Translations under genes and position numbers: made by a program
NCBI GenBank assembly: GCA_903872345.1
Contig: CAIQKM010000194.1
Span: forward strand, 5,448-37,447
Direction: 5' to 3'
Length of the DNA stretch: 32,000 nucleotides
Origin: an uncultured Verrucomicrobia subdivision 3 bacterium
Lineage (GTDB): Bacteria > Verrucomicrobiota > Verrucomicrobiia > Limisphaerales > UBA11358
Shown here: piece by piece, positions 1-32,000 of the stretch
How the letters are laid out: each line of letters opens with the position of its first letter
Numbering within the stretch: the first letter of the stretch is position 1
Notes under the pieces: model-generated
What the model was told of the DNA's origin: nothing
The model's database searches: none
What the model saw: the letters and a program-made list of their open reading frames with translations, nothing else

Positions 1-3000
1 ATGCCAGATGGGATCCATCGGGAGTCACGTCAAGGGAATGAACCAGCTGGTTTCCCGCGTGTTCTCGGAAGGTGTAAATCAGCTCTCCATCCTCGTTCAT
101 CTCCCAGATCTCGTGGTACAGACTGACGAACAAGCGCGAGCCCGAAGCGACCCCATTGCGGGCTTCGTCGTGCGACTCGAATTCGACGGTTCGAATCGGA
201 GTACCAGCAAGGTCAAGAAGGTGCAGTCTATGCCTTTCGAGCAGCGCGATCCGGTTGTCCGTAGCCATCGTTTGGATAAGATTCCCGAAATTCTGCGCTG
301 CGATCGAGGTCAAGCTCGGGGGTACACGGCCTGCATCGATCTTACGAATGATCCTCCCAGTTCTCGCGTTCCAAAGGATCGCAGGGTCCATTCCCGCGAC
401 GGACACCACGGTTCTGTCCCCGTTCGCCAGACAGCAGTCCAAGACTCCCGAGGTATGGCCGACGAGCGCAACCTGAGGCGCGTGGAATCCTAGCCGCCGA
501 CTTGAGAATGTCCACAATCGCTCTGACAGGTCGAGCGAATCTAGGGCAGAGGCCGCGAGTTCCCTTACGGATTCGATGCCGCTGTTGAGGCAACACTGTG
601 CCAGAGCCGCAGGGAATAGCGCCAGAAAGGGGGCCTCCATGCCCAGTATCGTACGCAGGTCCATGACCTTCCCGGCGAGCAACCGAACCGGTTCAGAATC
701 GTCGCACGCTTCGAGGATCAGGTCCAGATCATCCAGAAGGTCGTACACGCCGGCATGCCCAGTTTGCATCTCGCTGCTAGCTCGCCGCCTAAGGAACTCG
801 AACCGTCCGAGCAGAGCGCCCAGCCGATCGAGCTGTCGCGCGCTACTCATCTGGTAAACAACCTCGTGTAGGGCGTGACGATTGCCCAGCGGCCACTGTG
901 CGTTAAAGTAGTCCGCCAACCGCCGGTGAGGTTGCCAACTGTGCTCGGAGGCTTTCACGAAATGTTCCTGCACCCATTCGGCCACCTGACGGTGGTAGAA
1001 CGTCAACACGTTGGCACCGGGAGCGGCCCGCTCCGTGAGGTAAGGCGCAAGATCAAAGCGGAGCCGCGACCAGATCGCAATGGGAATGCGCGTAGCACTG
1101 GCGGGCAGTTCATGGCGAGCCTGCTCAGTGGCCAGGTCGAGCGCCGCCTTGTAGTCGGGGTCGGCAAACAGGACTTCCAGGATTTCGTTCTCCGCCAGCC
1201 CATGCCGCGAGGCGGCGAGATAGCCCAACACGTGTTCCACCAGCAGCCGACCGTGGTTCGCAGGCTGACCAAGTCGTTCGATGAGCTGACCGAGAATCGC
1301 GGGCACGCTCTCGCCCAATTTGGGTGCTGCATCGTAGGAGCGCCAGAGCCGGGCCTCCTCGAACAACAGCTTGAGATAAATCGGCTGGCGGCATTCCTTG
1401 GACTTTAGAATTTGCTCGATGTGTTCTCGCTGCTGGTCACTAACCTTGCGCCCCGCCTGATGCAGCCAATTCTTAAACAGAAGCGTGCTGGCATCGTCCT
1501 CCGAGAGTGCATCCAAGTTTATGGAATTCTTCGCGATGAGTTGTCGTCGCGTAAACTCGGCAAATGGCTGGCCGGCCAGGTCGTCTGCGCGGTCAGACAG
1601 ACATGACACAACAAGCTTCACATGCGGTTGCAACTGACCAGTCGGAATCCAATTCAGCAGCCGGCCATTGTCCGCATCGGAAAGCTGATCCAAGGCATCC
1701 AGAAACACGATCAGTGGTTGATCTGGTGTGGCGGATTTGAACTGCTCACGCAATTCTTCGGTCAGTGCCTTTATATCCGATGGAATTTCACCCTCTCGCT
1801 GATGTAGCCCGCGCAGTTGCTGGCATAGGCTACGAAGCAGCAGGCGGATGTCAGACGACTGTGGGGTTGTGCCGATGAATCGAATGATCGGCTTCTTAGT
1901 CTTTGGGATTTCGTCGAACGCCCGCGCCAGCAGGGCCGTCTTGCCGCAGCCGGAGGAACCATAAACCACCAACGGCCAAGGTGAGACATTTCGCAAGTAA
2001 TCGCGGATTTTCTCCAACTCGGTTTGTCGGCCGACAAACGACTTCGCGCCGCCACGTTCACGGCCGAAACGCGCGTGTTCGTCCTGTTCTATCTTCAGTT
2101 CACGCGCGGCACGTTCCGCTGAGGCTTGCGTGCTTTTGTTCCAATACTCTTCAATCTGCCCCCGGATGATCTCCGTCATCCGCTTTTCCACATCGGCGCA
2201 TAGTTGCGTTAGATGATCCGTCGTGACGTCTGCGGTGGGTTGGCCTTGGGCGTCGCTCGTCAGAACGAGCCGGGCGGAATCTGAGAAAACATTCTTTTCA
2301 CCCAGCCGTTTGCGCAGCGCTTCCTTCAGCCGTTCCTGCTCCGCCCCGAGTGCGGCATCAATTCTCCCGGACGGTTCCAAGTCAACGAAGTCCTTGATCT
2401 GTGCCGGTTCGGAGAACTCGCCGACATTCTCGATCTGCCGGAAGAACGCCAGCACATGCTCCTGCGCGTCCGGAGCGCACAACGCACCGTGCCAGATTTC
2501 CTGCTCGGTGGCGGAGGCTTGAAAGCGGACGATAGCCGGTGGCGAACCATCCGCCAGAGCCGCCTCGTCGAAACGCTCCCGCAATCGCTCCGGCGGCTGG
2601 ACGCGATTGATGATCGCCCACAGGATGGCTTGGATCTCGTTCCAAGGCGCATCCTGCGTGTAGTCCTTCGCGTCGGGGAGTTGCTGCCGGCGGGATTGCA
2701 GGAGATAGCCGGGCGGAACTGCATTGTCATCCTTCTGATACCACTCCCGCAGAACCGCAGCAGCCGTGCTGCTCGCCACCTGCGCGGCGGCGTGCTCCAG
2801 TGCTTGGAATTCAGCCACGGAAATCTCTTCCGGCAAGGGCCGCCAGCCATAGCGATTGCCCAGCAGGATCAGGAAATTGGGCCGGGGCGAGATCTCCTGT
2901 GCGCGCCGCAGTTCGTCAAAACAAATCCGCATCGTGCGGTGATCCAGACCTGCTTCGCTCGACACGCCCCAGCGGAGGTCAATGGCCTGAAACTGAAAGC

Positions 3001-3142
3001 CGTTCTGCGCGCAAAGCTGTTCCAGTCTGGGAAACACCTGCGCCTGCAGTGCATTGCGCTCCGGCTTCAGGTCGCTGAACGTCGAACTGACGAAGACGCG
3101 AATGACGGGCCGGAAACGAGGCGTGGAGTTTTGCTGGATCAT
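1..3142 (-). CDS. NWD1-like STAND NTPase: DUF4062-type N-terminal domain + NACHT P-loop NTPase + WD40-like repeats; the 3' end runs off the left window edge
   Basis: Absent from the ORF track because the frame is open to position 1. My translation from the ATG at 3142..3140 gives MIQQNSTPRFRPVIRVFVSSTFSDLKPERNALQAQVFPRLEQLCAQNGFQFQAIDLRWGV, the DUF4062 signature as I recall it from animal NWD1. Walker A is VVYGSSGCGKTALLARA (~1925-1965) and a Walker B-like LIVFLDALDQ lies at ~1690-1720. The C-terminal region has WD40-like blades (GHTSGVLDCCLANGDRTVVS). All listed minus-strand ORFs in 1-3142 are in the other two frames. The start lies 16 nt after the stop of the upstream gene. Confidence 0.85.
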   Translation of the reverse strand, partial: MIQQNSTPRFRPVIRVFVSSTFSDLKPERNALQAQVFPRLEQLCAQNGFQFQAIDLRWGVSSEAGLDHRTMRICFDELRRAQEISPRPNFLILLGNRYGWRPLPEEISVAEFQALEHAAAQVASSTAAAVLREWYQKDDNAVPPGYLLQSRRQQLPDAKDYTQDAPWNEIQAILWAIINRVQPPERLRERFDEAALADGSPPAIVRFQASATEQEIWHGALCAPDAQEHVLAFFRQIENVGEFSEPAQIKDFVDLEPSGRIDAALGAEQERLKEALRKRLGEKNVFSDSARLVLTSDAQGQPTADVTTDHLTQLCADVEKRMTEIIRGQIEEYWNKSTQASAERAARELKIEQDEHARFGRERGGAKSFVGRQTELEKIRDYLRNVSPWPLVVYGSSGCGKTALLARAFDEIPKTKKPIIRFIGTTPQSSDIRLLLRSLCQQLRGLHQREGEIPSDIKALTEELREQFKSATPDQPLIVFLDALDQLSDADNGRLLNWIPTGQLQPHVKLVVSCLSDRADDLAGQPFAEFTRRQLIAKNSINLDALSEDDASTLLFKNWLHQAGRKVSDQQREHIEQILKSKECRQPIYLKLLFEEARLWRSYDAAPKLGESVPAILGQLIERLGQPANHGRLLVEHVLGYLAASRHGLAENEILEVLFADPDYKAALDLATEQARHELPASATRIPIAIWSRLRFDLAPYLTERAAPGANVLTFYHRQVAEWVQEHFVKASEHSWQPHRRLADYFNAQWPLGNRHALHEVVYQMSSARQLDRLGALLGRFEFLRRRASSEMQTGHAGVYDLLDDLDLILEACDDSEPVRLLAGKVMDLRTILGMEAPFLALFPAALAQCCLNSGIESVRELAASALDSLDLSERLWTFSSRRLGFHAPQVALVGHTSGVLDCCLANGDRTVVSVAGMDPAILWNARTGRIIRKIDAGRVPPSLTSIAAQNFGNLIQTMATDNRIALLERHRLHLLDLAGTPIRTVEFESHDEARNGVASGSRLFVSLYHEIWEMNEDGELIYTFREHAGNQLVHSLDVTPDGSHLA

Positions 3143-3158
3143 GGCATTGTAGCATGCA

Positions 3159-3875
3159 TCAGTAACCCGTGCGCAACCGCCAAATTGCATCGTTTACAGT
3201 CGCGCAAACTTGCTTGTCAACCGCATTTTCACGGAGAAAAACCACGCCTGAAGTCTCGCCATCAACCAGATAGAGAACCTTGTTTCTCTCGGCCAGCGAA
3301 GTTATCATTGACAACTCGACGTGCAAGTTACCGGAGTGACTTCTTAAGTCCACCAAGACCCGCTCACACAACCGCAGATAAGTTGACACAACTTTTTCCC
3401 AACCGACAATTCCAGAAGTCCTCGATGTCGTGAATAATGTGTGCAGTTTCAAATCAAACCCTCTCTCCGCATCGGTATAATTGTCCCGGAGTAGATGAAA
3501 CACTTTGGCCGGGAAAAGCGCCGGAAACAGAAATGGCAAGAGTTCGTTGCACTTCGATCCGGAGACTCCGAGGAGCAAGACAGAGGGGGGCGTCATCCAG
3601 CTTATTAATTGGCCACCAGAAATGCAGCATACAGCAATGACGAATGCCGGTTTATCCGCGCCTAGCGAGAACGGCAACAGTAAAAGAACCCCCACACAAG
3701 TGATAGGCAGCCAAATTCTTCGGGAAGCAATTTGGGTTTTGACGTGCTGGCCCACATGAGGAAAGAAGCGGCTGCGTTTCCGAAGCCAAGTCGAGGCTAA
3801 CTGAATGACGCTCGGCGCAAGAAGGAGAACAGATGTGCCGATGATGAGTTTTTCGATCATGGGTGTGACAAGCAT
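3159..3875 (-). CDS. Hypothetical membrane protein (3-4 N-terminal TM helices + ~120-aa soluble C-terminal domain)
   Basis: 238-aa ORF with an ATG start. Hydrophobic stretches include LIIGTSVLLLAPSVIQLA, IWLPITCVGVLLLLPFSL and PAFVIAVCCISGGQLISW. It starts 3 nt after the upstream stop and ends 16 nt before the next start, so it looks operonic. I recognise no family. Confidence 0.5.
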   Translation of the reverse strand: MLVTPMIEKLIIGTSVLLLAPSVIQLASTWLRKRSRFFPHVGQHVKTQIASRRIWLPITCVGVLLLLPFSLGADKPAFVIAVCCISGGQLISWMTPPSVLLLGVSGSKCNELLPFLFPALFPAKVFHLLRDNYTDAERGFDLKLHTLFTTSRTSGIVGWEKVVSTYLRLCERVLVDLRSHSGNLHVELSMITSLAERNKVLYLVDGETSGVVFLRENAVDKQVCATVNDAIWRLRTGY

Positions 3876-3878
3876 CCC

Positions 3879-4496
3879 TCAACGGTAAATCTTGATAACT
3901 CCTTCATTTTCGGCTGCTGAACAGAGCTCCGGGAAAAGCTCTTGAAGCTTTCCCTGGCTCAAGGAAGCCGGGTGTTCGCGGATCACGCTTGATCGAACAA
4001 CCATACTTCCAGAGAATATGAGCAGAACCAACGACCAACTTGGATTCTCCACCAAGTCAAAGAAGATGCGCATTTGTCTCTCCGGGTCTCTTTCTCTCAC
4101 ATTTGGATTCGCGTTCGAAAGCGCAACAAATTCGTTTGTCTCGTCCGACAGTGTCCGCAGCAAACGATCAGGACTCGGTGAAATCGAATTGCCAGCAAAA
4201 TCTACTGAAGCGTGCAATACGTTCGGAAGAGCGTCCCATGCGGGCGCAATTTGCACAATTTGATTAGGTCGCGAGCCGACGCCGCGCGCAAGCTCTAGCC
4301 CAATCGCAAAGAATCGGTCGTGAAGCGGGCCACCCGGACCAATGAGAGATCGCGGAGCTTTCTCGGCAAGTATTTGCAACCGAACCATAGCAGGAAATGG
4401 ACACTGCAATCTCGATAGACGCTGAATCTCGTTCAGAACGGACTCCGCCTGCGCGTGGGTCAGCTTGCGGGTGAACAATGCGGAAAATATACTCAT
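3879..4496 (-). CDS. Hypothetical protein, 205 aa, no recognisable domain
   Basis: ATG-started ORF that begins 27 nt after the stop of the TIR-NACHT gene and ends 3 nt before the next gene. Only short ORFs lie on the opposite strand. Confidence 0.5.
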   Translation of the reverse strand: MSIFSALFTRKLTHAQAESVLNEIQRLSRLQCPFPAMVRLQILAEKAPRSLIGPGGPLHDRFFAIGLELARGVGSRPNQIVQIAPAWDALPNVLHASVDFAGNSISPSPDRLLRTLSDETNEFVALSNANPNVRERDPERQMRIFFDLVENPSWSLVLLIFSGSMVVRSSVIREHPASLSQGKLQELFPELCSAAENEGVIKIYR

Positions 4497-4523
4497 AAAC
4501 GGACGCTTCTTTTGGTTATCATT

Positions 4524-7253
4524 TCATTTTTCAGGTTGCCCCAGCAACGATTGAACTGAACGCGTGAGCTTTGCCTCAAGAGCTTCCTCGGCATCGCGAA
4601 CAGCAATGCCGACAGCGCCCCACGGGTCGCTATCGCAGTCGGCAATTGCCTTGAAACGTCGAGCCAACCAAATATCGGAGACGGTTTGAAATGGACGCAG
4701 ATGAAGGGCTGCCAGAGCGGCCGACAGTGCCTTTTCTTCGTAGTTCAGAAATTCCCATGCACTGTCAACCATTGATGGTCCATAGCCAGCCCGGATTCGT
4801 GGAGTCTTCATCACCTCTGCCAACGCGTTTCCAATTTCTGTTCGCGTCGCAATCAATATGCTGCTTGGGCAAGAACCTTCGGCTTGCTGTCGTAGAACTT
4901 CAGCAACCTTGACCACAGCGGACAAATCATCGGCGAATAAAAGCAAAGCTTCACGGCAAAACTCCGCGCATCGTCGCTCAGAATTACCACTGCTCACCCA
5001 TCGCTTTGAAAGTTCACATGCTTTCTGGAACATCTCCTGACGCTCAGAAAGGTAGCGCGACATGACCGCGCCTCCTCCCTCGGCAGCGGCATTGTGAATG
5101 ATGGCGTTGAACTCTTTTTCGGCGAATTGAAAAAGATGCCACGCTGCCCCAGCCAACCCAAAATAGCCTTTGCTGTTTTTCTCCGCGTCGAGGAAATCGC
5201 TCGAAACAGACATCGTTCCCAAATTGGCCGCCTTCAACTTTCGGAATTCCTCACTAAAAAGCAAAGCGCGGGCATCCTCGAAACGGCTTGCTCCGGCTAG
5301 ATGGTAAACAACTTCAGAGAGTGCTATTTCATCTTTTTGCCAGCAGGTCAGGAAGCAATTCGCCAGCAGCCGATGACCTTCCACGAGGCTCACGAAAAAT
5401 GCTCCAGCTTTTTTCTCGTTCGTCAACCAGTCGGCAAGCGATTTGTGAAATGCCTTGATTACCTCTCGCGGTGATCCCGAATCTACAGGAAATAGAAATC
5501 CGAGAGGGCTGTTGACGTCGTGAACGTCATCCAATAAACGCTGCGCGTTGACGGTTTTCTGGATCGGTTTGACAACCACGCGGCGCGTTTCGTTAGTAAT
5601 TGGAAACAACGAGCCGAGCGGGCGAGTGAAATCGCGGAGTTCCTCGTCTTGCCAGTTGAAAAGGCGTTGAAGGATTTCCACGGGCAGCGGTTCGCGGGCG
5701 GCGAGGATGGCGCGCAGCGCGGGGCGCACGTCTTTGCGGAATTTATCCAAGTCGGGAAAGTATCGCTGGAAGTCCAGGTAGAACTTGCCGGCGAGTCCTT
5801 GCGGGAATTCGTTTGGCCGATCCAACGATAGATAATTTTTGCAAATGTCCTCGCAAAAGCTTTCGACGTAGAGGAATACGCCTTCGCTCTTATCCAGGAT
5901 TTGCTCCACGAGACGGTCGGCGTCTGGACGGTTCTGGAGTTGCACCGCCAGTTCGCGCCGCAGGTAGGCGCGGATGTCCTCGCTGTTGGCGGCGGATTTG
6001 GTCTCGAAGGGGAATGGCTTCAGCGCCTGGAAAGGCGTGGTCACGTCAAACTCCGGCCGGCTGGTGACGACCAGGCCAATCCAGTCGGGAAGCTGCCCGG
6101 CATACTGGGCTAGGACTTCCACGAGTTCGTTGCGTCCGTCCTCGCCTTGGGCACTGGCAATGCCAGCTTCGTCGAGCGCGTCAATGACGATCAGATACCG
6201 CTCACGTCCGCCGGTGATGGATAGCTTCAAGGGGTTGGTGAGCAGGCCGTCGAACAGTTCTGCGGAATTCTTCCGGTCCAGTTCGGTCAGGATCGGCAGC
6301 GTCAGCAGCAGCTTGCGATAGTCGGGCAGCCGGGTGGCAATCTGGAACGCCAGCGTGCGAATGATGCGGCAGGCGTCGCGGTGATCCGGTTTCTTCCAAT
6401 CGCAGAACTGGACGGCGATGACGGTGCCCCGGCCATATTCATGCGCGAGATGGGCGGCGAAGGCGCTCTTGCCAATGCCCGGAGCGCCCATGAGCCAGAA
6501 GAGACGTGCGTCTCGCCCGGCGGTGGTTCGCCACTTTTCAACGGCCTGGAACAGCCACGTCCGCCCGACCAGTTTCTTCTCCAGCAATTGTCGGATGCGG
6601 GCATCGGCCGCGAAATCGGAAGCCGTCGGCTTGAGCTGTTCTTGGAGCGTTTCGATTTCGCCGGCAAAGCGCCGGCTTTCGTCGCTCTCCACGACGGCGA
6701 CGATCTCGGCGAGTTTGGCCTGATACCACTGCTCCCACGCCGTCTCGCCCGCAGCGCAGCGTTCCTTCCAGTCGTGCATGTCGAGCCATTGCATGTGGCT
6801 GATGCTGGGCGGCGGTTTCACCTCGCGCTCGCTCTCGACGAGGATGGTCTGGATATTGCCGCCTTTTGCGCCAATCGCAATGCCGATTTCATCAAGGCAG
6901 ACGCCGGGATCGCGCGTGGAATGTTTCGAGAGGAAGGACAATACGCGGTTGCTCTGCAAAATGCCATCAGTGATGGCGCGCCGCCATTCGTCGCCAAACT
7001 TGATTTCGTTCTTGTCGAACCAAACATCATGGCCGCGCTGTTCCAAGTCGACTTTAATACGACGAACCAATTTCTCGTTCGCATCATGCCCGTAACTAAG
7101 GAAGATGCGGAGCGGAGCAAAAGGTTTCGCGGGAGTGAACTCGATTTTACAGTCGTAACAAACGAAGGCGACGGAGTCTGGCACAGCCATAATTTTGGCC
7201 GAGCCGCACTGAGGGCATTTGGGTTTACCCGGCATGGCTTGCTCCTGAGTCAT
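4524..7253 (-). CDS. Zinc-ribbon + TIR + NACHT/STAND NTPase + helical-repeat protein (bacterial NLR-like)
   Basis: 909-aa ORF with an ATG start. The N-terminal zinc ribbon reads CPQCGS...CYDC. The TIR domain (~6710-7105) reads RIFLSYGHDANEKLVRRIKVDLEQRGHDVWFDKNEIKFGDEW...VLSFLS...CLDEIGIAI and retains the conserved Glu. Walker A is FWLMGAPGIGKSAFAAHLA (~6455-6495) and Walker B is YLIVIDALDEA. The C-terminal ~450 aa look alpha-helical. Confidence 0.9.
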   Translation of the reverse strand: MTQEQAMPGKPKCPQCGSAKIMAVPDSVAFVCYDCKIEFTPAKPFAPLRIFLSYGHDANEKLVRRIKVDLEQRGHDVWFDKNEIKFGDEWRRAITDGILQSNRVLSFLSKHSTRDPGVCLDEIGIAIGAKGGNIQTILVESEREVKPPPSISHMQWLDMHDWKERCAAGETAWEQWYQAKLAEIVAVVESDESRRFAGEIETLQEQLKPTASDFAADARIRQLLEKKLVGRTWLFQAVEKWRTTAGRDARLFWLMGAPGIGKSAFAAHLAHEYGRGTVIAVQFCDWKKPDHRDACRIIRTLAFQIATRLPDYRKLLLTLPILTELDRKNSAELFDGLLTNPLKLSITGGRERYLIVIDALDEAGIASAQGEDGRNELVEVLAQYAGQLPDWIGLVVTSRPEFDVTTPFQALKPFPFETKSAANSEDIRAYLRRELAVQLQNRPDADRLVEQILDKSEGVFLYVESFCEDICKNYLSLDRPNEFPQGLAGKFYLDFQRYFPDLDKFRKDVRPALRAILAAREPLPVEILQRLFNWQDEELRDFTRPLGSLFPITNETRRVVVKPIQKTVNAQRLLDDVHDVNSPLGFLFPVDSGSPREVIKAFHKSLADWLTNEKKAGAFFVSLVEGHRLLANCFLTCWQKDEIALSEVVYHLAGASRFEDARALLFSEEFRKLKAANLGTMSVSSDFLDAEKNSKGYFGLAGAAWHLFQFAEKEFNAIIHNAAAEGGGAVMSRYLSERQEMFQKACELSKRWVSSGNSERRCAEFCREALLLFADDLSAVVKVAEVLRQQAEGSCPSSILIATRTEIGNALAEVMKTPRIRAGYGPSMVDSAWEFLNYEEKALSAALAALHLRPFQTVSDIWLARRFKAIADCDSDPWGAVGIAVRDAEEALEAKLTRSVQSLLGQPEK

Positions 7254-7519
7254 CCTGACCGATTCCTCAAATAGCGTCCATGCTTAATTTGTCGCTTTAA
7301 CGTGAAAGGTCGATTTGGTCGCATCTAATTTTAATTAGGCCTTTTGTAGCAATTCAAAGTCCAAGCTATCGACGCTTGTTTCCATCACCCAACTTTTTTG
7401 GATTGAACGGGTATTTCAAGATACCAAATCCGAATTGGGACTGGCCGATTTTCTGTTGCGCGGCTGGCAGGCGGCATCACTCTATGGCGATGGTTCCCCA
7501 GTTCTTTCTAAACACTCAC

Positions 7520-8335
7520 TTACACAACAAAGGCGAACAGAGACTTGGGATCCGCTGGAAGACGAACTAAATGTAACCCGCGCGGAGTGCACCAGAGTAC
7601 ATCCTCCAGCAGTTCATCAACGGCAACTCCGCTACCCATGACCACGCCGACGGTCGCGCCCAAAGACAAGGCAAGCCGGTACTCAAACGCCGCAATCTTG
7701 CCGCCGCCAAAGCCCAATAGCCGCACATCTTCAGGCTTGATGCCAGACGCTAGAACATCCTGCCAGGCATGGAGCACTTGAACGGGTGAAAATCTCGTGG
7801 TGTCGCTCATAATAAGTTTGTCATAGCGATTATCCTTTACCGCGTCCTTCGGCAGAGACTTGGGAATATAGCCGAGCAAACGAAACTTTTTGATGCTGGC
7901 ATTCGCCAGATAGACAGTAGCCTCGCCTATGCAACCGGGGACACCCGCTGTCGTGCCACCACAGATCACCGTACCGCCAAAACCCGCCAGCGCCTCCTTA
8001 AGCAATGCCGTCACGTGGATCATTTCTTCGGGCTTCATGCTGGCGGCCCCGCCGGCAACCATCAAAACTGGACTATCTATGCGGGTTGAGTCCAAGCCGG
8101 CGTTCTTCAAAGTACTCGCGGACGCGTGGTCCAAGACATATGCCAATCCATGGGCAAAGGCGGCATAATCCGGAAATTGCCTCGCGCACGCTTCGATCTG
8201 GTGCCGATGCGCTGTGGAGCAGGGATTATTGCTCATGGTTTTGCTCTGTGCCATTATGTATCTACGGCACGAATTTTCCACTTCCGAGGAATATCTCGAA
8301 TAGTCGAGTTGGCCGAAAGCCTTGGCGACAGTCAC
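7520..8335 (-). CDS. Stand-alone SLOG-domain protein of the TRPM/LSDAT type (LOG/DprA-like Rossmann fold)
   Basis: 271-aa ORF. Motifs VLMVAGGA, TVICGGTTAGVPGCIGEA, LLGYIP, LIMSD, LLGFGGGKIAAFEYRLA and VVMGSGVAVDELL occur in the same order as the glycine-rich SLOG motifs of the TRPM N-terminal MHR1/2 region (recalled from memory). The track start at 8335 is GTG; in-frame ATGs at 8254 and 8236 are alternatives. It begins 31 nt downstream of the AAA-RyR gene. Confidence 0.8.
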   Translation of the reverse strand: MTVAKAFGQLDYSRYSSEVENSCRRYIMAQSKTMSNNPCSTAHRHQIEACARQFPDYAAFAHGLAYVLDHASASTLKNAGLDSTRIDSPVLMVAGGAASMKPEEMIHVTALLKEALAGFGGTVICGGTTAGVPGCIGEATVYLANASIKKFRLLGYIPKSLPKDAVKDNRYDKLIMSDTTRFSPVQVLHAWQDVLASGIKPEDVRLLGFGGGKIAAFEYRLALSLGATVGVVMGSGVAVDELLEDVLWCTPRGLHLVRLPADPKSLFAFVV

Positions 8336-8366
8336 ATAAGATAGCTTTTTCTGTTATTGATGATGT

Positions 8367-11201
8367 TCACCGATTGAGTGGCAAAGCCTTATACTTGGCG
8401 GTTTTAAGTAATTCGGGAATGGATTTAACCGAGGAGCGGTCTTTATCCTGGTCTGACGGCGAAAGTTGCGCCCACGGAACCAAGGCATGGTGTAGCTTCA
8501 ATTCAGGGTTGCGCGGCTTGCCAAATTTCCACCCCGATCCAACGCGCTCAGCGCACCAACCGACATGTTCCGCTTTAGCCAGCCGGTCCAGGTGTTTTTC
8601 AATGGCCGCATTGAGCGGGGCCTCCCAAGCGATATCATTTGACTTTGCCTGCCGTTCTACCATAAAACCAATCAAGGAAAGATGTTCGGGAATACGACGT
8701 GCGGCTGCACGGTTGGAGGCCTTTAAATCTTCGGGAAGATCTTTGTATTCCTTTTTGACGGAAGGATCGATAGTCCACTCCAGTTCGGGATTAGCTTTCG
8801 ATTCGGCCAAGATTTTCGATTGTTTGGCATTATCCAGAAAATTAAAGTTGACCGCTGCTGCTAAATCTTCCAAATCCGGATGGTTGACGAACGCATCGCT
8901 GTGTGTCATCAGATTGTAAAAGCTCCCGGCATCGGTGTCTCTGGCTAATAATGGAGCTGGGGGCAAGGCCGAGCGGGTTAAACGCCCTTCAATGCGGCCT
9001 TGCACAAGCGCATCCAGAATTTTCTCAAACGACCGGGCTCCATGCCAATATTTGGGCACCCCGATAAGCGCACTGAGCAGCCCGGGATCAATACTCAATT
9101 CTTTCGAGTCTGGAAGTTGGAGAATGCCGCGCAGAAGTAATGCCCGGCGAACGGGCCACGTGATATCGTTTTCATCGCGCGGATTGGGGCCGAGCACGTT
9201 TAGAAACCCATGAAGCCGCGAGACAAAGTCAGGCCCCTTGAGTAATTTAAAGTCGAGAAAACGCTCCCGTTGCTCCAGAAACTTGCGTAAACGGAATTCC
9301 CGGATTTCCGGTTTCATTTCACTCAACTCCGCTTCGCCGGGCTCGACTGGTTCCGCCACGCCAAATTGTTCCAGGCATGGGCTGGTGCCGCCGGCGAAGA
9401 TAAAGATACACTTGCCGATGGGATGGGTGATCTGCCCCTCTTGAAAGGTGCCGTCTTGCATGGGGGCCAGCAGATATTGCAGCCACTTGTATTTTTGCGA
9501 ATCAAACTCATCCCAAAAGGCTACAGGCGTCACGCCTTTTAGCACTTCATCGCGAATCCGATGAAATGCCCCAATGAGTTCGTCCGGCCCCTTAAACTGG
9601 GAGAGGTTAAACTCGATAAAAGGCGATTTTGGACCAAGAATTGCCAAGGCAAGGATTTTTACCGCGAAAGATTTCCCTGCTCCCGGCGGCCCAAACACCC
9701 CAATAGATAGGGGTTTCTTTTGAATTTTCTTCTTCTCATACGCGGTGATAATGGCGTCAATTGTGCGAAGGCTTTCAATTTCGCTCCGGTCTACCGTGAA
9801 GAGGTTGCCTTTATGCAGCGCAGGCACGTCGGACAAAGTTTCCGCCGGACCGTAGCGGGCGGTCAATGCGGCTAGTCCGTACAGAGGGGTTTTATCATTG
9901 GCATCCGATACGGTTTCCGACTGCGCCAGAATGGTCCAGGAGGCGGCGCTGGCATTGAAGCGATCCGGGGAAATCTGAACCGAGGCATAACCAGTCGATT
10001 CATTGGCAATCACCTGACCCAGCTCATAAAAAGGAAATCCAGGGGGGATCTTGTTGTTCACCGGACCATGACCAAGGATGAGTAGTTTGCGGCGGGCATT
10101 TAATCCAGCGGCAATACCCGCATACATGGCTTTCGCAAATTCTTTGTGGCTGGCCAGGAGACTGGGTTTCTCGCCGGGTTTGGGACTGGGCTCCTCCAGT
10201 GCCAGTTGGTGGAGCATCAAATGGTGGGCAATGCCGGCCGTCAAGCAGCTTTGAAAGCCATAAACTGTGCCTTCGAATTGACTCGAAAAATCTCCTCCAA
10301 AACGCTCCCCATCAAAGAATAATCGGTAAGTACGTGGTTCTGCGCCAGACACCCATAGCGCTCCTCCGGACCCGAAATTCACAATCAGATTCGCGGCGTG
10401 AAGAAGTTCCCGAGCAGCTGGCATCCGGTTTAGGGTGGCAATGGTGTCTTCTACGCACCGCTCCCAGGAAAGGCGGGCGTTGATTTGCGCATCCGCCCGC
10501 CGCAGATCGGCCGCGCTAACGATGACGGTCAATCGAGGCAGGATCGGCTTAAGTGCTGGCCACAAATCTCCGCAGCAAAGCGGGTGACTCATTTTAAGCA
10601 CATAGAGGCCGCCGCCATCCTTGGATAAATCCGGCCAGATTCCCCGGCAAACTTCGTGCCTGAACAAAGTTCCACCGTCATCAATCACCGTAACACCAAC
10701 TGGATGGGCAATATTGCTTTTATTTGGGGTATAACAGAAGCCGGACTGCCGGTTTTCGGCCGGACCATATCCAAAATGACTGCCGACATCTGTTCTCCAC
10801 ACCAAGTCCTTGGTATCTTTTTTGGCTGGATGGGGAGTCCATACTCCATAGGAACAAAGATTCAGGGGCGGTTTGGTGGCAAAATCCGGCGCACTCAATG
10901 CGGGGTGGCAGGAGAAGTAGCTGGCTGGACGTACTTCGGAATGCTGCTCTGGGCGCGGAAGTGGTTCTTTTTTGGCTTTGGCCCGGTTTTCATTTCCCTT
11001 TTTCCAATCTGCGTCAGTTTTGTCCCACGCCTTCCCGAGCGCATCTCCGGAAATCACCAGTAATTCAGCGGTCAAGGCAGCGCCACCTGTTTTTTCCTCA
11101 AATACAGTGCCGAGATCAGTGATTGATGTGGCATCGGACTTCGCACCGCCATAAAGATGCGCGTCACGAACAATGTCCCCGGTCACAAGAATGGTTTTCA
11201 T
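8367..11201 (-). CDS. PfkB/ribokinase-like domain + AAA+ ATPase + C-terminal RyR-repeat module
   Basis: 944-aa ORF with an ATG start. The N-terminus reads ILVTGDIVRD...TGGAALTAELL...LIVNFGSGGALWV, which is ribokinase-like. The AAA+ core has GVFGPPGAGKSF (~9665-9700), VAFWDEFDS and IFIFAGGT. The C-terminus (~8367-8880) reads YKDLPEDLKASNRAAARRI...AEHVGWCAERVGSGWKFG...HHALVPWAQLSPSDQDKDR, a RyR-repeat pattern. Confidence 0.85.
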   Translation of the reverse strand: MKTILVTGDIVRDAHLYGGAKSDATSITDLGTVFEEKTGGAALTAELLVISGDALGKAWDKTDADWKKGNENRAKAKKEPLPRPEQHSEVRPASYFSCHPALSAPDFATKPPLNLCSYGVWTPHPAKKDTKDLVWRTDVGSHFGYGPAENRQSGFCYTPNKSNIAHPVGVTVIDDGGTLFRHEVCRGIWPDLSKDGGGLYVLKMSHPLCCGDLWPALKPILPRLTVIVSAADLRRADAQINARLSWERCVEDTIATLNRMPAARELLHAANLIVNFGSGGALWVSGAEPRTYRLFFDGERFGGDFSSQFEGTVYGFQSCLTAGIAHHLMLHQLALEEPSPKPGEKPSLLASHKEFAKAMYAGIAAGLNARRKLLILGHGPVNNKIPPGFPFYELGQVIANESTGYASVQISPDRFNASAASWTILAQSETVSDANDKTPLYGLAALTARYGPAETLSDVPALHKGNLFTVDRSEIESLRTIDAIITAYEKKKIQKKPLSIGVFGPPGAGKSFAVKILALAILGPKSPFIEFNLSQFKGPDELIGAFHRIRDEVLKGVTPVAFWDEFDSQKYKWLQYLLAPMQDGTFQEGQITHPIGKCIFIFAGGTSPCLEQFGVAEPVEPGEAELSEMKPEIREFRLRKFLEQRERFLDFKLLKGPDFVSRLHGFLNVLGPNPRDENDITWPVRRALLLRGILQLPDSKELSIDPGLLSALIGVPKYWHGARSFEKILDALVQGRIEGRLTRSALPPAPLLARDTDAGSFYNLMTHSDAFVNHPDLEDLAAAVNFNFLDNAKQSKILAESKANPELEWTIDPSVKKEYKDLPEDLKASNRAAARRIPEHLSLIGFMVERQAKSNDIAWEAPLNAAIEKHLDRLAKAEHVGWCAERVGSGWKFGKPRNPELKLHHALVPWAQLSPSDQDKDRSSVKSIPELLKTAKYKALPLNR

Positions 11202-11284
11202 AGATTATGTTTGTGGTTGCTTAAGGCGGTTATGGCCATGAGTTTGGTCGATCCACACTTCGGGCATGGAATGACCGGGTTCAT
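11198..11284 (-). CDS. Possible 28-codon micro-ORF (CxxC...HxH, zinc-ribbon-like)
   Basis: Sequence MNPVIPCPKCGSTKLMAITALSNHKHNL. The ATG lies 5 nt after the stop of the upstream gene. The stop overlaps the start of the 944-aa gene as ATGA. It fills the only gap in the operon. There is no homology support. Confidence 0.25.
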   Translation of the reverse strand: MNPVIPCPKCGSTKLMAITALSNHKHNL

Positions 11285-11288
11285 GACA

Positions 11289-13088
11289 TTATTGGGGAAA
11301 TATCCCCAACCCTTCTGCCGCCAGGGCTTCGGCCAGTTGCTCGATCTGGGCGTGGTCAATCCGCCGTTCCGTGTCGGGCAGTCTTGCCCAAGGCAATAGA
11401 TCTGGATGGCGATGCCGGTCATCGTCGCGTTTATCGTCATGCACCCAGCCGCCCAGCCAGCGTTCGGCACACCAACGCGCATGCTCCATTGGGGCAAGAA
11501 TGCGTTTTTGCTCTCGGGTAAGGGTTCGGATGGGGATTGCCCCGGCTGTGGCTTCTTTCAGTTTGCCTATCTGGTATCCGAGGGCTCGGGCTTTGATGGC
11601 AATGTGGTCGGCGGCCTGCCGGTTTGATTCCTTGAATTCCTCGCGCAATTCCTCCCACGGTACTTCAGCGGGGCGGGGAGCAATGACCTGGCCAGACGCC
11701 CGGAGTTCGGCCATCCCCCGGCAATATCCCTCATGCAGGGAGCGGGCCGTAGCTTCGTGATATTCGTGGCGGAAGGCACTTTCGCAGCAGGCATTCTCCA
11801 CCATGCCAAAGGGAATAATATCGTTATCCTTCTTGGAAACCGCATTGAGCACACCTTCCAGTGTTTTTTGTGATTTGATCCGCACACAAAGCTTGGCATC
11901 AGAACGGTCCATCAAAATTTCCTGCAAACGCAACCCCACCTCCACGGCGCTGGCGTTACTATCGAGACAGACAAAGAACCGCAGGATGGTGTCGGGCTCC
12001 GCGATCCAGCCTTCGATTAGCTTCAAGGCGACGAGGGATTGAGCCGTGGCTTGATAACACCGTAATTCACAGATCGTGTCACTTTCTAAAATAGGATAGT
12101 GAAATAAGAGATGCTGGCGGTGGTGGTCTGCCTGGCGGTCGATCACGGAAATTCGCAATTTCCGGCCATTGGCAAAATGCCCCATCTTCGCCGCCCGCAA
12201 AGCCAGGCTGCGGCCCATGCGACCAAAGCCCATTATCACCACATGCACCGTTCGCGGATCGTCCTGGGTAATTCCATCCCCATCCAACGGCAATTCTTGC
12301 AAAAGCCGGCGAGCCTCGTCATCGTATACGTCAAAAAAGTTTAGCCGGCCCCCGGTGGCTTGTCCGGATTGTTTGGTAAATTCACGCTGCAAGCGCTCCC
12401 GCAGATGAATATTCTCAAGATGCACAAAACACTCAGGACTATGTAATTGCGACGTTTTGTTCAGATCACGAACTTGTAGGGCAATCCGCAGGTTGGTTTC
12501 ATCTTCCGGAGTGACAATGATCACTTCCTTGGCAAATTCCGCCCGGGCAGCTTTCAGTACCGCCGCTTCCGTAGCATCACCAATCAAATAATAGATGCCC
12601 TCCTCATCACAAATGGAAAGCAACTCATTGTGGGGATTCTTTTCAATGACGATGACCCATTTTTTATCTTTCTGTTTCACACACTGGCGGGCCAGTTGCA
12701 ACCCCTTTTGGCCCAACCCGCAAATAACCACATGACCGCTTTGGGACTGATGTTTTAAGCTCTGCTGATGGCTGCGGGCGGCGAAAAGAAAGCCTTTGAA
12801 CAAACTGACACCAAAAATAACCGGGGCCAGAAACCGGGCGATTTGCAATTCCCATGGCAATGGACCCGGCACATGGTCAAAATGCATGTGGAACAGCCGC
12901 ATGGAGTTGTAAAAAGCATCCACCAAACCTTCCGGATGTCCCTCAGGTTCAGGTACCTGCATAAACCCGAAGGTGCCCAATATTAGCGACAGGATCCCCA
13001 AACCCAGCACCGTCATCCACTGACGACGAGCCGCTCCGTCGTGATGATGGACGGCAGTCGTTTCAGGTTGATGTTCGGAGTCACTCAT
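11289..13088 (-). CDS. Channel-like membrane protein: 2 TM + pore-helix-like segment, two RCK/TrkA-N Rossmann domains, C-terminal RyR-repeat module
   Basis: The track ORF is 11289..13097 with a TTG start; I prefer the ATG at 13088 (MSDSEHQPE...), which matches the paralogous fragment at 20430. TM1 is VLGLGILSLILGTFGF. The pore-like segment is DAFYNSMRLFHMHFDHVPGP (~12860-12925). TM2 is IARFLAPVIFGVSLFKGFLF. The RCK motifs are HVVICGLGQKGLQLA...GDATE and VHVVIMGFGRMGRSLA. The C-terminus (~11289-11745) reads PWEELREEFKESNRQAADHI...MEHARWCAERWLGGW...HPDLLPWARLPDTERRID. Confidence 0.85.
   Translation of the reverse strand: MSDSEHQPETTAVHHHDGAARRQWMTVLGLGILSLILGTFGFMQVPEPEGHPEGLVDAFYNSMRLFHMHFDHVPGPLPWELQIARFLAPVIFGVSLFKGFLFAARSHQQSLKHQSQSGHVVICGLGQKGLQLARQCVKQKDKKWVIVIEKNPHNELLSICDEEGIYYLIGDATEAAVLKAARAEFAKEVIIVTPEDETNLRIALQVRDLNKTSQLHSPECFVHLENIHLRERLQREFTKQSGQATGGRLNFFDVYDDEARRLLQELPLDGDGITQDDPRTVHVVIMGFGRMGRSLALRAAKMGHFANGRKLRISVIDRQADHHRQHLLFHYPILESDTICELRCYQATAQSLVALKLIEGWIAEPDTILRFFVCLDSNASAVEVGLRLQEILMDRSDAKLCVRIKSQKTLEGVLNAVSKKDNDIIPFGMVENACCESAFRHEYHEATARSLHEGYCRGMAELRASGQVIAPRPAEVPWEELREEFKESNRQAADHIAIKARALGYQIGKLKEATAGAIPIRTLTREQKRILAPMEHARWCAERWLGGWVHDDKRDDDRHRHPDLLPWARLPDTERRIDHAQIEQLAEALAAEGLGIFPQ
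12775..13088 (-). repeat. Intact copy of a ~310-bp segment (5' end of the RCK-RyR gene) duplicated in direct orientation at ~20110-20430
   Basis: Nucleotide-level similarity is visible. For example, ggcgatttgcaattcccatggcaa...catggagttgtaaaaagcatc matches ggcgatttgcaattcccacggcaa...catggagttataaaatgcatc, and gatgatggacggcagtcgtttcaggttgatgttcggagtcactcat matches gatgatggacggcagtcatttcaggttgatgttcgtcttcactcat. Confidence 0.8.
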
Positions 13089-13171
13089 CTGATCCAACTT
13101 TGAAATAGTAACGACATCCTTATGCCGGAGACCAGTTTTTTGATGATTAAATTAGAGAATTTCAAGCTGAC

Positions 13172-13192
13172 CTCACGCTGTCTTAGCGTGAG
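13172..13192 (-). terminator. Candidate stem-loop between the GT2 gene and the RCK-RyR gene
   Basis: ctcacgct-gtctt-agcgtgag forms an 8-bp perfect stem with a 5-nt loop, ~80 nt downstream of the GT2 stop. No immediate U-tract follows on the transcribed strand, so this is only a weak terminator candidate. Confidence 0.25.
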
Positions 13193-13269
13193 ACTGTGCG
13201 TGCTGGTACTGTTGGAGACGAAACTTGGGGAGCTTTATTCCTTCGGTAAGAACATGAATTGGGGTGTGT

Positions 13270-14295
13270 TCAAAAAACAGATCCATGTCTACGTGGAATA
13301 TTTTCCGGCACAAGACTGCCTGGATGCTTATATCTGCCTATCTCTTGGGTCTGGCCAAAATAGGGATAATAATTTGGAAATTTTGCCACCAATAGTGACT
13401 CCGCTTGCGCGTATTTTCTAAACTGCCTAACAAATCTGATAGCATTGGAAACCCAATCCCCATGCTGATACTGATAATCATGCTTAACCACCAGCGACTG
13501 ACGGTGAATGACACGAAAGCCCTGTTGCAATAGACGAAAGCAAAAATCAATATCCTCGCACGCGGCGTTGGGAAATGATTCATCAAACCTGAATTGCTCC
13601 GCTAAGTGCCGGCTGACAACCAAGTTGCAGGTTGGTCCATACAACAAGATGTTGGTTCCCTGGAAGCATCGACCATTCAGGGTGCCGTTGATCTCATGAT
13701 ATTTGTCAAACCAAGTAGCATTGGCAGAATCTGTGCGACCTGACACGCAGTGAATATATGGGTTTTCAACCAGACCGGCGATCGCTTCCGAAACCCAATT
13801 TGATTCCGGGACACAGTCTGAATCTGTGAATAATATGACATCGGCCCCATTTTTTAATGCCACATCGAGCCCTTGATTTCGGGATGCCGCCGGTCCTTTT
13901 GATTTTTCATTGGTCAAAACGTGAATGGTTTCAGGCAGTCGGGACCAAACATCAGAGCCGTCATTGATTACAATAATCGCCGCTGTTTGTTCGACCAGTT
14001 TGTCGATACAGCGCTGCAGTAAAGCAAACTGGGCTTCCGACCTGCACTTCGCCGGAATAATTACCACGCCCTGGGATCGTTGGTTGACTCCATTACGTAA
14101 AATCTGGGGCGGAAGTTCGAGCACCGCTTGGGGCTGGTGTTTTGAACTTGTGACACGGCCGGTTTTTGATGCCTTGTAAGCGATGACCTCAAGGATTTTG
14201 GTCAGCAAAAAACGTTTTCGGCCGGCGCGCCCGCGCATTTCCTCCCACCAGTAATCAAAAGTCTCGCCACTGGGCAAATGAACCAACGAACTCAT
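13270..14295 (-). CDS. Family-2 glycosyltransferase (GT-A fold)
   Basis: 341-aa ORF. Motifs are VVIIPAKCRSEAQFALLQRCIDKLVEQTAAIIVINDGSD, GPAASRNQGL and ILFTDSDCVP (DxD). The start overlaps the upstream stop as ATGA. Confidence 0.85.
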   Translation of the reverse strand: MSSLVHLPSGETFDYWWEEMRGRAGRKRFLLTKILEVIAYKASKTGRVTSSKHQPQAVLELPPQILRNGVNQRSQGVVIIPAKCRSEAQFALLQRCIDKLVEQTAAIIVINDGSDVWSRLPETIHVLTNEKSKGPAASRNQGLDVALKNGADVILFTDSDCVPESNWVSEAIAGLVENPYIHCVSGRTDSANATWFDKYHEINGTLNGRCFQGTNILLYGPTCNLVVSRHLAEQFRFDESFPNAACEDIDFCFRLLQQGFRVIHRQSLVVKHDYQYQHGDWVSNAIRFVRQFRKYAQAESLLVAKFPNYYPYFGQTQEIGRYKHPGSLVPENIPRRHGSVF

Positions 14296-15272
14296 GCGTC
14301 ACCTCCCAGCCAGGCACAATTCCGGCAATATGAATCCTGTTTGTGAGACTGGCGGAATGCTTCCGCCGGACCAGAGTTGAGGATTTGTACTATGTTTCCA
14401 TCCCGGATATGCCCCAGCTTGCGGGGATGAAACATATTGCATGGCGTCACAAATCCATCGTACTGGATGCACGTCTCACGGTGGAGTGCTGGGCAGGCTG
14501 ACCGGGAACCGTTTGATTTAACCGCCGTATGCAAATCTAATTCGATTCCTTGGATCTGGTCGGGGATCAGGCACGGCAGACCGGCGGCATCCAGCAATGA
14601 CTTGGCTGCGATGAAGGCTTTGCGAATGGTTGCCCATTCTGTAATAACCCGATTTAATACGCGATGATCCGGCAAATCGCTCCGGACCACATTATAAATG
14701 AGTCCGAATTTATAGGACTGCGCCAGCCGGGCGATATCGGTAATGCGATGAAGGTTTTCAGCCTGAATGGTGAAAACAATAAAGGGTCGTGGTTGCTGAT
14801 CGCGGAGGAGGTTAAGGTTGCGCTCCATATATTCCCACCGCGCACCTCGTCGGATTTGCGACAACTCCACCGAATCGGACGAATCCAGCGAGATAAACAG
14901 TTGAACCCCTGCGACTTTCAGTAATTCAACCCGTTCAATGTCTCGGATGTTCAGATTGGTAAAGAGATGCAAGGCTGCCGCCGGCCATTTGTCCCGGATG
15001 GCTTTGAGAAACGCAGGGAATTGTGGATGAATCGTGCTCTCCCCACGACCATTCAGCCGCACGACCTCCGGTGGATGGGGAAACGCCGCCAGAACCTGAT
15101 TTAGCGTTGCCTCGGTCATGAAGTAGCCAGGTTGGTTGCGCTCCTTAACGAAGCCACACATGATGCAGGAAAGGTTGCAGTTGTGGCTGAGTTCTAAAAT
15201 CAGCTCGCGCGGCCGGATCAGTGGAGTCAGTTCCGTTGATTGCATTTGAGCACTTTGCACGGGAGGTTGCAT
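14292..15272 (-). CDS. Radical SAM enzyme with C-terminal SPASM-type domain
   Basis: CxxxCxxC motif in ELSHNCNLSCIMCGF. The C-terminal Cys-rich region reads CPALHRETCIQYDGFVTPCNMF...KLGHI...YCRNCAW. The longest track ORF (to 15446) would overlap the upstream gene by 220 nt. In-frame ATGs at 15272 and 15245 give 46- and 19-nt overlaps, so the exact start is uncertain. Confidence 0.85.
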   Translation of the reverse strand: MQPPVQSAQMQSTELTPLIRPRELILELSHNCNLSCIMCGFVKERNQPGYFMTEATLNQVLAAFPHPPEVVRLNGRGESTIHPQFPAFLKAIRDKWPAAALHLFTNLNIRDIERVELLKVAGVQLFISLDSSDSVELSQIRRGARWEYMERNLNLLRDQQPRPFIVFTIQAENLHRITDIARLAQSYKFGLIYNVVRSDLPDHRVLNRVITEWATIRKAFIAAKSLLDAAGLPCLIPDQIQGIELDLHTAVKSNGSRSACPALHRETCIQYDGFVTPCNMFHPRKLGHIRDGNIVQILNSGPAEAFRQSHKQDSYCRNCAWLGGDA

Positions 15273-16054
15273 TGATGCATGGCTGCTTGGACACGGTCTG
15301 CGTAGTCGCCTGCCAGCATATTCGTTATCTCGTCGCGCAGCAAATTTCCAAGGGGCTGCTGGCAACCTGGCATCCAGGACTGCTGGAAACAGGTAAAAAC
15401 ATCGCCATTGGGCAGGATGGAAAGATTCCTGCCGGCGGCATGACAAATTTCATTTTCTTGCACCTGCTTCTCCTTGGCCGGCAGAACAGTCCATTCGCCG
15501 CCAAAGCCTTCCGCCATGTAATCCTGAATACTGTGAAAAACCCCGAGTTCATCAGCAAGCGCCCTGACATCGGCCAGATACTCTTTGGTTTCTGACGCAA
15601 GCACCGACTGGATGCTCAATTGATCGGGTCTGAGCACACTACGGGCATATCGTAAGTGTTTAAGAACGGTGTCCATCGTATCCCGTCCACGGACGAACTG
15701 CCATTGCTGCTGGTCAACGGTGTCGATGGAAACCACGATGTGAATATTTAGGTGGGCAACCTGATTCATGAACTCTGCATCCAACAAAACCCCATTGGTG
15801 ATCAGCACGGTACGACAAGAATGTTGCTTGATGGCATGGAGCAGGCCGAGGATGCGTTCGCGAAATAGCAACGGCTCTCCACCCACGATGCAAATTTCCT
15901 TAAGCTCCGGCAGTGAATTTATGGCTCGCGCTACCAAGTCATGATCCAGCGGTTTGAAAGCCGGTCGAATGGCCCAATGATGGCATTTCGAGCAGCGCTC
16001 GTTGCAGGCGAACGAAATCAGGTAATAAAGATTTGTTGGTGAGAAGGCTTTCAC
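15227..16054 (-). CDS. Radical SAM enzyme with short twitch/SPASM-like C-terminus
   Basis: 275-aa ORF. CxxxCxxC motif in YLISFACNERCSKCHHW, plus GGEPLL. The C-terminus reads ICHAAGRNLSILPNGDVFTCFQ...PLGNL...CNLPCKVLKC. It starts 22 nt after the stop of the SbcC-like gene. Confidence 0.85.
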   Translation of the reverse strand: MKAFSPTNLYYLISFACNERCSKCHHWAIRPAFKPLDHDLVARAINSLPELKEICIVGGEPLLFRERILGLLHAIKQHSCRTVLITNGVLLDAEFMNQVAHLNIHIVVSIDTVDQQQWQFVRGRDTMDTVLKHLRYARSVLRPDQLSIQSVLASETKEYLADVRALADELGVFHSIQDYMAEGFGGEWTVLPAKEKQVQENEICHAAGRNLSILPNGDVFTCFQQSWMPGCQQPLGNLLRDEITNMLAGDYADRVQAAMHQCNLPCKVLKCNQRN

Positions 16055-16076
16055 TTAAACGCCGGAGTTGTCTTTG

Positions 16077-18815
16077 TCACACTGCCTCGTGACTTTGAGA
16101 ATTAATTTCATGAGGATTGTATCTTGGTGATTTCAACGTGATTGTTGTCGCCCCCAGGGATGCATAATCGGCTGGATTACAGGAGAGAACGATCACTTGG
16201 AGCCCACGCGTGGCGGCCAGATCTAACATGCGCTGAAGCTGATTCACGCGCTCGGGATCGGAGTATGCGAATGCATCGTCGAAGACAATGGGCAGACATC
16301 CGCCGTACTCACCCGCGAGAACCTCGGCCATCGCCAGACGTACGGCAGCCGCAGTTTGCTCCTTCGCCCCGCCGCTCAGCGTATCGAAAGCAAAAGGGGC
16401 GCCACCGGAATTCGGCCGAGAAAGGCGAAGGCCGGTGAATTCGTTATTTTCCAAATCAACCTGAACTCGCGCCCCCACACCAAATACACACTGGAGATAT
16501 CCCGAAATTTTGTCCGCGAGCGGTTGGGTGAATTGCTCCGACAAATTTTTTTGTTCTTCCTCGAACAACTGATTTAGCAATGCAATGGCCTGCGCCTGCC
16601 TCAACACACTGTTTCGGTGATCGGTGGCGGACCGAGCCTTTGCCGCGGCAGTCGCCAACTCGGTGGCCGGGTCTTCACTGCCATCTGATATGAGGGCAGC
16701 CTTGGCTACGGCAATCTGTTTCCCGGCCTCGTTTTGCTCAGCGGTTTTTTCTTTGATGGCACGCACGATCCGGGTGCGATCACTCTCCAAAAGTTCTGGT
16801 TGCAGGGAGATGATGGCGTTGGTGGTACCTTTGAGAAGTTGGGTTGCCGCCTCTTTGGCGGCTTCACACTCGACCAGCGCCTGACTTCGGAAGTTGTCAT
16901 CTCCATGGGTTTTTTGCAGCAGATCGAGTTGAGCATTTAAACCAGTCAGTTTTGCTCTTTGCTTCTCAGTCTCCAGCCGCTTCTCGGCCAATGACTTTTC
17001 CACAGTCGCGAATTTTTTACCCGCACGCTCATAAATGGTTTGGTTTGCGGTTTCTAGGTCTTCGGCTTCACTTAATTTTGCCCCCAATGCCTTCGCAGAG
17101 GATTTAGCGTTAACTTTATTTTCCGGAACTGGCACATCGGATACCACAGCCGCGAGACGCTCGACGCTGGCATTAGCGGTGGTAAGTTCATTCAGAGCAT
17201 ATTGCAGTTCTTGGTCGATTTCCACCGCTCCCATTCCATCCAGTTCGGCCTGGACGATTTTAATTTGGGAGCTAATCTCGACACGGCTCGCATGAGCTTC
17301 TACTGCCTGCTTTACGGATTGAATTCCCAATGAATCAAGAAAGTCCTGAAGCTCTTTTAACGCATCGGCTTCGGTCTGACGAGCTTCGGCGAGACTGATG
17401 CCTCCGCCTGGTTGAATCCGTAGGCGAACCGTCGAACCGATCCGAACCTCGGTGTCTGCTGTGAGAATTTGCCGTTGCCCGACCTTGATGGACTCCCCAC
17501 CCGCGTTTACTGGTTTGTCGGCATCAATGACTTCCAGCCCAGTTGCCATCGCCTGGAGCGCGGAACGGGCGTTGGAGCATAAGCCGTCCAACTTTTGTAT
17601 TTTTACCAGATCGGTTTTGTCAAAGTTCGGCAATTTAGCGAGTTGCTTTTCCAACCCAGAAAGTTTGTCGCGGAACTTGGAAATCTTCTTTGCTTTAGCA
17701 TCAAGCTTGGCGTGGAGCTCGATTTTTTCGAATTGTAAAATGTGCGACAAAGCCAGGTCGCGCCGGAACCTTGCGGTGCGAACCACCTCCGCTGCATTGC
17801 GATATGCTGTTTCTGCCATCGCCGCCTGGCTCTTGGCCTCCTGGCAAGATTCCGCCAGTTCATTGATTGCTTCATCCTGGGGTTTCAGGTTTGCCTCAAG
17901 CTCAGAAATTTCCCTGCGGGTTGCGACAATCTGTCGATTGGCAGTATCCAATGCATTATACCGGGCAGTCGCACCTTTCGCTGCGTGAGATTGCTCAATT
18001 TCTTGTTGGCGCAGTTCTACCAGCTGTCGCGAATTGGTTTCAATGGCTTCTTGTTGTTTCGACAAGCCATCAAGGATTTTACCGCTCTCGGCCAGAGTTC
18101 GAGATGCGCTCTCCAAGTCGGCAGCAGCCGAATCGAGCTTCTGCATTTGATCCTTGGCACTCGCAAGCCGGTCTAGAGAAGCAATGCAGGCTCGTTCGGC
18201 GCGTTCAAGTTCAGATCCAACCTTTGGCTTGTCCGCTTGGGTGTAAATTTGTTCTCTCGCATCGGCGAAATATTTCGCCGTGCGGACATCGAGTTCAGAC
18301 TGTAGCGCAGCGGCGCCACCCAGGTGCTGCAAACGTTGAAGTAATGCATTTTGCTGTGCGGTGGCGTGCTCCGATGGATCGTTGCCGGCCTGCCCCTGCC
18401 AAACCCAAAGGTGAGCCCATTGGATCGGAATGGCTTTGCCGGATATGCCAGGCTCCACGCTAAGCAGACGGGCCAACTCGCTTTCAGCGGCATCGCCCGT
18501 TATCAAAACCGCGTTGGAAGGCGTCAAGGAGGTGCTGCCGGTGGCGCCGAACCGTTTTTTCAGAACGTATGTGTGGCCACCAGCTTCAAACGTCAGATCC
18601 ACCTCCGGGTGACCAGCGTGCAGTGCAGAGTTTAACGCCCGGTGGTATTCAGTATTTCCTTTGGCTTTTAAAAATAAAGCGCGATGCACCGCCTCAATCA
18701 GGGTACTTTTGCCGCTTTCATTCGGACCGCCAATAAGCGTGAGGGAGGGGTCAAAGTCCAGCTTCAATTCACGATGCAGCCGGTAATTTCGAAGAACAAC
18801 TGAGATGAGGTGCAT
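16077..18815 (-). CDS. SbcC/Rad50/YhaN-like SMC-family ATPase
   Basis: 912-aa ORF. Walker A is TLIGGPNESGKSTLIEAV. A long Q/E/A/L-rich central region looks like coiled coil. The signature motif is LSGGAKEQTAAAVRLAMAEVL and Walker B/D-loop is LPIVFDDAFAYSD. Confidence 0.9.
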   Translation of the reverse strand: MHLISVVLRNYRLHRELKLDFDPSLTLIGGPNESGKSTLIEAVHRALFLKAKGNTEYHRALNSALHAGHPEVDLTFEAGGHTYVLKKRFGATGSTSLTPSNAVLITGDAAESELARLLSVEPGISGKAIPIQWAHLWVWQGQAGNDPSEHATAQQNALLQRLQHLGGAAALQSELDVRTAKYFADAREQIYTQADKPKVGSELERAERACIASLDRLASAKDQMQKLDSAAADLESASRTLAESGKILDGLSKQQEAIETNSRQLVELRQQEIEQSHAAKGATARYNALDTANRQIVATRREISELEANLKPQDEAINELAESCQEAKSQAAMAETAYRNAAEVVRTARFRRDLALSHILQFEKIELHAKLDAKAKKISKFRDKLSGLEKQLAKLPNFDKTDLVKIQKLDGLCSNARSALQAMATGLEVIDADKPVNAGGESIKVGQRQILTADTEVRIGSTVRLRIQPGGGISLAEARQTEADALKELQDFLDSLGIQSVKQAVEAHASRVEISSQIKIVQAELDGMGAVEIDQELQYALNELTTANASVERLAAVVSDVPVPENKVNAKSSAKALGAKLSEAEDLETANQTIYERAGKKFATVEKSLAEKRLETEKQRAKLTGLNAQLDLLQKTHGDDNFRSQALVECEAAKEAATQLLKGTTNAIISLQPELLESDRTRIVRAIKEKTAEQNEAGKQIAVAKAALISDGSEDPATELATAAAKARSATDHRNSVLRQAQAIALLNQLFEEEQKNLSEQFTQPLADKISGYLQCVFGVGARVQVDLENNEFTGLRLSRPNSGGAPFAFDTLSGGAKEQTAAAVRLAMAEVLAGEYGGCLPIVFDDAFAYSDPERVNQLQRMLDLAATRGLQVIVLSCNPADYASLGATTITLKSPRYNPHEINSQSHEAV

Positions 18816-18827
18816 AACGGTAACCCT

Positions 18828-19994
18828 TTAATGTTTATTGCTAGCGGCGTAAAGTTCGCGCAAAGCGATACGCACAACCGCAGTTTGATCATTTTCCACC
18901 AATGCCATGCTTACTAATTTTGACGCCACACGGGATACCAGAGGGTCATCCGCCCGCCGAGAGAGCCCATCCAATTCGGCGGGGGATGGGGCAATAACGG
19001 TTTGATTAACCAGCTTAACCCTAATCAGCCGCGCGCCCCACGACTCTATCATTCGGTCCAGCTGCGTGGAAGCTTCAATGCCGAGGGAACCGCTCAAGTT
19101 CAAGCGGAGTAAATCCTGGTTTGCTCGTTTTGCAATTTTTTCATCTACCAAAGTGTTCAGGTGGTCAAGCCCGGCATCGTCGGGAAAATTAAAAACCAAT
19201 TCGTGCCACCCGATCGCGCCAGTCCGAATGCACTGAACCTTGGGTAATTCACCGCGGCTGACTTCGACCATTAGGATATTACCAGGGTTGTGGTCTTGTC
19301 CTTTGACAAACCGATCCAGTTCGGGAGTACCTGAATACCACGCTTTGTCACTTACCTGCTTGGCCCCATGCCAGTCACCCAACGCAATGTAATCAAAGTC
19401 GTTCCCGGAGAGTCGACTCAAATCTATTAAATTGGGCGCGCCCGCATCAGATTCATCCTCGTCCGGAAGTGTCCCAAAGCTCAAAACGCTCCCATGCGCA
19501 AGAATAATTCTGGGTTTGCTGCCAAAACGTTCACCAAAATCCAGCGTCGACCGTAACCAAGAGGTTGGATCGTTGGCCTCATGTCGGCGCAACAGTGGGC
19601 ACGGAAAGAGTACCGCATTTTCAAGCTCAACCGGCTCAGCTTTGAGCAGCATTTTGAGATTCGGAGCGAGCTTGTCACGTTCACGTTGAAAAAACTCCTG
19701 TCCCCATAGGCTGCCAGCTCCGCCATGGTCGTGGTTGCCTGGAATGGCAAACACTGGAATTTTCATGTCGCCGATGGCGCTGCATGCTGCGGCCACCGTG
19801 GATTTGGTTGCACTTGGTGAGTCGAAGAGATCGCCAGCGATCAAAATAAACTCAGCGCCATATTCCCTGGCTTTATTGGCGATTCGTTTGAGGACGGAGA
19901 GCCGTTCATTTTGAAGGATCGCCCGCTTCTGCCCATCGTCCACCCCGGCAAATGGCTTGCCGAGTTGCCAATCGGCTGTATGTATAAATTTCAT
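18828..19994 (-). CDS. SbcD/Mre11-like calcineurin-fold metallophosphoesterase (putative nuclease)
   Basis: 388-aa ORF. Motifs are FIHTADWQLG (the first motif reads DWQ, not the usual DxH), IAGDLFD, IPGNHDH, ILAHGS and LGDWHG. Its stop lies 12 nt before the start of the SbcC-like gene. Confidence 0.9.
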   Translation of the reverse strand: MKFIHTADWQLGKPFAGVDDGQKRAILQNERLSVLKRIANKAREYGAEFILIAGDLFDSPSATKSTVAAACSAIGDMKIPVFAIPGNHDHGGAGSLWGQEFFQRERDKLAPNLKMLLKAEPVELENAVLFPCPLLRRHEANDPTSWLRSTLDFGERFGSKPRIILAHGSVLSFGTLPDEDESDAGAPNLIDLSRLSGNDFDYIALGDWHGAKQVSDKAWYSGTPELDRFVKGQDHNPGNILMVEVSRGELPKVQCIRTGAIGWHELVFNFPDDAGLDHLNTLVDEKIAKRANQDLLRLNLSGSLGIEASTQLDRMIESWGARLIRVKLVNQTVIAPSPAELDGLSRRADDPLVSRVASKLVSMALVENDQTAVVRIALRELYAASNKH

Positions 19995-20015
19995 CTGGAT
20001 ATAAAAGTCTGCTAT

Positions 20016-20433
20016 TTAATTGCAAGCGTCAGCCACAGTGCCACTGGCTAGGTTCTGATAAATATCATAATTCTGAGAGCTATGAGAACAACGAATGGAA
20101 CCGATTGTTGTCTGTCGCCCCGAACCAAAGGCCAGGAGAAATTGCCGGTATAAGTGGATAACCGGTGAGAGAAACCAGGCGATTTGCAATTCCCACGGCA
20201 ACCAACCAGGCAAATGATAATAATGCATATAAAACAGCCTCATGGAGTTATAAAATGCATCCCCCACCCCTTTGGGAATGTCGCTCGGGTCTAGGAGCCC
20301 GCATAAACCCGAAAGATCCAAGTATCAGCGACAATATTCCAAGACGTAGTGCCGTCATCCACAGATGGCGAACCTTTCCGTCGGGATGATGGACGGCAGT
20401 CATTTCAGGTTGATGTTCGTCTTCACTCATCAC
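20016..20433 (-). pseudogene. Frameshifted, truncated 5' fragment paralogous to the RCK-RyR gene (residues ~1-110)
   Basis: Two overlapping track ORFs in different frames cover it. M(M)SEDEHQPEMTAVHHPDGKVRHLWMTALRLGILSLILGSFGFM matches MSDSEHQPETTAVHHHDGAARRQWMTVLGLGILSLILGTFGFM. DAFYNSMRLFYMHYYHLPGWLPWELQIAWFLSPVI matches DAFYNSMRLFHMHFDHVPGPLPWELQIARFLAPVI. No RCK or RyR part follows. Confidence 0.8.
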
Positions 20434-20495
20434 CTAGATCTGGAAGACTATTGCTTTGCCTTGTTGGCGTAAACCAGATTTTCATGCTCGGTTAC

Positions 20496-20640
20496 GTTTG
20501 AGTTCTGCAAGAATGCCATAGGCGATTTCCCACGGGACGGCCGCGTCACTGGCCATAGGAAATTCCGGGGCGCTGAGGAGGCTTATGAGCTGGCCGACGA
20601 ATGAGTGTCGGGTTGCGATTCGAGCAGGACGAGGAGCTGC
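20496..20640 (-). pseudogene. Degenerate, frameshifted fragment homologous to the 23372-23806 ORF (direct repeat copy A)
   Basis: The sequence cccacgggacggccgcgtcactggccataggaaattccgg...gagctggccgacgaatgagtgtcgggttgcgattcgag matches cccacggggcggccacgtcactggccacgggaagttccgg...gagctggccgagaaagggggtgtccggttgcgattcgag at 23541-23637. A 1-nt gap in copy A breaks LLESQPDT.../...MASDAAVPWEIAY relative to LLESQPDTPFLGQL...VASDVAAPWDITY. Confidence 0.6.
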
Positions 20641-20739
20641 TTAGATGAATATAAACTCGAAATAAATTATATGATTTGGATTCGCCAAGAAGCGATATGC
20701 TTGCCTTGGCAGTTGCATCGCTGCAAACTAAAAACGCAA

Positions 20740-23181
20740 ATGAATCGTAAACGTTATCGGATCGCCTTCTCGTATGCTGGTGAAAAGCGAGAGTTCGTTT
20801 CAAAGGTTGCCGAACTGCTTAAAAAGCGTTTCGGACCGGAGCGGCTTCTTTACGACAAATTCCACGAAGCCCAATTTGCGATTGATGGGCTTGGCGAGAA
20901 ATTGCCTAACCTGTATAGCTCGGAATCCGACCTGATAGTCGTCTTTTTTTGTCCTAATTACCTGGAGAAACCGTGGTGTGGTTTGGAGTGGAGTGCGATT
21001 CATAAGTTGATAGAAAGCAATGAAGAAAATGCAGTGATGTTAATGCGGTTTAATCTTGTTTCCCCAAAAGGGCTTTCTAAGCCTGGTTTTTTGGATCTCG
21101 ATGACCGGACCCCCGAGCAAACCACGGAACTCATTCTCGAGCGTCTTGCAATGAACGAAAACCGGCCAAAACAATTTTACAAAAAAAGGAAAAGAATATT
21201 GGACCGCGATTCACGGGCATTGATAATGGGCGATCCTCCCAATTTGACGCACTTTCATGGGCGCAAGACCGAACTGGATCAGATCATCAAAGATCTCCAA
21301 GATCGCGAGATGAAATGGGTGGCGATCACCGCTGAAGGGGGCAGTGGGAAAACATCGCTGGCGATCCGAGCGGCCCAATTGGTTCCACCGCCGCCATTCA
21401 AGGTGGTTCTGTTCGTTTCCGCGAAACAACGAATGATTGATGATGCCGGCGTACGTTCTTTGAGCGAGTTCTCCCTGACCGGGTGGCCGCAGATGATGAA
21501 TCGAATCGGGGCCTTGCTGGGGCGGGTAGATATAGCCGAATGTCCCCCAAAAACTCGTGCCGACAAACTGATTGATGCGTTCTCTAAAAAAGGGGTACTG
21601 CTGATTCTCGACAACCTCGAATCACTGTCTGAGGACGACCAGAATTCAGTGACCACGTTTGTCGAAAAACTTCCCGATGGCTGCAAAGCGATTTTGACCA
21701 GCCGTAAGCGCATCGGCAGTGTGGAGAAGTCGATTACTGTCGAGAAGTTAAAACAGGAGACCGCGATGGAGCTCTTGAAAGCATTGGCGACGCACAACTC
21801 GCTTTTAGCGAAATTGGATAATGAACAGCGACTGAGGCTTTATGAACAAACGAACGGCAATCCGTTGCTATTGCGATGGACGGTCGGTCAGCTCGGCAAA
21901 GGCTCATGTAGGACAATTAACGATGCACTAGAGTTTCTCGGTTCAGATACCACAAAAAACAATCCTTTCGAGTTCATATTTGGGGATTTGCTCCAATCAT
22001 TTGACAAGGACGAACTTAATGTAATTGCCGCACTTACCTTTCCCAGCCACCCCATCGATGTTCAGGCCATAGCAAAGATATGCGGCATTCCCAGCAACAA
22101 GGCGAAAACCGCACTTAACCTTTTAATCAACAGTTCAGTTGTGGAACCGCATTGCGATGTCCATGAAGAGAAATTTTCATTGATACCTATGGTTGCGGAG
22201 TTCATGCGTAACCGTGATCGCAAGCGTGTGGATAAGATTGGTTTGAAACTTGCCGACCGAGCTTGCGAGATCATCACGAGGAACGGCTATGCACATCATG
22301 ACCTTTTCCCTATTTTGGAAGAGGCGTGGCCAACTATCGCACCAGCTATTCCGATTCTGCGCGCGGGAAAGAACCAGCGGTTTCAAATGGTTTGTTCAGC
22401 ACTCGGTCAGTTTCTGGATTTCAGCGGGCGCTGGGATGAGCGGTTGCAACTTGAACTCGCGGGGGAAAAAGTGGCAACAATGGCAAACGATAAATTGAAT
22501 GCCGGTTGGCGGGCCTGCAATGCCGGTTGGATCTATTTCGCCCGTAAAGACGCAAAAAAAATGCTCGAATGCCTCGATTCCGCTGTAGCCAATTGGAAAA
22601 CCACCAAAGCTGGGAGATACGAAAAATCCTTTACCATGCGATTGCGAGGCGCCTATCACGAACTGATGAACGAAAATGATAAGGCTCTGAAGGAGTTCCG
22701 TATGTCGCTCAACATTCAGCGTAAACTGAAGCCATGTTCGGCAGAAGTTGCCAGAGGGCTAAACGACTTGGCCACCATTGAGGAGCGATTGGGCAACACA
22801 AATGCGGCCGAACAATATCGCAAAAAAGCTTTGGAGGTTGCGCGCAAAACCCGTTTTTCTGAAGGCGTGGCAGCGTATACTGGTTTACTTTCTGAACTTG
22901 CTCTTACGCAGGGTAAGTGGTCACAAGCCGAGTTGCTTGCCCGCGAGGCCTTGGCTCAATCTGAAAAGATTAATAGAAGAATCCTTGTCGCCCGAGACTA
23001 CAGACGCCTTGCGCAAGCGCTGTTGGAGCAGGAGAGGGCTGTAGATGCGTCGCATTTTGCTGAAAAAGCAGTCGCGATTTTCAAGCATCTGCACTCGCCC
23101 GAACTTTCTATGGCTGATGCAATTCTCAAGCAATGTAAATTTAGAAATCGCCCCACAAGGAGCACTAAAAAAACCGCCTGA
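20740..23181 (+). CDS. TIR + NB-ARC/STAND NTPase + TPR protein
   Basis: The track ORF starts at a GTG at 20605, but those first 45 codons lie in the repeated relic in a different frame. I prefer the ATG at 20740 (MNRKRYRIAFSYAGEKREFVSKVAELL...). The TIR domain reads LIVVFFCPNYLEKPWCGLEWSAI, with the conserved Glu present. The P-loop is VAITAEGGSGKTSLAIRAA (~21331-21360) and Walker B is VLLILDNLES. The GNPLLL motif is NB-ARC-like. C-terminal TPRs include GLNDLATIEERLGNTNAAEQYRKKALEVARK. Confidence 0.9.
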   Translation: MNRKRYRIAFSYAGEKREFVSKVAELLKKRFGPERLLYDKFHEAQFAIDGLGEKLPNLYSSESDLIVVFFCPNYLEKPWCGLEWSAIHKLIESNEENAVMLMRFNLVSPKGLSKPGFLDLDDRTPEQTTELILERLAMNENRPKQFYKKRKRILDRDSRALIMGDPPNLTHFHGRKTELDQIIKDLQDREMKWVAITAEGGSGKTSLAIRAAQLVPPPPFKVVLFVSAKQRMIDDAGVRSLSEFSLTGWPQMMNRIGALLGRVDIAECPPKTRADKLIDAFSKKGVLLILDNLESLSEDDQNSVTTFVEKLPDGCKAILTSRKRIGSVEKSITVEKLKQETAMELLKALATHNSLLAKLDNEQRLRLYEQTNGNPLLLRWTVGQLGKGSCRTINDALEFLGSDTTKNNPFEFIFGDLLQSFDKDELNVIAALTFPSHPIDVQAIAKICGIPSNKAKTALNLLINSSVVEPHCDVHEEKFSLIPMVAEFMRNRDRKRVDKIGLKLADRACEIITRNGYAHHDLFPILEEAWPTIAPAIPILRAGKNQRFQMVCSALGQFLDFSGRWDERLQLELAGEKVATMANDKLNAGWRACNAGWIYFARKDAKKMLECLDSAVANWKTTKAGRYEKSFTMRLRGAYHELMNENDKALKEFRMSLNIQRKLKPCSAEVARGLNDLATIEERLGNTNAAEQYRKKALEVARKTRFSEGVAAYTGLLSELALTQGKWSQAELLAREALAQSEKINRRILVARDYRRLAQALLEQERAVDASHFAEKAVAIFKHLHSPELSMADAILKQCKFRNRPTRSTKKTA

Positions 23182-23371
23182 CTTTATTAGGAAATCATAA
23201 AGTTCGATGGCGGTCTGCTTGCGATCCAATTCGACAATCACCTATGCGCAACTATATATTTACCTTGCTCAAAATTTTTTAAATGTCTTGCCTTGGTCAT
23301 TAACTCATCGCATTCCCCCGTCATGTCACAGAAAGTCGAAGAAAAGAAGACACGAATGCATCGATCGTCTT

Positions 23372-23806
23372 TCATGGCCAAGAGGTGTCGAGTGGAATGG
23401 GCTGTTGGTTAAGCCATTCGGGATATGAGTCGAGGGCAGATAATTTGTTGCGGTCGTTCAGCGCGGCGACGAGGGCGGCGAGGAATTCTGCAATGTGCTC
23501 GCCGAGTTTGGTTTCCAAGAACTTGATGAAGTAGGTGATGTCCCACGGGGCGGCCACGTCACTGGCCACGGGAAGTTCCGGGCCAGTGAGGAGGGTTTTG
23601 AGCTGGCCGAGAAAGGGGGTGTCCGGTTGCGATTCGAGTAGGGCGATGAGGTGGCGGAGGAATGCGATACGCGGCGTGGTGTTGGCCTGGGGCGGAGCGT
23701 TCAGACGCCAGTTCGCGGCGAGAATCTGGCGGGCTGGCGGATTATGAGGTGCGTGGCTAGCAGGGTTGGCATCATCATATGGCCTTGGTCTGCCTGGCTT
23801 TGCTCT
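23372..23806 (-). pseudogene. 5'-truncated ORF of unknown family (contains direct repeat copy B, ~23506-23655)
   Basis: The frame is open from 23806 to the stop at 23372 (...ANWRLNAPPQANTTPRIAFLRHLIALLESQPDTPFLGQLKTLLTGPELPVASDVAAPWDITYFIKFLETKLGEHIAEFLAALVAALNDRNKL...). There is no ATG, and the only in-frame start is the GTG at 23569. The upstream part abuts a transposase-tail-like remnant on the other strand. Confidence 0.4.
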
Positions 23807-24021
23807 TCACTACCCAGTCACGCTCGGCTTTGGCTGAGCAATTACCTTTATTGACCGTACGCGATGTGGTGGAGTTGCTGGAAATATATCTACCACGCCG
23901 CCAATACACATTGGAGGAAATTTGGGCCGCCATGGAGCAACGTCATCGCGCCAGACAAAAAGCCATCGATTCAGCCCAAATAAAATTCATTAAGACCCAA
24001 CAGACCATCGCAGATGACTAA
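23779..24021 (+). pseudogene. Possible C-terminal tail remnant of a DDE transposase (IS4/IS701-like)
   Basis: LTVRDVVELLEIYLPRRQYTLEEIWAAMEQRHRARQKAIDS resembles the conserved C-terminal tail pattern (L-x-x-E-V-x-x-LL ... W ... RR-H-x-x-R-A) that I recall from IS4/IS701-type transposases. No catalytic part lies upstream. This is memory-based and weak. Confidence 0.25.
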
Positions 24022-24069
24022 GAAAGTAGAATCAGAAGACATAACTTAACTCCATTGGCAATAAATATC

Positions 24070-24567
24070 TCACTTCTGAACTTTCGTGCGAGGCCTGAAT
24101 GCCTTTGCACGCCGCTCGGCCTCTTGTATCTGTTGTGCCGTCATTTGCTGGGTAACCATGTTGCGAATTTCTCTGGCCTTCGGGTAGCCCCCTTGGTCTG
24201 AAAGGATGATCCATCGGAAAGCCTCAACCCAATCCATCCCGACTCCGTTGCCTTGTCCATAGGAGATCGCAACATTGTATTGAGCCTCGGCATGCCCCCC
24301 TTCGGCAGCAGCAAGGAACCACCGGAATGCCTCTGACGAATCAGGCGCAACCCCATGTCCCCGATCAAATGCGATCCCTAAATTGTATTGGGCTTGTGTG
24401 TCTCCCTGTTCAGCCGCGCGACGATACCACTTGGTGGATTCATGAACATCGCACCGAACCCCTTGACCGAAGAAATAGAAAATGCCAAGGTTGCATTGCG
24501 TGGCAGCATCGCCGGCTTCAGCGCGCCGTTTTGTTTCTTCGAGAAACTCTGGTGTTGGACTTTGCAT
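24070..24567 (-). CDS. Sel1-like (SLR/TPR) repeat protein
   Basis: 165-aa ORF with four tandem ~36-aa repeats of the type A..WYRRAAEQGD.QAQYNLGI.Y..G.GV. Examples are ATQCNLGIFYFFGQGV, AQYNLGIAFDRGHGV and AQYNVAISYGQGNGV. Confidence 0.85.
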   Translation of the reverse strand: MQSPTPEFLEETKRRAEAGDAATQCNLGIFYFFGQGVRCDVHESTKWYRRAAEQGDTQAQYNLGIAFDRGHGVAPDSSEAFRWFLAAAEGGHAEAQYNVAISYGQGNGVGMDWVEAFRWIILSDQGGYPKAREIRNMVTQQMTAQQIQEAERRAKAFRPRTKVQK

Positions 24568-24612
24568 AAATGTAGTTGCGATAGGCCGGTTCCTCCAAGC
24601 CTAAACGTTATT

Positions 24613-26016
24613 TCATCTGAAGATGCAGAGCGGTCGGATATGCTGGATTGTGGCAAGGATGGCCTCGGAAGTGAGACCTTCCGGCGGGACTTCAAGGAGG
24701 TGGATACCGGGGTGGTGCGCCTCTGGAAGTGTGAAGAGGTCGTGGTAGATTCGTCCAAAGGGGCTTCGCGCCAAATGCGCCGAATCGCGAACTGCGAGCA
24801 GAATGCGGGGCTTGCACAGGTTCTTCCTCAGCGTTGCCGCATACGCCGACTCCGACAAAACCCACGATGTTACTTCCGCCTCGCCGTCGAGCACCGCGAT
24901 AAACAGCCCGCATTCGCTCAATCCGCGCATCAGATGCACCCGCCACAGGCTGCCAGCTTCGATGGTCGAACGGTCGAAGAACACCGGATGTCCCGCCGCC
25001 GTCAAGTGCGCGTGGCACTCGCTGGCCGTGCGCACCGACCAGTCGGAGCGATGCATGTAGCTGATGAAAACCTGCCGCGCGCGATAGGCTCGCAGCGGAA
25101 TCGCACCCGAGGAAATGGATTTGCGCCCGATGTCCAGGAGTTCGCCAGCCAACGGCCCGTTTGCCTCAAGCAGGCGTTGAATTTGGGACAGCGAAAAGAG
25201 CTCCGCCCGTATGCGTCGGCAGTAGAGATAGAGAGCACGGATCCCCAGCGCAGGCGCGAAACACAACGCGATTTGTTTGTCGCATCCAAGCTCATGGCCT
25301 GTCCAAAGTGCGACACCCGCAATTGTCCCCAAGGCGAATAGGGGCAGAAAAAAACTTTGGGACGGCACACGACGGACGACAAAGACCACAAGGGAGAGAT
25401 TTCGAAACGCCGTGGCCACGAAGTGAGCAAGGAAGAAGGCGACTCCGAAACTCAGCACCGTCTCGACCATCGGGTCACCGAGAATCGTCCAAAGGAACGG
25501 GTGCCCGGCAGCACGCAACACCGCACCGGCCAAGAGCGCGCCGAGACAGAGATAACTTGCGGGCCAGAGCAAGTCGAGCGGGCGGTAAAGCCCCTTGCAG
25601 ACGAAATCTCGGAAGCCGCGCACTACTCCGAGCCGGTTCATGGCATCGGCCTGTTCGAAAAAGGCGATGATGGTATGCGCAAGTCCGGTGGCGTCCTGGG
25701 AAGGAGTGCGTTGCACGAAGTCATCCCAGCGCGAACCTATTGGCGGAAGTTCCCCAAGAACATAGAGGCGGAAGGTACCCCAGCCGGTCGTGGTGCGGAT
25801 GACCCGCTCCTGCTCTGAACCCATAGTGCCCAGCAAGGCAGACGAGAGCACGACTGCATGCACGATGGGTTGGGGAAATGCTGCGGCTGTGATGTCCGCA
25901 ACTTCCTCCAAATCAATCTGGGACGCACGGCCCGCCTCCTGCATAACCTGTCTGATCGACGCGATGTCTTCGGGCCAAGAGCCTAGGAAAGTGATGCGAA
26001 AGGGGCGCATGCTCAT
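24613..26016 (-). CDS. Membrane-anchored TIR protein (N-terminal cytosolic domain + ~4 TM + C-terminal TIR)
   Basis: 467-aa ORF with an ATG start. TM stretches include YLCLGALLAGAVL, VLSFGVAFFLAHFVATAF, FFLPLFALGTIAGVALW and IALCFAPALGI. The TIR domain (~24613-25060) reads RQVFISYMHRSDWSVRTASECHAHLTAAGHPVFFDRSTIEAGSLW...LFIAVLDGEAEVTSWVLSESAYA, with the conserved Glu present. Confidence 0.8.
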   Translation of the reverse strand: MSMRPFRITFLGSWPEDIASIRQVMQEAGRASQIDLEEVADITAAAFPQPIVHAVVLSSALLGTMGSEQERVIRTTTGWGTFRLYVLGELPPIGSRWDDFVQRTPSQDATGLAHTIIAFFEQADAMNRLGVVRGFRDFVCKGLYRPLDLLWPASYLCLGALLAGAVLRAAGHPFLWTILGDPMVETVLSFGVAFFLAHFVATAFRNLSLVVFVVRRVPSQSFFLPLFALGTIAGVALWTGHELGCDKQIALCFAPALGIRALYLYCRRIRAELFSLSQIQRLLEANGPLAGELLDIGRKSISSGAIPLRAYRARQVFISYMHRSDWSVRTASECHAHLTAAGHPVFFDRSTIEAGSLWRVHLMRGLSECGLFIAVLDGEAEVTSWVLSESAYAATLRKNLCKPRILLAVRDSAHLARSPFGRIYHDLFTLPEAHHPGIHLLEVPPEGLTSEAILATIQHIRPLCIFR

Positions 26017-26495
26017 TCTTGGTAAAGGAAGTTGTAGTGGGACATTGCTGCGGTGCCGCCGGAGGCCAGGCTGATAGGGAGTTGTAGATACCTAGGGTAT
26101 TCGATTCGGGTAAATACCAGCCAGACAGTGGCGGCCACCAGGAACGGGAAAACGATCGCACGCGGCCAGCAACCGCCCGGAAAGGCATCCGCATCATTGT
26201 AAGCAAAGGCTTGCGCGAGGGCGGTCTTGCCCATGCCGCCAACGCCGTGGATACCTTCGGCAACTTGCTCGTCGGTTATACCCCAACGTAAATCAACCTC
26301 GCACCATGCGATGTCGCGGGAATCGCAAATCTTACGCAACTGTGGGAAGATAAACTTCACCAAATGATCTCCGGGCACCTTTTTTTCAGATCTTTCGCTC
26401 CGGATATGCAAAGCACCATGACGTCTCCTGTCAGAACGTGGATGGCACTCAGCCCATCCTCGGCGGCATCCAAAGAGGTCATGCAGTCGTTCCAA
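26013..26495 (-). pseudogene. Remnant of a DUF4062/STAND gene (DUF4062 core joined directly to a P-loop, then a short hydrophobic tail)
   Basis: KFIFPQLRKICDSRDIAWCEVDLRWGITDEQ parallels VFPRLEQLCAQNGFQFQAIDLRWGVSSEA of the 1-3142 gene. It is followed immediately by IHGVGGMGKTALAQAFAYND (an NB-ARC-type Walker A) and then ends. The roughly 250 aa normally found between these elements, and the rest of the NTPase, are missing. The stop overlaps the start of the TM-TIR gene as ATGA. Confidence 0.5.
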
Positions 26496-26608
26496 GCATC
26501 CATATTGCGACCGTAGAAGTCTGGGAAACCAAACGTCTTGGAGAAGTAATCGTGAAATGAGTCCCAGTCGGTGATCTTGCTCCCGTCAATCTGGACGTTC
26601 TTTGTCAT
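26357..26608 (-). CDS. Barstar-like (RNase-inhibitor family) small protein, possibly truncated or frameshifted at an A7 tract
   Basis: MTKNVQIDGSKITDWDSFHDYFSKTFGFPDFYGRNMDAWNDCMT compares with Bacillus barstar ...[38 protein letters not shown] (recalled). The track start at 26644 is TTG; the ATG at 26608 is preferred. The frame ends 24 nt after a T7 run on the plus strand (26380-26386). Confidence 0.6.
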   Translation of the reverse strand: MTKNVQIDGSKITDWDSFHDYFSKTFGFPDFYGRNMDAWNDCMTSLDAAEDGLSAIHVLTGDVMVLCISGAKDLKKRCPEIIW

Positions 26609-26727
26609 GGCGAAGTGGTTTAATTCAAGCTGGCCGAAGGTCAATCTGGCAGATGTGCGGCAAAAATCGAGTGTTTTTCATAATCCGTGAGCAGCCAGTT
26701 AAACGAGCCGGGGCCGAGCGGCGAGCC

Positions 26728-27531
26728 TTAGCTCGCGGCCCCGGCGGTCGAAGGTTCGTCAGACTTGGATTTAGTCTTTTTGTTTTTGTCCTCTTTTCCG
26801 GCAGCGGTGGCATGGTCTTTGAGCCGGTAGCTCCTGCCAGTAATGGCAATTGTCTGGGCATGGTGCAGGAATCGATCCAGGATCGCACCAGCCGTGGGTA
26901 CGTCGCCGAGGAGTTTGCCCCATTCCTCCAGTGGCCGGTTGCTGGTCATGATGGTGGACCGGTTTTCATACCGGCGCATGATCACCTCGAACAGATGTTC
27001 GCCGGAGTTCTTGGGCAGTTGCTTGAGTCCAAAATCGTCAATGATTAGGAGTTCCGGGTTGAGGTAACGCCGCAGGGTTCGGTCCTGCTGGTTGAAGGCT
27101 TCGTCTTTCATGAAGTCACGCACCAGATCGAAGATGGAGCGGTAGAGCACTTGGAATTTCATCTTGATGGCCTCGTACCCTATGGCTTGCGCCAGATGCG
27201 TTTTGCCCACGCCGGGCGGGCCAAGGAAAAGGACATCCTTGGCCTGGCGGATGAAGTTGCCGGTGGCCAGGTCAAAGATCTCCTTGCGGTGGACGGTCGG
27301 ATTGAAGTTCCAATCGAACTCTTCCAGCGTTTTCAGGCCACGGAAATCGGCGGCCTTGGTGCGGCGTTCCATCAGCCGTTGTTGGCGGACATTGACTTCG
27401 TCCTGGCAGATCAGTTCCAGGAACTCAGCGTGGCCAAGTCGGTTGGCGACCGCTTCTTGCAGCCGCACGTCCAGGGTTTGCAGCAGACCGGAGAGGCGGA
27501 GTTGTTTCAGGGTATTTTGCAGGGTGCTCAT
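26728..27531 (-). CDS. istB: IS21-family helper ATPase IstB
   Basis: 267-aa ORF. Walker A is VLFLGPPGVGKTHLAQAIG and Walker B is LLIIDDFGL. The overall layout is DnaC-like. Confidence 0.95.
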   Translation of the reverse strand: MSTLQNTLKQLRLSGLLQTLDVRLQEAVANRLGHAEFLELICQDEVNVRQQRLMERRTKAADFRGLKTLEEFDWNFNPTVHRKEIFDLATGNFIRQAKDVLFLGPPGVGKTHLAQAIGYEAIKMKFQVLYRSIFDLVRDFMKDEAFNQQDRTLRRYLNPELLIIDDFGLKQLPKNSGEHLFEVIMRRYENRSTIMTSNRPLEEWGKLLGDVPTAGAILDRFLHHAQTIAITGRSYRLKDHATAAGKEDKNKKTKSKSDEPSTAGAAS

Positions 27532-29117
27532 AGACAGGTTTTGGGTTGGGGGTTAAAACAATCCGGCGTTAATGCCTCATAAGCATCCAACGACCGGATC
27601 AAGGGGTGGGTTTCGAGAAAATCAAGTTGTGGTGATGGCCCGGCCCGTTCCAACAACGTGCGCAAGTCCCTCAAACGCCAGGTGCCGTGATGCAGGGCCT
27701 TCTCAGTCGCGCTTTCCAGTGCCGCCACAGGATGTTTGCCAGCCAGGGACAACAGACCATGCAATACTCGTGTACCGATGGGTCCGCGTTGTTGCACCAT
27801 CGCTTCAGCCCAGCTCCCGGTGTGTTTGCCAATCAGCCGGGCGCGATCCAACAGGTAATCCAGATTGTGTTGCACGACCCGCCGGTACGGTGAATGCACA
27901 TGCAGCGGGTCAGTGGCGAATTTACCAGGTTCGGCGCGGGCGTGCAGGGCGACTTGTTCCCGGCGCTGGTTGAACACGCGGACCAACTGGGACTCCCAAC
28001 GCACCCAGACCTGTCGTCCAACATACTCCGGGGGCACCGAGTAATAAGCCCGTTGGAACTCAACGTAACCGTCCCGGTGGACACTGCGGGGCGCTTCCTC
28101 AAAGACCGGAAACAAACTGGACGGCAGCGGCAATAGCTTGGCTCGCTCCACCTCGTTGAACACTTTGATGACTTGCTGCCGGGTTGTGCCGTGAATGCGC
28201 GTATCAGCCACCGTGCGTTCCCAATCCGCCAAGAACAAGTTTTGTTCCGCCAGACTTGTGAACAGCCGACCCTTGACCGCGTTGTTCTGGCCATACTTGA
28301 CGCCGGCTTCGACTTTGCCTTTATGGCGGGGCATGGCTGGCCGGGTGGGCATAATCACCGTGCCGTAATGGCGGCAAAACTCCTCCACCTTCGGGTTGAT
28401 CTCCGGATCGTACCAATCCGCCCGCGTGACGGCCGCCCGTAAATTATCAATCACCGTTGTCTTCGGAACCCCGCCAAAGTGGCGATAACTGTTCTCCAGG
28501 CATCGGATAAAGCTCTCCGTGGTCTGCCGCCAGACCACCTCGCTGTAGCCCTTGCGCGAATGGCTCAAGACTACGCGGAACAAATGCGGGCGCTTGCGCT
28601 TACCGTCCACCACGACCCATGCACCTTGTCCAAAATCCACTTGTGCCTCGGCTCCGGGCTCGACTTCCATCCGCACAAAGGGCACTGGCTGGGTTTTCCT
28701 CAAATGCCTCACGAATCGTTTTACGGCCTGATAACTGCCTGTGAAACCGTGCTCACAAACCAAGTCCTGATAAATGCGTTGAGCGCTTAAACCCACCGCC
28801 ACCGCTGCCACTATCTGGGGTGAATGCGGTTGGCAAAGGCTCTGGCGACCAGCAGTTGACCCGGCGGTCGAAATGGCTGGTTTTGGACTTGGTTCAGCCT
28901 CAGAGCCGGAGATCGGAATGGCTGGTTTTGAATTTGGATCAGGTTCCGAGCCGGTGGTCGAAATGGCCGGTTTTGATCGCGCCAGTACCAGATACTTGCC
29001 CACCGTCTCGCGGTTGATGCCCAGCTCACGCGCAATCCGCCGGTTGGACCAGCCGTTGCCCGCCAAAGTTAATATTGAATGCTGCAAGTTCACGTTGAGT
29101 TCGTTCATTGCGCCCAT
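27528..29117 (-). CDS. istA: IS21-family transposase IstA
   Basis: N-terminal HTH reads GWSNRRIARELGINRETVGKYL. The rve/DDE core reads EAQVDFG...LFRVVLSHSR...DN. The track start at 29156 is TTG; the ATGs at 29117 or 29108 are preferred. Confidence 0.95.
   Translation of the reverse strand: MGAMNELNVNLQHSILTLAGNGWSNRRIARELGINRETVGKYLVLARSKPAISTTGSEPDPNSKPAIPISGSEAEPSPKPAISTAGSTAGRQSLCQPHSPQIVAAVAVGLSAQRIYQDLVCEHGFTGSYQAVKRFVRHLRKTQPVPFVRMEVEPGAEAQVDFGQGAWVVVDGKRKRPHLFRVVLSHSRKGYSEVVWRQTTESFIRCLENSYRHFGGVPKTTVIDNLRAAVTRADWYDPEINPKVEEFCRHYGTVIMPTRPAMPRHKGKVEAGVKYGQNNAVKGRLFTSLAEQNLFLADWERTVADTRIHGTTRQQVIKVFNEVERAKLLPLPSSLFPVFEEAPRSVHRDGYVEFQRAYYSVPPEYVGRQVWVRWESQLVRVFNQRREQVALHARAEPGKFATDPLHVHSPYRRVVQHNLDYLLDRARLIGKHTGSWAEAMVQQRGPIGTRVLHGLLSLAGKHPVAALESATEKALHHGTWRLRDLRTLLERAGPSPQLDFLETHPLIRSLDAYEALTPDCFNPQPKTCL
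28860..28994 (-). repeat. Three in-frame tandem 45-bp repeats inside istA (15-aa units, SKPAIST/PKPAIST linker)
   Basis: GGCTGGTTTT / GGCCGGTTTT cores lie at 28875-28884, 28920-28929 and 28965-28974, exactly 45 bp apart. The encoded protein reads ...SKPAISTTGSEPDPNSKPAIPISGSEAEPSPKPAISTAGS... Confidence 0.8.
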
Positions 29118-29159
29118 GAGCAGTCCTGGCTGCCCAATGCGCAATGCTTCCCTCAAAGT

Positions 29160-29194
29160 GGCTGGTTTTCATTCGACCCTCCCTGGCTGGTTTT
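29160..29194 (-). promoter_or_regulatory. Two direct GGCTGGTTTT repeats in the istA-proximal IS terminus (candidate transposase-binding sub-repeats)
   Basis: Exact 10-mers lie at 29160-29169 and 29185-29194 (25-bp spacing), between the IS end and the istA start. IS21-family ends are known to carry multiple sub-terminal repeats. Confidence 0.5.
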
Positions 29195-29569
29195 GAGTGA
29201 CCGCTGACAGAGATGATCCATTGACAATATACCCCTTCGCCAACGCGGACCTTGATGCGCCAGCACAAGGCTAAGATCAAACATGAAGGCTTACAGTGGT
29301 TCGAGTCAACTACTGCTTTTGGCAGTAAATGACTGAAATGTGGACACTAAAATCACAATAATTAGACAGTCTAGCTAAAAGAAATCGCTGGAGCAGAGAT
29401 CGCCCGTGCCAAAGAGCATATCGAAAAGCCACATGTTTTTAGATAGATTAAGGGTTGGCGGTTTCAAAGAGCATACCCGAGACAACATTTGGCTAGGTGA
29501 GCCTAGAGTACTAGGGTGGCAGCGAGAAGCTGAAAGGTAGGAATATTAATATTTTAAGGATTCGATGAA

Positions 29570-31183
29570 TCATTGCTTTCTGAAAAATCGCCCCAACATC
29601 CGCCAGAATATGCCTTTGCCTCGCGGATGCATTGGATCTCGGGAAATGCCTTCAACGAATCTAGCAATGGTGATTTCTCTGGCTATCCGTACCTCTTCAT
29701 CATCGAGCGGATACTGATCCACCATCGGCTTGATCAGCAGTGGATTTAATCGCCATAACTCTTCCCGCATCACCCGGCCCAACTGGCTGAATTCGTCCTG
29801 TCCAATGGCTGTTGGTCCAAGCACCAGCTGGCGATACGAAGCTCGAATTGCTTGGGGGCTGCCCGTGGCCAGAATATGGAAGAGCAGAAGCCGACAGGCC
29901 TCCCGACAAATTGGCTTCTCCGCCTGAACTGCCAACTGCATGCAGGCATATAGGCAGTGCTGATATTCCTCAGGATGCTGGCCCTGGATATTGATCATCG
30001 CCACCCTTGCCGTCTCAGCTGAAAAATACGTGAGCAACTCCGCAATAAAGCAAGGATATCTTGGCCCCCAAGCCGGGCCAGCTTCGGCAACCCGGCGCAA
30101 CATTCCTTTCATAACTTCCCGGAATCCGTCATTGCTATTGGGACGGGATAAGTCCCGGCGCGATGTCAACTGGACCGAAGTACTGATCCGCTCAGCTACA
30201 GCGCCGAGAATTTGGTCATCGTGGGAAATCGGCATATCTAAACTGGCCAAGATCCTCTGGGCGAGTTCGACATCGGATCGCCCTTCGGGGCCAAGATCCT
30301 GAGCTTTTCTAAGGCAAAGATTTACCACTTCGCGGGCTTCACTGCTGTGACCTAATTTTTGTAGGGCCAGAGCTTTGTTGGTCAAGGGCTTGACGTAACC
30401 GATGGGGCAAGCGGCCAGCGCGCGGTCGGCGCATCTAATCGCTTCGTCATACTGGTTAACTAAAAGTAGCCATGCACTTTTGAAGTTCCACAGGATGTGG
30501 TTCTCGGAATCTAATGCGAGCGCCAATTCTATTTCACGGAGTGCCTCCTGAAGAGCCAGCCGCTCTTCGGGCGGAAAGCCTTCGCCGCGGATGGCACGCG
30601 ACGCTTCGGCAGCCTTGTCCAATTCACGCAGAGCAAGTACCCGGCCTTGGCGCAACGCCAGTTCGTTATCCAAGCTATGTTCGCCGGCCTGAAGCGCCAG
30701 TTCGGCAAACGCGGCCAGCTCACTGTGCTTCCCGTGAGTTTGATATTCCACTGCGGCGCCAGCTAAGACTTCGGCATAGCTGATGCCATTGGTCAGGGCT
30801 TGATTGATGGAATTAAAAAGCTGGAGATCCGGATCGTCAGGAGCCAACGCTCGCGCAATCATTTCCTGTCGCTGGTACTCATCCTGATTTCTGGCATATT
30901 TGGCCGAGTTGAAAGACGAGAACAGATAGTTCTCGTTGTTCCTGGCTCGGCCGGGCGCCTGTTGCTGGGCGCGGAGAAAACATTCCTGGGCTTTTACGCC
31001 CTGACCAATAAAATCCTTGCGAATTAAGCCTTCAGCATATTGCACTTGTGGGTCATTCTTAAATTTTCGGTGGAGAAATTCCAACCGGTCCAGTGATAAG
31101 CTGAGCCACCCGCCCTCGGCATCAAGGAATGCTCGGTTCAGACAATTGAGCTTGTCTTCGTTGTCTAATCTGTAAAAGTTCAT
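29570..31183 (-). CDS. TPR-like helical-repeat protein, function unknown
   Basis: The track ORF extends to 31261 and overlaps the upstream gene. The ATG at 31183 (MNFYRLDNEDKL...) lies 4 nt after the upstream stop. TPR-like segments include ALREIELALALDSENHILWNFKSAWLLLVNQYDEAIRCADRALA and NKALALQKLGHSSEAREV. Confidence 0.7.
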   Translation of the reverse strand: MNFYRLDNEDKLNCLNRAFLDAEGGWLSLSLDRLEFLHRKFKNDPQVQYAEGLIRKDFIGQGVKAQECFLRAQQQAPGRARNNENYLFSSFNSAKYARNQDEYQRQEMIARALAPDDPDLQLFNSINQALTNGISYAEVLAGAAVEYQTHGKHSELAAFAELALQAGEHSLDNELALRQGRVLALRELDKAAEASRAIRGEGFPPEERLALQEALREIELALALDSENHILWNFKSAWLLLVNQYDEAIRCADRALAACPIGYVKPLTNKALALQKLGHSSEAREVVNLCLRKAQDLGPEGRSDVELAQRILASLDMPISHDDQILGAVAERISTSVQLTSRRDLSRPNSNDGFREVMKGMLRRVAEAGPAWGPRYPCFIAELLTYFSAETARVAMINIQGQHPEEYQHCLYACMQLAVQAEKPICREACRLLLFHILATGSPQAIRASYRQLVLGPTAIGQDEFSQLGRVMREELWRLNPLLIKPMVDQYPLDDEEVRIAREITIARFVEGISRDPMHPRGKGIFWRMLGRFFRKQ

Positions 31184-31187
31184 AGGT

Positions 31188-32000
31188 TTATCGGGTTCTA
31201 AATTCAAAAATCGCGTACCGACCGTCAATAGATCCGACAGTGATAAAATTTCCTTTTGCATCCAGACAATGACACGGGAAAGGAAGTTCGGATAAGGCCA
31301 AGGTTACTTTCCAGTCGCCGAATAATGGCCAGACCTCCAGCCACTCTATTTCTCCCTGGTGCTGGATGGCACATAAGAAGTCCCCGCCAACTACGGCGAG
31401 GTAATTGACAGACGCAGAACGTTCTCCGTTCGCCACCCATCTGTTGGCCTTTTTGGTATAGCAGTGGACAGCTTCATTGAACGCAACGTAAATCCGATCA
31501 CCTTTCAGGTTGGCCACCGCATCCTTGATGAGTTCGCGAGTCTCCGTTACTACTTCGCGCGAGTTGTCACTCCTAATAACCACGATGCTGGAAATGGCAT
31601 TGCCGTATTGGGATCGGCCACACGTCAAAAAGTCGTTACCTTGACCCACTCGCCGGATGAACTGTTCCTCGCGCCCGATGCCGACTGGCTCGATTTCGCG
31701 CAGCACCTGCACAGGCTGGAAGCCCACGATCCGGAACTGGCCATTCGCGCTGGCGGCCAGCACTGTTTTTTCGTCCAGCCCCACAAGCGAGACCACCGGC
31801 CGATCAAACAAATCGACAGCGTCTTCCAGTTCTGGACGGCATGCTGGCAGCAGCCTGATCACACTGCCGCGGCTGTAGCCGGCAAACGCAACTGCGCCAT
31901 CTTCTGTCACCGCGATGGCGCTCGGTTCGTAATTATTGACTAAAAACACTTCCCGGGTCTGTTCTTGTTCAATCCAGCGCACGCTTCTGGCCGCTGAACT
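31188..32000 (-). CDS. Beta-propeller (WD40-like) C-terminal part of a larger protein; the 5' end runs off the right window edge
   Basis: The track start at 31982 is GTG, and the frame stays open upstream to position 32000 (...SSAARSVRWIEQE). Blade-like segments include AIAVTEDGAVAFAGYSRGSVIRL, TVLAASANGQFRIV and FITVGSIDGRYAIFEF. Confidence 0.7.
   Translation of the reverse strand, partial: SSAARSVRWIEQEQTREVFLVNNYEPSAIAVTEDGAVAFAGYSRGSVIRLLPACRPELEDAVDLFDRPVVSLVGLDEKTVLAASANGQFRIVGFQPVQVLREIEPVGIGREEQFIRRVGQGNDFLTCGRSQYGNAISSIVVIRSDNSREVVTETRELIKDAVANLKGDRIYVAFNEAVHCYTKKANRWVANGERSASVNYLAVVGGDFLCAIQHQGEIEWLEVWPLFGDWKVTLALSELPFPCHCLDAKGNFITVGSIDGRYAIFEFRTR

Follow-up and report, generated by a model that had tools for sequence, protein, structure and literature searches.

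Organization of the locus

The window, i.e. the whole stretch of 32,000 nucleotides that was analyzed, begins on the minus strand with four co-directional genes (Table 1), which by ORF calls encode a zinc-ribbon/TIR/NACHT protein (gene 1), a 205-aa orphan, an orphan with three transmembrane (TM) segments, and a DUF4062/NACHT/WD40 protein (gene 4). An earlier note on this DNA had described the same layout, and its ORFs of 909, 205, and 238 aa and at least 1047 open codons were all recovered on the minus strand. The tight spacing it reported also holds, except that the gap between the 205-aa gene and the TM gene is 18 nt rather than 3 nt: all 13 of 13 homologs of the TM protein start with MIEKL (position 3860), giving 233 aa instead of 238. 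The gap preceding gene 1 is indeed AT-richer (45% GC vs. 52–59% in the genes), and contains a sigma-70-like site TTGAAT-18-TAAAAT at 7357..7328 on the minus strand, a consensus match only. By consensus matching, no terminator-like sites are present in the three short intergenic gaps of the four-gene string, and the two minus-strand terminator-like sites of the region (4967..4943 and 2939..2927) both fall within coding sequence.

The four genes form a tight string, as proposed, but the string continues past the fourth gene and probably starts before the first. On locus L001, where gene 4 is complete (14112-18635, 1507 aa), it is followed by a DUF4062 fragment, a zinc-ribbon ORF, and a gene for a 327-aa TIR protein. 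Upstream of gene 1, on the same strand and separated from it by the gap with the promoter-like site, are genes for SLOG, AAA-RyR, and TrkA_N-RyR proteins. PADLOC recognized no system at the locus, yielding only weak TIR-domain or P-loop matches and no match to an Avs or bNACHT model. The window contains a third TIR-STAND gene at 20605-23181.

Table 1. Features of the locus in window coordinates.
Feature	Position	Strand	Basis or remark
TrkA_N-RyR protein, 602 aa	11289..13097	-	Pfam TrkA_N 5e-22, RyR 6e-13 (C-terminal)
AAA-RyR protein, 944 aa	8367..11201	-	Pfam RyR 3.6e-11, C-terminal
SLOG (LSDAT_prok) protein	7520..8335	-	Pfam 1e-09
Intergenic gap upstream of TIR-NACHT	7254..7519	-	266 nt, 45% GC
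Zn-ribbon/TIR/NACHT-type STAND NTPase/winged helix/variable C-terminal domain, 909 aa (gene 1)	4524..7253	-	Pfam, motifs by translation
Zn ribbon of TIR-NACHT, CxxC...CxxC, residues 13-36	7146-7217	-	
TIR of TIR-NACHT	6768-7106	-	Glu122 codon 6888-6890
Walker A of TIR-NACHT, GAPGIGKS	6465-6488	-	
Walker B of TIR-NACHT, VIDALDEA	residues 356-363	-	
C-terminal domain of TIR-NACHT, residues 671-909	4527-5243	-	
205-aa soluble orphan, first of a rare two-gene cassette	3879..4496	-	ORF call
233-aa 3-TM protein	3159..3860	-	Conserved start MIEKL; 238 aa if started from the ATG at 3875
DUF4062/NACHT-type STAND/NWD1-like winged helix/WD40 propeller, N-terminal 1047 of 1507 aa (gene 4)	1..3142	-	Pfam, full gene on L001
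DUF4062 core	2810-3100	-	Pfam
S-x-T-E-x-E motif SATEQEI, residues 210-216	2495-2515	-	Glu215 codon 2498-2500
Walker A of DUF4062-NACHT, GSSGCGKT	1937-1960	-	
WD40 propeller	from about 538 to past the window edge	-	

Domain composition of the two STAND proteins

The profile searches that the earlier note had called for recovered the TIR_2, NACHT, and DUF4062 domains within the window. In the 909-aa protein, Pfam finds TIR_2 (1.4e-20), NPHP3_N (1.5e-22), NACHT (27.2 bits, cut-off 26.7), and HTH_TANC1. An alignment of 13 TIR-NACHT sequences (A3) shows no variation at Glu122, which lies in the motif CLDE, or at the Walker A and B residues, and about 72 of the 112 TIR positions 51-162 are likewise invariant. 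Having both the fold and the catalytic glutamate of helix alpha-C, the TIR domain of gene 1 is predicted to be enzymatic. Similarity to most homologs stops near residue 670. BLAST gave no match supporting a tandem duplication as the source of a 38-residue WHD insertion; the duplication is a visual impression only.

In gene 4, Pfam recognizes DUF4062 (7e-10), AAA_16 (1.7e-13), NPHP3_N (1.8e-08), and HTH_NWD1; the NACHT match, at 26.6 bits, is just below the cut-off of 26.7. The WD40 signal is weak within the window, and the full protein on L001 has clear beta-propeller matches at residues 869-1345. The earlier comparison of this DUF4062, NACHT, and WD40 layout with NWD1 is borne out by HTH_NWD1, NPHP3_N, and the propeller on L001. 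The Walker B motif reads VFLDALDQ. Judged by the succession of Walker A (GxxxxGK[ST]), Walker B (hhhhD[AG]hDE), and winged helix, both large proteins are assigned to the NACHT clade of STAND NTPases, and in both the Walker motifs and the glutamate of the head (catalytic in TIR, putatively so in DUF4062) are intact.

DUF4062 is a TIR-like NADase that defends through NAD+ depletion (10.64898/2026.05.01.722283; 10.64898/2026.06.25.731849). As the criterion for a DUF4062/NIR NADase, we used the core R-x-F-x-S-S-T-F...DLRWG...RYG together with the active-site glutamate (KpSwz E97, TEP1 E1008). The Pfam match in gene 4 spans profile positions 1-76 of 82, and the motif SATEQEI is conserved in all window-type orthologs; its glutamate was equated with KpSwz E97 by motif conservation, not by alignment to KpSwz. 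These features suggest that the DUF4062 head is a candidate TIR-like NADase. Because NWD1, NWD2, and NPHP3 had no NADase activity in vitro (10.64898/2026.05.01.722283), such activity of the gene 4 protein is not to be assumed. The earlier note had considered neither the possible NADase nature of DUF4062 nor the upstream RyR and SLOG genes.

Co-occurrence of TIR-NACHT and DUF4062-STAND genes

The comparison set comprised 68 related loci from at least eight phyla, including Desulfobacterota, Planctomycetota, Verrucomicrobiota, Acidobacteriota, Bacteroidota, Hydrogenedentota, anammox bacteria, and Methanoregula; a Syntrophobacteraceae MAG contains the nearest reference loci. Counts were made on the 50 TIR-NACHT genes with sufficient flanking sequence. 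A DUF4062-STAND gene lies downstream, on the same strand and within 3 kb, at 25 of these 50 loci (within 1 kb at 18), but upstream at only three, and just one copy is on the opposite strand. At some loci the two genes are 15–40 nt apart (L023, L034, L044, L086), and at three others they are fused in frame (L026, L057, L065), the resulting ORFs of 1194, 1261, and 1178 aa combining TIR_2, NPHP3_N, HTH_TANC1, DUF4062, and AAA_16. The fusions of L057 and L065, from two phyla, are colinear across the junction, with a strongly diverged second half and 54% identity overall.

The association is not obligatory. In half of the TIR-NACHT loci a downstream DUF4062 gene is missing, and among four sampled DUF4062-NACHT orthologs (n=4) only one has a TIR-NACHT gene within 7 kb. 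Partner DUF4062-STAND genes belong to unrelated classes (24–40% or 49–91% identity) beside a near-constant TIR-NACHT. Given the 25 downstream against three upstream cases and the three fusions, the pairing is recurrent but facultative, in both directions. TIR-NACHT proteins with a DUF4062 partner have a median length of 810 aa vs. 978 aa for those without, a difference that is not significant (Mann-Whitney p = 0.15), so a helper-like truncation of partnered proteins was rejected.

For the question of chance juxtaposition, raised in the earlier note, the orientation bias and the fusions show that the two STAND genes are adjacent not by chance. As for the block as a whole, the exact four-gene arrangement was seen only in this lineage and the 205 and 233 genes are missing from most TIR-NACHT/DUF4062 pairs, but the STAND pair recurs, and in the diverged locus L029 the order is AAA-RyR, TIR-NACHT, small ORFs, 233-like TM protein, DUF4062-NACHT. 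Thus, the recurrent pair, the fusions, and L029 contradict the view that these genes never occur together elsewhere.

Upstream RyR and SLOG genes

RyR genes occur upstream of TIR-NACHT on the same strand at 18 of the 50 loci and are adjacent to it at nine. The 602-aa protein of the window has two N-terminal hydrophobic segments by hydropathy, a TrkA_N/RCK domain, and a C-terminal RyR, and looks like a candidate effector of the ion-channel type; its homologs directly precede TIR-NACHT in L076, L085, L090, and L052. In the 944-aa protein the RyR repeat matches Repeat12 of RyR1/RyR3 (8e-16), and the N-terminal half has no assigned domain, its AAA/MoxR-like P-loop match being weak and below the Pfam cut-off. 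TIR-NACHT is immediately preceded by near-full-length homologs in L029, L049, L059, L093, and L105, and by partial ones in L075 and L098; in L029 the AAA-RyR stop codon overlaps the TIR-NACHT start.

RyR domains (PF02026) bind or cleave 2'cADPR and 3'cADPR (PMC13232231), and SLOG serves ThsA as its receptor for 3'cADPR (10.64898/2025.12.03.692087). Since RyR genes precede TIR-NACHT at 18 of 50 loci as well as in the window, and RyR is reported to bind cADPR isomers, the functional unit probably reaches as far as about 13,097. The SLOG gene probably belongs to the same system; its homologs are found near TIR-NACHT in L022, L032, L033, L058, L063, L091, and L107.

The 205-aa and 233-aa orphan genes

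Neither orphan has a match in Pfam, NCBIfam, PADLOC, or PHROG. The 205-aa protein forms only eight clusters among 5.8 billion proteins, could be matched to no family, PDB sequence, or fold (its AlphaFold model is of poor quality, pLDDT 64, and Foldseek and PDB-sequence searches were empty), and its family gave no matches on scanning of reference genomes. A 233-type gene follows the 205 gene wherever downstream sequence is readable, except in L010 and two ENA relatives, and the pair stands alone beside integrases or transposases in L007-9, L013/14, and L015-17. At the BLAST level the cassette is absent from 56 of 56 reference-genome loci. Scans of viral contigs, like PHROG, gave no matches for either protein, and so a phage origin of the cassette is unsupported.

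The 233-aa protein combines three N-terminal hydrophobic helices (hydropathy) with a C-terminal alpha/beta domain (AlphaFold pLDDT 78, pTM 0.77). Foldseek relates this domain to the BtpA TIR (E 0.015), DNPH1 (0.03), and a phage NDT (4e-3); over NDT, DNPH1, and TIR the E values are weak, 4e-3 to 0.1, with probabilities of 0.9–1.0 and target-normalized TM-scores of 0.5–0.66. An hhalign comparison with a TIR alignment was not significant (probability 0.3%), and HMM searches of PDB sequences gave nothing meaningful. On the weak Foldseek scores of the model, the domain may have a TIR/nucleoside-2-deoxyribosyltransferase/DNPH1-like fold. The family, with 205 representatives among 1.84 billion proteins in a profile search, has invariant L97, S100, R147, and E182 (alignment A4), and none of ten relatives (eight remote, two close) matched Pfam.

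Members of the 233 family occur near TIR-NACHT in L019, L088, L029/L030, and L105, and a TIR gene is adjacent or nearby in about seven of ten distinct contexts (the window, L004-6, L011, L019, L029, L088, L105). In L029 a remote relative occupies the slot between TIR-NACHT and DUF4062-NACHT. The suggestion that the small membrane protein is an effector fits the three TM segments, the putative nucleotide-binding-type fold, and the recurrent linkage with TIR, and is possible. Two ORFs of L029 (167 and 163 aa) were rejected as 205 homologs: the match covers only 12 N-terminal residues (MSIFTKLLG vs. MSIFSALF) and is not significant.

The GC3 content of the locus is mosaic, with values of 0.69 and 0.68 in the conserved NLR parts, 0.51 in the C-terminal domain of TIR-NACHT, 0.52 in the 205 gene, and 0.56 in the 233 gene. 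This composition suggests that recombination brought the block of the TIR-NACHT C-terminal domain and the two orphans into a TIR-NACHT/DUF4062-NACHT tandem of greater age.

Possible function and origin of the locus

The reading we prefer, and to which we give an even chance, is that the locus encodes a composite, horizontally mobile, NAD+-centered immune system built around a linked but non-obligate pair of NLR-like proteins. A phage cue, bound either by the variable C-terminal domain of one protein or by the WD40 propeller of the other, would release NTPase-driven oligomerization, which would cluster the TIR and DUF4062 heads and switch on cleavage of NAD+. The TIR head might then produce ADPR-derived signals, e.g. 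cADPR isomers, whose receptors would be the RyR and SLOG proteins (the channel-like 2-TM/RCK/RyR protein and the P-loop/RyR protein) and perhaps also the 233-aa membrane protein, and the DUF4062 head would deplete NAD+, so that the infected cell stops growing or dies. We found no description in the literature of a multi-part immune system of this make-up. Intact domains and motifs, ordered pairing, wide taxonomic spread, fusions, RyR/SLOG linkage, the reported functions of RyR, SLOG, and DUF4062 domains, 233-like genes near TIR-NACHT, the gene order of L029, and the GC3 mosaic point toward such a system; the facultative pairing, the complete, single-gene-like NLR layouts, and the lack of the cassette at reference loci argue against it. 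Since fragments and tandem paralogs are found at such loci, adjacency and even fusions could arise by birth-and-death recombination.

A less probable scenario is that of two independent single-gene defense systems, one TIR-Avs/bNACHT-like and one DUF4062-STAND, brought together only by the pile-up of STAND genes in tandem arrays within defense islands. Each would have its own trigger and its own NAD+ depletion, with fusions and fragments as by-products of paralog recombination. The complete head, NTPase, and C-terminal layout of both proteins with intact motifs, the facultative pairing, the unrelated classes of DUF4062 partners next to an almost constant TIR-NACHT, and the presence of the third TIR-STAND gene in the window all agree with it, as do the common arrays and fragments (L025, L031, L050, L131; orf48 and orf82 in L001). 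It does not readily explain the strong asymmetry of order and strand, the very short spacing, the repeated multi-gene order in the diverged L029, and a fusion junction kept open in two phyla despite divergence of the second half. We regard it as rather unlikely. The orphans raise a separate possibility, namely that 205 and 233 are a self-contained mobile module, a minimal defense or addiction-type one, inserted by chance between NLR genes and taking no part in their function. Their solitary occurrence next to integrase and transposase genes, their absence from most pairs, and a GC3 unlike that of the conserved NLR parts on either side are what such a module would be expected to show. On the other hand, TIR genes accompany most 233-type contexts, a remote member occupies the same slot in L029, five occurrences of an extremely rare family among about 70 TIR-NACHT loci are beyond chance, and the low-GC3 block takes in the C-terminal domain of TIR-NACHT, so that the import would have reshaped the NLR itself. 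We consider this reading improbable. It is more doubtful still that the RyR and SLOG proteins are brakes, acting as host sponges or glycosidases that clear stray ADPR-type signals and prevent autoimmunity from NADase-headed NLRs. In phages, proteins with RyR domains break down 2'/3'cADPR or sequester it (PMC13232231), and the RyR domains of the window are bona fide RyR repeats; however, the RyR domains at these loci are fused to large output-like modules (two TM segments with RCK; a P-loop ATPase; RelA_SpoT-SLOG in L011 and L135), which is the usual layout of signal-activated effectors.

The composite immune system could also take a more specific form, which we consider a long shot: a bacterial NLR relay in which the TIR-NACHT sensor converts a phage cue into an ADPR-derived messenger, RyR, SLOG, and 3-TM proteins receive it, and the DUF4062 NLR acts as executor, engaged directly or via these receptors. 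It would be the prokaryotic counterpart of the plant cascade of TNL, small-molecule receptor, and helper NLR, and host RyR domains would have a native role as receptors of cADPR isomers. At present each bacterial NLR-like protein is viewed as a sensor complete in itself, effector included. Two different NADase-headed NLRs that recur as a pair, sometimes fused, together with RyR, SLOG, and a new membrane family would show that bacterial NLRs can be part of multi-component networks. They would also assign a cellular function to host RyR domains, which until now are known only from phage counter-defense and animal calcium channels.

Comparison with known systems

Plant paired NLRs (RRS1/RPS4, CHS3/CSA1) and the TNL-EDS1-helper relay resemble the locus in having two linked NLR-type genes, at least one TIR head, and, perhaps, parts of a small-molecule relay nearby. 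Plant pairs, however, are arranged head-to-head, whereas here the tandem is co-directional, both heads are of the catalytic type, and pairing is facultative. Pfam recognizes no integrated decoy domain in either large protein. The sensor/helper split suggested earlier is not borne out: the P-loop is intact in both proteins, each retains a head of the catalytic type and a C-terminal region, and no feature separates sensor from helper. The likeness is best taken as an analogy, with no homology of arrangement.

In Thoeris (types I-XI), a TIR gene likewise neighbors genes for domains that bind ADPR derivatives (SLOG and, by analogy with RyDEP, RyR) and for effector-like TM proteins. The Thoeris TIR, unlike the present one, which heads a NACHT NTPase, is the small ThsB. 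The systematic survey of TIRs set aside those of Avs proteins, and the term RyR was not found in its main text. With Avs and bNACHT proteins the locus shares an N-terminal enzymatic head, a STAND NTPase (Walker A and B) in the middle, a winged helix, a variable or repeat C-terminus, location in defense islands, and horizontal spread, and its architecture is compatible with an antiviral STAND function of this kind. The known ones are described as single genes, unlike the ordered, sometimes fused pair with RyR, SLOG, and TM-protein genes observed here.

The DUF4062 head, with its conserved S-x-T-[E/A]-x-E glutamate, is common to Swarozyc, NIR, Evangelion, TEP1, NWD1, NWD2, and NPHP3. In the gene 4 protein, as a difference, about 95 aa are inserted after the RYG strand and before the Glu motif. 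Swarozyc and Evangelion lack a STAND NTPase and join DUF4062 to an auxiliary domain. The layout of DUF4062 with NACHT and WD40 is that of NWD1 and TEP1, and gene 4 has HTH_NWD1 and NPHP3_N as well; the locus would supply a tractable bacterial model for the architecture of human NWD1 and TEP1.

Gene string and domain content

The four-gene string with two different NLR-like STAND genes described in the earlier note is borne out by the open reading frames and by Pfam, as are its domain calls for both large proteins. In TIR-NACHT, Pfam recognizes TIR_2 (1.4e-20), NPHP3_N (1.5e-22), a TANC1-type winged helix and NACHT (27.2 bits against a cut-off of 26.7), and residues 13-36 form a CxxC...CxxC ribbon. 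An exact-protein look-up places the complete DUF4062-NACHT protein (1507 aa) on a 45-kb metagenome scaffold, L001, which includes the window; it matches DUF4062 (7e-10), AAA_16, NPHP3_N, NACHT (26.6 bits) and an NWD1-type winged helix, with beta-propeller matches at residues 869-1345 of the full-length protein. The 205-aa orphan and the three-TM orphan (the 233-aa protein) have no matches in Pfam, NCBIfam, PADLOC or PHROGs.

Because MIEKL is the shared start of all 13 TM-protein homologues, the gap between the two small genes is 18 nt and not the 3 nt proposed earlier; the gaps of 27 and 16 nt stand. The 266-nt gap preceding TIR-NACHT is also as described (45% GC), and contains one sigma-70-like site (consensus match only). 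A consensus search found no terminator-like site in the short intergenic gaps of the four-gene string; two such sites within the region, likewise consensus matches only, both lie inside coding sequence.

Genes and other features of the window
Feature	Position	Strand	Properties
TIR-NACHT	7253..4524	-	909 aa
205 gene	4496..3879	-	205 aa
TM protein ORF	3875..3159	-	238 aa from upstream start; 233 aa from conserved start 3860
DUF4062-NACHT	3142..<1	-	1047 codons open; leaves window
SLOG protein	7520-8335	-	upstream of TIR-NACHT
P-loop/RyR protein	8367-11201	-	944 aa; weak P-loop match, RyR domain
RCK/RyR protein	11289-13097	-	602 aa; 2 TM segments, RCK domain, RyR domain
SbcC/Rad50-like gene group	13270-19994	-	ATPase (912 aa), metallophosphoesterase (388 aa), then two radical-SAM/SPASM proteins and family-2 glycosyltransferase; same strand as four-gene string
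Third TIR-headed STAND protein of the window	20605-23181	+	858 aa; TIR_2, NB-ARC, TPR
TIR_2 protein and upstream ORF	24613-26495	-	467 aa, C-terminal TIR_2; start overlaps end of 160-aa ORF by 4 nt
IS21-type element	26728-29156	-	IstA-like transposase (542 aa), IstB ATPase (267 aa)

The 160-aa ORF has no family match; with the 467-aa TIR_2 protein it may form another small TIR system. Just left of the window (L001 18664-20103), the 1507-aa gene is followed by three ORFs encoding a 48-aa match to the DUF4062 N-terminus, an 82-aa zinc ribbon resembling the TIR-NACHT N-terminus, and a 327-aa protein with TIR_2. Together these resemble a second module that has decayed or been rearranged.

Predicted catalytic heads

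TIR-NACHT retains the TIR catalytic glutamate (CLDE, Glu122) and both NTPase motifs, Walker A (GAPGIGKS) and Walker B (VIDALDEA). Across 13 aligned homologues (A3; overall identity 55-84%), TIR positions 51-162 show about 72 invariant residues out of 112, Glu122 and the P-loop residues included. In most homologues the similarity stops near residue 670, and the C-terminal domain is therefore the variable part. A 38-residue winged-helix insertion (residues ~556-593, ~5475-5590 in the window; A3 columns 587-624) is missing from 12 homologues; visually it resembles a repeat of the neighbouring PLGxLFP...R.V.K segment, but BLAST gave no match.

The DUF4062 head of the last gene contains the core motifs of its family. 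The motif S-x-T-[E/A]-x-E is represented by SATEQEI at 210-216, after an insert of ~95 residues, and is kept in every window-type DUF4062-NACHT orthologue; its second glutamate is retained wherever the motif was found among DUF4062 relatives. In two preprints of 2026, DUF4062 proved to be a TIR-like NADase acting in defence via NAD+ depletion, with active-site glutamates E97 in KpSwz and E1008 in human TEP1, and with no in vitro activity for NWD1, NWD2 and NPHP3 (10.64898/2026.05.01.722283; 10.64898/2026.06.25.731849). Since DUF4062 is TIR-like, both NLR-like proteins are predicted to have TIR-superfamily heads, a point absent from the earlier discussion of this locus. Three DUF4062-NACHT homologues (P0031, P0033, P0080; 50-65% identity) combine TIR_2 or ThsB_TIR with DUF4062 and NACHT, have no repeat-domain matches, and would carry two TIR-superfamily domains each.

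Pairing across loci

Metagenome and reference-genome scans with TIR-NACHT yielded 68 distinct loci, the family sharing 49-86% identity across ~650 residues. Its members occur in MAGs of Desulfobacterota, Planctomycetota, Verrucomicrobiota, Acidobacteriota, Bacteroidota, Hydrogenedentota, Chlorobiaceae, anammox bacteria, Hyphomicrobiaceae and two Methanoregula archaea, and thus the family has been widely transferred. The Methanoregula homologues (L073, L080; 56-58% identity, RyR genes nearby) imply cross-domain transfer if the binning is right.

A co-directional DUF4062 gene follows within 3 kb in 25 of the 50 loci with at least 1.2 kb downstream; in 18 of the 25 it lies within 1 kb, often 15-40 nt past the stop codon, and the window's DUF4062 subtype accounts for 16 of these downstream partners. 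An upstream DUF4062 gene is seen in only 3/50 loci with at least 3 kb upstream, and only one copy lies on the opposite strand. Three loci, L026, L057 (Verrucomicrobia) and L065 (Bacteroidales), contain in-frame fusions of 1194, 1261 and 1178 aa, respectively, comprising TIR_2, NPHP3_N, HTH_TANC1, DUF4062 and a second AAA_16/nSTAND1 NTPase. The latter two are colinear across the junction with the frame open (54% identity overall), the DUF4062 half being far less conserved than the TIR-NACHT half.

The pairing is facultative. The downstream DUF4062 gene is missing in half of the TIR-NACHT loci, and only one of four sampled DUF4062-NACHT orthologues (57-70% identity) has TIR-NACHT within 7 kb; another is directly preceded by a RelA_SpoT-SLOG-RyR gene instead.

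In 18/50 loci, RyR-gene homologues precede TIR-NACHT on the same strand (adjacent in 9), and eight loci have both an upstream RyR gene and a downstream DUF4062 gene. According to a 2026 preprint, RyR domains (PF02026) bind and cleave 2'cADPR and 3'cADPR (PMC13232231), and the 3'cADPR receptor of ThsA is SLOG (10.64898/2025.12.03.692087). Proteins of 838-852 aa with RelA_SpoT, SLOG and RyR domains were observed near a 203+354 cassette and TIR genes (L011/L012 9-2525) and directly upstream of a DUF4062-NACHT-WD40 gene (L135 4344-6902); in these proteins, ADPR-signal sensing may be coupled to the (p)ppGpp-synthetase-like domain as output.

The small-gene cassette

The 205 and 233 families comprise only 8 and 13 clusters, respectively, among 5.8 billion proteins and are nearly always found together. 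The cassette is found by itself near integrase or transposase genes (L007-9, L013/14, L015-17) and, in L011/12, with TIR genes and a RelA_SpoT-SLOG-RyR gene as neighbours. Elsewhere its genes are flanked by a TIR gene on one side and a DUF4062-STAND gene on the other, in the order TIR, 205, 232, two ORFs, DUF4062-STAND-TPR, SIR2 (L004-6) or TIR, a remnant 75% identical to the TIR domain of TIR-NACHT, 205, DUF4062-NACHT (L010). The cassette is a module that moves on its own and is itself strongly tied to TIR genes. A 745-aa protein with a weak TIR_2 match and a phosphofructokinase domain adjoins the SIR2 and DUF4062-STAND-TPR genes (L004 15051-17288; L005 8342-10579, minus strand).

By BLAST, nearly all TIR-NACHT loci lack the cassette genes; the only exception is L019, which has a 233-like gene after a TIR-NACHT with the window-type C-terminal domain. 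A 233-family profile search of 1.84 billion proteins returned only 205 representatives, ~10 of them close; the pattern PPxxLLLGxS...R...W..VV...VD.R..S..L..E is common to the remote tail, and L97, S100, R147 and E182 are invariant throughout. Run over all the loci collected, this broader profile placed remote members in three further places: straight after TIR-NACHT in a Hydrogenedentota locus (L088), near TIR-STAND and TrkA-RyR genes (L105), and in the slot that the 233 gene takes in the window (L029/L030). The L029 order is AAA-RyR, TIR-NACHT, ORFs of 167 and 163 aa, a 306-aa 233-like protein and DUF4062-NACHT-TPR (1501 aa), and the AAA-RyR stop overlaps the TIR-NACHT start. TIR-NACHT is 67% and DUF4062-NACHT 37% identical to the window's proteins, the TM protein matching by profile only; thus the multi-gene order recurs, strongly diverged. 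Because the 233 family is so rare, its five occurrences among ~70 TIR-NACHT loci cannot be chance. The 167-aa ORF (L029 5608-6111) begins MSIFTKLLG, resembling the conserved MSIFSALF of the 205-aa family, with no detectable similarity past this start.

Three hydrophobic helices at the N-terminus of the 233-aa protein are followed by a modelled C-terminal alpha/beta domain (pLDDT 78, pTM 0.77). Foldseek gave weak scores to phage nucleoside 2-deoxyribosyltransferases (4e-3, probability 1.0), BtpA TIR (E 0.015) and DNPH1 (0.03), and a profile-profile comparison gave no significant match to TIR; for these reasons we call the predicted domain a TIR/NDT-like nucleotide-binding fold rather than a TIR domain. 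Signal-activated membrane effectors usually combine TM helices with a nucleotide-binding domain, a layout that the 233-aa protein would fit.

TIR-NACHT residues 1-670 and DUF4062-NACHT have GC3 values of 0.69 and 0.68, versus 0.51 for the TIR-NACHT C-terminal domain, 0.52 for the 205 gene and 0.56 for the 233 gene. This contrast fits the import of a ~2.1-kb block (3159-5243), probably as one piece, into an older tandem.

Interpretation

The earlier proposal of paired NLRs holds insofar as the STAND pair is recurrent, ordered and sometimes fused; we saw no sign of a division into sensor and helper, and the pairing is optional. The main rival, a tandem array of two NLR systems that each consist of a single gene and act independently, agrees with that optional pairing and sits less easily with the fusions and the recurring order; we consider it rather unlikely. 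The best reading, to which we give roughly even chances, is a composite NLR-triggered system in which NAD+-derived signalling would be joined to NAD+ depletion. Such a system likely extends from ~13,097 to past the left edge of the window.

A systematic survey of TIR signalling systems discarded the TIRs of Avs proteins, and 'RyR' does not occur in its main text; the literature that we searched contains no description of the RyR/TIR-NACHT/DUF4062-STAND arrangement. Each of the proteins belongs to a known kind as a new member, and the arrangement of their genes is a new variant.

Follow-up and report, generated by a model that had tools for sequence, protein, structure and literature searches.

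RyR-repeat genes in a TIR-rich island belong to a modular gene network and are possible sensors of a Thoeris-like conflict module

Three neighbouring genes, here designated A, B and C, are one combination out of a modular RyR-centred gene network and not a fixed operon. The network is widespread and unnamed, and no named defence system fits A, B and C. Our preferred interpretation, which is tentative (probability about 0.45), is a Thoeris-like system, in which RyR domains would sense the products of TIR proteins and A, B and C would be components of an RyR-centred conflict module. Since work on phages showed that the RyR repeat binds TIR-made signals, the three genes would probably represent a new signal-sensing branch of TIR immunity in bacteria.

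The window, i.e., the whole stretch of DNA which was analysed, comprises 32,000 nt (assembly GCA_903872345.1, contig CAIQKM010000194.1, positions 5,448-37,447, forward strand). On its minus strand the order of genes is C, a micro-ORF, B and A, followed by a TIR-NACHT gene. The genes of interest and their surroundings are as follows:

11289-13088, minus strand: gene C, 599 aa from ATG; two transmembrane segments (2TM), tandem RCK and RyR
11198-11284, minus strand: micro-ORF of 28 aa, MNPVIPCPKCGSTKLMAITALSNHKHNL, read from the sequence
8367-11201, minus strand: gene B, 944 aa; PfkB-like N-domain, AAA+ and C-terminal RyR
7520-8335 (if GTG is the start), minus strand: gene A, stand-alone LSDAT-type SLOG protein
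4524-7253, minus strand: TIR-NACHT gene, 266 nt downstream of A; Pfam TIR_2 (1.4e-20) and NPHP3_N/NACHT
extending past the start of the window: DUF4062-STAND-WD40 gene, 1507 aa
20605-23181, plus strand: TIR-NB-ARC-TPR gene (context)
24613-26016, minus strand: further TIR_2 protein (context)

An alternative start of gene C is TTG at 13097, which would yield 602 aa. The micro-ORF starts 4 nt past the stop codon of C, and its TGA overlaps the ATG of B as ATGA; it was seen only in copies of the same contig and is probably not a conserved gene. In the loci L021 and L153 the gap between C and B is occupied by an ORF of about 95 aa for a mini-RyR protein. With the GTG start at 8335, gene A follows B after 31 nt; public gene calls use ATG at 8236 (238 aa, gap of 130 nt), and ATG at 8257 is a further candidate. 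The TIR-NACHT protein consists of a Zn-ribbon, the TIR domain (residues 50-162) and a STAND NTPase, in this order, with E122 within C-L-D-E-I as the candidate catalytic Glu. The island around A, B and C contains four TIR-type genes, in agreement with the TIR/NLR surroundings reported in a preliminary description of this DNA. That description did not count the adjacent TIR gene as part of its proposed system; TIR-type genes proved to be the most consistent partner across relatives.

The families of B (1734 representative clusters at 50% identity, E<=1e-30) and C (at least 202 clusters) are large, and B also occurs alone. Loci centred on B contained C in 9 cases out of 80, and loci centred on C contained B in 10 out of 73 (about 12%); the combination of both with an LSDAT-SLOG gene was seen in only three other surveyed loci (L015, L063, L089). 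At the locus of the closest homologue of C (71% identity) the partners are genes for HATPase_c_3 and TPR proteins, and B, SLOG and TIR are missing. B was without any partner family at 20 of its 80 loci, some of which are situated amid housekeeping genes, and C at 30 of 73, mostly short contigs. Of the operon proposed previously, the co-directional, tight spacing is therefore retained, but not a conserved gene set.

The commonest partners of B and C were SLOG-type proteins and TIR or DUF4062 STAND proteins. We take DUF4062 to be TIR-like, a likeness which was not recovered when local alignments were compared with hhalign. Within a distance of 10 kb, 46 of the 80 B loci contained a TIR or DUF4062 gene, as did 22 of the 35 C loci that were 8 kb or longer; such a gene followed immediately downstream, in the same direction, after B in 11 of 72 loci and after C in 11 of 47. 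Large co-directional neighbours of B (n = 30) contained TIR_2 in 9 cases and DUF4062 in 10, and small neighbours (n = 112) TIR_2 in 13, ThsB_TIR in 8 and SLATT_1 in 4. The linked TIRs are mostly fused to STAND NTPases, a class which was set aside as likely NAD+-depleting effectors in the Thoeris survey (10.64898/2025.12.03.692087). Further RyR ORFs accompanied B at 15 and C at 24 of the 80 loci considered for each. Gene orders vary: B, DUF4062-STAND, C, ThsB_TIR and TIR_2 in L087; C (60% identical), TIR-FHA, Nudix-RelA_SpoT-SLOG-RyR and B in L089. Searches with PADLOC matched neither A nor C, and B only to the mad8 P-loop (E 0.002), while NCBIfam gave nothing above its cutoffs for A, B or C; the earlier statement that no named defence system is assigned thus holds.

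It appears unlikely that each of A, B and C is a unit by itself and that the three merely share variable islands, without a joint mechanism. The rarity of B-C pairs and of the trio, the loci without partner families and the different partners of the closest C homologue would be in line with such independence. Against it stand the co-directional genes with tight spacing and ATGA overlap, and the recurrence of the same families in differing orders across phyla (L015, L063, L089, L087, L043, L066, L135). In addition, the rare RyR domain is common to all three families, being fused to relatives of A, and in P0018 C is fused with TIR_2 and AAA_16 in a single polypeptide.

In protein C, Pfam detected TrkA_N (5.4e-22, residues 123-216) and RyR (6.3e-13, residues 533-597), and Ion_trans_2 was not matched. 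An AlphaFold2 (AF2) model (pLDDT 90.3, pTM 0.85) had GsuK (4gx1/4gx5, E 9e-12) as its best match in Foldseek; lower down came the TrkA ring, MthK, Slo1 and RyR3 Repeat12 (9l9b). Four parts can be distinguished:

12744-13037, minus strand: TM1 to TM2, residues 18-115 (AF2 secondary structure)
12294-12734, minus strand: RCK1 Rossmann module, residues 119-265 (120-265 in the AF2 model; Pfam TrkA_N; GxGxxG intact)
11769-12251, minus strand: RCK2-like Rossmann module, residues 280-440 (fold and conservation)
11292-11756, minus strand: RyR (Repeat12-type) domain, residues 445-599 (phmmer, Foldseek, Pfam)

The membrane part of the model consists of TM1 (18-44), a short pore-helix-like segment (55-67) and TM2 (79-115). 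Between the latter two, an 11-residue loop replaces TVGYGD, and the K+ filter (GYG) was absent from all 59 family members, as had been noted for C itself. The family has instead a conserved helix, D-A-[LF]-Y-x-[SA]-x-[QR]-[LM]-[FL], followed by the loop [LM]-H-x-P-H-F-E, with Y60 in 58/59, H69 in 44/59 and R85 in 55/59 members. A sequence search of the PDB with the TM segment gave no significant match; from the fold, C may form a pore with channel activity. RCK1 is strongly conserved (G124 59/59, G126 58/59, G129 53/59, acidic D/E149 at the end of beta-2 58/59), and so is RCK2 (G287 59/59, G289 54/59, G292 58/59, D317 55/59), which gave only weak Pfam Rossmann matches and has the fold of the tandem RCK of GsuK and TrkA. 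The RyR domain matched R12 of RyR1/RyR2 in phmmer (E 9e-15 to 1e-10).

Protein B (AF2 model, pLDDT 88.6) was divided as follows:

9882-11201, minus strand: PfkB/ribokinase-like fold, residues 1-440 (Foldseek)
9102-9794, minus strand: AAA+ core, residues ~470-700 (Pfam AAA and bpMoxR; Foldseek ClpB/Skd3/ClpX/NtrC1)
8370-8774, minus strand: RyR domain, residues ~810-944 (Pfam, Foldseek)

Pfam gave RyR at 3.6e-11 (residues 863-935) and AAA at 21.6 bits (cutoff 21.2), with bpMoxR under its cutoff; Foldseek gave AAA+ unfoldases at about 1e-6 and RyR3 Repeat12 (6uhh) at 2e-6. In 51 sequences the motifs GPPGAGKS (Walker A, residues 504-511) and WDEFD (Walker B, residues 563-567) are invariant. The N-domain resembled fructose-1-phosphate kinase and ribokinase (2abq 1.6e-5, 6whj 1.8e-5; TM 0.41-0.43). 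The designation "ribokinase-like" is valid at the level of fold only, since Pfam PfkB was not matched and hhalign against E. coli RbsK reached a probability of only 0.17; kinase motifs were not recognisable in this domain.

Protein A contains a SLOG domain at about 7598-8071 (Pfam LSDAT_prok, E 1e-9, 38.4 bits, cutoff 25.4), with weak LOG matches also. Its relatives are SLOG-RyR and [Nudix]-RelA/SpoT-TPR-SLOG-RyR proteins, and A of the window is a stripped-down form of the latter, without an RyR module. A motif-by-motif parallel to TRPM2, which had been proposed for A, was not recovered; a search of the PDB with the A-family sequence profile did not find TRPM chains, and the putative link of A to TRPM rests on its membership in LSDAT_prok. 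The observations of the preliminary description (SLOG in A, RyR in B and C, two RCK modules in C, the PfkB-like fold and AAA+ core of B) were confirmed, and its interpretation is partly supported.

Two preprints of 2026 described phage RyR-domain proteins which bind or cleave 2'/3'cADPR (PMC13232231; 10.64898/2026.06.04.730250), and the link to an NAD-derived nucleotide, suggested early on, has thereby become much more plausible. RyDEP cleaves 2'/3'cADPR through H75, W78, H100 and D117 (PMC13232231); RyR Tad gp68 binds 3'cADPR with a Kd of 43 nM by H129/W132, K147/H154 and K170/D171 (10.64898/2026.06.04.730250). The RyR domain of B keeps all six contact positions of gp68, aligned in this order as H879, W882, R897, H904, K920 and D921 (H879 and W882 in 22/22, H904 and D921 in 21/22, R897 and K920 in at least 90%). 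In C, H536 (59/59), W539 (57/59) and D578 (55/59) are conserved and R554 is also at a contact position; the phosphate-contact position 561 is variable (S28/H14/N14), and the equivalent of K170 is Ile. The H, W and D are invariant in an alignment of gp68, B, C, SLOG-RyR and mini-RyR proteins, with an identity to gp68 of only about 24-31%. A mini-RyR ORF adjoining B matched residues 848-937 of RyR3 with an E value of 2e-55.

The RyR ligand could be an ordinary adenine nucleotide. RyR pockets and the Rossmann sites of C would then bind ATP, ADP or NAD(H) and respond to metabolic collapse, caused by TIR-STAND NADases or by infection, with no dedicated second messenger. Animal RyR3 Repeat12 binds ATP/ADP via the same residues (PDB 6uhh, 9l9b), the GsuK structures 4gx1 and 4gx2 carry ADP or NAD, both RCK modules of C retain GxGxxG and the acidic residue, and the STAND fusion of most linked TIRs would also fit. 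We nevertheless give such energy or NAD-state sensing only a small chance, in view of the nanomolar affinity of phage RyR proteins for cADPR isomers, the ThsB-type TIRs and SLATT (typical signalling components) which also adjoin B, and the fusion of Nudix and RelA/SpoT to SLOG-RyR, which points to a dedicated nucleotide.

The preliminary description suggested that a channel-like effector may be controlled through shared RyR modules; these would then serve for homotypic docking, by which the SLOG sensor and the AAA+ protein assemble on that effector. Single RyR repeats do dimerise via helices 1 and 4, RyDEP and RyR Tad being homodimers; B-C heterodimers are conceivable, since the two repeats of animal Repeat12 form a pseudo-dimer, and several RyR proteins often occur at one locus. 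However, A lacks RyR, B and C are mostly found apart, the residues common to all RyR modules are ligand contacts, and the RyR domains of B and C are no more alike in the same locus (28.8% identity) than in different loci (28.5%; permutation p 0.34). This makes docking quite improbable, and from their residues the RyR modules of B and C would be better read as ligand sensors.

The probability appears similarly low that host RyR proteins, possibly with SLOG and Nudix, degrade TIR signals as RyDEP does and, as enzymes, set thresholds or switch immunity off instead of receiving the signal. The catalytic His/Asp dyad of RyDEP is kept in B and C, stand-alone mini-RyR ORFs adjoin B, and SLOG-RyR proteins are accompanied by Nudix domains. 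Yet the dyad is not predictive of activity, since sponge-type RyR proteins hold the same His and Asp without catalysis, and fusions to a membrane pore and AAA+ fit the logic of sensor and effector better. A housekeeping role, with C as a normal K+ channel or transporter subunit under RCK regulation and with B and A as unrelated metabolic proteins, is very unlikely: C homologues are sometimes annotated as "voltage-gated potassium channel Kch" or "Trk ... NAD-binding subunit" and some B loci have the housekeeping context considered earlier, but the K+ filter is absent from the family, C has no Ion_trans_2 match, NCBIfam Trk/Kch scores are all far under the cutoffs, and the neighbours are TIR, STAND and IS genes, with no K+ uptake genes close by.

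In the Thoeris-like interpretation, a TIR protein which senses infection would convert NAD+ into an ADP-ribose-derived signal, e.g., a cADPR isomer. The candidate source in the window would be the adjacent TIR-NACHT; elsewhere it may be a ThsB-like TIR or a TIR/DUF4062-STAND-TPR/WD40 protein. The single C-terminal RyR repeats of C and B would dimerise, as in phage RyR proteins, and bind the signal in the conserved His/Trp/His/Asp pocket. In C, which would form a tetramer like GsuK, the bound ligand might act on the gating ring of tandem RCK modules, and a pore without K+ selectivity would compromise the membrane and abort the infection. In B, it might switch a MoxR/Clp-like AAA+ motor, the PfkB-like domain being probably non-catalytic and ribose- or nucleoside-binding. 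A might additionally bind or process nucleotides of this class, perhaps as buffer, threshold setter or hydrolase; for ThsA of type I Thoeris it is established that SLOG senses TIR signals (10.64898/2025.12.03.692087). The fold match of C to ligand-gated GsuK and the island with four TIR-type genes also support the Thoeris-like interpretation. Against it are the non-conserved trio, the other partners of the closest C homologue, the B loci without partner families, the variable phosphate contact and the Ile at the K170 position in C, the chance that the ligand is an ordinary adenine nucleotide, the absence of RyR from A and the prevalence of STAND-fused TIRs.

Thoeris-type TIR systems comprise types I-XI, with SLOG effectors in I, III and IX and an "ion channel" effector in X (Yirmiya et al. 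2025, preprint, 10.64898/2025.12.03.692087); the latter is set beside C by description only. Common features are the adjacent TIR gene, a membrane effector, the variable island and an effector domain for which binding of TIR-made ADPR derivatives is known (SLOG in ThsA, RyR in phage anti-Thoeris proteins). In contrast, the sensor here would be RyR, which does not appear in the text of that survey or in its available supplements; the TIRs are mostly of the STAND-fused class excluded there; and several RyR proteins and an AAA+ ATPase are present instead of one effector. With RyDEP and RyR Tad gp68 (phage vB_PatP_CB1) there is agreement in Pfam family (PF02026), in identity and spacing of ligand-contact residues and in the single repeat, which is expected to dimerise. 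In phages, these are small soluble proteins which defeat immunity as sponges or glycosidases, whereas the RyR domains here are host-encoded, fused to a pore-like protein and an AAA+ ATPase, and located beside TIR genes.

Like GsuK, the multi-ligand-gated K+ channel of Geobacter (4gx0-4gx5), C has in each chain 2TM, a pore helix and two RCK modules, and it keeps the nucleotide-binding Rossmann motifs; it differs from GsuK by the missing TVGYG filter, the extra C-terminal RyR, the context of a conflict system and a TM part without a match at sequence level. The locus family combines a pore-like membrane protein with LSDAT SLOG and Nudix modules, as in TRPM2, and with the RyR repeat, as in animal ryanodine receptors. 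Here, however, different bacterial proteins carry the modules, the pore belongs to the 2TM K-channel type rather than to the 6TM TRP or RyR type, and A has no direct sequence match to TRPM chains. The NTP-dependent conflict systems which Kaur et al. (2020, PMC7159879) described for multicellular bacteria resemble the present families in a MoxR-like AAA+ (weak bpMoxR match in B) and in their occurrence mostly in, e.g., Planctomycetota, Chloroflexota and Acidobacteriota; the MoxR-vWA ternary and STAND-effector systems described there also have TIR-STAND-TPR/WD40 neighbours and swapping of parts. A vWA partner was not seen beside A, B and C, and RyR and RCK do not occur in that paper; B differs from those systems by its unique combination of a PfkB-like domain with RyR.

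The finding consists of four reading frames, all running in the same direction on the minus strand:

11289-13088, minus strand: gene C, 599 aa, a 2TM protein with tandem RCK modules and an RyR domain
11198-11284, minus strand: micro-ORF of 28 aa, starting 4 nt past the C stop; its own stop overlaps the B start as ATGA
8367-11201, minus strand: gene B, 944 aa, with a PfkB-like fold, an AAA+ core and an RyR domain
7520-8335, minus strand: gene A, an LSDAT-type SLOG protein with a GTG start, after a gap of 31 nt from B

In public gene calls A begins with ATG at 8236 and has 238 aa, and the gap between B and A is then 130 nt. The sequence of the window was identical to that of an environmental metagenome contig (ENA ERZ18624032, our locus L001), where the array runs on into a 1507-aa DUF4062-STAND-WD40 gene. 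Conservation of the micro-ORF was looked for in related loci and was found nowhere beyond this contig; a scan for promoters and terminators gave counts no higher than expected from shuffled sequence. The micro-ORF peptide (PCPKCGSTKLMAI; 11198-11284, minus) resembles the first half of the N-terminal zinc ribbon (KCPQCGSAKIMAV; 7139-7217, minus) of a TIR-NACHT protein, whose gene (4524-7253, minus) lies 3' of A.

The surroundings can be described briefly. Upstream of C and in the same direction (13270-19994, minus) are genes for a GT2 glycosyltransferase, two radical SAM/SPASM proteins, an SbcC-like ATPase (LmuB-like in PADLOC, 1e-17) and an SbcD-like phosphoesterase, a set which was not seen next to B or C at other loci. 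Between TIR-NACHT and the DUF4062-STAND-WD40 gene, two genes (3159-4496, minus) encode proteins of 205 aa and 238 aa with no family match, the latter with several hydrophobic stretches. The stretch 24070-29156 holds a Sel1-repeat protein (24070-24567), a protein (24613-26016; 467 aa) whose C-terminal domain is TIR_2, and an IS21 element with IstB (26728-27531) and an IstA-like gene (27528-29156); these genes identify an island that is mobile and rich in TIRs.

The SLOG, RyR, RCK and AAA+ domains named in the preliminary description were all recovered with Pfam above cutoff, as LSDAT_prok, RyR (in B and C), TrkA_N and AAA. For C, TrkA_N scored 78.7 bits (E 5.4e-22), and the AlphaFold2 model (pLDDT 90.3, pTM 0.85) contained TM1 and a long TM2 with a short re-entrant helix between them, followed by two Rossmann modules and a helical C-terminal domain. 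The best PDB matches in Foldseek were full-length GsuK chains (E 9e-12), followed by the TrkA ring, MthK, Slo1 and Repeat12 of RyR3; fold comparison with K+ channels of the MthK/GsuK type gave TM-scores of 0.38-0.57. The model is compatible with the 2TM/RCK architecture proposed earlier as MthK-like; C is nearer to GsuK than to MthK, because each chain has two RCK modules. The first of these is supported by the TrkA_N profile and the second by a fold match, and in the family alignment both retain GxGxxG and the acidic residue ending beta-2. Unlike GsuK, C has no TVGYG-type K+ filter, which was already remarked upon from the sequence; the filter was absent from all 59 aligned family members. 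Where TVGYGD would stand, the family has [LM]-H-x-P-H-F-E, preceded by a conserved helix D-A-[LF]-Y-x-[SA]-x-[QR]-[LM]-[FL] with Y60 in 58 of 59 sequences. Since the transmembrane part had no sequence-level match to channels (no Ion_trans_2 in Pfam and no match among PDB sequences), the "pore" of C is a deduction from its fold.

The first ~440 residues of B (AlphaFold2 model, pLDDT 88.6) resembled fructose-1-phosphate kinase/ribokinase in Foldseek (2abq, E 1.6e-5; 6whj, 1.8e-5; TM 0.41-0.43). The sequence signature of the PfkB family (its profile and the NxxE and GAGD motifs) was not recognised in B: Pfam PfkB did not match, and a ribokinase link by sequence was discarded when the comparison of the B family with RbsK of E. 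coli in hhalign gave a probability of 0.17; the ribokinase-like assignment made earlier stands on the predicted fold, not on sequence. Foldseek matched the AAA+ core to the unfoldases and activators ClpB, Skd3 and NtrC1 at about 1e-6, and Walker A (GPPGAGKS) and Walker B (WDEFD) were invariant in the family alignment. The Pfam AAA score was barely above the cutoff (21.6 vs 21.2 bits), and that of bpMoxR was below it (20.8 vs 27 bits).

A matched LSDAT_prok (PF18171) with 38.4 bits (cutoff 25.4, E 1e-9), and the motifs GGT..G and GGG.IA..E.R were invariant in its family. A parallel with the N-terminus of TRPM2, drawn from motif order in the preliminary description, could not be upheld by sequence: phmmer and the A-family profile found no TRPM chain among PDB sequences, where A had nothing beyond weak LOG matches (E 0.046). 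The nearest relatives of A bear an RyR domain at the C-terminus, and the longer ones are RelA_SpoT-TPR-LSDAT-RyR proteins of 690-1015 aa, some with a preceding Nudix domain. In the window, A ends directly past the SLOG domain, and no RyR remnant was visible in the 266-nt spacer between A and TIR-NACHT. Judged from these sequences, all three genes are RyR-linked at the family level, because relatives of A carry RyR; A itself is not so in the window. The large proteins (L089:3772-6816, L025:3704-6616, L015:1807-4356, L017:3448-6018, L063:7805-10363, L146:11786-14260) are the full-length relatives of A; L015 encodes its Nudix domain in a gene of its own, of 135 aa. The combination of SLOG and Nudix in these relatives echoes TRPM2.

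The RyR domains of B and C (PF02026; 43.6 bits, E 3.6e-11, and 49.2 bits, E 6.3e-13, respectively; cutoff 27.4) matched R12 of RyR1/2 with E as low as 9e-15 in phmmer, and had the Repeat12 fold in Foldseek (C to RyR3 9l9b, E 4e-6; B to RyR3 6uhh, E 2e-6). According to two preprints of mid-2026, phage RyR proteins act on the cADPR isomers of Thoeris, by binding or by cleavage, and both call attention to the puzzling homology with animal ryanodine receptors (PMC13232231; 10.64898/2026.06.04.730250). RyDEP of phage DyoEdafos is an RyR-domain glycosidase which cleaves 2'/3'cADPR and contacts it through H75, W78, H100 and D117 (PMC13232231); phage vB_PatP_CB1 encodes RyR Tad (gp68), a sponge of nanomolar affinity whose ligand contacts are H129/W132, K147/H154 and K170/D171 (10.64898/2026.06.04.730250). 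In an alignment of gp68 with B, C, SLOG-RyR and mini-RyR proteins (the last being stand-alone RyR ORFs), H129, W132 and D171 of gp68 were invariant throughout. B retains all six contact positions (H879, W882, R897, H904, K920, D921), each at least 90% conserved in its family; C retains H536, W539, R554 and D578, with S, H or N at the phosphate position and Ile as the equivalent of K170. With the RyR domain of B as query, phage RyR proteins including gp68 were recovered; a tblastn search for phage proteins with that of C gave no match. By analogy with the phage proteins, the RyR domains of B and C probably dimerise.

The survey of gene neighbourhoods covered 80 genome loci centred on B and 80 metagenome loci centred on C; its profiles were derived from the families themselves, with Pfam as a check. 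The B family comprises 1734 clusters at 50% identity (E<=1e-30) and more than 445 loci in species-representative genomes of many phyla. B and C occurred together in 9 of 80 B-centred and 10 of 73 C-centred loci, and both were accompanied by an LSDAT SLOG protein only in L015, L063 and L089 among the surveyed loci; the full combination is rare. Its parts turn up in the surveyed loci in a variety of orders, and their partners are drawn from a limited set. A TIR or DUF4062 gene lay within 10 kb of B in 46 of its 80 loci, and of C in 22 of the 35 C loci that are 8 kb or longer (58-63%, raw frequency), and a TIR-type gene was the immediate downstream neighbour in 15-23% of loci (also a raw frequency). 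The proposed TIR-likeness of DUF4062 found no support in hhalign on local alignments (probability 0.13), and TIR and DUF4062 are for this reason counted as separate families. Most of these partners are TIR/DUF4062-STAND-TPR/WD40 proteins; ThsB-type TIRs occur too, and further partners are LSDAT SLOG proteins, the unannotated SM family of ~185 aa, mini-RyR ORFs and SLATT. The order is B, DUF4062-STAND, C, ThsB_TIR, TIR_2 in L087, and C, TIR-FHA, Nudix-RelA_SpoT-SLOG-RyR, B in L089. A single metagenome protein, P0018 (965 aa; one cluster on one contig, possibly a gene-calling artefact), combines a C-type protein (RCK, with RyR at 530-586), TIR_2 (625-729) and the beginning of a STAND NTPase (AAA_16 from 803). 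A fusion of TIR_2 with phosphofructokinase was seen 1.3 kb from a B gene (L074:14020-16047).

The commonest partner of B is SM (37 of 80 loci, e.g., L075:4670-5254, L030:11222-11800, L043:7061-7648, and 34 others), with the motifs GVTGHR, LAEGADR, WDG and GGTG. It is mostly directly downstream of B, the place taken by A in the window; fusions to B occur (L071, L058), as do proteins of 500-650 aa with SM at the N-terminus. SM may be SLOG-like; its single match in Pfam was a weak one to YpsA-SLOG (E 0.003), hhalign against the A family gave a probability of 0.1, and its profile had no match in the PDB. At three loci B and SM are followed by ~260-aa proteins with one TrkA_N, no RyR and an N-terminal segment of ~120 residues (L030:11800-12573, L041:12706-13494, L044:12775-13554); these proteins have the appearance of a minimal C.

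Mini-RyR ORFs of ~95 aa adjoin B in 15 of 80 loci (e.g., L076:9676-9960, L021:4609-4917, L153 in the gap 1528-1847, L037:3941-4225, L055:1356-1643). The one in L076 resembles residues 848-937 of animal RyR3 (E 2e-55) and 3NRT, a "putative ryanodine receptor" of B. thetaiotaomicron (8e-32). These ORFs seem to be host-encoded equivalents of the phage sponges.

Against a tight system it must be counted that the closest homologue of C has other partners and that B had no partner family in 20 of 80 loci, some of which adjoin SecA, PTPS or RadC. That homologue (71% identity; L085:838-5926, L086:6709-11797) follows a 689-aa HATPase_c_3 and a 384-aa TPR protein, and there was no B, SLOG or TIR at its locus. 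The preliminary description had read the trio as an operon in which a SLOG sensor and an AAA+ protein may control a channel-like protein through shared RyR modules. Its observation is confirmed, its interpretation partly supported; we now regard the trio as an example of a modular nucleotide-signalling network, centred on RyR and linked to TIR.

While the identities of the domains, the conservation of their residues and the linkage of the genes are shown by the data above, the ligand, direction of signalling, pore and role in defence which we infer would be as follows. Upon infection a TIR protein, here the adjacent TIR-NACHT, would make an ADPR-derived signal; this would be bound by the RyR domains of C and B, whereupon the gating ring of C would open a non-selective pore and the AAA+ motor of B would be turned on. 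A could bind or process the same class of nucleotides as C and B. To this model as a whole we assign a probability of about 0.45. That host RyR-domain proteins (the three large families B, C and RelA/SpoT-SLOG-RyR) are cellular receptors of TIR-made cADPR-type signals is put forward tentatively, as a possibility short of an even chance.

The model of a TIR signal and an RyR sensor is weakened because ATP/ADP is a ligand of this pocket in animal RyRs; sensing of the metabolic state by the proteins of the trio is considered unlikely. It is weakened further because B is often solitary, and because the TIR frequencies are raw and hhalign did not support the TIR-likeness of DUF4062; that A, B and C are merely independent neighbours in the island seems similarly improbable. 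It is also weakened because the linked TIRs are mostly STAND-fused, a class set aside by the Thoeris survey as likely NAD+-depleting effectors (10.64898/2025.12.03.692087). An adaptor role of RyR, by which the shared modules would dock B and C as first described, has rather poor prospects: identity between the RyR domains of B and C was 28.8% within the same locus and 28.5% between different loci (permutation p 0.34). Since matched docking pairs would be expected to be more alike within a locus, we read RyR as most likely a ligand-sensing or ligand-processing domain. Regulators which degrade the signal are likewise a doubtful explanation. A housekeeping K+ function was rejected as highly improbable, given the filter missing from all aligned members of the C family, the lack of Ion_trans_2, NCBIfam Trk/Kch scores far under their cutoffs and surroundings of TIR, STAND and IS genes in which no K+ uptake gene was seen.

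The locus and its relatives offer a concrete, testable answer to the question of the role of host-encoded RyR-domain proteins, on the basis that RyR occurs on a channel-like membrane protein, in a very large AAA+ family and on SLOG/RelA-SpoT/Nudix proteins, that TIR genes adjoin and that the candidate ligand pocket of RyR is intact. Should host RyR-domain proteins indeed be such receptors, bacterial TIR immunity would have in this network a major and hitherto undescribed branch; the RyR sponges and glycosidases of phages would go back to a receptor domain captured from the host, and the ligand-sensing modules of two animal channels, RyR (cADPR/ATP) and TRPM2 (ADPR via SLOG and Nudix), would have their bacterial antecedent in this system. 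If the TIR-signal model is true, TIR immunity would gain a sensor domain and classes of effectors that are new to it, and the origin of the phage sponges would be explained. It would also become directly testable why RyR and TRPM2, animal Ca2+ channels tied to cADPR/ADPR, use modules with bacterial relatives.

As anticipated in the preliminary description, no named defence system was assigned: in PADLOC-DB v2 (2023) A and C had no match and B matched only mad8 (E 0.002) over a 36-residue P-loop stretch, and NCBIfam placed none of the three in any family. Among the papers searched, none beyond the two phage preprints dealt with RyR-domain proteins of hosts; an earlier in-silico mention of SLOG/RelA-SpoT/RyR neighbourhoods is possible. 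Type X Thoeris has an "ion channel" effector; a tblastn search of plasmids with a type X TIR returned twelve records, and the four examined (H1, H2, H3 and H10) all proved to be Thoeris systems of type II, whose partner is a macro-domain protein. The finding would belong with TIR second-messenger immunity. Thoeris follows the same logic as proposed here, and a TIR-type gene is present beside the trio. The proposed RyR sensor and the proposed effector families B and C lie outside the 29 configurations of the 2025 Thoeris survey, as far as its text and the supplements searched extend, in which the term "RyR" is absent (10.64898/2025.12.03.692087). The ligand modules of the animal RyR and TRPM2, namely the RyR repeat, LSDAT SLOG and Nudix, meet in this bacterial locus family.
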